DNA of 64,000 bases from Podarcis bocagei (Eukaryota): NCBI GenBank assembly GCA_964188305.1, contig OZ076890.1; one strand, given 5' to 3'. The translations under genes were made by a program, and so were the position numbers. Shown here piece after piece: positions 1 through 64,000 of this stretch. Numbering within the stretch: position 1 is the first letter of the stretch; each line of letters opens with the position of its first letter. The notes beneath the pieces are model-generated. The model had not been told where the DNA came from. It ran no database searches and saw only the letters and a program-made list of their open reading frames with translations.

Positions 1-1277
1 CTGTGAGGATAGCAAAAGAATGTGAGCTTGTTGCTCTCGTACCACATTAACAGCAGTGAGGAAACTGTCAACAAAGAAGCAGGAAGCGAGTTTTATGAGG
101 GACTAATTCTGTTGATACCAGATACTTGTAAATCGCTAGACATAAAATTACTTTCAGTTCAGTGATGTGGAGGGGAATGAAAAAAGACAACTCCTGTTAT
201 TGTTACATTATCGCATGGATAGTGTTATGAAAGTTTTATAGCTCTCAGCGGAAGAAACAGAAGTCTTGCAAGCCATATCACCTGCTATGGATTTTAGTAT
301 ATGGTTCACACCAGCCCAGGTTTTTCTAGAATGACTCTTGGGGCCTTTCCACACTTGTCATTTCTAGTTGTGTATGGTCTAGTTGTGTATGTGTGTGGAT
401 TGTTTTTGGCATGCTGCCACACGACATTGGCATCATTCAACTGGTATTCCGGCATAATAAACTCCAAAAACCTGCTTTTCCTTCTACCACAAAAACCATG
501 ACATTTGTGAAAGATTCAGAATAGATACTCAGTATTTTCATTGGTGTGTTGTATAAGCATAGTCCCTGTTTCTGTGTGGAGGGATTGTGAATTGGTGGGT
601 ATGGTTTGGGGGACATCTATTTTGTACCACCTTCCTCTGACCTGTGGAAGATATCAGTTTGAAAACTCAGTTCAGAGGAAAGATATAGGCAGCTAGAGGC
701 TATGGTACTGAGTCAAAGTACTGCCAATGACAGCATGCATTATAAGATGCAGACAAAACTTCATCACAATATCCAGGTCTGCCATAGCTCTAGAAGGCAT
801 GCAGTTCCTCTTTTAATATCCTATAATCCCACAAGATTAGAATTCTGGAATGCTAGGCACTTTGTACACACAGAAAAAGCTGCAAAAGGAATACCCTCAT
901 GCAGAGGCTCATAACTCTGACATTTATTGGCTGGAGGACCATAAGGGGTGTGACTGTGGCCACAGAACATTTCTCCATTGGGGCACAACCTGCCATTCAT
1001 GTGGGAAGGAAAACCCACACTCACTCTATAATAACAGCGACATGTGACCACAGCTGCAGGCAAATGCCTACAAATTCACTCTTAAAAATGGCAGATCAAA
1101 CAGCAACTATGTCACTATTAATGGCAAGTGCGGAAAGTCCCTTAATGTTCAACTCAGGGCTACTTAAAGACACTTACCTTCTATGAGCACCTGAAGGTTA
1201 GGCTAGTCCTGTAATGGATGCTTGGATGAAACACCAAAGTCTAACACAAGGTCTCAGTCTTTCTTAATTATCTCTAG

Positions 1278-1352
1278 GTCTAAATTTTTGAATGACAAAT
1301 GGATGGTCAAGAATGGATTTCTGAAAGAAGATGTGGAAGAGCATCATCCTTG
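1278..1352 (+). CDS. CBS: Cystathionine beta-synthase (or CBS-like paralog) exon, end of catalytic core/linker
   Basis: tag|G TCT AAA...CCT TG|gtatgg; reads (M)SKFLNDKWMVKNGFLKEDVEEHHPW, matching vertebrate CBS 'KFLSDRWMLQKGFLKEED..KPW'. Upstream exons were not found in the window. Confidence 0.9.
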
Positions 1353-2303
1353 GTATGGCTCAGAGTTGCTACACTTGTTAATTTTGCCTGACATAAAGTA
1401 AAAGTAATCTGAATGGCGGGGCAGGAGAAAGCAAAGACTGTTTGTTTGTACCAGTGATAAAAAGATGCCTTGATGCTTTCACTTTTAAAAAATGGAGTCC
1501 GAAATAGCTTTTTGTTGATGAAATCCAGATGCGCTCAGGAGGAGTGCATCCAGGCTGACCTTCTGGTTGAAGCAGGTGTGTGAGTGGTGGGATCACAGAC
1601 TGCAGCTAATCCTTTTGGATCCATCATGATTTGCATGACACGCTCTGTCTAATTCTTTTCTGTGCTTTGCCATGCAGCATGCACAAGGACAGGTGTATTA
1701 TGAAGCATAAGGATAGTCGGGCTGGCGAATATTTTTGTCCCAGTGTTATATCCTTGTAGATGGGACCATGTTGGAAAACGTCGGGCCTGGCTCCAGATTT
1801 TGGAGGCGCTGGACACAGTATTCCTCTCCAGCGCCCTAGTGCCTGCCATGTGAGCCCCCACAGGCATTGTGGTACCTGCCAGCCTCTCCTTGTGTTCATT
1901 TGTGGGCTTACGTGGCAGTGGCACTGTAATAAGCCGGGAGCAGAGCTGCTGCCCAAGTAAGTGAGTCCATTTCTGAGCATCAAGGGTGATGCAGTAATGG
2001 GCTTGGAGCCAAGAGATTGTACTAAGTAAGTTAGTGTGTATGTAAGCAGGAGGAGGGAGACTGGGGTGGTGGATAAAAGCTAGGCATCAGTCCCAGTGAG
2101 CCCTGCCAGTGGGTCCTGGCAAATGCCCCACTATGCCAGGTACCGGGCCTGGAAAATATAGGAATCAGTCCTAGATAGTTTGCTGAGCTGCAAAGCATTT
2201 CCTTAAGTCCTTTCAAAATTTGTGTGTGTGTATAAGACACAGAGCAGACTGCTGGGGTTTAACACCACTTGCTGTCCTTCCTGCCCCCCCCCCCTTGTGA
2301 TAG

Positions 2304-2438
2304 GTGGTGGACTATCAAGGTGCAGAAGCTAAGCCTCTTAGCGCCTCTGACTCTCCTCCCAGATGTGAACTGTCAAAAGGCCATTGAAATCCTTCGTGAG
2401 AAGGCATATGACCAGGCACCAGTTGTTGCAGAATCAGG
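2304..2438 (+). CDS. CBS: CBS exon, CBS1 regulatory motif
   Basis: tag|...|gtaag, 135 nt; [45 protein letters not shown] vs human [45 protein letters not shown]. Confidence 0.93.
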
Positions 2439-2873
2439 GTAAGTCTCTTATTCGCAGAAACCTCATTCTAACAGTCTTCAGGAGTCTTCAGGAGAATTCC
2501 ACAATTCTCACTGTATAAAGCACTAATGAGAAACAGCCTATCATTGACATACTTACTGAAATCTTTAAAGAAATACTTGGAGTAATATGGGCCTTAGCTA
2601 ATCTATTGCAAGGCTATTGCAAGGCTATTGCAAGTGCCTACACATGAAGGATTCCTGTAGGCTTAGCAGCAGGCATTGCTGCTTTGTAGTTTGGCAAGGA
2701 GGCAAAGCATCAAACGCCTCCTCCCTCTGCGCCACCCTCCCCACACAGCTGGCATAGGGAATCCCCAATCAAGAGCTATGTCACATCCGCTTTGGTTCTT
2801 ATAGTCAAAGGACCTAGAACTCTTATTGATGGTGTGTTATTGAAAAGCTTCCTTTGAGAGTTTGTGGCATTTG

Positions 2874-2925
2874 GAAGAAGAAGAAGAAGAAGAAGAAGAA
2901 GAAGAAGAAGAAGAAGAAGAAGAAG
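2874..2925. repeat. (GAA)n microsatellite, probably the tail of an adjacent degraded retroelement (to ~3020)
   Basis: Perfect GAA run followed by the common squamate repeat-tail sequence gtttggatttgatatcccgcctttcactcc. Confidence 0.85.
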
Positions 2926-3307
2926 AGTAGTAGTAGTTTGGATTTGATATCCCGCCTTTCACTCCCTTTAAGGAGTGTCAAAGCGGCTAACATTCTCCTT
3001 TCCCTCCCCCCCCCCCCCCCACATTTGGAGCATTTCCAAAGAGCCCAGTTACGTTCAGTATTGGCCTACCACCAGTCAGGCTGACTAGAAGGGGCATTGG
3101 TACTGGTCTAATTCTAAAAGTGGCAGCCTTGCATGCCACTGAGCCACAGCAGATGTTGCAGAAAGTGAACTCCCCACCCCACCCATCTTGTCCTGTGTCT
3201 TCTCTGTATATGCATGAACTGCTGGAGCTCTCATCTCTGTGCTGTGAAAATTCAACTGCATTCATTTTGCTTTTTTAAAAACCAAACAACTGTGTGTTTT
3301 CTTGAAG

Positions 3308-3416
3308 ACTCATCTTGGGGATGGTAACTCTGAGCAACATCCTCTCCTCCGTCCTGGCAGGAACTGCCCAGTTCTCAGACCCAGTGATGAAGGTCATGTA
3401 TCAGCAGTTTTCCAAG
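3308..3416 (+). CDS. CBS: CBS exon
   Basis: aag|...|gtaatg, 109 nt; LILGMVTLSNILSSVLAGTAQFSDPVMKVMYQQFSK. Confidence 0.93.
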
Positions 3417-3504
3417 GTAATGTATGCCCAGTACCTGTTTTGGAGTTGCTGCCTAGGGCAAAGGATGAGGATGGGAGATACGGGAAATAAGAGCGAATGC
3501 TGAG

Positions 3505-3625
3505 GTAGAAAGGACCCCAATGATCATCTAGAGCAACCCCCTGCAATACAGGAATCTTTTGCCCAACATGGTGCTTGAACCCATGACCCTGAGATTAAGA
3601 GTCCCATGCTCTACCAACTAAGCTA
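3505..3625 (-). mobile_element. tRNA-derived SINE with CR1-like tail (degraded)
   Basis: Reverse strand has a tRNA-like head (tagcttagttggtagagcatgggactcttaatctcagggtcatgggttcaagc) followed by a CR1-type 3' end; related copy at 55563-55707. Confidence 0.65.
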
Positions 3626-4162
3626 AGGAGGCTGATTTCAAAACACTGGAGATGCCAGGGAATGAACCCGGGATATGAGTATTCTGGGTAGGTTCAAGTA
3701 GGTTGTCGTCTTGAGATCTTGCCTCATTTAAGATGGTTCTGTTGCTGCAGCACTATAGGACAGAGATGGGGATCTGGTGGCCCTTTGGATGTTTCTAGAC
3801 TACAACTATCATTCCTGACCATTGGCCATGCTGGCTGGGGTTGGTGGGAGTTGGAGTCCATCCATATCTGGAGAACCATGGGCTCCTCAGCCTTCCATAG
3901 AGGAAGTAAAACAGAAGCAGGATCCTTCATGCCAAGACACTGCTGGAACATCTTTTCGCCCCCAAGAAAACTGAGGTGGGATGGAGGTCATCTAAGCACA
4001 ACCTCAGAGGGAACAAGGTGTACTTGACATGGAGTGTCCATCTCATACCTTACGTCTTCCATGTGGTTCCAGCAGTATGTCACTATGTGGGACTTTATGT
4101 AAACTTGGTCCTAGATGTCTAGTAACAATTTGATTCACTTTATGTGTGGGACTTTATTACAG

Positions 4163-4247
4163 ATTAGCCTGGATGATACCCTTGGAAAGCTGTCACACAT
4201 CCTGGAAAATGATCATTTTGCTATTGTTGTGCATGAGCTGGAGCAAT
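4163..4247 (+). CDS. CBS: CBS exon, CBS2 motif
   Basis: cag|...|gtaagt, 85 nt; [28 protein letters not shown]. Confidence 0.93.
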
Positions 4248-5080
4248 GTAAGTAGCTTTTCTAGTAAAAATAAAAATGTCATACTACTAATTGTGTGTAT
4301 ATATACATACACACACACACACACACACACACCTACCTAGAGATGACCTAATATACCCTTCAAACCATGAAATAGATATACATGAAAGGCATCACATGTA
4401 TATATTAGTATATTAGTTTACTATTTGTTAATTTATTGCATTTATAGCCCAGCTTTTTCCCAAGGAGCTCAAGGTAGCATTGTAGACGTCTGCAAAGGAA
4501 AGCCTATATGTTTTGGCTTTCCTTTACAGACATCCATGCCTAATATGTGGACACTGGAGGTGGTACCATGTGACTCAAGGGGGTGGGGGCACCACCAGCT
4601 CCACAGCTCTATTTTATGGGCAAAGGCGACTTCGCGTTCGTCTAAATTCCAACAAGCCTCCATCCCTTGTATTTGAGAGATACCCGCAGTTCAGGTTTCA
4701 ATGACCATCTAATGAAGGAGTTCTTAAGCTTAGGATCAACTACACAGGGTGGGAGTGACCTTTCAGGTATGTAGTTTCCAAGCTGCTTGGGGTGGGATTG
4801 TTAACAGCATAAAGAGAGCCCTGTTGCATCAGCCCAAAGGCACCCTGGGCAGCATCCTGTTTTCTCAGTGGACAGCCAGATGCCTATCAGAAGCCCACAA
4901 ATAGGACCCAACAGCAATAGCATCCTCTGTGTTTCCCAGCTACTGACCTCCAGGGCTTTTTTTTATCTGGAACTGAGTTCCAGCACCTCCTTGTCGTGTT
5001 CTGGCACCTCACTGGTGCGTTCCGGCAGTTCTGTAGTGTTGCGGTGCCATCCCCCTGCATAACATTTGGGGTCATGTGGC

Positions 5081-5212
5081 CAGAGGCAGAGCTAGCTGCT
5101 CCAGCACCCTCCGGGCAAGTGTCCCAGGGGGGCAGGGCGGTGATGTCACCCCCCCTCAGGGATGACACCTGGGGCGGACCGCACCTACCGCACCCCCCTT
5201 CCTCCGCCAATG
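5081..5212. mobile_element. hAT-type MITE
   Basis: 8-bp TSD CATGTGGC (5073-5080 and 5213-5220); shares termini and internal motif with 28779-29107. Confidence 0.75.
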
Positions 5213-5732
5213 CATGTGGCACCTCTGGAAAAAAAGCTCTGAACATAGCCATTGTGGCTAGTAGCCTTTTCTTCTGAGAATTTGTCTAAGCCTTTTTTAA
5301 AGGCATCCTAGCTGGTGGCCATCAATCCTTCCATACTTTAACTGTGAACTGTGTGAACAAGTGCTTCCTTTTGCCTGTCCTGAATATTCCAGCATTCAGC
5401 TTCATTTCATGGCATGGTGAGAGAGAGAGAAAAACTTCTATCTGTCCATCTTCTCAATGTACATAATTGGACAGTGGTATGAAGGAAAAAGTTCCCAGAT
5501 GCCACAAATAAAGTTAACATTTCCTCATGGGCAGGGCTTTCTTTCAGGGGGAACTCAGTTCTGGCACCTCTCAGGTGGGCGCCATTGCCATTCTAAGAGA
5601 ACGAGGGAGATGTTCATGGTGAGATGCAATGCCTCTTTTTCTAGAAAAATAGCACTGCTTGTGGGTTTCCTCGAATGCTACTCTGGAAGCATCAACAGTA
5701 TGTAATCTTCCTTCATTTATGTCTTCTTCCAG

Positions 5733-5905
5733 ACAATGCAGATGGCAGCTCCTTCATGAAACAGATGGTATTTGGTGTGGTCACAGCTGTTGATCTTCTC
5801 AGCTTTGTCACCCCCAAAAACAAGACCCAGGAACGAAGAGATGCGACACTGGAATCAAATTCTTCTGAAAGAATTTTCTCCATGGCAGAATCTGTGGAGA
5901 AATAG
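5733..5905 (+). CDS. CBS: CBS terminal coding exon
   Basis: Polypyrimidine tract + cag|; (Y)NADGSSFMKQMVFGVVTAVDLLSFVTPKNKTQERRDATLESNSSERIFSMAESVEK*; intron phases agree across all five exons; candidate AATAAA at 6303-6308. Confidence 0.93.
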
Positions 5906-7398
5906 CAGAAGACCTTTAAGTATAAGGGTCTGGTTTTGTTTTCGAGTATGGCTTTCTATTTTAGAATTAGCATTGTATTTAGTATAGTATTATACTAGTA
6001 TCTAGTATTTCTATTTTAATTTGCCTGGCTGTTCTTGGTCTGCTATGTTCATGGCTATGCTCACCCTAAATGCCACCAAGGGAAATAATTTGGGATCAGG
6101 ATGATTGGACAAGATCACATACAGTTAAAATAAGTAGCTATTCTGTGATAGCATGTTTTTTTAAAAAAAGATTCTTGGGAGGAAGCAGTAGACTAAATGG
6201 ATTCTCCTGTGAGGTTGCCTTGTTGCCTTGATTTTTATCTGATATTTTGTTGTTTGCATTAACATTGACTGATAAATGCATTTCAAAATCTGCTGGCAGA
6301 GCAATAAAGAAATACTACAGATGCAAAGGCTGCCTGACTTGATTGTAGAACTGACAATAATGCTCTTTGCCTGTACAGGGAAGTGTGAACTCGGACTGTA
6401 CAGATGGATGAATGTTCATAAGCCACCTTTCCCCCAGAGAAAGCCTTCCTGCTGTTATGGTTGACTGCTGGAGGTGTATGCTGCTACATCTCACTGCTGC
6501 ATCAACCTCTTAGAACATTCTTGACCATGAAAGGTTCCTGGGCATAGGAGACCATGTGCATACCAATGGTTACTACCTCTAAGAATCTGACAGTCATAGA
6601 ACTGCCATAGCAGGGTGAGGCTGAAGGAGATCTGATTCTGGTACAGATAAACACAGCTACATGTTGATGACTTCTGTAGCCTACCTCTGAATTTGGGGAA
6701 ATACACATAGTCACGATAGGTGAGTCCCAAGGGCCAGATACAGATACTTGGATGACCACATTTGCCCCCTGGTCTGAGGTTCCTCATACCTGCCTTAAAA
6801 GAACTACCTATGAAGCACAATAGAGACTAGATTACCTCAATCTAGACCCCAAAATTAGTTGCAATTAAGTCCCATTGAGAATAATTTCTATCTGCCTTCA
6901 CATCAAATGGAAATTTGAAAGCAGCTTTATAATTACATTTAACAGACCTTTCTTTCAACCCAAGGTGTTATATTTGGTTCATAATGGTAACTCTCCCCCC
7001 CCCTCCCAATGTAGCAGAAAACAGAACAGATGATTTTAATTCTGCAGAAGTTCATAAAGCAGAGCAGTAAACAGTAGACTTGCACTCTTAAGTGCATAGC
7101 ATCAGAACTACTTAGCTATATAAGTAGCTTTCTGTCTTTGAGTAGACTGGAGAAACGGGGGCCGTGATCTACTTCCCGTTGCTCAGTCCACCTTTTTGTG
7201 AAGTTGAGGAACTTCCTTTAGCAGAAAGAAGGCTGAATTCAATAGCTATACTGGCCATTGTGCACCTTTTCACCTGCGATTTGTCTGTACCTTTTTCCTT
7301 TTTTGGTATGTAGTTTCTCCTAACCAAGCACTTACCTTGTGAACAAAGATGGAGGTTTAAGATGCTCTGAACAACCTGCTGTGCATGTGTAAGCCAGC

Positions 7399-8322
7399 AT
7401 TTATCAACGACTTGGATGATGGACTCAAGGGCATCCTGATCAAATTTGCAGATGACACCAAACTGGGAGGGGTGGCTAACACCCCAGAGGACAGGATCAC
7501 ACTTCAAAACGACCTTGACAGATTAGAGAACTGGGCAAAAACAAACAAGATGAATTTTAACAGGGAGAAATGTAAAGTATTGCACTTGGGCAAAAAAAAT
7601 GAGAGGCACAAATACAAGATGGGTGACACCTGGCTTGAGAGCAGTACATGTGAAAAGGATCTAGGAGTCTTGGTTGACCACAAACTTGACATGAGCCAAC
7701 AGTGTGACGCGGCAGCTAAAAAAGCCAATGCAATTCTGGGCTGCATCAATAGGAGTATAGCATCTAGATCAAGGGAAGTAATAGTGCCACTGTATTCTGC
7801 TCTGGTCAGACCTCACCTGGAGTACTGTGTCCAGTTCTGGGCACCACAATTCAAGAAGGACACTGACAAACTGGAACGTGTCCAGAGGAGGGCAACCAAA
7901 ATGGTCAAAGGCCTGGAAACGATGCCTTATGAGGAACGGCTAAGGGAGCGGGGCATGTTTAGCCTGGAGAAGAGGAGGTTAAGGGGTGATATGATAGCCA
8001 TGTTCAAATATATAAAAGGATGTCACATAGAGGAGGGAGAAAGGTTGTTTTCTGCTGCTCCAGAGAAGCGGACACGGAGCAATGGATCCAAACTACAAGA
8101 AAGAAGATTCCACCTAAACATTAGGAAGAACTTCCTGACAGTAAGAGCTGTTCGACAGTGGAATTTGCTGCCAAGGAGTGTGGTGGAGTCTCCTACTTTG
8201 GAGGTCTTTAAGCAGAGGATTGACAACCATATGTCAGGAGTGCTCTGATGGTGTTTCCTGCTTGGCAGGGGGTTGGACTCGATGGCCCTTGTGGTCTCTT
8301 CCAACTCTATGATTCTATGATT
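7399..8322 (+). mobile_element. 5'-truncated CR1 LINE (ORF2 RT C-terminal part + 3' UTR), young copy
   Basis: Uninterrupted ORF FINDLDDG...KFADDTKLGG...LYSALVRPHLEYCVQFW...stop at 8248; ends in CR1 terminal ATTCTATG repeats. Confidence 0.96.
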
Positions 8323-9462
8323 AGATCCCACTGCAAGGAGAAAAGGTTCACCCACGAAACATTCAACCACATGTGAGGTTTATAACTGGATTCCACTGTA
8401 GATTGGTTGGGGATGGGGAATGACTGGTCCATACAAGTAAGGAGGCCAGTTGTCAACACTATATGCACATACCTATACGATGCTGACTCAGGAACCTATC
8501 GCAGAGTAGATACGGGTACACTCTCCCCTCCATCTCTCAGTATGGGCAGAAATGCTTATCTGCATCTTGTATGCCACCACATGGGTTTTACTCCATGTGA
8601 AAGTAGTTGTATAAAACATCCATTTGCACGCATGCATCTCTGGACTGAACCCACCAATGGACTGTTCCAATGTAAACATTTCCCATGCATGAAAATTCAG
8701 ATATTTTAAAATGAAGGTCACTTAATGCTGCTCATGTGGATGCTGTTTACAGCAAAATAGCACTACATAATTTTGCCTGGCTAGACAATCAAGACTTCTC
8801 GGAATTAGAAGTTGGCATGCTTATGAATGTGATTCAGAGACGTGGCAGGAATTTATGCAATCATTTTAATGGGAGCTTTAACTACGTCTCTAAGTACGCA
8901 CGTGAAAATCGGTGACATCGCTGACAGAGTGCTCCTTACAATGGTAGCAACACCGCAATAGCCAGGTTAATTAGAAAAGCCTTTTGTATTGCTGGCTGTA
9001 CGCAAACTAAAGATAATTACACGTGTTCATTCATTGTGCAATATGTGAACAGATATTCCCTTTTGTGTTTCAAAAAATGCTGGCTCTTATTTTCACTGGA
9101 TATCCTGTTAATTTTTTATTCCAATGTATTAACAGTTCAATACTCACCAACACATTCCTCTCACAGAGCTACAAGTCCCAGAGTTCTCTGGGAACAGAGA
9201 CTGACTGTTAAACCACTTTGAGAATTGCAGCTCTATGAGGGTAATAGTGGTCTTTGAAGAACTCTCAGCACCCTTAACAAACTTCTATTCCCAAGATTCT
9301 TTGGGGAAAGCCATGACTGTTTAAAGTGGGACTGTACAGCTTATATGTATCATGTAGACTTGGCTAGGCTCAGAGAGTTTCTTTATAGGCTAAACCAGAC
9401 AGTATAAGAAGAATCACATAAGGAAAATGGGATGAAAGTATAGATGGTGGTTTTGTCATGTA

Positions 9463-9710
9463 CAGGGGTCAGCAAACTTTTTCAGCAGTGGGTCGGTCCA
9501 CTGTCCCTCAGACCTTGTTGGGAGGCCGAACTATATTTTTTTTTTGGGGGGGGAGAACCAATTCCTATGCCCCACAAATAACCCTGAGATGTATTTTAAA
9601 TAAAAGGACACATTCTACTCATGTAAAAACATGCTGATTCCCGGACTGTCCGCCGGCCGGATTTAGAAGGCGATTGGGCCGGATCTGGCCCCCGGACCTT
9701 AGTTTGCCTT
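9463..9710. mobile_element. hAT-type MITE (family shared with 45552-45795)
   Basis: Starts CAGGGGTCAGCAAAC; internal sequence closely similar to the 45552-45795 copy. Confidence 0.8.
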
Positions 9711-10480
9711 AGCCATGTAGTTTGGCCGGATCAAAATCACCATGATTATTATCAGAATTGCTGCACGCTTCCTCAATGTCTGCTATTTGCAGAGGGATCA
9801 GTTGGAGCTTCCCTCCATTTTGAATAGAAGGCATTGGGGAGTGATTACAACTGGGAGCATGGTGGGGCCAAAAGTTTAGAGGCTCCTTCCTTCATGCCAC
9901 CGTCCAGGACAGCCTCACCTGCTCCATTGTGCAGGGCCAACTAGAAGACAAACGCCACGTCTTGCTTGACCCAAGGTCATGAGACAAGCTCATTTCTCCC
10001 TCATCCAGGCAATCTTTTGTTATTCAACCCAGTCACAGGAAAGGGGCAAATGTTAACTAGATAACTGGAGGGAAGGGCATGGTGTGAGGTCTGCAGTTAA
10101 AATAGGAACATGCTTAGCAGGTAGAAGCAGATTTTAAGCAGGTTAGCCTACATTTTTCCTGTGAGGTAAGAAATGAAAAAGTCATTGCTACCTTGTCGTC
10201 TGGCAATTATTGCCCATTCTAAACTGTGGACTGATGTGTAATTCCACGTGTACAAAATGTTAAAAAGTTGTTGTGGAATGGCAGGCTATTCTGAAGAAGA
10301 TAAATGCCAGTGCATTTGTAATGTGCCAACCTGCATCTTGCCTCATCCCTTGCTGCTCAGTAAGCAACAGTGACCCAGCTGCCAGGAACCAAAGATAGCA
10401 GCTCCATGCCACCCATTGAGCCACTTCCACCCCTCTCCCCCGATAAAATGAGGATAGTAAAACCTACTTCTTAATCAAGG

Positions 10481-10506
10481 CCTTATATGGGTAAACCCTT
10501 ATATGG
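10481..10506. promoter_or_regulatory. Tandem perfect CArG boxes (CCTTATATGG x2)
   Basis: CC(A/T)6GG at 10481-10490 and 10497-10506, produced by a 16-bp tandem duplication, ~350 bp upstream of the TATA box. Confidence 0.45.
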
Positions 10507-10847
10507 GTTAAAAAATGGAGACAAGATAAAGCAAATTTGGACCTGCTTGGCAAGGGTTTAAGGAACTATGGAATAGTAAACAAGGGACAATTAAGGTAAC
10601 TATAGTTCTGTATAGTTACAGGATGTACTTACATTAAATTTAAGACACTTTCTTATATAGATAAATAGAGAGGATCCCAGCTGTTAGAATGCAAATTGTA
10701 TATTCTTTCTGTTTACATAATATGGAATATAAAAACTCTTTTGACAATAAATAATACTATAATAAAAGACCCACTGGTAATAAATTAGAAAGGGCTCTTA
10801 GCTCCTCCCAGCTGTTCAGGTTTATGGGTTTTCCCTCTGCTGTGACA

Positions 10848-10857
10848 TTATAAATAG
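10848..10857 (+). promoter_or_regulatory. TATA box of the novel secreted-protein gene (overlaps a MEF2-like YTA(W)4TAR)
   Basis: TTATAAATAG, with TATAAA at 10849-10854, ~90 nt upstream of the donor CAG|GTAAAC at 10944. Confidence 0.7.
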
Positions 10858-10877
10858 CATACCTTCCAGCTGAACAG

Positions 10878-10944
10878 CTACTGAGGAAATATCACTACCT
10901 GGGGACCAAACCACTTGCAACACCCACACCTGAAGCCTATCCAG
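10878..10944 (+). other. Predicted non-coding exon 1 of the fibulin-2-Na-like gene (5' end approximate)
   Basis: Begins ~25-30 nt after the TATA box, has no ATG, ends at ccag|gtaaac; matching acceptor ctttgcatttgatccag| at 11599, 4 nt before the ATG. Confidence 0.6.
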
Positions 10945-11197
10945 GTAAACTAAAGCTATTTCCCCTTTTCATAGATCAGCTAAGCATTTGACCCAATGCA
11001 TTCCCCTTTATTATCATGGAATAAAGTTAGAAATGCTGACTGCATCTGAAGGACAGTTTGCTGTTTTTAAGAAATAGAAAGAGCTGCACAAGATCCTTCC
11101 TTCCTTCTGCAGTAATAGGTTTTTGACAGAATGTTACCAATTTTTAGCACTCCTCAAATTTTATGAGCTAAGGCTTGGAAATTTGATACATTTTATA

Positions 11198-11237
<40 letters not shown>

Positions 11238-11603
11238 TACACACAACAGCAGGAACGAGGCCCAAAGGGGTTGTAAGTGGCACTTCCTTGAACAAGTGGT
11301 CCGAGTATCATCGGAGGCTGGAGAAGGCAACTATCAGGAGCAGCATGTTGCTTTGAAGGCAATCCATTGGGAAGTGTACCCTGAGCTCCAGTGTGGCTGA
11401 TTCTGTGAGCCAATCCGCAATGTGCTATGTAATCAGTGTTTGTGCCCCTGGTGTGAGAAAATGCTATGTAAACTGGTGTTCTACTGAGAGAGGGCATTAG
11501 CTCTGTATTTAAAAAGGCAAAGTTGGGCGAGATAATAGAAAGCAATGAATGAGCAAAAAATGCTATGCTGCTAAAAGGACCTCTTTGCATTTGATCCAGA
11601 GTA

Positions 11604-12113
11604 ATGAAGCCTAAGCACTTCCTCTGCCTGCTGCTGAGCTGCTGCTTCCTACAAAATGGTGACTGCAAGCGTCACAGGCCAGACTGTGCTGCTGTTCTCT
11701 GCCTAGCTTGTCCTGACAATCACAAAGCTGTGACCCGTAAGGACCAGTGCTGTCCGCGCTGCATCCCTCAGTGCAAGTGCCCTGCGTTTCTGAAGGAAGC
11801 TTGTATCCAGGAAGGCTATGAAGATGGGATCCTTCTCCTGGGACAGTCTGTGATTATTGACTTTGGGACCCGAAAGTGTACCTGTGGAGAAGATCATAAC
11901 ATTGTCTGCGCTTCCACTTGCCCTAAAATTTCTCCAGCTTGCAAGTATATAGGAAGACCCCAGGATGGCTGTGGAATGTGCGCTTGTCCCACTGATGATG
12001 AAAATTTTGTACCTGCTGGTGAAGTCATTGAAAGAGAATGTAAAATTTGTAAGTGTCCCCCAAATGGGGGGCAGCTTCAGTGCACCTTAACCTCTAAATG
12101 CTCGCTAGGGTAA
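11604..12113 (+). CDS. Secreted cysteine-rich protein; stand-alone homolog of the fibulin-2 N-terminal Cys-rich (Na, VWC-like) subdomain
   Basis: 169-aa intact ORF; signal peptide MKPKHFLCLLLSCCFLQNGDC; 22 Cys in the mature part; motifs CCPRC, GQSVIIDFGTRKCTC and CKICKCPPNGGQLQC align with fibulin-2 CCATC, GQSYFVDFGSTECSC and CRACHCPDAGGELIC (recalled sequence); G at -3; AATAAA cluster ~12334-12352. Confidence 0.85.
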   Translation: MKPKHFLCLLLSCCFLQNGDCKRHRPDCAAVLCLACPDNHKAVTRKDQCCPRCIPQCKCPAFLKEACIQEGYEDGILLLGQSVIIDFGTRKCTCGEDHNIVCASTCPKISPACKYIGRPQDGCGMCACPTDDENFVPAGEVIERECKICKCPPNGGQLQCTLTSKCSLG

Positions 12114-15100
12114 AAAGTACCCTGTATCATGGGAGCTGGGTGGTGGTAGTTCCATAGCATTACTAAATAAGCATCCTGGTGTTTTAGGGAATACAGTAGT
12201 AGAATTTTAGCTTTGAGAGGGACCTTGAGGGTCATCTAGTTCAGTGCCAGAATCTTAAAGCTACATCAGCTCTCATGAATGTCAATGAACTTTTCCTAAG
12301 AATTAAAGAGTTACATAATCTATGGTATTATTTTAATAAAAATAATAATAAAGACTGGAGTTTAAATATGTTTGGATCCTTACTTAAATCATTATTTGGT
12401 TGAGGCAAATATAGGAAATGCTTGGAATTTTGAAAAATAACTGTGATAATAATGGTTAATAACATATTATATTCATAAATGAGGAAACCTTGGCATACCC
12501 AAATGGGATGCAATTGCTAAGTGGCACCATTAATTGGCTTTCTGTAAAAGCAAAAATGGCAAGGTTTTATGGTTTGGGATATTTTGATTATTATTTTTTG
12601 CAATCATTGTTATGCCCCAACCCAGTGAGGGGAGTCATAACTAGTATGTATTCTCACTCTTCACATTATCTACAAAAGTACAGTGTATAAATTGCTTCGG
12701 TATAATGAAGTTCTTCTCCCTCCGTCAAAAATACTAGAACTTGGCATCAAATGAAATTTCATTGTCTGGGAATTCTGAAGCAGCAAAAATATGTCTCCAC
12801 ACAACACAGAATTCATTTATGCAATTCATTCCTAAACGTTGTAGTGATTATCATTAGCTTAAAGGGCATTAGAAGCGGATTAAACAAATTCATGGAAGAC
12901 TTATCTATCAACAACTGTTTTGAATAATGCTAAATGGGGTCCTTACGTTAGGGATGGGGCACCTGTGGCCCCCCAGATGCTACAGAAGTCCATCTCCTAG
13001 TGGCGAGGATACTCAAGAGTTCGTTGCATTTCACATATGCTAAAGTGAACAGCGAAGCAATCAGCACTATAGTGGCACCTAGAGACAGTAAGCAAGTATG
13101 AAATCACTGACAAAGGGAGACAGCACCTCACCCACCATCCATGCATTCCATTCAATGAGAGAACACCAGGAAGAGAACTACCAAATGCTTGTGGGCAAGA
13201 TATCCATGTACAGAACTGCAAAAAAGCAGCTGCACATATTGAATGCATGCACTCATCTTAAAGCTGCTACTTATGCATCCTGCTTCTGAGTTAACAAAAT
13301 GGGATCATAGCAACACGAAAGACTACAATCCCCCCCCCCTTTTTGGTTTCCAATATGGGCTGTTCTTGGCTAACTGGATTGTTTTTATTACAATACAAGG
13401 GGGACTATGACACCCTGCTCTTATATACTCTTATGCTCTTCCATATACTGCACTTATATACTCCTCTCCCCGACAATCCCTCCACAAGACACTTGCTTGC
13501 TGAATCAAGAAATCATCCCAGCGTCTCCCTTCTGTTCTGAAGTCTGCACGTGTTTTCAACATCACCCCCAAGTCCATGCCTTCTTCTCCCCTTTCCTTTT
13601 CCGCAACCTCCACCTTGTTCACAGACCAACTCCAGGGTCATCTCTCTTTTATGCCCCTGCCCTGCCTTCATGAAAATCCAGGATGCCACAGATCCCCCAG
13701 TTGGGTCAGCACGGTGATGGAGTAGTGCAAATATAGTATTACAATATTAAACAAGCTATCTATGACAAAGAAATAAAATTTTAAAAGCAAGAGTATTTGA
13801 TTCTCAGTGCTGCATCTGCACAAAGGTTCAGTAAGCAGTGACTCTCAAGTATCTTAGTAACAGGCCCCATAAGAGTATTTTGTTCCAATATTTTATCCAC
13901 ATAGCTACTACCATTTCTCTTGGGAGTCAGTATTCTACAAATATTGTGCCTGAAATCATACACAATTACCAGGTGGTGTCATTAAACTCACTGGGGCTTA
14001 ACTTCTGAGTTAAGCATAAGATTGCCCTATTATGATCCTAACTGGAAATTTTAAAAAACTAGCTTGGGATGGGATAGGACCTTCTAAATGGTCTTTTTAA
14101 AGGACTTAAAAGTTTGATATCTCTTTCACTTTTATTTCAGAACAACAAAGAGAGAAGATATTTTGAACTAATTCATTGCATAGCTTTTCGTTAAGCTTGT
14201 CTACAGTTAAAAACACAACATTCCCAGATCAGTAAGAATGTTGCATTTTTGCTCCTATAATCTAAATAATGACTTGTGTAAAGAATCATGCAAAATATTT
14301 TCCAACTTAAAGACCTGGGGAAGGATTTCTAAACAAAACTGATGTACAAAAGAAAAACAAAATTGATATCTGCATTATAGAGTATTGAAACAGGAACACA
14401 GTAATGTGACAATTGACCTTAATTAAAGCAATGTGAAACTTTACTTTTAAAACACAAAGTGAAGAAATCATGCTTTGAGTTCAGAGGTTTCATGTAAAAC
14501 ACATTGATGAATCATAATTATTTTGCCATGCTGGTTCAAATATTTCATTAAATGACAAAACAAACTGAACAACTAGGTTTATCAGAGTTTAGATTTTAAA
14601 GATTGTCAGTTATGAAGATAAAATATTTCCTGATACAACTGAAGACATGTTTTTTCTCTCTGCCAAAATACATAGACTCTAACAAATGGGAAGTACCCAA
14701 AACATAAGGATTAGATACTATAACTTTTTTTAGAAATGGGGATCCAATGACTTATTTTGCAGACAAAACCCATAATCATTCATCCTACGTAGGTTATGGA
14801 CCTCAAAGTCTAGCGTGCTTTCCTTTGTATTTCCTGCATCAACAAACCAATATTTAAATATGCTATAAAGTCTACTTTGTGTAATGCTGTTATCACAGGC
14901 AGACAAGCACTTGTAAAAGCAGTTGTCATTGACCTTTATAATAGCCACAATCCAAAGAAGTGGGCATATGAATGAGTTGTAACCACACACACAGTCAAAA
15001 GCCTTTTCTAGTTGTCACTGAAGCAAAAGTCTCCTCAAAATGTTAAACAAGTTTAAGAAAATGTAATTTGGGTTTGGTAAACACAATCTACTTCCACTTG

Positions 15101-18100
15101 TAATGGCATTCCAATCATCAGTAACATCCAATATGTTTCAAAGAGAAAGTAAAGCACATTAAGTATTGAGAAATGGATGCTTAGCACATTTCTACCAAAT
15201 GTGATACATGTAATTGAACACACCATGATTGGCTGATGCAGCCTGAATCTCATAATGAATCCTGGATTAGTGGTGCACTTCTGGGTTCCTTTGTAGAGCT
15301 ACTACCTCATTAAAGTGATACTAACTTTCCTAAGTTGAACTGGAAATCCCAAAACATCTTTTGTACCTTTCTCTTGTACTACAAGAATTTTTAAAACATG
15401 TCCTTTTGACCATACATGGCTGGGCTACAGTGCTATCCCAAAAACACAGCTCAAGTCTTCTGCCCTGTTTTTTGCACATTAATGGCATAGCAAGCATACA
15501 GCTACTTCTGGACACCTACTGCAGAGTTTATTTTTCTTAACCGTGCGTGGCATTCAACTGAGCTTTACTCAGAGGAGACCTGTTGAAGGTAAGGACATGA
15601 TGACTAAGGTAGGTCCATTCATTTCATAAGGTTCGACTTTGAGAAAAACTAGAATACCATTCTGTTTTGGTGGATCAGTTTACCATCTCAGGAGAAGGAT
15701 GCCAATACATACACCAGTCATAAATAATAGCACCATTATAAGACACATCAAAATAAACTACACTCATTCATCTAATGCGATGATTGAAAATGATTACTTA
15801 GCTCGCACATATTTGGATATCAAGTTTTCAAGAGTTTAAATTCTTCTTAAGTCCAGAAATGCTTTTCCAAACATTTCTGTGGATAAGAGAAAGTTTCAAG
15901 GTATCTGGGCAGAGCTGCAATTTCTAGCTCAGTGCTGTTATAACTGTTCCAACCAACTGCAATGAAACTAAACAAAAACACAACTCAGCAAAGAAAGGCA
16001 GAGCATTTGCCACCTCCCAGTTTCAGGTATATCAAGAATTTGCTTGTGCTGAAGGGTAGAAGACCCATGTCCAGAACTCAGCAGAAAGTTGGAGTCCAAA
16101 CCCAGAACCATCAAACTGATATCCATCCCAAAGATACTGATGATTTGCTTAATGTGGGATTGTTTTGTCTTCACAGAAGTCACAGCATATTAGTTACAGG
16201 CTGGCATGCTCCAATTTTGACATTTCTAGATCTGTTAACCATGGCTGTGAGAACAGACATGTGCAAATGAATTTAACATTAAAATATATACTTCAGAGGC
16301 TATGAAATAAATGAAGAATGGTTTGGTTTCCTTTTGTTAAATAAGCCTGCATACAGGGGAGGCCTGTCTTTGAAATTCAACAGCATTTGGCTGATTTGTA
16401 TTTTAAAAGGGCATACAGTGGCCAATATAAACTCATGTCATGTGGAAAATACTTTGCACAGTAAACTGTTTGCATGCAGGTAGTCCATCACAGTGGCTTT
16501 AATCCCTACAGCCCAAACTGGGGGGGGGGGGGGGACGGGACCCAAAAGGGTGAGAGCAGATCCAAGTGTGAGCTGCAACTGCCCTCTGTCTTTTACTTAA
16601 AATGGCCACAATCTACCACCTGCAAATATGTCTTGGGTACTCCATTCGACATGCCTTTGCCCCAAATCCCCTTTACACTTTCAGAAAGCCTGCTTTTGCT
16701 CTGAATTACATCACAAGCATTTCAAGTCTAGGCGTTTTACAAATGAAAAGAAAATGTTGCTTTGGGTCTATCTCTTGCTAACACTTTCTAATAACAGAGA
16801 GTGTGGAAATATGCAGCTAAAACAGGGAAATGTTTTTGTATAAGAAAAAAGGGGGGGGTTCTATGAAGTGCTACTGAAAAAAGTCAAGAAAGGGTGCTAT
16901 CCTAGGTAACTATTTTAAAGCCAATAAAACACAATGAACAGACTACCATTGAGCTATGGTACGTTCAGATGCACAAATGTTTGTTGCATTTCATTAGCTC
17001 TTTCAGTGGTGGTGTTTAAATGTTGTGGTTTTAATGAGGCCTGGTATTATTCCTATATAAACTTGCTACATTATACTAATGTTTCCCCAAACAAACCCCT
17101 TGTAAACATTTTTCCACATCTTAACACTGTTCAGAAAATTTCAAAAAGCATGAAAGAGAAATTATGGGTTAACCCAACTTTCACACAACTGTAATGAGTG
17201 TGGTGTCTATCTAGGCTTTATGCAAAGTGTTTCAGTACATTCTTGATCTAAGGTTGTCATCTCTCGGCTGTCTCCTTGCTTTGTATTCGTAGCTTTCTAA
17301 GGCTGTCTTTTTCCTCCCCTTGTGAGGCTATGGAGATCACAGCACTCTTGTCAACCTCTGTCTGCTGCCTTGCTTATCTGGTGATCAGGAGAGTACCTAT
17401 GGAATATGAGATAAAAATAAGACATGTACTCTGTAAAGTGGGTCTATTTGAGCATTGTAGTAGTGTGGTTGTCAATGAAAAAAACAACACTTTTGTATAG
17501 TAGGGGCTGGTTAACATAACATCTCAGATCTTGTGCTGTCTATACCAGTGCTAAGCTACCTGGACAGGCAAATAATGATGGCGTAGAGACATTACTCACC
17601 CAGGCCATGTTTGTGGGAAATTGATTATGGATCGTAAAAGAACCTCTATCAAGTAGATAGAGCCATGCTGTCACCATAACATTTGGATTGGGTCTGATAT
17701 AGCCTAGAGGTAACAGAATAAAAATGTGATTTGTTCTTCCCAACTTCAGACTTACCTACACAGGAAAATAGGGCTAGTGGAGAGGTACCAACTCTTTTTA
17801 AAGCCCACCCCAAAACCCCAGGGAAACAAATTCTTTGAAGGCTTCGTAGAATCAGGACTTCCAACCAAGTTAATTTATCACATTCAGCTAGAGATAAATC
17901 TGGATTTTGTTGGTGCAGATAAAGTCACCCAGTTCCTCCAAATAGCTAACCAAGCCCCCAGGGCCTATTATCTAAAGCAAGCAATGGGAAAATACCAACT
18001 GCCAGTAGTGTCAACGGCACTACACACAAGACTATAAACAAATTCAAGAGGTATGGGGTGGGGAGCTAATGACATTTATGGTGAAGGCTAATTTATCATC

Positions 18101-19782
18101 ACTATTTTTGAGTGCTGAATGGTATAGTTAGTATGGTGAAGCATTGTTGAGATTGTGCAAGTAAGGTTGTGCTTGAGAAATTCATTTTTATCTTAACCTT
18201 ATCACATACTTTGGCTATAAAAACAACAATTGAGAAGTGGCAATAGTGTGGGGGAAAGATGTATCGCAGTTCAGAGGCTAATATCCATGTTCTGTCAACA
18301 GGTACAAAGTGTGTACTGCTATAGATTTTATCTTGATTATAAGGCAAGATTTTGGGTTTTTACTCCCTATGCATACCGATTTATCGAATCACTTGGGAAA
18401 CAGGTTTCGATATAGACTGAAATGTAACATTAGTTTATACGGAACACAAATCAATGCTTAACAATAACCAAGACCCCATTAGGGACTGGGTCCTTCTCAC
18501 ATCACCACTTTATGCCACAATAGGCTGTACCACTATGGGATAGCAGAGATCCATAGAATATGACATAGGCATGTTTATTCAATTTGGACTGTTTTCATAA
18601 CCTTCCAAATAGGAGTACTAAACATTTTTCTCATGCTCAATACAGTCATCATCCCAATTCTTAGAGAATTTATAAAAATATTTTACTCCAATAACCTGAT
18701 AAGGTAAAAATAAGTGTTTTATAGCAAATTATGAACAGACTCACTAGCTATGAGTAGAGCTGCTAAGTTGCAATCCAGAAATCCCCCTTGTACCATTAAA
18801 TCTACCACTGAATTGGGACACTCACTGCTTCTTTTGCCCATTCCAGTTCCTTTGTTGCCCTCCCCGCCATCGCAACCCCACATATTTCAAGTAGGATTCC
18901 AGCATGCCACAGGGCTGGTGGATAAAATGACAAGTAGCAGCTGTGTCAGTGACAAAATCCAAAGGTACAGGGGGAATCTAGGGTTTCCACCAAACAACTA
19001 AATGAGAAATTAAGTTCATTTTAAATGCCATACATTCGTTACTGACTCACACGTTTCCACTTTCTTTTATGTGTTTTGTTGCCCATTTCAGACTGGCAGG
19101 TTTTTTTTTTAAGGTGCAGAAGCATCTTTCAAATCTACATGGCTAACTTCATAAACAAATCCCAAACACTAGTCTGACATGCTTTACATTTACATTGTTA
19201 AACCACCTAGAGTAATCTTAAAATGACAGGACTAATTGCATAACTCTCCAGGAGACTGAAGTACTTTCAAATTCTCCCACCAGGGCAATTTCATATGTCA
19301 CAAAACTGCAGCAGAGATGATAGACAACAGCAACCATTGAGTAAGATGATGATTGTGTTATGGGTATATATTTAAACCCATGCTAATGTAAAGTTAACTC
19401 ACCCGCGAGGCATCCATCATCTTTCCCCCAGGACTGCAGTCCCATGACCCCCCCCCATTCCCTTATTAGGGGAATCTGGGATCAATTTTGTGAGTGAAAA
19501 AATTACCCTGAGAAAATAACGGGGTGATTATGTTTTTTCTCTCTCTCTCTTAAATTACTAGAATTTCAAAACCAAAACCAAAAACAACACATTTGAAAGA
19601 AGTTGCTGCACCTGTAAAGACACTCTTTAAGCCGACTATGAAATACAAAAAGTGCACTCTTCTATATCTACATATAAAACATATTAGAAATAAAACTTGT
19701 GTAAAATGTTTGCTGTGCAAACTATAAAAAGTCAGTCAGTCTATTGTTTCTCCTATATATTTAGGCCAGATTCTCTTGCTTC

Positions 19783-19994
19783 CTATTGCAGAGAATCACT
19801 GTTATCCAAGACCAGCCCACTGATGTTTGTGGTTGAGAGGTCTGCTCCGTCATCTTCAGTGCTGTCCACAGATTCATCCTCACTTTGCCCTGCCATCATG
19901 ACTTGTTGAACAGCCAAAGTAGTACCATCAGACGAAAGAGATTGCAGACTGTCTACATTCATGTTGACTGGGGCTGTAATTGTCACAACGGCTC
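19783..19994 (-). CDS. PKNOX1: PKNOX1 last coding exon (acidic C-terminus)
   Basis: ctcag|GA GCC GTT...; AVVTITAPVNMNVDSLQSLSSDGTTLAVQQVMMAGQSEDESVDSTEDDG...LDNSDSLQ*. Confidence 0.97.
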
Positions 19995-21079
19995 CTGAGA
20001 ATGGGGAGGAAAAACAAGGGTCCAGTTGGAACAACAATTCAATTCTTTTACAAAATCCACAGTTCTTACTCTGAAAAACCTATTAATGAAAGCCAAAGAT
20101 CTAAAAATTAAAAGTGAATGAAAGTTGAATAAGCTATTTGAAATATCTTTCTTCATACAAGTAATTTCCATACAAGAGATGTCAGTTTTAGTCTAGTGAG
20201 ATTTCTGAGTTTTGAACATTTTGGAACACGCTTCTCATTTATCTTAATAAACAGTGGGTTTGTGCTTTTAAAATCGGGCTGCCAATGAAAAGCAATCCCA
20301 AAGCTGTTAACTTTTAAGGCTACAATTCTATATACAATTACTTGAGGAAAAAGCCCCAGTGAACAAAGTGGAACTTGCTTCTGAATAAACATGTGTGAGG
20401 CTGAAAGTGTGTACCAGACACAGGAATGTTTAACCACATTGAGCCATTACAGACCTCTGATTATATGAATGGTGCCGGTACATAGGAGGGAGAAATAATC
20501 CAATTTGGCACATGAATCATGTGATCCATGAAGAACTGCTGCTATGCTAAGGGCATGTTCCTAATTGCCTGATCAGTGCTGATGGAGGGAGCTACAACTG
20601 GGTAGAGGTGTCCCTCTACTTGGCTCTGGTGGGCTCCACTGGCTGCATATGCCTATGCTGAAAGCACAGCTGACTGGGCAGTTACCTCCAGCAGTATTCC
20701 CACTGGTGGTAACTAGTGTAGACCTCCAAACAGGGTGCTCCAGTGCTGAAGCAGGGCTGGGGATGAATCTGATGGATCCTCAGCAGGCCAACTGCCAGAA
20801 AAGAGGCCCAGTTCAGACCCACCCCCTGCTGCACCAGCCTGGAGCTGGCATGGCAGAAGAAGAAACTGGCCCCGAACTGGTCTGCCTTCAACAGTGTGAG
20901 CAGCAGCTGGGGGTTAGAATTCTCTGAAATCTATTTACGTCAAGGGATTATTTTTACTAGAGAGATTGCACCCCTTTCATTCATACAAACTGTTTGCGAA
21001 ATTGTCTGACAGGCTCAGGAGAGTTTCTAAAACATCCAGTTTGCAAAGAGTAAATAAAGTAGCTGAGGAATCTGCTCAC

Positions 21080-21252
21080 CATCTGACATTGTAAGTTCAT
21101 TTGATTGATGCTGAGCTACTCCTGATGCAATGGAGTCTGGCCAGAACCTTTGAACTGGTCGGTTTTGCGCTGTTTTCTTCTTTGTTTTTGGAGTTTCAGA
21201 ACAGCTGGAGTCCAACATTGGCTGAAGAATTCGTCTTCTAGCATTGATAAAC
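21080..21252 (-). CDS. PKNOX1: PKNOX1 exon, homeodomain helix 3 C-terminus
   Basis: 173 nt, AG/GT flanked; (W)FINARRRILQPMLDSSCSETPKTKKKTAQNRPVQRFWPDSIASG...MSD. Confidence 0.97.
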
Positions 21253-21870
21253 CTAAAATGACCAAAAATGAATCTTATGAAGACATCCGTAAAATCAGAC
21301 TCTCTATACCCAAGCCCAGTGCTAAGCAGGATCACACACACACACTTGGCTGATACAAAGGGAGTATGATTCTGCTGCCTTTGGGTGTGGTAGAGAGTTC
21401 CCTGCAGGGAGCTTTCTGGCATACTGAAATTCAGTGCTTAGCAGAATCGCCTGCCTCCACACAACATTAGTCAAAGTGAAGGGAGGGTGATTCTGCTTGG
21501 TCCAGGTGCTCCTTGTTTCTCCTGTCCTGTCAAAGGAGAGGAGTGGGGAAACAATCACTTTGCCAGCCCTTTGTTCAGATCTTCCCAAAGCACAGAACGT
21601 GAGCCTGATAAAGTGGTACCAAAATGCAAATCCTGCACAAGGTATTCTCACAGCTGGGCAGGACAACACACCTGTCAATCATGTGGCATACTCACTTGTC
21701 AAGGATGATTCCAGTAAGGATCTGGCCCATGACCACCTCTGCCCTACATCAATCCCGTCCAGTTTTAGCTTTACATAGCAGCCCAAAGGAAAATGCTGTA
21801 TATTTCTATGTGACTTTTCAACATAGGTGAATTTTGTAACACAAAAAGTGGCAAATTCGTTGTATCTTAC

Positions 21871-21947
21871 CAGTTGTTAACCTGAAGTAATGTTAGATTG
21901 GTTTGTGCTGCTATCTGTTTTTTCTCATCCTCTGTTGGATATGGATG
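21871..21947 (-). CDS. PKNOX1: PKNOX1 exon, TALE homeodomain
   Basis: 77 nt; HPYPTEDEKKQIAAQTNLTLLQVNNW (PYP TALE loop). Confidence 0.97.
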
Positions 21948-23318
21948 CTACAGACAGGAAGGGGGATGGAAAAGTTATAAGAACTTGCTAAAGATATGCA
22001 ATAAGCACAATACAAAAATCTGCAACCATAAAGCAAAGGGAATACAATTTAGTGTGGGATTAATTCTATGCTAATTAGATAATTTCTGACCAGATAAACT
22101 AATTTTTGACAACACACGTCACAATGATTTCATATGTGTAGATTGAAATTTTCATTGTTTTATGTAATATGTTGATTTTATGACACCGATTACAGATAAT
22201 TATTTATTACTCTAATAATGAAAGGAACATTATTCTTTAGACTCCTACTTCTGTGAACTTAAAATACTCACTGCTATTACAAAAACCAACGCATTCTCAT
22301 CCCTAGTACTCCAATTTCTATAGTCTCTGGCGCTAGTTCCCAGAAAAAAAATATTCACAGGTAAGGAATTGAAAAAGACTGCAAGGGAAAGGAAATCTAC
22401 AATAACTTCAAGGATTCTGTCACCTGCAGGGATCTCCATACTCTTTTTCCTCTGTACTTTTTTAAAAAAACCTTTAGTCTCAGTTTTTTGTTGCTATATT
22501 AACTTTTATGAAATCATAAAATGAACTAGCCAGTTTCCCCCAGATGTAATGAATGCATTTTTTCCCCAGAATTCTCACAGAAAATTTAAATTCCCTATCT
22601 TTTCAGCATAATAGCTGGCAGACCAATCTTTGCTGATATCCCTGATCGATTGACAGTTACTGGCCCAGTTTAGGCATAACTGATAAGACAATTAGTAATT
22701 GGGTGAAATATAAACTGAGATTATTAAAATGCTTAGCACAGTAACAGAAGAAGTAGATAGTAAACTGTCAAGCATTTATTATTTAAATGGGTGCAATAAA
22801 AAATTCCCTCCCAGGAAAAAAAGAAGGCAAGTGCTAGCTTCAGAACATCTTTAACCTAGCTCTGTGCAATTCTAATATCCAGTGAAGTCATGAAACCTAA
22901 AAGAAAGCCAGAAAGGACTTCAACATCAACCTTCAAATGATAACCAGGCTGACCACTACATTATTTTTTAAAAAGAATTAACAATATAACTTTATCCTTA
23001 AATGTCCATGTGGGGGAGGGGATTATTCTCCCAGCTGTCCTTGCTAGATGGCATGATCCTTGGGGAACACAGCATGTGATAAAGCTGGATTTATCACATT
23101 GTGTCATATGGTAGGGATAAAATACCGTGTGGAGTTAAATAAAAGCATTACCAGTTAAAAATCTACAAGAGAAACATAGCTATTTCTAGTACTATCTATA
23201 ATGTACTTAGTATAGTAATTCTAGTAATTTATCAGGAACTGTTAAGAATTAATACAAACCCATTTTTGTCTCCTTGTAGTTTCATAAGATGTTATGCAGT
23301 ACAGTTCAAAAGGGAATA

Positions 23319-23666
23319 AGGTAAAGGGACCCTTGACCATTAAGTCCAGTCGTGGCCGACTCTGGGGTTGTGGTGCTCATCTCACTTTATTGGCCGAGGG
23401 AGCCGGCGTACAGCTTCTGGGTCATGTGGCCAGCATGACTAAGCCGCTTCTGGCGAACCAGAACATCACACAGAAACGCCGTTTACCTTCCTGCCAGAGT
23501 GGTACCTATTTATCTACTTGCACTTTGACGTACTTTCGAACTGCTAGGTTGGCAGGAGCAGGGACCAAGCAACAGCAGCTCACCCTGTCGCAGGGATTCA
23601 AACCGCCAACCTTCTGATCGGCAAGTCCTAGGCTCTGTGGTTTAACCCACAGCGCCACCCGTGTCA
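23319..23666 (-). mobile_element. Sauria SINE, near full length
   Basis: Characteristic Sauria SINE body (ggtaaagggaccc...gtcatgtggccagcatgact...ttaccttcc...cagcgccacc); 14-bp TSD TTCAAAAGGGAATA at 23305-23318 and 23667-23680. Confidence 0.9.
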
Positions 23667-24453
23667 TTCAAAAGGGAATACTGGATCACATATTACATTT
23701 AGCCATGCAGAAAGTTCAAGTTATTTTAATACCTTTGGATGAAGCCACCAGCACTGGTAGCTTGTTACATATATTGCTCTATTTGCTAGAGCTGAAAATA
23801 CTGCTGCCCAAACAGTACAATTTGAGGGGGCTGAGTATAATAAATTTGATCACGAGTACATGGACTGTGGAGCATTCCTGTTGAGCGTTCCTCCCCCACC
23901 TCCAAAAACATACAGCCAAAGGGACTGAATTCTTTACAAAAGTACATATAACATGTGAATTAAGAAGAAAACCTGTAAAAACTTTTGTCTGACCTTTCAG
24001 ATCATAACGTAACTTACTATGCATGTAGGTATTACAGGAAACATGTGTGACCCTAAGCTAACAAGGCCCCTTTTGAGAGTGTGGAGTGCATTTAGTACAG
24101 CAATCTGCACAAAGAAACATGCTACTGCATTCTAGCCCCCTAGGAACTGGTTCAGATTAACAGAGATATAAATATATCCCTCAAAGGACTACTGTTCAAG
24201 GGAGCACAGGATTAAAAAAAATCCTCAGCATGATGTAATAAAACCAAAAATATCTCTAAAATTTAAGATCACAAGGTTATATAATAGACATCCACTGAAT
24301 TTGTGCCTGATTCAACTCTAATATACCAAGTTAATATATTCTGAGTAGGTAGTTAAAAGCTTCAGATTTTGCCAAAACATTTTCCCCTCATGCAGATACC
24401 AGCAGAAATTATCAGAATAGTAGTGATTCCCAAATCACTGTGATCAACCTTAC

Positions 24454-24582
24454 CCCTATGTGCTGAAAAAGCCAAGACCTCATCACATTTGTAGCATGCT
24501 TTGGAAGAACTCCTCTTTTATTTTTTGATGACCCGTCATCTTGATGCAAGATGCTTAAATCTTGGTTTAATTGTAACTGGAG
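24454..24582 (-). CDS. PKNOX1: PKNOX1 exon, homeodomain N-terminus
   Basis: 129 nt; LQLQLNQDLSILHQDDGSSKNKRGVLPKHATNVMRSWLFQHIG. Confidence 0.97.
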
Positions 24583-24684
24583 CTGCACAGAGATTCAGAA
24601 GTAGCAGGCAGTTACTAACACACCATAATATTACCATGTTTTTTTAAATATTTCACTAAAAAATGCTTATAATATAAAACAAAC

Positions 24685-24782
24685 CTGTGAATTCTGGATC
24701 CTGATGGTTCCAGGTGACAAAGCTTGTGTCACTACTTGACCTTGAGGTGTGACCACAGTCACTGGCTGATACACCGTACCAC
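24685..24782 (-). CDS. PKNOX1: PKNOX1 exon
   Basis: 98 nt; GGTVYQPVTVVTPQGQVVTQALSPGTIRIQNSQ. Confidence 0.95.
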
Positions 24783-25542
24783 CTTAAAAGAATATTATAG
24801 CAATATTACACTACAGCAAACATTTTCATATAGATGTCATTAAACAAAGAAAACAATAAACTATTTACACAACACACAAAACTTACTTTAAAACTTCGCT
24901 ATAATTTTACATAAGCTTGTTGTATTTTTTTAAAAAAGAATAGACAATTGCATCTGATTCACCTTTCCATACAGCCATTATTGTGAAGATGCTAGGCCAG
25001 TGGTTGCATAATAATTTGTATTTGAATAATATAAAATAATAATGTTTTCATCAGCAGCCATTACTATTATTATTTATTAAATTTGCATACTGCCCTTCAT
25101 CCAAAGATCCCAGGGATATTCACAACAGAAAAATAAAAAATGAGGATACAAAAAACTTAATAAAACAAACATTCCACATGGCTACTTCAATAGGAGAGCT
25201 ATAAACATGGCCCATTTCATTGGCTTGGCTCCCTCCCTCCCATAACTGTCTGCTTCAGTCAACCTGGTCATTTTATCAGTTATTTTGTATGCATTTGTAA
25301 TGAATCTTCTCATTTTCCTCATCCTTCCCCATCCTCCTCCCCCCCCATTTTTACACCATGCCAACCTGCTTATATGCCATTATTTTAAATTGTAAATGAC
25401 CTTGACTGCACAGGCAGAAAGGCGGCATATAAACATAGTAATCAAAAAATCATCTCAAGAATTCCTTTTCTTAGTCACTTAACAGACACAAACTACATCT
25501 ACGATGAGTGCAGTGTTTGCATTTTTATTCAGTGCTTCCTAC

Positions 25543-25642
25543 CTGCAACGGTTGCCATAGTTACATTTCCCTGCTGCAAGGCTGATGCAGGTACCATAAT
25601 CCCCTGGGGACTGAGCGTACCTGTGATGGCACTTTGAATTGG
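25543..25642 (-). CDS. PKNOX1: PKNOX1 exon
   Basis: 100 nt; PIQSAITGTLSPQGIMVPASALQQGNVTMATVA. Confidence 0.95.
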
Positions 25643-27766
25643 CTAGAAATAGTAAACAACAAAAATTACATGAACTTATAACAAAGGATGCTCCTGTCAC
25701 TTTAAGTTGAAATGGTACTGTACCAAATATGAGATGTTCAAAACATAAACCCGATGAGGATAATGATGATGTCATCACTACCAACCAGTATGATCAAAAA
25801 CAGTGATGAAACTAGTATGAGAAGGAAATTCAATGAAAGGAGGTGGTAAATAACCTAGATATTTCAGTTTGACAGTATGTTGCATTTATATTTGGTTTTC
25901 CAAGTGTGGGTTTTCTTCTCCACATTGAACCACCTATCAGAATATAGAACAGATATGCAAATTCTGGATCAGAAGTAACCCAGCTGACAGTGCTTATCCC
26001 GTTTAATATTAGGCTAGTCACATGCTACTGTAATCAAAGTGCTTGTAAAAGAGACAATTGATAAATTTTAGTCAATGCACTACATACTTAGGAATTGTTA
26101 TTCTACAATAATTTAGAATATCCCAACATTTCTTTTTAAAAAAGGTTATGCAAATATGCTTATGGCTGCAACCCTATTACCTGGAAGTACGTCTTACTGA
26201 ACTCATTGGGACTTCAGAATAGACTTGTTTAGAATTGTGTTATAAGTAAAAAAACATGGCAACCACATGTACAGTCAGAATATATATAACACTGTATTGT
26301 TGGGGATGAAATTCTAGCCCTTCTAAAGTTGATGCTAGAAAAATGCATGAATCCTCACAATTAAAGATGGTCAATAGTTCATTGTTTTCCACAGGAAATG
26401 TAAAGTTTCAAGCACTTAAAATTTGAACTTTTTGGATCTTTTGCAAACTTAAAATTTATCTGATTTATTGAGGTATAAGCCAAAACTACAGGTAAGTCTA
26501 GATGACAATGCAATTTACAATTAGTACATTGACATGGGGCTGGCATGATGGATGTAATGAAACACAATGAAGAAGTTCAAAAACATACACCAGTATCTCA
26601 ATACTAATCGTGATAAACTTAATTTATGCCATGGAACTTGTGAGCAGATGTTGTCTGACTGGCTTCTAGGAGAGCTCTCATGGTATGAATGGTGAATGGA
26701 GCCATATGCTAAAGTTTTGAGAGGTGTGCTCTGAAATTATAGCAATTCTGATGGCATTTTGACTTATGTTCAAGGAAAAGATAGGGAATGAGCAAGATAC
26801 GAAATTATCTACCAACTTCTGTTCCTCCAGTTACTAGCAATTCAATTTCGAAAAATATAATACTTCTGTGTAGCAGTTGATTTTTTACACTTTCCAATAA
26901 ATTAAACAAAACAGAGGGCCTGCATGGACACATTTTTCATTATAGGTGTTATGTATCGGAGGGCCCATAGCTCGCTGGTAGAGCAAATATTTCCCAAATG
27001 GTTCCAGGCTTAAAGTCTGGTATCTCCATGAAAGGATATAAAGTATCAGGTACCTGAGGCCTTATAACAGACTCTGCCAAACAGAGCAAACAATTCTGAG
27101 TCCAAGAGATCTGAATTCATATAACACAGCTTTTGGGCCCTTATGTGCATGGAATGCAGGCTGTGGGATGTGAGGAGCTTTATTTTATGTCCTGAAGCCT
27201 TGTGTATGTGATGAGAGAGCAATCACAGAACCCTATTTCTACATACAAATCACCACTTGCTGGGATGGGGCCATTATCTACAATGAGATGAACAAAGCCA
27301 ACCCCCAAATTAGGCTAAGGAGGTAGTGCCAAAGAGGTGCAATGATAATCGTGTCATTTTTGCTCTACTGCTCACATTTTCTGGTGACTCTTTCCATGAA
27401 GACAGCTGCTCCAGCAAATCCAAGCTATCTCTATCATGTTTAAAGTTGCTGGACTGCAGACAAAGAGTTGATAGATTATGATCATTCTTTAAGAATTGCA
27501 TTTCCATGTACGTGACTACTAAGAAAAAGGGAGATCTTATAATCTTAACAATATCACAAAACCTTAAAAACTGCTAGCTTGCCAGTCACAGATCATCTAT
27601 TTGTAAATTGCATGGTTTACAAATTCAACCAATATTAACATAGTAATTTATATTTTATCTGCTCTTTGTTTGTTTTAAAAACTAATCTTACCTATCCTGA
27701 GTCTTTGGGATAATGTAGATTATAAATCAAATAAAGAAAATATATTTCAGTTAGCATGAAAGGTAC

Positions 27767-27937
27767 CTGGGGTTGTACAGGTGAATAAGGACTCCCAGAT
27801 TCTCCACTTAGCAGAGTTTCACTGTTCATTTTCGTTTTCAGACAGGCAATATAGCGACTACAGAAATCCTTACAGAGCTCGTTAACTTTTTCTAGCTCAA
27901 GCAGATGAATTCGTAGAACCTGAATTGCCTTTACCAT
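27767..27937 (-). CDS. PKNOX1: PKNOX1 exon, MEIS-B/HR2 PBX-interaction region
   Basis: 171 nt; MVKAIQVLRIHLLELEKVNELCKDFCSRYIACLKTKMNSETLLSGESGSPYSPVQPQ. Confidence 0.97.
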
Positions 27938-28778
27938 CTAAAAGAGGGAAAAGAGAAAGAATTCAGAGACAAGTAAAAAACCAATGAAAACAAACATTTG
28001 CATATGTCATTTACAGTGTGCTAAGTTGTTCAATATATGTTTGAGCTACTTTTTTGCTTATTTTCAACAGGGCAGTTTATAATTATTGTTGCTTTCTCCT
28101 ACCCAGATATTGTCTCAATGTAGGAAACTATGTACACTGTTAATTGCTTGCACAAAACTGGGGACTGCCCACAGCATGTATAGGCTATATAAATGCATTT
28201 TTCTACACAGATCTGATTTGTGCAGATTATTATGTATGATGCAGCCCTCCTATTTAGCCCACCTTTTCCATTTTTCTTCTTGAACAAGGCTACAAGTTTC
28301 AAATGAATAACATGCAGAGATTTTCACATACCCAACTTCCTTATGATAAGTAGTTGAGCTGATCAGAAATAGCAATATGCATTATCTTCAAGTGTCAACT
28401 CAAGTACAATCAGATGTGCATTTGGCACAAAGCCAACCACTCAATTTATTTTACTTGTTAAGAAAATGCAGCCTCAGAGTGGCTTACACTTACGGAATAA
28501 AAATACAATAATAAAAACATAAAATTACAAGATGATGCAATCTACAATCAGTGGCAGATGAAAAAATGGGAAATAATCAGGAGTAATCAACACTAATAGC
28601 AGAAAAGGCATAAAAGAATAAAAGCTCTGAGTAAAAAGGAATCACAAAGAGCACAATGAAAATCCACTTGCACAACAGGACTTCTGGTTTCTCATCTTTA
28701 TCCACTGCAGCTGCCCACGTGCCCAAGAATCTTGAGCGGATTTTGAGGCTGTGTGGAAGGATAGAGGAAAGTAGAAGC

Positions 28779-29107
28779 CAGGGGCGTAGCTAGCTGCTCC
28801 GGCACTCGGAGCGGCGGGAGCGAGGCGATCCACCCAGGGGCGCTGGGTGGTGATCTGCCCAGGGGGGAGGCACAGTGAGCTGCCCACGGAGTCTGCCTGG
28901 CGGGCGCAAGTCCTACGCTGCCATTTCAGGCAGCGCGCAGCCCAGAGCCACCACGTCACTTCCAGGAGAGACGCGTGGCCTGGGCGCACTGCAGGCCAGG
29001 CCCTGTGGTAAGTGCCCCCCCCGTGGTGTGCCATTTTATCACCCCCTCAGGGATGACACCCAGGGTGGTTCGCACCCTCCCCCGCACCCCCACTTCCTAC
29101 GCCCCTG
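28779..29107. mobile_element. hAT-type MITE, GC-rich
   Basis: TIR CAGGGGCGTAG...CTACGCCCCTG; perfect 8-bp TSD GTAGAAGC (28771-28778, 29108-29115). Confidence 0.9.
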
Positions 29108-29814
29108 GTAGAAGCCATATTCCACAAATGGATGTTCACACAAAGGAGAGAGTTCAATAAGCAGACTGCATCTCTGAATGGGTTCTTTGCGTGGTCACTA
29201 CCTGCCCCATATCAGAAGGCAGTGGCACCAGGAGAAGAGCCTCTGGAGATAAGCTCAATATTCAGGCAGCACCTCAATTGCCAGAATCAGCAAGCACAAA
29301 ATATCATGAAGTTTCCACTTAAGGAACTACATGCACAGCAAAGAGCCAATCAGGGTTCTTTCAAGCAACCATATTAAATCAAATGGTTTGTTGAGATGTA
29401 AACCACAAATCCCAGCTGGGTGGATGGGGAGAGAGGAGGAGAATGGAAAGAATTGAGGAAGTAGTGGAGGAGGACAGCAAATTAAATGCAAACAACCAAA
29501 ACCCTACACATAAGAACATCTGACTCACTGGAAAACATATTGATATGTCAAAAGAGTCTCATGAAGCAGACAGATTAACTACAAACAAACAACTATCTAA
29601 AAAAAGAAGCTAGCCAAGTTGATAATTTGCTATGTGATGGAGGAGCTTCTGTCAGTAATACTGACAGGGAATGTCTGCTGCTACCAAGGGCTGTAAATTT
29701 CAACTTCTTTAAGTTGACATTTCACAATTCAGTTTTCTCAGTATCAATTTACTTTTTTCAAATATAAAGATTTTATAAATAAATTGAAATCTTATCTAAA
29801 ATGTTTTTACTTAC

Positions 29815-29986
29815 TAGATTATCTGTTTCCGGATCTTCACAAAAAAATGGTTTTCCTTCCTTCTCCTGCTTCCTAACAAAGTTTTCAATATCTACATCAA
29901 AACTTGCAGACGTTGTGCCTTCTGAGCCTTGTGTGGATTGTTCACATTTTTCAAATAATAGTGCTAATAAGGGGAACAGTGGATGT
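29815..29986 (-). CDS. PKNOX1: PKNOX1 exon, MEIS-A/HR1 region
   Basis: 172 nt; HPLFPLLALLFEKCEQSTQGSEGTTSASFDVDIENFVRKQEKEGKPFFCEDPETDNL. Confidence 0.97.
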
Positions 29987-31219
29987 CTAGGAATAAAAAG
30001 ACAAGCAAATTGTAGGTTTGTGGAAATATCTATGTGCAAATTAGTTTGATGAAAAATTCTGAGCAATCTGGACATTGCATACATACAATCCTATTATTTT
30101 AGATTATTACATTAGTATTACATTTAATGTAATAAAGTTACATTAGCAATTACTATGCTAGGTTCAGAACTGAATATACTGTGATCTCCCTTATTTGCTC
30201 TTTTTTTTAGCATGGATCAAATACTGCTAATTATAGAATCATTTAAATATCAATGTCATCCCACAGTTTGATGTACCGTAAATGATACTGATGGGTAGCT
30301 TGTACTATTGGGTCTCACTTACATTTTTATTAAGCTTTGCTCAAATAAAGACCCTAAAAAGCCTGAAATTTAATACAATTGTATGTTTTAAAATAAAAAA
30401 TAATCTAGTAGGGATGCCATTCTTTATTTTCTTAGATTGTAACGATGTAGCTCTAACAGAAAGCAAGTTTAGACAAATATATATAACTAAATACAAAGAC
30501 AATAAAAAGCTTTGCCCTGAGACGCAGGTCACAATCCTGAACACTTAAGTATGTTCAACGCCAACAGAAGTTAGCAGAACTTACTGCACAAGCCTTCTGT
30601 CCTCAATAGGGCTTAGTCTCTTGTAAATGTATAGATTTCAGTCTTAAGCATGAAAACATGTATTAACCATCTCACAGTAATTAGAAAACCCCAAATGTAT
30701 GAACTTCTTGACAAATTACAATACACTGGCTGATTTAAGCTTAGGCCTCCTCTTCTAAACTTATTCAACTTTCTGAGTCCCCCAACCTATCACCAACCTC
30801 CCCAGCTGCACTGATATGTGGAACAAACTTTGGTCTAGGCACTAATTCAATACTGGTATTAGGAAGGGAAAACTGAACAAGTTATATTTGACACCTCCTA
30901 AAACCACAAATAGGAAAACAGCATTAGTTCAAAGTAGCACCTTTTCCCAAGTCAATGAATGGGGGAGCAGTTGCCCCTACAAATCTAATGAGGATATTCT
31001 AGAGAACCCCACTCCCACCCATGGCTTGGCTGGTGAGGGGGGAAAGATGCATCAGCCTCAAGATCTTATCATGTCTAGAACAGTGTGTGCCCCCTTCCAC
31101 ATGTTCCATGTCTCCTGCATACACAAGCACCACCCCATGATTTGAGAACCACCCATGACCTACTAAAGAGAATGATACATTTTACTGCTAGAAACAGCTC
31201 ATCTTGTGAATACTGCTAC

Positions 31220-31347
31220 CTGTAAATAGCCTGCTTATCTGCATCCATCGGAGTCTGGGACTCTACCGGGGAAGGACTCAATCCTCCTGCATCTGCTTCC
31301 AAGCAGTTTGGATCCTGCTCAGTTTTTAATTCTGTTACTACTTGCAT
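31220..31347 (-). CDS. PKNOX1: PKNOX1 second coding exon
   Basis: 128 nt; MQVVTELKTEQDPNCLEADAGGLSPSPVESQTPMDADKQAIYR; tandem cagcag acceptor. Confidence 0.95.
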
Positions 31348-33059
31348 CTGCTGGAAAAGAAAGATGCTTTATATTGCCAACAGCATAGATTCACAACTAA
31401 ATGGTTCATTTTCTAAGCAAAGAGAAAGCCAAAGGCCTAGTAAGTTGCCAGAAGGTTGGTATGACTTGGCAACCACACAAAAAGAACAAGCATTTAACAA
31501 ACAACTCATTTAATCCTTGCAACATTTGGAGGCAGGAAGATAGTGGAAAGGTCACTACAAGTTTGACTCCCATTAGTAGGTTTCTTTTAGTCAATTGTCT
31601 GTTACAGAATCCTGCATTTCATAAGCCAGCTATTTTTGGATAAAGCTACACATACACTGCTTCAACAAAAATCACTTTAAGAAAGCAGACCTTGAAAACA
31701 TCTGCAATAGGCAAAGTGTCATTTGCAAACAGAAATTATCATTAGAAATAATTCTGTATGCTACACATTTACTTGAAAACTCAATAGAGCTCATTTCTAA
31801 TTAAGAATGTTTAACATTTCAGGCTTTATTTTGGGCACTGGAGTGCATATAATTCTTCAGAGATATTGCAAAGGAGGGACCATTTCACAATTATTGTATG
31901 AAAAGCTTATAGCTTTATTTTTAGGTGTTTCAATATTAAAAATTAAATGTTTCACTGTTTGTTCTGTACTGAATATAAATAAGGACTTTTGTATATATGT
32001 TAAATAGTTTGTGGAAAAAATACGAGAAAGATCTAATATATCTACTTTTTGATAGGAAGTTGCAGTTTATTATGAATTAGACTAATTAGTAAGGGCAATA
32101 AAACAATCTAACTGTAGGACTATGGTCACAATATTTTCTTCTGTCTGTGAAATCTGGGGAGATACTAGGTAACTCCTAGCTGCAGCTCTGCACCATGTCC
32201 TTGTACTGTTGTGGAAGACCTGGATAGGACTACTGCTTCACAATTTGAACAAAGTGAACATTATGTTTAAATGCTATTACCCATCTTGTAACAAGCTGAA
32301 CGATTTGAAAAATTAAGAGATAGCTAAGTAAGTCGTGAAACCATTAAGAGCAATGCCAAACGAATGCAAGAAGGAGCTATTTGGGTGCTTTTTCTGGAGT
32401 TGCTGAACAAACCCAAGCATATATAAAATCAAAAGTAAACTGAGGATGGAATCCTATGCACTCTTACCTCAACAGGACTTACAACTGAACATATATAATA
32501 TATATGATTGCATTGTAATTAGTTTACAAATTTCAAGGAACAGTACAATAGTCACTTCCACTGTAAAATCAGAAGTACTGTATACAGAAAAAAAGCCTCT
32601 CAAGAATCACCTAGAAATTTGTTTATGGCCACATGCTGTGATATTTTCCTTAAAGTAAAAAAAGGCAACATAACCTCATCAGGTGCCTAGACACTTCTCC
32701 CCACCCCCACCCCTTATTTATTCAACAAAATAATTGCTCAGTCAAAATACCGCATAGTTAAGTACAACATTATATGGTTGACAACCCAAGCAGCTAAAGA
32801 AGTTCAAGTTCGATAGCAATGTTTAGGCAATATTTCACAAAATAATATTTGTGTACATGTGTGCGAGAGAGAGGGGCTAAATGACAAAACAAAATAAAAC
32901 CTGGTTCAGCAAGTTTAGAGCAGAAGCTCAGTGGCTGAACACATGCACCGCATGCAGAAGATCCCAGCACTGCCGGTTAAAAGCATCAGGTAACAAGTGA
33001 TGGGAGCTATCTTTGTCCGACTCCCTGGGGCATTGTCTCAGTCATAATAGGCTGTACTG

Positions 33060-33378
33060 GGCCTATTCTCACATGCTCTGTGGTATGCTCTCCCCAGGAA
33101 CAGATGCCTAGAGTCTTCCTCGTTAATCTTTAGGCACCATGCTAAGTCCTTTTTCTTTATCCGGATCTTTGGTTAATTAATATTACCTCCTATGGTGATG
33201 CTTAGCTTTGAGTGGGGTAGGTAGGACTTGTCCTTATCAATATAATGCTAGATAAGCAATTTATGTATGCTTTGTATTGTTCATAGTTTTATATTTCTTC
33301 TGGTTTTGAACTGCTTTCATGCATTTTACCTTGGCAAGTCACTTCGAGAATTTTGATCGTATAAAGCGACTGATAAAT

Positions 33379-33429
<51 letters not shown>
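33060..33429 (+). mobile_element. Degraded L2-like LINE 3' end with (AAT)n tail (33380-33429)
   Basis: L2-like tail motifs (...aagtcacttcgag...ataaagcgactgataaatg) followed by a perfect AAT run; 5' boundary approximate. Confidence 0.55.
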
Positions 33430-33675
33430 TAAAGGAATCAATCCTAAATAATTTTTGCTTCTGAAAATTCCGTTGTTTCCTACCTTTCTAGGAAACAGCT
33501 GAAGAGCAAGCCAGTGTCATGACTTAGGTACCATATTAAAATAACAGCAGATGAAAAGTAATATAGATCGGACAGAAGTAGTTTTATGTCTTGGACACCA
33601 TAATTATTTAACATATTCTTTTTACCTACTATGGTGCACTTCACATTTTCATTTTTTATTTAAAAATGTTCTTAC

Positions 33676-33726
33676 TTGTTGCCCATCTTGATAGTTGTCT
33701 ATACTTAATGTCTGCGTTGCCATCAT
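33676..33726 (-). CDS. PKNOX1: PKNOX1 first coding exon (whole exon 33676-33763)
   Basis: MMATQTLSIDNYQDGQQ|gtaag; acceptor at 33764-33765 with a perfect TACTAAC branch point (33786-33792); all ten coding exons sum to 1311 nt = 436 aa + stop. Confidence 0.96.
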
Positions 33727-34382
33727 GGTTACTTAGGGTTCTTATAAAGTCAAATCATCATACCTTAGGGGGGAAATCCAAAAAGGTTAGTATTTTTACA
33801 GGATGTTATCGAATACAAATTACATAACTGACATCTGCATGTGCAGCAGCAGAATAGGGGCAGAGGGGATTGAGAATGCAATCACATGTATTTGCTACAC
33901 CAACCTACAAGATCTCAGGAATGTTCTCAAACCCTTTTTGACAAAAGCAGTCAAGGTGACTATTAAATCATATTTGCCAGAAAAAGTGATAAATGCAATA
34001 TGGTTGGCCACTTGATCTTGCTCTTTATTACAATAAAGAGTTGCACAACAAACACGCAACTAAAATCACAAGTTAGTGGCACAAAATAAATGACCAAACT
34101 TTTATATATGAATATCATATAGTGGTTTCACTAGCAAAAATAAAAGTGTCGAAAGGGATATACGACAAAAGAATGCAGGACAATGAACAATGCAAACCCA
34201 CTGTGAAAATTTTTGTTTTTCATAATATTCCCTCTTAAGGAATATTTGATACTGGTCGTAGTCACAAGACCAGATGGCACATACCCTGAAGTTAGATCTC
34301 TTTTTACATTTGGAGGTTATAAAGAAAGTTGAAAATCATCTAGTAGCTGCACTAAGGAACAATTATGATAATTTTAAAAATA

Positions 34383-34785
34383 CAGTGGTGCCCCGCAAGA
34401 CGAATGCCTCGCAAGATGGAAAACTCGCTAGACGAAAGAGTTTTCCGTTTTGGAGGTGCTTCGCAAAACGAATCTCCTATGGGCTTGCTTCACAAGACGA
34501 CAATGTCTTGCGAGTTCCTGCTGTTTCCCCCACCTTTCCCCCTTTTTCTAAGCCGCTAAGCCGCTTATCAGCTGATCCGATCAGCAGATAAGTCGCTAAA
34601 AGCGGCTAATAGCGCTAATCCGCTTATCAGCTGATCCGATCAGCAGATAAGCCTCTAAAAGCCTCTAATAGTGCTAATAGCGCTAATCCGCTAATCCTTC
34701 AATGGGCTTTGCTTCGCAAGACGAAAAAACCGCTAGACGAAGAGAATCACAGAACGGATTCTTTTCGTCTTGCAAGGCACCACTG
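34383..34785. mobile_element. Tc1/mariner (Tigger/pogo-like) MITE
   Basis: TIR CAGTGGTGCC...GGCACCACTG, TA TSD both sides, internal ~59-bp tandem duplication. Confidence 0.9.
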
Positions 34786-35182
34786 TAAATGGAATCTCTC
34801 ACATAGGACACATATATTTTTTGGTGGCTGCAACAAGGAATAGCAACTAAAAACGCCTGGCATTTCTCACATAGAACACATATAGCTTTCCTCTTGTGTA
34901 TATGCTACACAGAGGTGGTGTCTCTTTGTATGCCAAAGAAAGCATTGAGTTCAGCAAGCCAGAAATCCCAAAAGGGACAGACTCCTCCACATCATCATTG
35001 TGGATGATATTACTAGGCCCCATTAGGAATTTGGTATAGTGAGCTGCTTCTTTTCTTTCATACACATGTCAAGCAACTTTCCCTAATGTGATGCCCTACA
35101 ATGTTTTGGAGTACAACTGCTGTCAGTCCCAGCCATCATGACCAGTGGTGAGGGATGATGGATGGGTGTTAATAGTCTAAAG

Positions 35183-35318
35183 CAGGCATCCCCAGACTCG
35201 GCCCTCCAACTGTTTTAGGACTGCAATTCCCATCGTCCCTAGCCAACAGGACCAGTGGTCGTGGATGATGGGAACTGTAGTCCCAAAACAGCTGGAGGGC
35301 CAAGTTTGGGGATGCCTG
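35183..35318. mobile_element. hAT-type palindromic MITE
   Basis: TIR CAGGCATCCCCA...TGGGGATGCCTG; perfect 8-bp TSD GTCTAAAG; related copies at ~3755-3897, 48210-48343, 50422-50557 and 54310-54448. Confidence 0.9.
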
Positions 35319-36640
35319 GTCTAAAGCATATTGCAGGAACAGGTTTGGAAAAGTTGATGCAGCACAACCTGTGTAAACTGGGCTGCACAAAAATACAGCC
35401 CGGCACCAGTCGTTTCTCCTACTACAGGGACACTTTTTCTCCTGCTACATATTATATCTGTGTACATTGTAAAGCTTGGTGTACAATCTGGTTCACAAAG
35501 TCCCTATGGATGAAATAAGCAGCCAGTTTAAATGTGTGAATCAGCACACAGATGCAGGCATACACAGCCCTTGAGGATATACATTGTGAAGATATGTAAT
35601 CTGTGCACTAAAAATGCGAAAATCACTCACATGATGCATCAGATACTGCAGAAAACATGCAGGAGACGCAACATGGAGACTTTTTACATTAGAAGAGCAT
35701 AATTTGTTCCCAAATTACTAACTGCAACTATGCTGGGAGAAGTTTCACCTGAAGAATTTCTGATGGTCAGGTTTATCTTCCTTTGCTTATTTTCATATGC
35801 ATTTTCAGCAACAAGCAGAGAAGCCTCCATTTTTCTTCCCTAGGCAAGCAAAATAGCATAGAAAGCAAGCAAAAACTTATCATTCCTTTGAAAACTCACT
35901 CCCCACCCTGCACACACACATTCAATGGGGATAGGAGTGGGCAACAAGCAGAATGTTGTCAAATTTGGAGCCACAAAGAGCCACAAGAAAGTCATATGGA
36001 AACAATCTACATAAAATACAGGTTGTCAACAACAAACAGCTCTTGCAACAGAGGCTCTCAAGCTTTTCATACACCAGGAAGCTTCATTGTCCAGCACCAT
36101 TGCTATCAGGCTGCTTTCATCTGTATCCATCAACGTGCAAAACATAATCTGTGGCTCTCATGAGCTTGTTTCTCAACCTGTTGACCAAGCATGGTCCTGA
36201 AAGTCCTCAAACTTTAGAGATAGAAAGTATCCATCAGAACTACTGTGTCTACTGGTTTTACACATATCTTATTCATGCTGTTAGCTCATTATCCAGAAAG
36301 ATATGTGAAGCAAATGCCCCAGTTTTAAGTTTTGTTCTGGAAATGTACTTCAAACAAATCAATTTTGGGACAGATAGGGCTCTGTTTAAAAATATATATA
36401 CCGTACATGCCTAAGTTCTCAGGAAGTAGCCTTTCATTTACTACCTCATACTGGATTAGAGAATGTAATGGAGACACGTAAGATCATGAGAGAAGAGATT
36501 CCCAAAGGAATTGCAATCTATTTTGTTAGTAGCTCCTCTATTTTCGGCAGTCTACCCTGGGGACAACTTTGGAAGAAATCTTGCAATCCTTAGTGTACAA
36601 TTTCAAATGGTAATTTCAAAAAGTTGCTGGCTACCATAAG

Positions 36641-36783
36641 CAATGCTTTTTTATGGCGGGACGCCGGGGTACACATACCCCTAAACATTTTGTGAATCTA
36701 AGTTTGGCCTCATTGAGAGGCAGTATTTCAATGAGTAGGAAAATGAGAGTACCCTTAAACATTTTTTTAGAAAAAAAGCACTG
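36641..36783. mobile_element. hAT-like MITE
   Basis: CAATGCTTTTTT...AAAAAAGCACTG termini; imperfect 8-bp TSD accataag/actgtaag; similar termini at ~5532-5657. Confidence 0.6.
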
Positions 36784-38782
36784 ACTGTAAGAGATTAAAA
36801 CCCCTGGGCTGGTTCTAGGGTGAGGAATTTCCTCAGCTAATGAGCTGTTTTTTAATTTGCCAGCAAGGACTGGGTAACTGATTTCATATTTACTCTATAA
36901 GAGTTATGGTACTTCAATCACAATTTACTACAAGTAACTGAAGTCTCAACTTATACATTAAACTGGTTTCATAATTATATTTTTTCCTAATTTTCTATTC
37001 ACTTGGAGTTCTTTTCTGATGAGTCTCTTACCTTGATAGCAAATAGACATGTTCACACCAAAATGATTTCCACAGTAAAAAGCTGATTGCACAAAACAAC
37101 ACAATACTATGGCATTCAAACACTAAATTAGGAACTTGAGCAACTCCTTACTACTAAGCATTTTGCCCCTTAACATTATCCAATGAGACTTATCTTATAA
37201 TAGATTTGACTTTTCAGTGGGGTCGTCTCTAGGATATATGACCTGCAAAACGCACTTTAGAAAAACTGTTAAGCATTTTGCCGCTTTATATTTCACTAGG
37301 GGTTGCACCTCTGCTCACTCCACTTGCCCTTAGAGCATCCCCTTCCTACCCCATGCAATTACTATGATCACTTTCCACCTTCCCAAACCCATTTCTGAAG
37401 CCACTTTCCCCTTCACTTCTGAGGTTCCCTTTTGCATCCATTTTCACCTTCATCTCCCCACTGCCTTTGTGCACCCTCTTGCACACAAACCACCACCATG
37501 GTAACTCCTGCATCTTCCTCTTCCCATACACTTTTACCTTGCATCCCATCATGAAGCTACCACCCCCTTCTTTTCTTCAAACCCTTTCATGCCCCTGCTT
37601 TAATCTTCAGCAGCTTTAGCATACCTCTCATTCCCTTGTTTTTTCACAACCCCCATTGCACCTCCATTTTCACCTTCACCCCTTTCTGTCATTGTGACTA
37701 TTGTGCAAACTGCCTTCTTTTTTGCTCCCCACCTCATTCTGCATGCAAATCCAGGATTGTAATGCAGTACTAGTAATCCTCCAAATGGGGCTGCACAATG
37801 ACAGCCTTACAATAACACAAATTATTAGAACCCCAAATGTGAGTTTTTTTGTGATGTTGGATGTGTATGTACTCTCCTTTCACTATGCAGAGGCGTAGCT
37901 AGGGGAGCATTGGGCGCCACACTGCAGGGGCAGCACTTAACATGGGGCCTGCAGCGTTCCCAAGCCACGCGTCTCTCCTGTGAGTGACACAGTGGCTTGG
38001 GCACCTGCAATCTGACCACAAATCTTGAATGAAGAGATCAATAATAGCAGAGTGTAGAAATTTAGATATGGGAACCAAGCTGTGCACACATCATTGCTGA
38101 ATAATTTCAGATATCATAATTGGCATTCAGCTTAGCCATCTACATATGCTTGCTGAACAAAACAGTAGCAACCCAAATTAAAATTACTTCTTTCTAAGAC
38201 CTAATCTTGCAAGTCTGAATTCATCAGAACTTAAAGGTACAATTATACACAGTTGCACACTAAAATCAAGAAATGTTTTCCATGCAGCAAGCACACAAGC
38301 AGTATTTCCACTGGGCTATTGCACTGGTATCCTACGGATGGAAGAAGCAACACTGCACTACCTCTGGCCTGGGATAGACCAATACAGTGGAAAGTCAACA
38401 GCATATTTATTCACTCAAAGGATTTATAATCCACATTTTGAAAACATGCCCCACAGAGGAGCTCACATCTAAAAATACAAACTTGAAATACAGCATATAC
38501 ACTATTTAAAATAGCAAATTTTAAATACTAAAGGGGAAAAAACTCCAACAGTGATAAAACAATAAAGCTCAGTGAGACCTGTGTTAAAACTGCATTTACC
38601 AGTATAACCCACTCTGTGTCATTAAAAGACACAGAAAAAATGTCTTCAAGACCTATTTAAATGACATAAGGGATAGAGTCTGCCTTCTTAGACTTTTTAT
38701 CAGCCTGGTTGGTTTTGGGTGGTGAGTACCTGAGTAGGCCCTTTAATTTGGATTTCCTTGTGTGGGCAGGCTAGCATGGTTC

Positions 38783-40010
38783 ATAGAATCAAAGAATTAT
38801 AGAGTTGGAAGGGACCCTGAGGGCCATCTAGTCCAACTCCCTGCAATGCAGGAATCTCAACTAAATCACATGTGAAAAATGCTTGAAAACCTCCAAGGAA
38901 GAAGAGTCCACCACCTCTTGTGAGAGTCTACTCCACTGTCAAATAGCTCTGTCAGAAAGTTATAACTGGTGTTTAGTTGGAATATCCTTTCTTATAACAT
39001 GAATGCATTGGTTCAGGGCCTAGCCTGCAGAGCAGCAGAAAACAAGCTTGCTCCATCTTCCATGTGATAGCCCTTTCTATATATTATGTTGGAGTAGTTA
39101 GGGCAACCCAGTCGAATAGGTGGGGTACAAGATTATTATTATTGAAGATGGCTATCGTATCTCCAACTCCACAATTCTGTGATTCCTCTCAATCTTCTCT
39201 TTACCAAGCTAAACATATCCAATTCCCTCAACTGTTTCTCATAAGGCTTGGTTTCCAGACCCTTTATCATGTTGGTTACCCTCCTCTGCACACATTCAAT
39301 CTTGTAAATATCTTTCTTAAATTGTGCTGCCCAGAACTTGACACAGTACTCCAGGTGTGGTCAGGACTATTACTTCCCTTGATCTGGACACTATCCTTCT
39401 GTTGATGCAGCCTACAACAGCATTTGCTTTCTTTGCTACTACATAACACTGTTGACTCATGTTAAGTTTATGGTCTACTGAGCCTTTTCAGTTATATTAT
39501 TGGTAAACCTAGAGCCTTTTCACATATATTATTTGATAATCCAGGTGGCCTCCATCTTATATTTGTGCAGCTGGTTCTTCCTACCTAAGTATTCACTCAC
39601 CGTTATGGAGGGAATCCCGTTTATTTTCCTCCAATATGCTTAAATTCAGCGTGTTCTCACATCTGATCTGAGATCTACCTAAGTGTAGAACCTTACATTT
39701 GTCCCTAATGAAATTCATTCTTTTAGTTTGGGCCCAGTTCTTCAATCTGTTAAAGTAATCATGAATCCAGATTCTATATTCAGCTGTATTGGCTACCACT
39801 CCCAGTTTGGTGTCATCTGCAAATTTGATGAGCATCCCTTCAACACCTTCATCCAATCATTTATAAAGATGTTGAACAATGGACCTAGGGAGAACCCTGT
39901 GGCCCCTCCCTTGTCCCTTTTTTTCCCCCTGAAGAGGAATCATTAGTGAGCACTCTTTGGATTCGGTCAATCAGCTACAAATTCACCCAACAGTTACCAC
40001 ATCCAGCCCA
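38783..40010 (-). mobile_element. Old degenerate CR1 LINE 3' portion in PKNOX1 intron 1, with nested insertions
   Basis: Reverse-strand RT remnants (MLIKFADDTKLG, DKCKVLHLG) and a CR1 tail (catagaatc) at ~38783. Confidence 0.9.
39591..39674 (-). pseudogene. Retroposed 28S rRNA 5'-end fragment
   Basis: Reverse complement ATCTCAGATCAGATGTGAGAACACGCTGAATTTAAGCATATT-GGAGGAAAATAAAC-GGGATTCCCTCCATAACGGTGAGTGAA resembles the vertebrate 28S 5' end; flanked by 10-bp direct repeat CTACCTAAGT (39581-39590, 39675-39684). Confidence 0.88.
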
Positions 40011-41629
40011 CAATTTTTTTAGCTTTTTTTTAAGATAACACACTGGCAACCAAGGTAAGTGGTACAAATTTGGTGCAATCTGTTCTGACCTCCTAGTCCC
40101 AACTAGTAACAGGATAGCCATATTTTGCACTGCTGAAGTTTCTAAATCATCTTCAAATGCTGCCTCATGTAAAGTTCATTAACATAATCTGTACTGGGTG
40201 GTAACAAGAACATGGACAGTGAGTCAAGTTCTGACCTCTTTAGATAAGGTCACAGTTCTATACCAGCCTCGACTGATTACCAGCTACTAAGGTTATGTGC
40301 ATACTGGCAATAGCAACACCAGTCTCAATCCCCAGTACAGGAGCATCTTTTGCAAGTATTTCACATGGCTCAATTTATATGCAAATCTGAGCTAGTTTTG
40401 CATACCAATCTTTCAGAATCTAGTGTCCTTGAGAATGACTTTATTCTCTTTATTCATGTGAGTCATGACCAAATGTCAATGTTTACTTATTAAACTTATA
40501 GTCAGGGCTCTGCACATATTTTTGTAATGCGACTCACAAGACCAGAATTAAATATCCCGAGAATCTTAGTTTCCCTTAAAAATATGACATTTCTGTTAGG
40601 TTTGCAAAGATAGGCTTGAAAGTATATAGACAATTCTTGCTGACATTGATGGAACAGCTGAACAAGATTGCTGGAGTGCATTTCAAATGGCTTTCTTAAT
40701 GTATCTACCACGCTCTCCCCAAAGTGACCAAGAAAATTATGCAAAATTAGCAAATCCATGCAAATCTGTTACATTTGTTTGATTTATACATGTCAAGAGA
40801 TCAGCCCTTTTTGGTACAGAATATACATTTATTTATATACAGAACTCTTGTATGATAGTTTAGCACAAAACATGCATACTTCCACTTATACCACAAAACT
40901 AGTAAGAACTGTAGACAAAGGCAACAGTCAGTTGCAGATCATCAGCTTGGTGAGGCGATTTCTCCTAGCCTCTGAATTTGAGTGCCTGCAAACCAGCACA
41001 TATCCTTAAAATTTGGTGTTTTTCTTAAATCCCAGCACTGTTGTGTTACATATACTGCTTTTCCTGGTTTTCAAAAATGAATTGAAGGGATGCCCAAGAG
41101 AAGCTCTGAAGCAGTTTTTTCTTCAATGTGTTTTTAAAAGACAGCAGTTACCATTTAAAATTTAAATCATTTTATTTCTTGGTTTCTTGATTAATGCATT
41201 TGAACACTGGAACCTGAACAGGGTTATAGGCAATGACCTAGTGCAAGAATAGTGAACTGGCACCTCATGATGTTTACCAACATCATAATCAAGCTGAGCC
41301 TGGAGAACATGATCACACACACTTTTTTTTAAAAAAAGTGGTACTTGCATCAAGGAAAATGTCATACTTTCCCAGTTCTGTCAGAAGGTGGCACTTGCAC
41401 TTTCAATGCCAGTTCCAAACATATCTTCTCCCATATATAGCCAAGTAAAAAACTGCTAACATTTACTCAGGGGACAGGTGGATGATCTGTTGTTTTAGTC
41501 CTTTCTATCGTGTATGGGTGTATTTACGTCTCCACCACTATTTTTTTATGTGAAATACATATTCCTGGCTTTCATTAGGACTGAAGGCAGGTCACTAAGC
41601 AAATATCTGGGAAAAAAAGAAACGCTCAG

Positions 41630-43000
41630 AAACCAGGAGGCGGCAAAACGCCTCACGTTTATTAGCAACAACCGGGTTACACATAACGACAATTCCCATG
41701 GATTTTCCCAACACTTAACAACGTTGCGTACCCGCCCGCGCCCCTCCGCCCCGGTTTGTGAGGTGAGGAAAAGGAGGGTTGTTTGAAACGACGAAGAAAG
41801 GCTCTTCCCTCACGGGGAGGGAGCCCGAACCGCACTCGAGGAAGCAAACGGACGCGCGGAGCGACCATCAAGCAGCTGCCACCCCACCCCCCCGGCTCTC
41901 CCCGCCGCTTCCGAGTCCACAGCGCAGGAATGTCCCCGAAAATGGCCCCCTTTTAAATACCGCCCTCCGCGCCGCCTCGCGCCACAAACAGCTGTTGCCC
42001 TTTCCCTCCCCCCCATACCTACTCCACCCCCTGAGGCGCGCGACACCTTCCCCTTCCACAGAGTGAGCGCGCGCGCGCACGCGCCGCCTCCTACAAAAGC
42101 CAACGGCCAGTCGGCGGCTGTTCCAGAAATTTCCTTACTCCCCCCTCCCCTCCCTTTCCTCGCGCCTGCCTGCCGACGCCCCTAACCCCCCCCCCCTCCG
42201 GGTAGGTTACGGTGCGGATGCCCCCGCCCCGCTATTCCGTATGGCGGGCTCGCCTCCCCCCACTCTGCCCCACATCCCCGGGCCTGTTTGCGCGGCGGAG
42301 CCAAGACGGCCGACAGCGGCGGCGGGCGCGCCGTGATGGATGGCTGGCTGGCTGGGAGCAGGTTTGAGTGACAGCGCTTACCTGGGTGCCAATCTTCGTC
42401 ACACTGACAAGCGGCTGCAGCAATCGGGACCCGCACCGCCGCGACGCGCGTCACCACGCACACACGGCCTCATCCAATCGCCTGCCGCGCTGCGCCGGAC
42501 GCCACCGCGCTGCACCAGGCGTCTCATCAATATTCAGCGAGGGAGCGGGGCACGTCTGTTTTTAGATACGCCCACCGCGACGCACGCCTCGGTGAAGGGG
42601 CGGGGCGGTGGCAAAGGTGCCGCCCTCGGGCCTCTGCGCGCGGCCGCAGCATGCTTATGAATACTCATGAAGTGGGCGGGGGGCGCCACGCACCTCTCTT
42701 CGGACGTCCTTTCCCGCTTCCTTCAGTTTGGTCTGGAGGGACTCGGAGGTGGAAGGGGTGCTTGAGGCGGCGGCGTGGCGGGTGGGGCGTCGTCGGCAAA
42801 AGGCTCCGTCCCTTGGGAGCCATTTAGCCCACAGGCCGAAGCCGCGCATGACGTCAGCTGCCTTTTCCCACAGTGGGAGATGGCCGAGGCGAGCCCCGTG
42901 GGCCGAGATGCGAGGGGAGCCCTTGGCTGACCAGTGCCGTGAGGAAGCCGCGACTTCCTTCGTGTTATTATCTCACTTACCCTACGTAAGAGGTGGATGA
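41630..43000. promoter_or_regulatory. PKNOX1: CpG island / PKNOX1 promoter
   Basis: Very GC- and CpG-rich; GC box GGGGCGGGGC 42597-42606, CCAAT 42474-42478, CRE TGACGTCA 42849-42856. Confidence 0.9.
42382..42470 (-). other. PKNOX1: PKNOX1 non-coding exon 1 (5' end approximate)
   Basis: Strong donor CAG|GTAAGC at 42382/42381 inside the CpG island. Confidence 0.7.
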
Positions 43001-44212
43001 GCTCTAAAACAGTAATTTTTTAGGAAAAATGGAGAAGCAAAACAGGCGCACATTCCCCCCCCCCTTTCCAGTATTTTTAACTTTCGGCTTCAGTTATTGG
43101 GAAGAAAGCAGCCTCGGGTGGCGATCAGCAGTACCGGACTGTTGGTTGTGACTTTGCCATTCTTTATTCGGATCGTGTTGCTCATTGGCAAGCAAGACCA
43201 CTGAAAACGGCAGAAGGATTGCGGCCCATCTCTCCTCAAAATGCTACTTATCCTTTATACAGTAGTTCGATAACAGGTAGTTAAAGGGCTGGGGAGCTAT
43301 ACATAAAATTTTAGGAGCTTAACTGAGAACAGTCATACATACTAGTTTCTGCTTTTGATTGGGATTTTTAAATTTTTAACGTATTTGTATCTTGGCCTTC
43401 CCCTATAAAAACTTTGTTAGAGAAAGGTGAGTGAAAACAAAGCATGGGAAACATCTCTGGAAGCCAGCCCTTCTCTACTTTCGCTTCCAGCCTTCTCTGG
43501 TTTGAAAGAAGGTGGGGATAAAAGAAAATGCACACCCTTGACATGTTGTATATCTGGCCTCTTCAGTTGCTGTTTTACTTTCCACTGAATCCTACAGAAG
43601 TGAGCACCACCTCCTTGATCTGTGCTCATATGAGAAAATAGGCTTTTGCCCATAAAAGCTCATCAGAACTAGTTCTTAGCAGAGATGTGTAAACTACAAA
43701 CATTTGGTAGACGTGAATAGGGATCTACCTACTTATATAAACATTTAGTTCTTCGTTTGCAGGGACAACAAACTGTTGCTTACCTTGAGCCTCCAGGCAT
43801 AAATTGGGTAGATTAATAAATAAATGATCCATCTATTTTCCTTTCACAATGGCTGGAGTTTCGTAAACGTTGGGACTTTAGAGTATATATTATTAGGCTT
43901 GAGCTGCTGTGCCCAGCTGTCTATTCCCATTAAAAACAATGCAACTGTGTTGGATGTTAAAGGCTGTGGGCTAGCAATCAGGCAACCTTTTCAAAATAAA
44001 ATTGATAACAAAACTTGTATGTTATTTATTAAGAAATCTAAACATTTGTAAAAGAAAAAAATACTGCTGCACCTTCAAGACTAGACGACTTATTGTGGCA
44101 CAAACTGTCCATAAGACTCTTTCATCAGATAGAAAAATTAGTGCCAAACATTTTACCACTTGGGTTGGAATAGGCCAGATACCTTACAATAAGTCTAGCA
44201 GTGCTCATGCTT

Positions 44213-45316
44213 TTTTTTTTATAATAATTTTTATTGCTTTTTTTCCAAATTACAGATAGAAAAGAAAGAACATAGACAGTAAAAAGAAAGAAAAAGAAAA
44301 CAGAGAATCTCAACCATTTCATTAACTTATTTCAGAATTCTATCAGACTTCCCCACATCTCCCGCACAATGCATTCCTAACAATAAAATTATCAGCAAAT
44401 TATAACCTTGTTTCATGTGTTTCTTTTTTACTTTCAATTGCAGTTTAAGTTTAAATCTCTTGTTTTCCATTTACTCTTAAAATATAACATATTGTCATTT
44501 TTACCCATTTAAACCTTAATTCTTTCATAAAAATTATCCAATTTCTTATATAAACCACTTTTGTTGCTGGGGCTAACATTCCAAATCATACAGCGTCTTA
44601 AGATTCATATAACTTATAATACTTTTGCAAATAGTCCTTAAATTTTTTCCAATCCTCCTCCATAGCTTCTTCTCCCAGATCTCGGATCCTTGCAGTCATC
44701 TCGGCTAGTTCCATGTAGTTCATCAGTTGCGTCTGCCAGTCCTCCAGTGTGGGCAAATCTTGAGTCTTCCAATGCTTAGCAATAAGAATCCTTGCTGCAG
44801 TAGTAGCGTACATGAAAAGAGTTCTATCCTTCTTTAACACCTTCTGGCCGACAATGCCCAGGAGGAATGCCTCCGGTTTCTTAGGGAAAGTGTATTTAAA
44901 CACCTTTTTTAACTCGTTATATATCATTTCCCAGAAGGCCTTCACTCTTGGGCAGGTCCACCAGAGGTGAAAGACTGTCCCTTCAGCCTCCTTACATTTC
45001 CAGCATTTATTATCGGACAAATGGTAAATCTTAGCAAGCTTGACTGGGGTCATGTACCACCTGTATACCATTTTCATAATGTTTTCTTTCAAGGCATTAC
45101 ATGCCGTAAACTTCATACCGGTGGTCCATAACCTTTCCCAGTCCTCAGACATGATGTTATAACCAATGTCCTGAGCCCATTTTATCATGGCTGATTTAAC
45201 TGTCTCGTCCTGAGTGTTCCATTTAAGCAGCAAGTTATACATTCTCGATAATAGCTTGGTCTTTGGTTCTAACAATTCTGTCTCAAGTTTCGATTTTTCC
45301 ACCTGGAATCCTGTTT
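44213..45316 (-). mobile_element. 5'-truncated L1-clade (L1/Tx1) LINE: ORF2 C-terminal CCHC zinc finger, 3' UTR and poly(A)
   Basis: Open frame with CWKC...HLWWTC (zf-RVT-like) to stop at 44598; AATAAA at 44230-44235 and A-tail; 17-bp TSD TAGCAGTGCTCATGCTT (44196-44212, 45317-45333). Confidence 0.95.
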
Positions 45317-45551
45317 TAGCAGTGCTCATGCTTGCACATGAGCAAACTTTAAGGGAACAGATAAATATTTAAACAGGCAGAATTAGAGAATTGCATCCAA
45401 TGATAGCTTCCAGCTAGCAAATACGCTTCCTGTGTTAAGCAAGGCACTTGGGTTTTACTCACAATTTTTACCCAGCGCAGCCCTTTGGGTCTCCCAAAAT
45501 CTGCTCCTGGTGGTTGGGAGACCCTCTGGAGCAGAAGGGGATTTGATAAGG

Positions 45552-45795
45552 CAGAGGTCAGCAACCTTTTTCAGCCGTGGTCCACCATCCCTCAGACCAT
45601 GTGGTGGGCTGGACTGTATTTTGGGGAAAAAATGAATGAATTCCTATGCCCCACAAATAACCCAGAGATGCATTTTAAATAAAAGCACACATTCTACTCA
45701 TGTAAAAACACACTGATTCCCGGACCTTCCAGGGGCCGGATTGAGAAGGTGATTGGGCCACACCTGGCCCCCGGGCCTCAGGTTGCCTACCCCTG
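45552..45795. mobile_element. hAT-type MITE
   Basis: CAGAGGTCAGCAACC...GGTTGCCTACCCCTG termini; imperfect 8-bp TSD tgataagg/caataagg. Confidence 0.8.
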
Positions 45796-48700
45796 CAATA
45801 AGGCATAAACAGAAGGTTGAAGGTTGCAATTGGTAGTTAGAATTAATGAAAATAGAGTTCCTCTCCTTGCATCAGTTGAACCGTTTTATTATCACAAAGC
45901 CACTATCGGAAACAACCAATAGTATTTTCCCACAAATTATTGTTGAGTATTTATTTACTGTTTTATATGTTCAAGGGCATTACCCCCCCAAAAGTAAGCA
46001 GATATTGCAAACTTTGTGATAAATGAAAATTTATAAATGTGTACATGGGAGTAACCGTTGTTCAGCTAACCATCTTTAGACTAAGGTAGGCAAAACCAGC
46101 TGGGTCTTTAGACTCAAGGAAAATTCCAGTATGGCATCAGCAACCAGGATATAACAATAATTCTATTTGTAATGTTTCTAGGTATCTCACAGTGTTGTAA
46201 AGTATCAGAGCAGGTAGCATTTCTACAACAGAAAAAAGTAAGGACATAAAATAAAAACATAGCCACTTTTAAAATAACTCCCTGTTGGCTTAACTCCCAG
46301 CCACCAAATGCCCGTCCAAATGAAAAAGGGCTGGCATTGCTTTTGGAAAATGCTTGAGCTTTGGCGAAACTCCAAAAGAGAGGAGAAGCAGTTGCTGTGA
46401 TTGCCTCTCCAGGTGTCCTTGACCTTCATAGGTTTTGTACAGCTGATATTGCAATAAAGGCCATCTTAGTAGGTCTGAATGATCAAGTAAAAAAGAAAGA
46501 AAGAAAGAAAGCGAAAGAATTAAGTGCAGTTTCTACTTAGCTAATGGTTGCAAATTTTCGCATTTAAGTCCTGTTTTAAAGCTTTTGAGGCTTCCTGAAC
46601 TCTTGGGATATAAATATAAAGTGCTGTACAACCAAATATCTACTGGGAGTAGATACAGTGATCTCAATTGGTCTACTATGAGTAAGACTTAATTGGATGT
46701 CACCCATAATAAGTCACACATTTCCTCTATTTCAAGTCTATTGGTCACTGTCATGTTTAACAGGTGGTGCTAACAGCTGCTGTTCACCAACGCCACCTTG
46801 GTCATACATAATGTGCATAGTAAATACTTGCAATACCTTCTTCCAAATGCAGAAGGAAACCACCGTGTCTTTTGATGAGGGCCGGGGAGAAAATAGTTGC
46901 ACCAAAAACATTGTGAAACTGATCCAGTGTCATGACCCCACCACCACAAAAAAAGTATTTTGTTAAGTTATACTGCTAATTAGTTAACACATTTTCTTAA
47001 GGATAAGTTCCCTTTAACTCAATTGTTAAACCTCTGACTCCCCTACAAATTATAGCATGGGGCACCTTTTAAGCCTTTGGGTTTGCATTTATGCAATACA
47101 TTCCTTTTTTAAAAAAAAAAGAGTAAGAAAATAAAGTGTAAAAAAGGGTTTTCCATAGTATTTCAGGTTTAAAAACAGGGTTGCATGGAATGGTACATTG
47201 TGTCTTTTATACTTTTTTTAAACTCTTCATCACTGCCCTTTGTTTGGAAGGTATTTAACTCTGCACTTCTCAAGTGAACAGTTGAAAGGACAGTCTGTAA
47301 AAGAATTTTCCTTTAGATATTCAGTGGCTGTCCATTATATGTTACTTCTTCTGCTTGGGATTCTTTTCTCTAAGCATGTCTGCCTACTTCTCCGTGTTCT
47401 GGTAGTAACACAAATGACTAAGGATTTAGCTGAAAGTACTAGGGGAAACTGATTCCCACTGTAATTCTGGTTCTATTCTGGAGAACAAGCTGCTGTCTTG
47501 TCTGGTAGAGCAGTCAGAATAACGCATTTTTAACTAAAGCACGAAAGAGCCAAGTGTGAATAATGGGGTTACTATGTAGTCATGACAGCAGAATGCTGAC
47601 ATGATACTCAAGAGAGCAATGGACATGGGGCCAGAGTTTCACTAGAAATCATGTCACTTACTGGTTAATTACTGAAGGATTCCCATGAAGGAAGGGAGAA
47701 AGAAAAGGAAGGATTAAGAAACAGTTGATCAGCAAACTTCAGTTTCCAAGGAAGAGAAAGGAAGTTTGCAGCAAGGCAGAGAAAGATTTAGACTGCGTAA
47801 ATGATTTAAAGAGAAGGAAACAATTGTTAGCCATTTATTCTGTCTGAATCTCAGGAAGGAGGCTGTTTCAGGGAGGCGAGGATGAACATAGCATGTGGTT
47901 TACTGCCATTTAACAACAAAACATCATGATGAAGAATTGAAACAACCCATTTCAAAGTGAGTGATGTGTATTATAAATGATCAGCCTCATTCTGAGCCAG
48001 CACAGTTTTGATTGGATTAAAAGACTGTGTGACAATCGCCTTCCTGCCATGCAATAAACATAATGGCTGCAAGATCCACATTTTAAATTGGGCCAGATTA
48101 AAGCTGGTAGGAGTCCTAGGGTACAAATTAAATGGAAGTCCTTGTGACATACAACAACAAAAAAACTTCATTTGCAGTAGAGAAATATACTGGAACACTG
48201 GATCTAGATCAGAGATGGGGAAGCTGTGCCTCCCCAGATATTGCTGGGCTACAGCTCTCATCACCCCTGACGGTTGGTCATACTAGTTGGGGCTGAAGAG
48301 AGTGAAAGGGTCAAACTTGGAGGGTCACAAGCTCCCCAGTCCTGGATAAAGAGCTTTATTCTGCTTCCAGTTTCCTCCTAGCTCAACACCAGCTCAAAGC
48401 CTCTTCACCAGCTGCGTTTTAAAAAAATCACTAAAAAATGCTGTAATGAAAAGAAAACCATTTTATGGCGGATTCTTTCCCTCATATTCTCTCTCTATAT
48501 AATTTTTTTCTGTTTTACAATTTCAAATACTCACTTTACATCCTTAAAATATAAACGATTCTTTCACTCGTCTGGGCTATGGCATTGCTATGCTTAATTC
48601 TGCTAGAAGGTATTCTATGGATAGAGGAACAGCAGCTTTTCTAGGGCCCATAAAGAGCCAGAGAAAGGTTTGCTGCATGGTTGCCTTGGTATGCGCTACA

Positions 48701-50164
48701 AAGTGCTTAATCTAGCCCTTAAATTGTCTAAATTGAGGGTCATTTGGGCAATCTTTTTTGCAGGCTTCTTGATTACAAAGGAACTTTTCCCTACGCCATG
48801 TGAACTTCCTTTCTTCCTGTTCCTTTGATCTTCTTCAGGGCTGAAGAGGAGAGTGAGCACTTCCAGATGAACAGTGGGCTTTGTTTCCTTAAGGTTACAT
48901 TTAGGAAAGTTTGAAAGTTGCTTCCTGGATTGAGGGAAACTCGTTGAGGCACAGCTTTAGGAAAGTTGGGCCCAATTTTTAGATATACATCGCATACACC
49001 GCAACATACTGGCAGTATAGTGGCTTTGCTCCTACACAATAGGGGAGCAAAGATATACTGCAATAACTCCCTATTAGCCATAATCATTCTTATTCTGGAA
49101 ATCCACTGATTTCATTCTACCAGGCGGGGACCACCACCCCAAGACCCTGTCCAGGAAGCTGACAAGAAATATTTACCGGTGCTTTTCCTGTGGATCCCGT
49201 GATAATAGTTGTAACATGTTGAGTGGGCAATTTAATGGTCACATAACGCTTATGGCAGGCCTTTGTACAAACTTATTGGAACTATGGGAATTCTGATCAC
49301 AAAAAGGGCCTTCCTTCTCTTTCCCTTTTGGTGTTGTGTGTTTTAGATTGTAAACCTGTGGGCAGGGACTGTCTTGTTTTAACTGAATGTATGTAAGCGC
49401 TCTAGGAAAGCCTTTTTGGCTGAAGCTTGGGCACAAATGCTTAAAACAAATTAAAAGGGGCCTCTGCTCCGCAAAGTTTTCCTCTATAGTCACTTTCTCA
49501 GTCAAGCTGTTAAAATAACAAGAAAGACGTGTAGGTTAACTGTCTTGCTGGTCTGATACAATGTAACTCAAACAAAGAGCACTTTGTCAGGTCAATACTA
49601 ATATTTTCTGGCTGTTACAATTCTGCGCACTGTAACAGAAATACGCATAGGGAACATGCTTGGCTTTTCCTTAGAAGTCAATGGATGAGTATAATAATGA
49701 TTTTAATTGAACTGGAACGGTAATAAAAGGGTTTTTACAAGTTTGTAAATAAAAATGGAGACATGTTCCCATCCTGTATGACATTAAAAAAATTCTCTTT
49801 CCTTTGGCTTAATTCTTTTGTGGGTGAAATGTTTTGGTTTGAACTGTTTAATTCGTCTTCTATAATTTTACTCATTTCATTCATTAATTTATGCACCACT
49901 TGATTGAAGGGAAAAAAAACCTCAAAACTGTTTACAAAAAGAATAAAACAATGACATTATCAGCAAAAATAGTTTAAAATTACTTAAAACATTCAGAAAA
50001 TGATTAAAACCAACAAGTTGAAAACAGGTAAAAACACATGTCAGTATTTTGCATATATGGATAGGTTTGCCTAAACAAAAATGCATAAATTGTATTATTC
50101 TTTTGCAACATACCATGTGTCCATATGATGAAGCGTATGCAAGAGTGCTTGTGAATGAAAAAAT

Positions 50165-50605
50165 AAAGTCATCCTCAAATATTTGAAGGGCTGTCACATA
50201 GATTATGGGAAACAGGGTTTTCTGTTGCTTCAGAGGGTAGGCTTCAAATTGCCAGAAAAGTGTTATTAGAGTAACTTAGTATGAGTTGTTTGTCAGTGAA
50301 GCAGACTCTTGGAGAGACTCTTTTTTGTTAAACATTTTAGAACTGAACTGGGATGGCCACTTATGGCATACTGGAATAGTGGGGGATTTCCTGCAGTGAT
50401 AGAGGGTTGGGCTGGATCAGGCAGGCATAGGAAAACTCGACCCTCCAGATGTTTTGGGACTACAACTCCCATCATCCCTAGCTAACAGGACCAGTGGTCA
50501 GGGATGATTGGAATTGTAGTCTCAAAACATCTGGAGGGTTGAGTTTGCCTATGCCTGGGCTAGATGAGCTTCAAGAGCCTTCCCTCTCTTATTCTAAACC
50601 TATGA
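50165..50605 (+). mobile_element. Degraded CR1 3' end with nested hAT MITE (50422-50557)
   Basis: CR1 tail remnants (caaatatttgaagggctgtcacatag; gggggatttcctgca...gggttgg) interrupted by CAGGCATAGG...CCTATGCCTG. Confidence 0.7.
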
Positions 50606-53401
50606 GAATCATTTATATTGACACCATTGGTACATGAAATACCAGTGGCTGCTTTTTTCATGCCTGGAAGACACAATTTCCCCTGTCACAAACCTGCACC
50701 AAAACCAGTTACTGTAGATAATGCATCCTGAGCCCATCTCATAATCCTCTTTCGCTATGCTGCACAGGAAATACAATATACGTACAGTACACACTCCATC
50801 TCAACCAAGTAATGCTCCAATGTTCTGTTGAATTCCTTCATGCTTTAGGAAAACCCTTGCATTGGAGTTAAAAGCATTTCCCACTAGAAATATTTTTCTG
50901 CTTGAGACTCTGTTGAAATGTGTGATGGATGCCTGTATTCGTTTTGATGGGAAAAGCTTAACAGTATGTAAATTATTTTTGACAAACACTTTATTTACAC
51001 AGTCACTAATGTTCTATTACATTAGTGTGGAAGTGATGTAATTAATTTTTATGTTATCTATGTAAAACTGTCCATTAGGTTCAGGAACCTAATTATGTTG
51101 GGAATTATGTTTGGTCTTGATAAATGTTCTCGAAAGAACGAAGAACAGAATCTTAAGACCAGAGTTCTCATGCATTACAGTGCCCGGTAAGGTGAACTGG
51201 GAAAGCTAAAATTTCAACTCTGAATTCACAAAGTGGCATTGGGGAAGATACTCGTTCAGCCCTGGCACCTCCAAGTAAAAAGGCCCATCCATTTCTGGAA
51301 GCTGTGGCTAGATGGAGCAATGGTCTGCCTTGCTTTCAGTCAGCTTCCTATGATCTACCTCCTGGTCTCTGTTGGCCATAAGTGTGGAACCAGAAGTAGT
51401 TTGCTTGCATTTGAAAGATCAAAGTGCCCATTTTTTGTGGGGGTTTTGTGGGGGGGGGGGAGACTATTACGCCCTAAATCCTGAAAGAACTTTCTCTACC
51501 CACAGCATCCATGTATGAAAAACTGGGCTACAACAACCAGGAGAGTAAAGGAAGTAGCCCAAGCCATGTATTCAGTGAAAGTTGTGAGCCGCTTTGAAGC
51601 TCTAAGAAAACAAACAAAAGCACATATGATACAAAGAAAGTGATTAAAAAGCTTGATTTAAAATAATTAATGGGTATTACACTTGTCCTTTTGGTTCTGG
51701 GGTTGGCAAGTTGTTAAATCTTTTAAAATCTTGAGAATTCCTAATGGACAGGGTTGCAAATGGGTTTTTTATTTAAGCTGGAATAAAGTACGCAGCATAC
51801 AATATATTTTTATAAAAATGTAATATGTTAACTTACTTGGGTGGCATTTAATATGTAGTAAAGATGTGAATGAAGTACTAGTGTCAGAATAATCAACTCG
51901 AGGGGAAATGGTCAGAATGCCTTTATCTATTAATATGATTTTGTAATGGTTGCACAGACAGCACAAATTATCTGAGCAGCTGTGAACTTGGTTTATTTTG
52001 TCAACTGTAACCAGTAAGTTCCATAAATATTCCAAAATATCTGGGGTTGGAGTAATAAAAGTCATATTCTGCATGTACTGTCTTGTGCTAATCGCAGCAG
52101 AGAATTCAGTTGTATTATACTGCTTCTGTCTCTAGGGTTTATTTCACATAATCCTGCTTTATGAGCAATATAAGTGAAAACAGTCGAACTCTCCCACCCC
52201 CCTTTCTGCTATGCTGCTCCTTGTAACTGGAATGTCTCTGCTCATAAAAATAAATGTGCTTCTGCTTCCTGATATATTTTATATATGAGAAGATTGAAAC
52301 AAGCCCACTCACAGTGTGTAGTGTTTAATATTAAATCATTCTTACTGATAAAATCCTCCTTTTTTGGTAGGAAGGTTTTCTTTAAACACATTCCCCCCCT
52401 CCAAAAAAATAATGTGCTAGAAGTAGTATTCTTGGTAGTGACTTTGGAGACTACAAGTATGTACTCAGGTGCTCAAAACAATACTTTGATAAATAACCTT
52501 GAGCCCCGTTCAATAAAGCTGCAGAATACCTTTCTTATATGCCAAATTTTAACATTACAAACCCATTCCTATTAACCTTGTGCATGGTGTAATGTGGTTT
52601 TAAGTGCCTCATGTTTTCACAGAGTTTGAAATAAGAGTGAAAAATATTTCATGAGCCAATGTACACATTCAAGTGTGTCCTTCAAAGGTAGATTTCAGTA
52701 AATATGGGTTAATAATAAGCTTCTTCTCCCAGGAGGAAATATAGCTTTAAAAACTTGGTGGGATGAAAGCTACCTTATCATTTCTTGGTTTAGTTTCTCC
52801 TCATTAGCCTGTTATTGACTGTGGTTCCCTTCTTGGGAATATCAAAACACATTTCGCTGCCAGAATTCATTGGCACCAACCGACTGAGTCAGAGCCTAAT
52901 GCTATTACAAGGTCTGCAACAGCTGCAACAGCCATACATCTGCAAGTCATTTGGAAATGCGATAGAAACTATCCATTACATGGAATTGTACCTTATATAT
53001 TAGTGTGTTACCGCTAGCAGTCTTTCAGTGACAATATGAGCGGGCCTCTCCACTTTTCTAATTTAATTATATGCAGTTGAATAAATATCTGATACTTCCA
53101 ATAGGCAATATATCCTTAATAGTTCCAGTTACAGACCTTGGGTATTGCCCAAGCTTCTGAGAACTTTACAATTTATTATGTAACCCCGGGCATTCTATAA
53201 AAGGTGTCACCAAAGGAAATACGTTTTCCTGCAGGTTTTCTTGGGCCAATCCCCTTCTTTGACTGAGAATAGTAAGTCAACTCCTCGCCTCTTCTCTAAT
53301 TTAGTCCTTCCATGTGTCACATTCAAGTTGATTCCCAAAGAAATTAATCAAGGCTGTGCGGATTTCAGTCAGTTTAGCTACACAAAAGCCAACATGAACT
53401 A

Positions 53402-53632
53402 CAGTGGTACCTTTGGTTAAGTACTTAATTCGTTCCGGAGATCTGTTCTTAACCTAAAACTGTTCTTTACCTGAAGCACCACTTTAGCTAATGGGGCCTC
53501 CCGCTGCCGCTGCATGATTTCTGTTCTCATCCTGAAGCAAAGTTCTTAACCCGAGGTACTATTTCTGGGTTAGCAGAGTCTGTAACCTGAAGTGTATGTA
53601 ACCTGAAGCGTATGTAACCCGAGGTACCACTG
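53402..53632. mobile_element. Tc1/mariner (Tigger-like) MITE
   Basis: TIR CAGTGGTACCT...AGGTACCACTG, TA TSD both sides. Confidence 0.9.
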
Positions 53633-55562
53633 TATTAAAATGGAATTATCCTAGTGCTCACTGCTTGTCAGCTCACTTCTACAAAAGGGATGCTAGGCAA
53701 GGGAGTGAGCTCCCATACAACCCCAATGTTTGGCATGAAGTTTCTCTCTTCTAACCTGAGGAATGAACCAGAAACCCACATTACAATGCAGTTAGTGCCA
53801 CTTCCTATCAAGCAGTTGAGAGGCCATTAAAAAAAGGCATTGTGAGCCAAAATGAGGAAGGGGTGGTGACAAGCCGTTCTCTCTCACCCATACTTTCCCT
53901 TCGCAGCTGTTTTTCCTGCTAGAAGAAATCAAGAAAACCCAGATTGTAAATTGTCATGATGCTGTACTGTCTGATTCAGCCCATACCATATTTCAACTGT
54001 GTGTCACTGGAAACTCTCCTGCTGCTCTCTGAAGAGCTGCTCCATGCCTGAAAGAGGGCTCCACAACCCTCCACTGCTTGCACTGACTGACTTGCTCCTT
54101 GCTGAAGCATTGCATGGTATTAAGAGATAACCTTTTGCTCACAAGTATCTAACAGTTCTGCATCACTGGGACTCTCATGTTTTTGCACAGAATCCTGGCA
54201 ATAATTACATCTTGGTATAATTCTGGATGATCGATCTCTAAGCCCCACCATGCTCCCAGAACTATTGTTATCATGGTTCTGGGGGGAATTACTGGGCAGC
54301 CAGCCCAAGTCAGGAATAGGGAAGCTGTGGCCCTGCAGATTTCATTGGACTCCGCCTTACATCAGCCACAGGCACCATGGCAAATGGTCAGGAATAATGG
54401 CGATGTGGCCCCCCAAACATCTGGAGGGCCACAGGTTCCCCATCCCTGGCTTAAGTTTATAACATACCGTAGCTTCAACCTTTGGGCAGACAAAGGTAGA
54501 TAGAATTCATTTTCAGACTTCTCTAATCATGTTTTGAATTGAGTGTGTACCATGTTTTGGCAATCTATCCGTTATAGAAAAACTTTAGTTTTAATATTCT
54601 CATGAGGTGCAAGCACTGTCTCTGTATAATTACACTAATCTTTAAAAGTCCCAATTACATTTATTGTAATGGGACTAAAGATGTAAGAAAAAGTTTCCTA
54701 CCTCAAAATAGCTTTTATTTTGTGGGTATGGCAATAGACAACAGATGGGGAGAGAAAAAGGAGTGGAAACCCAGGCAGTCAATTCAACAGCTGCAAAACC
54801 ATTCCTAATTTCTTTTGTTATTTTGATTAATTTTGAATTAAGTATGAAAATAGGGAAGCTTGTAGTTTTTATCTTAATTACTGCATTTCAATAATGCTCT
54901 CACTATTGCTCAAAACATCAGACTGAATCCATCAGCTGCCTATGCAAGATTACAAGACATTTTAAAGTCTACTTCGAACAGAAGGCAATTAAAGTCTGCT
55001 TGCAATTGGAAAGTAAGTCTAGGAAATTGTTTTCCTACTCAGTAAGCTTCCTGTGTGCATATAGAGCCCAAATTGCTTGCTTTTACTGGCAATTCATTTT
55101 CCTTGGTGTGATATAAAACCAAAGCATACATATATATTTTTTTCTAATCCTAAAACAAGTGGCAAAATGTATGTAATAAAAATGAAAAGTACATTAACAT
55201 TATGTACGGCTTACTCGAGCAGCAAGGAAGTCCTCTAATAGGACTTTGGACCAATGCATCACTTTAGAAATTAAGCGACATAATTGAAAAATCTAATATG
55301 GAGCATTGCACAGGTGGTATTAACATCCGGGCCATCAAAGTGTGAAGATTTAATGCTTTGGAGATTCCTGGCCGTGCAGTGGTGTCACAGAGCTGTAGTA
55401 ATGTTGGCAGTAAGATTGTTAAGCAGTGCAGTTGTTCAGAAAGCTCTGGAAAGGGACAATCAATCAATGTGATATTTGGACATATCCCATTATTTTCCTC
55501 AGTATCTGTTGGCTGGTTTGTTACCTTGGAGTTGAATTTATTGCAGCAACATTGCCTTTCAA

Positions 55563-55707
55563 AGAATCATAGAACTGTAGAGTTGGAAGGGACCCTGTGG
55601 ATCATCTAATCCAAACCCCTGCGATGCAGGAATATGCAGCTGTCCCAAACGGGGATTGAACCTGCGACCTGGGCATTATTAGCACCATGCTCTAGCCGAC
55701 TGAGCTG
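55563..55707 (-). mobile_element. tRNA-derived SINE with CR1 tail
   Basis: CR1-type tail agaatcatagaactgtagagttggaaggg; tRNA-like head on reverse strand (cagctcagtcggctagagcatggtgctaataatgcc...ggttcaatccc). Confidence 0.7.
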
Positions 55708-58264
55708 TTCATGTTAAGGAACATTGTGAATTTTTGACACTTGTGTATTTTGTAGACATAGTAGTGTCTTGTTCAGGCAGTAGTGCAGCAGACAGTAGTT
55801 TTGCTGAAACACACAAACGTTTAATATAAATGAATATTAATTCATGTTGGTAAACTGCTCTTACATAAAATAGATGAAGAAGGCTGAAAGCAAGTTTGGC
55901 CCAGGAGGATTAACAATCACCAGAGGCTACTTTAAATTTCATACACACATGAACTTAGTGAGGCATGTCAATTGGGGGAAGGTGGCAATGAAGCTGTGTG
56001 TGTTTTCCACTCTATTTTCTTCTTTAATAACATTCTGTTGTTTTACTTTTAATTAATTAGAACAACATTCATTTTATGTCAAGTTTTCCCCATCTGGTCA
56101 ATCCTATTTATTTCCCACTGATTTTGATGGAAGATCCAGACACTTTCTTGCTGCTGGCAAGTTTGGATGGAAAATACCAATCTACACAACTTTTAAAGGT
56201 ATTCATTCTACTGCCCTCCAAGGGAAAAGACCTGCCAAATTTCAGAGAGAGGAACAAAAAGTGTGCCTGTTTTATAGATAGTTTTAAAAGGCACAAAGAT
56301 ACCCAGCCAAACTTCTATTTAAAATGGCATCTATTTTTAGTATAAGTCCAGAACTCCAACAGGTGCTTACAGAGTGTAAATTAAAAAAACAAAAAACCAA
56401 GGGGATTTTTAAGACTTAAGGACCAATGGTCCAGGAACATTCCTGAGCCTTGGAAGGAAGAAGCTGTACAGCCCTCAGTTTGCTTAATCTTGCTCTTGGA
56501 AAACTTCTAATATGAGAAACAAAGGCCGTTACAGATCCCCCTTGTTATTAAGCTCCTCTTGTCCCTCTATGTCCTTGACCTCTTTAAGGTACAGTGAGAT
56601 TTTTTAGGCAAAAGAAGGATAGAAATGTTAATAAATGACTTATTTTTGCCCGCTGTGTTGGAGGTTTTGTGGTTGCTTCATCAGACACAGTATTTTGGGC
56701 AATTCCCTCTTGCACTCCTTCTAAATCTGCTCTGGAGAGTCCCTCAACCCTCTTGAGCAGATTTGGGGGAGAGATTGCAAGGGGAAGAAGTCGTCTCTAA
56801 TTAATTGTTTCAACCCAGTTCCAGTGACAAAAGCCTTAGTGTCATCTGATACAACCCACAGCAATAAAATTTGTTTTTAATTATATTTAACATTGGCATG
56901 GCTTGCACATCACACTAAACCATAATTTAATGTGTTGTGAACACGCATTAATGAGCTGCACAGATCTTTCAGTCTGGACTCTACTTCCTTTTTGTTCTTC
57001 TGTGTTTCTGGGAGGACTTCAGATGCTTTCATTTCTGCTTTTAATTAATCATAGCTTGCCACGTTATTCGGACAAAGTACTGCGGTTAATCTGAACTATG
57101 GGAAATTTAAAACAAACCAACGTAGTAACTATGGTTTGAAGTTGGCTGATTTGAAAAGAACTATTGTTAATGTTAACCACATTTTATTGGTCCAAATGAA
57201 GCAATAAACCAGTGTTAGACAAAACTGGAAGCTTCTGAACTCCTTCTCCCAAATGTGCAGAATTGGAGCATGCAAGCTAATTCCAGTTTTAACAATAGTT
57301 TGTACAACGTGGAACAATGAGACACAAACAAACATGTCCGTTGTTTAAGTTACCTCAGGCATTGGGGGGGGGCAGGAGAAAGGCAAAGTAGAGATATAAA
57401 ATTTGAATGCTAAAGGAACACAGCTCTAAAATTATGTTCATCTCTCTCAACACATAATGCATCTTATTCACTTGCTGACACATGAACAGTTGTAGACATA
57501 TGCAAGTTGGATCCAGAGTTAGCCATGCTTAATGTAGAACTGCTTTTTCATGCAGATGTGGTACATAGCTGTCAACTTTTCCCTTTTCTTGCGAGGAATC
57601 CTATTCAGAATAAGGGGATTTCCCTTAAAAAAGGGGGAAAGTTGACAGCTATGATGTGGTATATGTTGTTGCTGTTAACGTTGCTCTCTGGTCTTTGACT
57701 GCAATAAAGATTAATTGATTGATTGACCCTCTAAAATCAATTGGACTTCAGTTAGTCACAATCAACTTGTCCCACAAATTTCAACAGGTCTACTCTAAGC
57801 TTGAATAAAGCTGCAGTCCTAACCCCACTGAATTCTATGGGATGTATATCAGAGTATGCCTAGTTAGGATTGCAGCCTAAGCCTGGAGTCAGCTCACATA
57901 TGGCATCTTGTTTGCTTTCAACTAGTAATGAAACACTTCAAATTTGTCCCACTAGGCCAGAGTTATAGCTACCTAAAGCTATATGTGGCTAGCAGAGTCA
58001 ACTAGCTAACTTCATATTCATCTTGGTCTACATATTTCTAAACACAAGCAAAAGAAGTTTCATTATATTAATTTTTTTAAAAGAAAAAATGAAAGTGCAG
58101 TTTTAAAAGAGTTTTTTCAAGAGTTTCCAGAAGTTTAGAGGGTGTTTGCAGGCTTTTTAGATAGTGTTTCAAATATATGCATTTCACATAAATGCACAAT
58201 TCCTCAGAACACAACTCCCTGCATAAACCGGGAGTTGCCTGTATTGAAAATGCAGTATTTTTTG

Positions 58265-58516
58265 CAGTGGTACCTCTGGATGCGAACGGGATCTGTTCCG
58301 GAGCCCCGTTCGCATCCTGAGCAGAACGCAACCTGCGTCTGCGTGTGCAAGGGTTGCGATTTGCCGCTTCTTCGCATGCGCGGGATGTCATTTTGAGCAT
58401 CTGCACATGCGCGAGTGGCGAAACCCGGAAGTAACACGTTCTGTTACTTCCGGGTCGCCGCGGAGCGTAACCTGAAAACGCTCAACCTGAAGTGACTTTA
58501 ACCCGAGGTATGACTG
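58265..58516. mobile_element. Tc1/mariner (Tigger-like) MITE
   Basis: CAGTGGTACCTC...GAGGTATGACTG termini, TG/TA flanks; related to 53402-53632. Confidence 0.85.
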
Positions 58517-58783
58517 TATTTGAGTTTAGTCTCAATTGATAGGTGATCTGAATGGATTTCATAGGCAGGGATTTTTCCGATAATTTTAGCAATGCAAGTG
58601 TGCCACTGAGAATACACAGTGGGAGATTATTGTTAGAACTAGAACCTGATTTTGTAACTTCTCAAAGGGGCTCCATGTGTTTAAAAAACTGACAGCCAGC
58701 AAACTCATTTGCAGCACTTTAATTGTAGCATGGATATTCCTTCATTGTCAGAATTAATTTGTTTGTGCATTTCCGCATTTAAT

Positions 58784-58950
58784 TCAATGTCGTGGAGATA
58801 CTCTCCCAGAGGATGGCTGAGGCAGCCTGAATTTTGCAAGCTGAACGTCATAATCCACAAAGGTGTATGATGTATAATCATGGTGCTGCAGATTCTTGTA
58901 GGTAGACATGTCAAATGTTTCTGGAGCAGTTTCAGCTGGCGGCTCGGCCT
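58784..58950 (-). CDS. NDUFV3: NDUFV3 terminal exon (conserved complex I-binding C-terminus)
   Basis: catag|AG GCC...; [55 protein letters not shown], matching NDUFV3 '[13 protein letters not shown]....LSKFRMPQPSSGRESPRH'; ATTAAA immediately after the stop (58778-58783). Confidence 0.96.
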
Positions 58951-59397
58951 CTATGAGGAGAAAATATACTTGTGAATTCAGAGATAAAATAAACACCAAG
59001 TTATTTCTGGCCGAGTCAGATTTCATGGAGATTTCTCTGTCACTGGAAACAGCAGCTAACCACTGATATTTTATGAGAAATCAAAAATATACTATATTAA
59101 ACATAACTTGAATTTGAACATATAGCAATCAATGCCTTAAGTTACATAAAATAAAAGGTACACATCTAGCTGCAACTGATTTTGTGAAGGTTAGTTTGTT
59201 TCTTTTAATATTCTCAGTCAGGAAAACTAATGTCAAGATTCAAAACAGGAGCATGTGCATGTGAGACTATTCCACACGTGCAATTCAAGCTTTGTTGTTG
59301 ATTTGTATCACAACCATTCTCACTGTTAGGGGCAAGAAACTGTCTTTCCCTGGCAGCAGAAGTGCTGCTGTGAAAAACAAGAAAGCACAGCTCAGAC

Positions 59398-59436
<39 letters not shown>

Positions 59437-59476
59437 CCTGCCCATCTGGCTGGGTTTCCCCAGCCACTCTGGGCTC
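59398..59476 (-). repeat. (AAT)n microsatellite plus short retroelement 3' tail
   Basis: AAT run followed by ccctgcccatctggctgggtttccccagccactctgggc, a common squamate LINE-tail fragment. Confidence 0.65.
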
Positions 59477-61638
59477 ATAGCACTGATCTCCCCTGCACAT
59501 GAATGTTCTGCTTTGGGATCAAGGGCTCAATGGTTGAATTTTTGCAGATTTTGAAACTACTCCACAGCTTTCAATGGAGTATTCAAAATCAAAGAGAGTT
59601 TGCTGTTGAATCTAAATCTAATTAAAACTTTATAAAATTTATATTAAAAAGATATTTGCATTTCGCCTCCCTCAGAGTATTTAGCTCCCTACTAAGTTCA
59701 CAAAATCCAAAAGATGTTCATCCTTCAATAAACTTCTACAAAAACAGTGCAGTGCAATAAGAACCCTGTCAGTGCCATGAAACACAAGACTGGTGCTCCT
59801 TTGCCTGTAACATATAAAAATTCCTAAGGAAGCATCTCCCAAATTGAGAAATTGGAGACTATTATGACCACAACTAGTTTATATAACTCAATATTTTACT
59901 CAACATTGCATTCTCATTCACCTGCCTTTAACAATGAGCCGTGTATATTTTTAGATCATTATTTTTATTTTAAGATATACAGAGTCCCCTCTATGCTCTG
60001 TATTATGCCTTGGTCAGTAGGTGGAGGACATAGAAAATGGAAACAGCAGAAAAGCTTGCACCTAGTGTTAGAGAGGCAAAAGATTTTGTGCATAGCCAAG
60101 CACTTGATTGACAATGGGAAAACTCAGCATATGTTGCAGCCTTTTCCTCTGAAATCAATAGGACTTTAAAATGTTTATGCCCTGTACAGAAACCCACACC
60201 ATATTTGGCTTTTAGTTAGACTGACATCAGCATCAAGTGGTTCCACTAACTTCCACTGAATTACAACTTGATAATTAAATACGGTCTGCTTTAAGGTTTC
60301 ATGTTTCACCAACCTTCCCTTCCTCCACGCTTAATTGCCATTATCTCAATTTTTCCTGGGCTACAACCAAGTAGAAATGAAAGGCTCAAAGCATTCTCAG
60401 TATATAGTCTCAACAATGCTTCTTCTAGTCACCACTGCCCTCTGCTGGATACACAGAAGCCTGAACATTTGGGAAGCTTCATAGTAATGGTGTGTGTAAA
60501 ATTAGCACTCAATTAAATAGTTTCTTCCAGTAGGCTTCCTTACTTTTCATGCCATGTAGAAGTCACCTTTCAACTGGCTTGAGTATTATTTTCTCTGCCT
60601 TACAGAGTGACAAATTATTGGGGAGAGAATGTTTTAGTAAGAAAAAAAAGAACAAGATGAGTGTACTACAAAATACAAGACACAGGAAGAGGAAGGACAT
60701 AATGAAGAACATGGTTTGAATGGGTGAACTTATCCAGTCTTTGACATATTGGGATGGTGTGAGGGGAGAGAGAGACAAGAATTGATTTCTTGTGAGGTTT
60801 TGGTGTGTTTTGAGACCAAAGGACTCCCTCATAGTCTACAAACATTACAAGACCAAATGTGTATGGGAGTTCCAGTATCAGAGATATATTACTAGGGGAG
60901 AAGATATGAGAAAGGCATGTGCTGTGAATGTCCCTTGTTGCTAATGCTGGATTCCGAAGCGATATCTTTGCTAGCCTGAAGGCATAGCATCCCCATCATT
61001 CCTTTGGTGCCAAAGCTAACTTTGTTCCTTGTGATCGCATCAGCACAGCAGAGCCGGCTTATGCATCTGCAAGAGAACTGTGAAAGGAGGAAAAAGACAA
61101 GAGTCGAGAGTACTGGAGGAACAGACAGTCCCAGTAGAAAATCAGCTGTTAAGCCTGAGGGCAAGTGCTGGGCAGGAAGAGAAGGAGACTGCAAAATAGA
61201 TTGCTCAATAGCCTCATTGTGCTTCTAGCAAAAGTGGAGCAAAATTCCAATTTTGATAAGGCAGCCTATTTGAACTCGGCTCAATTTGGCTTTGAAGGAC
61301 CTCCCTTCCTTTTATCACCTTTCAGTATTTCAGATGGTTATAATCACTGGTACAGAAGAACGCTGTGAAAACACGTACTGCTTTCTCCCACCAACAGTCT
61401 AAAAGCCAAGCAGGAGAATCAAAGAAAAGATGACTGGAAGCGCAAAGAACTAGATAAAGAACTCATCAGCAAAGCAGAAAAGTCTGCAAAAACAACTGCA
61501 TTAAGCTCTAGAAAAGAGCAGAAGAGATTCCAGAATGTTTTTAGCAATGCCAGTACTCAAGAGTACAAGATATTTGCTCATAAACAGCCCTCAGCCCCCG
61601 CAGCACATCAGTGTAGAACAAACAAGATAAAGTGATAC

Positions 61639-62587
61639 CCTGTATAGTGCTTTGTTGTTCAGTCTGAACTCCTGCTTCCAGGGCAATCTCCTCCTTCACT
61701 GTGGTTTCTGCCACTGGCACTCTGCCACCCAAAACCTCTCCTTGTGGCACAGCAGCAGTTCTTCCTTGCATGTCAGTCTGTTGTGCCTCCATTGCCACAC
61801 TTCCCCCCTGTCTTGGCAAAGTCAGATTTTGAGCTGCATTTTGTTGAGGCACTGACTGAGTTCTAGACAATGTACTTGAAGTTGCTCCAAGGGGTGACGC
61901 TTCAGGGAGAGATGCCTCCAGCTGCTTAGCTACGTCTGTTGGCCTCTGACTCTCTGCAACTTTTGTTCCAAAGTCGGTGCTCTTTAAACGAGCTTCTTCG
62001 TATCTTCGGTTTGTGGCAGACTTTGACAAATCTGACCATAACAATTTGTCACCGGCTGTGGTCTGATGCACCTCCTTTTGTTTCACGGGGCTTTCTGTGA
62101 ATCCAGGACTAAAAGGGAGCTTCTCGGCTGCTTTGCCTTTGACCTGCTCTTGGGGAACGTGTTTTTCGCTTCTTATCTTTGCTTTCTTCGTTCTATCACC
62201 AGAAGAGGGGGGATCTCGACTTGGAAATGACACTTTGGTTTTTATGGTATCTTCGAAGGCAGAATCTTCCTCATCAGAATCAGAGCTAGAATCTGACTCA
62301 GAGCTTGAGGAAGAGGATGTCTCTTCATCTCCCTTCTTCTTCCCCAAGCCTGCTGTTGAGGAAACAACAGACTGTCCCTCAAGAGAAGGAAGCTTTGCTC
62401 TCTGAGGAAATTTTACCACAGTTTTCTTAGCCAAGTATTTCCTCAGATCTTCATCTTTTAATTTTACAGCAGCATCAGGTTTAGTGTTAATTATCTCACC
62501 TTTATCTGTAAATTGTGGAAAAGAGGAGACAGCTTTTAAACGACATTCAACTGTTGTTTTCACACACTCCTTTGGTGCCAATTACAT
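61639..62587 (-). CDS. NDUFV3: NDUFV3 long-isoform cassette exon (frameshifted at the homologous acceptor; in-frame alternative acceptor gives 61639-62505)
   Basis: Motifs 'RKYLAKKTVVKFPQ' and the Ser-rich 'SSSSSSESDSSSDSDEE' match NDUFV3L; donor CAG G|gtatca is phase 1, compatible with the terminal exon. Confidence 0.88.
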
Positions 62588-64000
62588 CTACAAAATGGCA
62601 AAGAACAATATCATTTTGGAATAAACCGCTTCAAACACACCCATTAATATGGAATTCTACTTAATAGTTGTGAAGTTATCTGGTATAAACACCAGTCTGG
62701 AAGCTCAGTTTCCATTACACGCTGCATTTCATACAAAAATGTCAAAAAGTGTCCTTTGCTTGCAGAATTCTCTCACAGGAACATGAAGGTTATTTCCTCC
62801 TGTTTGTGCCACGCTGCCTGTGAACATCATTTCATCAGAAACACTCTGTTCCAATCTGTGAAATGTGGATGAAAACACTCTCCTATCTCCTCGAGTGCAT
62901 TGTGAAGAGCACACTTAGCAGTGTGAAGAGTATATTTAGCACTGCAGTATCTAAGTACCTCAACTACATTCAACACATTTTGTGAGAAATTTATTCAAAC
63001 AAACTTTCAACAGCAGCAATATAATCTGTTGGGAGTGCGATCCTCCTATGGTTTTACATGGAAAAGAAAACATTTGCCTTTTCCAGTATTTGTTTATCAT
63101 GCAGAATAAATATTTTGCCTTTCAGTGGTGCTTCCTGGAGTAGGATCTTCCCTTGTATTTAACATTCAGAAGCATTCTGCCTTTATACACAACAAGTTTA
63201 GCCACCATTTATAGACCTATCCTACAGCAATTAATCTATTCTTGTTAAAAGCCACTATCAGTATTTCTTGTGGCAGTGAATTGCATACATTGATTATATG
63301 ACAACCTCTTGTTCAATATTAGAAATACTCATCAATGAAAAAGATGTAGTGCTTATGCAAGACCTTAAGAGACAGAAGGAAGATTTACTGGCCAAGACTC
63401 CCCCCATATGTTTTGCAGACTTCATGATCTAGGAAGTGCACCCAATATTCCTTGAAGAAAAGGGGAGGACCACATTTTCTTTTGACTCCTCTGTAATGTG
63501 CTGGGTGCATTTCCTTGATTTGTTACCAATTGTCTGAGCACCAATTAATCACAGAAGGTTGTATTTCGGAATCAAGTATGTGAATCAATTAAGTATGTGA
63601 TCATAATGCAGGGAATCAGTATGTTTGGATCTTAGGAACAATAAAATTAATCCTATTCTAAGTTGTTCTTGCACCAAGAGCACTTAACAGAAACCTTAGC
63701 AGAGAGTGCCAAAAGACATTAAATAAGCAAGACAGCATAAAACTAAGCCAGAGTAGTATACATGATATGAAGTTCAGACAGCTAAGAAAGAATGAAATCA
63801 TCAGCATGGAAATGAGAACTGACCATCATTAAAGACTGGGGAAAAGAGAACAGTATTTGAAGCATGGTAGCAGAATTATTCATTTTCAGATTATTGATAA
63901 GTGAAGTTAGCGTTGAGAAAATTAATTAGGGACTGAACAAAACTTGTAACTTAAAAGTCAATGGCCACATTGCAGCTACTTTCTAAGTAGCAACACTGAG

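Follow-up and report, generated by a model that had tools for sequence, protein, structure and literature searches.

Introduction

The cysteine-rich Na part of fibulin-2 has no settled function. A full fibulin-2 (FBLN2) is taken here as a protein of about 1000–1250 aa that contains Na and Nb sub-domains, three anaphylatoxin-like modules, a cbEGF array and a fibulin-type C-terminal module. Its 408-residue N region has been described as unique to fibulin-2 (PMC6977632). A second comparison is to small secreted proteins that consist of disulfide-rich VWC/FnI-like modules: VWC2/Brorin and VWC2L, together with the VWC modules found in NELL1/2, CCN3, collagen IIA and chordin-like proteins.

We analyzed a window of 64,000 nt from Podarcis bocagei (contig OZ076890.1), in which a sequence-only reading had proposed a gene for a stand-alone fibulin-2 Na domain between CBS and PKNOX1. 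We conclude with high confidence that the window contains a genuine, expressed, two-exon protein-coding gene, which has a TATA-driven leader exon, is an old paralogue of FBLN2 restricted to Na and is maintained by purifying selection. The encoded protein shares with FBLN2 Na its 22 cysteines in the same order, common motifs and about 142–149 residues, and in both genes a single coding exon carries the signal peptide together with Na. Unlike FBLN2, it lacks the Nb, anaphylatoxin, cbEGF and Fibulin_C modules and is encoded at a different chromosomal location, adjoining CBS; compared to FBLN2 Na it is only 28–32% identical, evolves much faster and falls below the PF24532 threshold. By this reading, lizards, turtles, birds and a salamander also have Na as a gene of its own, which is conserved and expressed, and the expectation that the CBS–PKNOX1 interval of amniotes is gene-free is corrected.

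Gene structure and transcript evidence

The features of the locus are as follows.

1249–1353, 2299–2439, 3306–3458, 4118–4252 and 5651–5902, plus strand: last five coding exons of CBS, the upstream neighbour (tblastn with the CBS parts of orthologous loci L001–L004)
10849–10856, plus strand: TATA box (TATAAATA) of the gene promoter, read in the sequence
10880–10944, plus strand: exon 1, a non-coding, ATG-free 5′ UTR (start approximate; transcript evidence from 10885)
10945–11599, plus strand: intron of 655 nt, GT..AG (contig joint in two runs from two studies)
11600–12693, plus strand: exon 2, comprising 4 nt of 5′ UTR, the whole CDS and the 3′ UTR (contig coverage; 3′ end not fixed)
11604–12113, plus strand: CDS of 169 codons and a stop (ORF listing), with a putative signal peptide followed by a 22-cysteine Na-like domain
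21870–30090, minus strand: PKNOX1, the convergent downstream neighbour (Pfam and PDB matches)

The gene starts at about 10880, downstream of the end of CBS (about 5902) and on the same strand. Both neighbours are identified by their domains: the CBS genes of orthologous loci L001–L004 bear PALP and CBS Pfam domains, and PKNOX1 has a homeobox exon (21870–21947, minus strand; PF05920, E 3.5e-11) and a Meis_PKNOX_N exon (29776–30090, minus strand; PF16493, E 5.2e-23). The top PDB match is human PKNOX1 (1x2n, E 1.6e-13), compared to E 6e-9 for Meis.

The TATA box at 10849, the ATG-free exon, the donor after 10944 (GT at 10945–10946), the acceptor at 11599/11600 (AG at 11598–11599) and the intact 169-codon frame opening with the ATG at 11604 can all be read as first proposed. 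The intron, which holds a (CA)n microsatellite at about 11204–11236, was a prediction that assembled contigs now bear out. In runs X2 and X4, transcript-like public runs of Podarcis relatives from two studies whose RNA nature is a guess, contigs join 10938 to 11594 with GT..AG borders; moving the cut by +6 gives 10944/11600, and the joint skips 655 nt. The X2 spliced contig has a depth of 74.8 with 47 letters on the exon-1 side and an intron depth of 0, and the X4 spliced contig has a depth of 57.6 with 54 letters on the exon-1 side and an intron depth of about 3, both runs being presumed RNA. The X4 contig is the longest and starts at about 10885, which places the start of the TATA box about 36 nt upstream of it. 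One further run, X23, which is certain to be RNA-seq, has zero reads on the gene.

Exon 2 is covered by contigs from X4 (11594–12693), X2 (11594–12187) and X1 (11871–12296). Poly(A) hexamers are present at 12302 (ATTAAA), 12335 and 12347 (both AATAAA), in agreement with the signals noted earlier; the end of the gene at 12352, given in the same reading, is not fixed, and the transcript may end beyond it, as the X4 contig of one relative reaches 12693.

Cysteines, putative signal peptide and predicted fold

The 169-aa protein contains 26 cysteines, which are C8, C13, C14, C21 and the 22 from C28 to C166, and ends 3 residues past C166. A putative signal peptide spans about residues 1–19/21, read by eye as MKPKH, then FLCLLLSCCFL, then QNGDC. 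It has a basic n-region and an 11-residue hydrophobic core, which the structure model renders as a helix at residues 3–16 with low pLDDT, and the alignment places an equivalent hydrophobic N-terminus in all orthologues. The protein is therefore probably secreted. C8, C13 and C14 lie within the putative core, and C21, which is not conserved, sits at the probable cleavage site. Consequently, the count of 22 mature cysteines, as originally claimed, holds if cleavage follows C21 and becomes 23 if it follows G19. The mature part has about 148–150 aa (about 16 kDa), with zero N-glycosylation sequons and zero RGD motifs, and its 22 conserved cysteines presumably pair as 11 disulfides.

The AlphaFold2 model (mean pLDDT 86.7) is predicted to contain VWC/FnI-like modules. 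Residues 25–108 resemble the VWC region of NELL2 (70 residues aligned, Z 6.3) and residues 123–169 resemble FnI modules (Z 3.7–4.1) and VWC modules, among them that of CCN3 (5nb8, rmsd 2.3–2.4 over 44 aa), these Z-scores being modest and, at values below 8, not decisive according to the note of the structure-search tool. The nearest structural neighbour in the ESM Atlas is a Fibulin-2 cluster (TM 0.46, 131 residues aligned).

Homology to the fibulin-2 Na sub-domain

Judged by its sequence, the Podarcis protein is homologous to FBLN2 Na, a relationship that becomes clear only by phmmer and profile comparison. Searches of Pfam, NCBIfam and PDB sequences with the Podarcis protein returned zero matches even at E 10. 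It has no match to PF24532 (FIBL-2) at E ≤ 10, and one of ten family members touches that model (E 0.016), compared to 62–71 bits for FBLN2 proteins. Significant matches to PF00093, PF23334 and PF23331 are likewise absent from the protein and its family. By contrast, a phmmer search of 1.8 billion representatives yielded 38 matches, consisting of short orthologues and FBLN2 N-termini; the latter matched query residues of about 20–166 with E 3e-9 to 1e-4, and the long proteins among them are fibulin-2 by Pfam (PF24532 FIBL-2, VWC and EGF_CA). A BLASTP comparison to FBLN2 of the lizard Phrynocephalus gave 28% identity over 149 aa (E 1e-17), and aligning the short family to FBLN2 Na by hhalign gave a probability of 99.8% (E 5.2e-28, 142 columns).

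The cysteine register and motifs on which the homology had been proposed agree with real FBLN2 sequences. Both proteins have 22 cysteines in the same order (residues 42–192 of FBLN2 P0138 also contain 22), and aligning them needs only local shifts, at the third cysteine and in the CxxCxxxC segment. Shared non-cysteine motifs are G-x-S-x-x-x-D-F-G..C.C, CP.(I/L)PP.C, DGC and CxCPxxGGxLxC. The early stop and the absence of other modules also stand: the Pfam search found no EGF_CA, ANATO or Fibulin_C in the 169-aa Podarcis protein. A full-length FBLN2 orthologue was considered and rejected, given the length of 169 aa, the end 3 residues past the last Na cysteine and the separate presence of true FBLN2 in squamates (P0138, P0124 and P0166).

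The fold invites another view of its action, in which the protein would be a secreted antagonist or modulator of BMP/TGF-β-type ligands and would act in the manner of VWC2/Brorin, VWC2L, chordin-like proteins and CV-2, and not of fibulin-2. By language-model features it is closest to VWC2L clusters (cosine 0.90, 181 shared features), its structural neighbours include the VWC modules of NELL2, CCN3, collagen IIA and VWF, and the P. lilfordi orthologue is labelled ‘VWFC domain-containing protein’ in UniRef. Moreover, the equivalent segment of FBLN2 scores 21.8–27.1 bits on PF00093 (VWC), just below the cut-off of 27.6. The Podarcis protein itself has no PF00093 match, however, and the small VWC proteins are nearest by language-model features and fold, whereas the sequence relationship is specifically to FBLN2 Na, for which we know of no BMP binding. 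A common fold is not a common ligand, and BMP binding cannot be transferred to the short protein on fold alone. We consider this mode of action unlikely.

Orthologues and synteny

RefSeq contains ‘fibulin-2-like’ proteins of 157–209 aa from Anolis sagrei, Lepidochelys, Caretta, more than 12 bird species and Ambystoma (examples: XP_060622884 from A. sagrei, XP_073215566 from Lepidochelys, XP_015738923 from Coturnix and XP_069491762 from Ambystoma). They share with the Podarcis protein the length class, the cysteine scaffold, a location downstream of CBS, in the loci where it was readable, the acceptor-before-ATG layout and membership of one clade; these genes are orthologues of the Podarcis gene, and the axolotl gene is a relative. 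In Phrynocephalus (an agamid), Coturnix (quail), Lepidochelys (turtle) and Corvus (crow), the short gene follows CBS directly and shares its strand. An acceptor, consisting of a pyrimidine tract and AG, precedes the ATG by 1–5 nt in seven of eight orthologous contigs from lizard to bird (L001, L002, L003, L004, L006, L007 and L008; not evident in L005), as read from the sequence, the splice itself being confirmed in Podarcis relatives. Identity to the Podarcis protein drops to 35–50% outside squamates, and the invariant or near-invariant alignment columns are almost all cysteines.

The gene was first presented as unexpected. The family is in fact already catalogued under automatic, similarity-derived names, which lowers its novelty; it is nevertheless uncharacterised, and our searches found no published study of the short ‘fibulin-2-like’ proteins. 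No counterpart in mammals turned up in the searches.

In Phrynocephalus, a second copy lies in tandem; it has lost cysteines and its frame is interrupted by a stop. The second half of the crow model appears frame-shifted.

Paralogy, age and evolutionary rate

With the partial Pleurodeles sequence excluded, a phylogenetic tree separates the short proteins from true FBLN2 proteins, from shark to marsupial, at 100/99 support, and 99% of bootstrap trees show the split; with Pleurodeles, support is 67/80. Branching within the short clade agrees with the species tree (squamates 95/93, turtle with birds 88/77). Phrynocephalus and axolotl each have both the short gene and FBLN2, and in Phrynocephalus they lie on different contigs; the short gene is unlinked to FBLN2. 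The tree supports the short family as an old paralogue of the Na sub-domain only. Its origin is no later than the amniote ancestor and probably lies in early tetrapods. The branch leading to axolotl is very long, with 3.8 changes per column, and so axolotl orthology and the tetrapod age are open to long-branch attraction. The divergent and old paralogue first suspected is thus upheld, by CBS synteny in squamates, turtles and birds and by the 100/99 clade that includes axolotl. One argument of the sequence-only reading needs qualifying: the exon layout was taken to favour DNA-level duplication over retroposition, and its coding part cannot discriminate between them because the signal peptide, Na and Nb of FBLN2 also share one exon.

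Among five squamate sequences, dN/dS is 0.19–0.37 (Nei–Gojobori), i.e. purifying selection, and in close relatives synonymous changes outnumber non-synonymous ones by 8 to 3 (X4) and 5 to 3 (X2). Across squamates, the short proteins are 55–59% identical, compared to 97–98% for FBLN2 Na. The gene is kept by purifying selection, yet evolves many times faster than FBLN2 Na, and so exemplifies paralogy at the level of a domain, with a copy that has far outpaced its parent.

Such a rate might also be expected if the gene were a decaying partial FBLN2 duplicate, a pseudogene or fragment whose frame is open by chance and which is transcribed as noise. The broken second copy of Phrynocephalus and the apparently frame-shifted crow model point the same way and indicate that copies in this family sometimes die. 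Squamate, turtle and bird lineages split more than 250 million years ago. The frame is nonetheless intact in squamates, a turtle and many birds, conservation is concentrated in the cysteines, dN/dS is 0.19–0.37 with a synonymous excess among close relatives, almost every orthologous locus has an acceptor just before the ATG and spliced contigs reach depths of 58–75. Decay is accordingly a highly improbable account, and we continue with a functional Na-only paralogue.

Proposed function

The short protein would act as a secreted, soluble extracellular binding module and, by analogy with other VWC/FnI-type modules, would bind a matrix component or a secreted ligand. It could not itself build matrix, since none of the Nb, anaphylatoxin, cbEGF and fibulin C-terminal modules is present. 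We tentatively propose, as something improbable rather than probable at present, that non-mammalian tetrapods keep a soluble Na-only factor, which would diffuse and trap ligands or compete with the anchoring of fibulin-2 in the matrix, and that mammals and possibly frogs have lost it. If true, a function of Na could be tested outside of a 1200-aa matrix protein. At about 150 aa, the gene product is a natural minimal construct with which to study the structure and binding of the Na fold. Its value is moderate, as RefSeq models already exist under a similarity-based name and function is only inferred.

A more specific form of the proposal is a soluble competitor or regulator of FBLN2 N-domain interactions, which would occupy the same matrix partners without cross-linking them. 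The short protein keeps the complete Na cysteine scaffold and several non-cysteine motifs, has shed every other FBLN2 module and coexists with FBLN2 in the same species. Its surface residues, however, are only about 28–32% identical to those of FBLN2 Na and change quickly between lineages, which is unexpected because such a competitor would have to bind slowly evolving FBLN2 partners. What Na itself binds is poorly defined, and mammals do without the short protein, as far as searches show. We regard direct competition as quite doubtful.

The same fast change would suit a lineage-variable secretory product of gland, reproductive tract, egg or skin, or an immune-type protein, engaged in arms-race or species-specific interactions. 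Proteins of this sort are typically small, secreted and rich in disulfides. Besides a rate many times that of FBLN2 Na, dN/dS of 0.2–0.4 is high for a matrix protein, the agamid shows tandem duplication and loss, and expression seems tissue-restricted, being strong in some runs and absent in another. A secretory role is possible, if well short of probable: CBS synteny and all 22 cysteines are strictly conserved over the amniote time-scale, which is equally compatible with a housekeeping extracellular role.

Gene layout and neighbours

We located the short gene, which encodes a stand-alone protein resembling the Na sub-domain of fibulin-2 (FBLN2), together with its neighbours. The sequence-only reading had placed it between CBS and PKNOX1, and the exons of both neighbours agree with this position: CBS points in the same direction, and PKNOX1 is convergent.

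Features of the short gene and its surroundings
1249-1353, 2299-2439, 3306-3458, 4118-4252 and 5651-5902, + strand: 3′ exons of CBS, found by tblastn with CBS segments from four orthologous loci
7385-8248, + strand: retroelement RT fragment, a 287-aa ORF with a weak PF00078 match (E = 1e-4, under the cut-off)
10849 (start), + strand: TATA box TATAAATA, read in window 10700-12500
10945-11599, + strand: intron of 655 nt, with a GT donor and an acceptor GATCCAG ending at 11599
11604-12113, + strand: ORF of 169 aa, from the ORF list
21870-21947, - strand: PKNOX1 TALE homeobox exon, whose closest solved relative is human PKNOX1 (1x2n)
29776-30090, - strand: PKNOX1 Meis_PKNOX_N exon (E = 5e-23)

The homeobox exon matches 1x2n at E = 1.6e-13, compared to 6e-9 for Meis. 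All the earlier claimed elements of the short gene (TATA box at 10849, donor at 10944, acceptor at 11599/11600 and an ORF of 169 codons) can be read in the window sequence. The TATA box is followed by an ATG-free stretch of about 65 nt that ends in CCAG directly before the donor GT (10944/10945), and the acceptor is followed by AGTA and then the ATG at 11604, which opens the only sensible long ATG-started frame in the ORF list at this locus. AATAAA hexamers are found at 12335 and 12347. A (CA)n microsatellite occupies 11204-11236 within the gene's sole intron (repeat span 11194-11248 in the read mapping).

Two repeats were also observed. The RT-containing ORF at 7385-8248, between CBS and the short gene, resembles window 39184-39755 and scattered sequences of the quail, crow and agamid loci; these are LINE (CR1-like) fragments. 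An interspersed repeat at 9168-9835 has a huge depth in all four sequencing runs (word depth up to about 87,000 at 9502-9668), and its reads are only 90-95% alike, with many joints going back about 61-65, which suggest an internal, tandemly variable unit. Scanning 9.2-9.8 kb for Rfam families and tRNAs gave no match, and the repeat is probably a SINE-like element that is both abundant and transcribed.

Transcription and splicing

Three sets of contigs and the raw reads of one RNA-seq run were mapped to window 8500-13500. The contigs of X2 and X4, public runs from two studies of a closely related species that are both only guessed to be RNA, contain a sole joint, reported as 10938 to 11594 (skips 655, GT..AG, cut +6) and equal to the predicted 10944/11600 junction, at contig depths of 74.8 and 57.6, respectively. 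Upstream of the joint, exon 1 is represented by 47 letters in X2 and 54 in X4, which puts the transcript start no further downstream than about 10885, some 36 nt past the start of the TATA box. The intron is uncovered in X2 (depth 0) and nearly so in X4 (about 3), and coverage in both is limited to the exons and one highly covered repeat, a transcriptome-like pattern. The transcript is TATA-driven, spliced and composed of two exons. The X4 contig extends to 12693, past both AATAAA hexamers, so that the 3′ end is not fixed at 12352, where the gene had been thought to stop. None of the reads of the raw RNA-seq run X23 fall on the short gene, whose expression is therefore not ubiquitous.

The alternative that the ORF belongs to CBS or PKNOX1 as one of their exons was rejected, as the contigs begin just past the gene's own TATA box, their sole joint is 10944-11600, and PKNOX1 lies on the opposite strand.

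Homology to the Na sub-domain of fibulin-2

The short protein begins with MKPKH-FLCLLLSCCFL-QNGDC and ends three residues past C166. It has 26 cysteines: three in the hydrophobic core, C21, which is near the likely cleavage site and absent from several orthologues, and 22 from C28 to C166. The mature part is predicted to be about 16 kDa with a computed pI of about 7, and the 169-aa sequence lacks both N-glycosylation sequons and RGD motifs.

Single-protein sequence searches of Pfam, NCBIfam and PDB returned zero matches because the sequence is divergent; given the phmmer and profile matches that follow, this is not evidence against homology. In a word-indexed search, the closest match is a Podarcis lilfordi protein (98% identical), named 'hypothetical' by NCBI and 'VWFC domain-containing protein' by UniRef, with further relatives at 56-61% identity, including the agamid Phrynocephalus forsythii. 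An exhaustive phmmer search against 1.8 billion representatives yielded 38 matches, seven of them short proteins of 127-208 aa (E = 4e-53 to 4e-12) and the remainder mainly the N-termini of longer proteins (E = 3e-9 to 7e-4), where query residues ~20-166 align with residues ~25-175. According to Pfam, the longer proteins are fibulin-2 (PF24532 FIBL-2 at 62-71 bits, near-threshold VWC, and EGF_CA/cEGF when the fragment is long enough).

Direct comparisons bear out the proposed homology to fibulin-2 Na. BLASTP against Phrynocephalus fibulin-2 gave E = 1e-17 (28% identity over 149 residues), and profile-profile alignment of ten short proteins with twelve FBLN2 Na domains gave a probability of 99.8% (E = 5.2e-28, 142 columns). 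FBLN2 Na likewise has 22 cysteines when both proteins are counted, and every motif pair proposed between the two is seen in the alignments. The locus is real, and the sequence-only reading of it is right.

Orthologues and synteny

Cluster look-ups and a profile search identified short relatives as RefSeq 'fibulin-2-like' proteins of 157-209 aa and, in Pleurodeles, as hypothetical proteins.

RefSeq 'fibulin-2-like' members
Squamate and turtles: Anolis sagrei; Lepidochelys kempii, Caretta caretta
Birds, at least twelve: Coturnix, Lagopus, Numida, Apus, Grus, Cuculus, Columba, Lathamus, Chlamydotis, Empidonax, Parus, Corvus
Salamander: Ambystoma mexicanum

No mammal, frog or fish short member appeared in these look-ups and profile search, which is absence of evidence only. 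The literature search gave no publication describing Na as a protein of its own, and a review (PMC6977632) regards the N region as a feature of fibulin-2 alone. However, many genomes carry automatic gene models under the name 'fibulin-2-like'; the family is uncharacterised, though already catalogued.

In Phrynocephalus, Coturnix, Lepidochelys and Corvus, the gene immediately upstream of the short gene has PALP and CBS domains and lies on the same strand. A pyrimidine tract and AG are present 1-5 nt upstream of the ATG in seven of eight orthologous contigs and are not evident in the other (L005). Phrynocephalus and Ambystoma carry a true FBLN2 (P0138 and P0143, respectively) alongside the short gene; in Phrynocephalus, it spans 175 kb on a separate chromosome-scale contig.

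Several loci showed irregularities. In Phrynocephalus forsythii, the intact gene is followed about 6 kb further on by a second tandem copy (L001 16095-16571, + strand), which opens with the same signal-peptide sequence MRKPEIFLYVLLSCCFLRNIDC but has lost cysteines and is interrupted by an in-frame stop (..IQCV*TFHV..). This copy represents a young pseudogene or, possibly, an error of the assembly. The annotated Corvus cornix protein (P0031, at L004 10001-10507) aligns by its first half only, and the conserved C-terminal half is in another frame (L004 10078-10497); either the model is wrong, or the gene or its assembly contains a frameshift. In the Lepidochelys kempii locus (L003 12996-13514), an unbroken ORF encodes the complete 22-Cys domain. 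RefSeq isoforms X1-X3 of this turtle (208-209 aa) and the models of Caretta have a divergent C-terminus and span 7.6 kb, probably from alternative or incorrect 3′ splicing. Pleurodeles waltl has two very divergent Na-like proteins (P0040 and P0079, 127 and 225 aa), whose locus tags are only 7 apart on a single 1.58-Gb contig, suggesting several linked copies in the newt.

Age and origin of the duplication

We compared 15 short proteins with 18 FBLN2 Na domains, from shark to marsupial, in a maximum-likelihood tree. The partial 127-aa Pleurodeles sequence was left out of the final tree because of its branch length (4.99); an earlier tree that included it supported the split between short proteins and FBLN2 at 67/80, compared to 100/99 in the final tree. 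Within the short set, the species tree is followed (squamates 95/93, turtle and birds 88/77), and the axolotl protein falls on the short side of the split. On this topology, the duplication is placed before the amniote ancestor and probably before the amniote-amphibian split. The node at which the short clade attaches to the FBLN2 subtree is weak (branch lengths near 0, support 45-63), and the origin may be either pre-gnathostome or on the tetrapod stem.

One exon of Lepidothrix FBLN2 encodes residues 1-440, which comprise the signal peptide, Na and the next sub-domain, Nb, and the short gene's stop maps to a point inside an FBLN2 exon. A single coding exon is expected from either partial DNA duplication or retroposition; therefore, the layout cannot separate the two. 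Inspection of Lepidothrix FBLN2 for a non-coding first exon found no clear acceptor immediately 5′ of the ATG. DNA-level duplication, preferred by the sequence-only reading over retroposition, is possible.

Selection and rate

Across five squamate coding sequences, Nei-Gojobori dN/dS is 0.19-0.37 (dS of 0.44-2.2, partly saturated). Compared to the window, the X4 contig has 8 synonymous and 3 non-synonymous changes, and the X2 contig has 5 and 3, respectively. Among squamates, FBLN2 Na sequences share 97-98% identity, and they share 88-93% with turtle and bird; for the short protein, the corresponding values are 55-59% and 38-46%. These comparisons indicate a copy that is constrained, yet evolving many times faster than its parent FBLN2 Na. 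The ORF is intact and conserved, homologous to FBLN2 Na and under purifying selection.

Predicted fold and proposed function

An AlphaFold2 model built from an 18-sequence alignment has a mean pLDDT of 86.7. Foldseek against PDB returned VWC-bearing NEL/NELL2, VWF and mucin assemblies, FnI pairs and the CCN3 VWC domain. In an exhaustive structure search, model residues 25-108 resemble the NELL2 VWC region (Z = 6.3, 70 residues aligned) and residues 123-169 resemble FnI and VWC modules (Z = 3.2-4.1). The closest predicted structure in the ESM Atlas is a Fibulin-2 cluster (TM 0.46 by query, 131 residues), and language-model neighbours are VWC2L clusters (0.90). Taken together, these scores, all modest, say that the short protein would consist of VWC/FnI-like disulfide-stapled modules.

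The N-terminus would act as a cleavable signal peptide and the 22 cysteines would form 11 disulfides, giving a secreted, soluble module of about 16 kDa that may bind an extracellular partner. Unlike FBLN2, the short protein lacks all polymerising and cross-linking parts, and it therefore cannot be matrix itself. The likeliest roles are a VWC-type ligand or matrix binder, a competitor of contacts made by the FBLN2 N-domain or a lineage-variable secretory product; rapid evolution and patchy expression tip the balance slightly in favour of a specialised secretory role.
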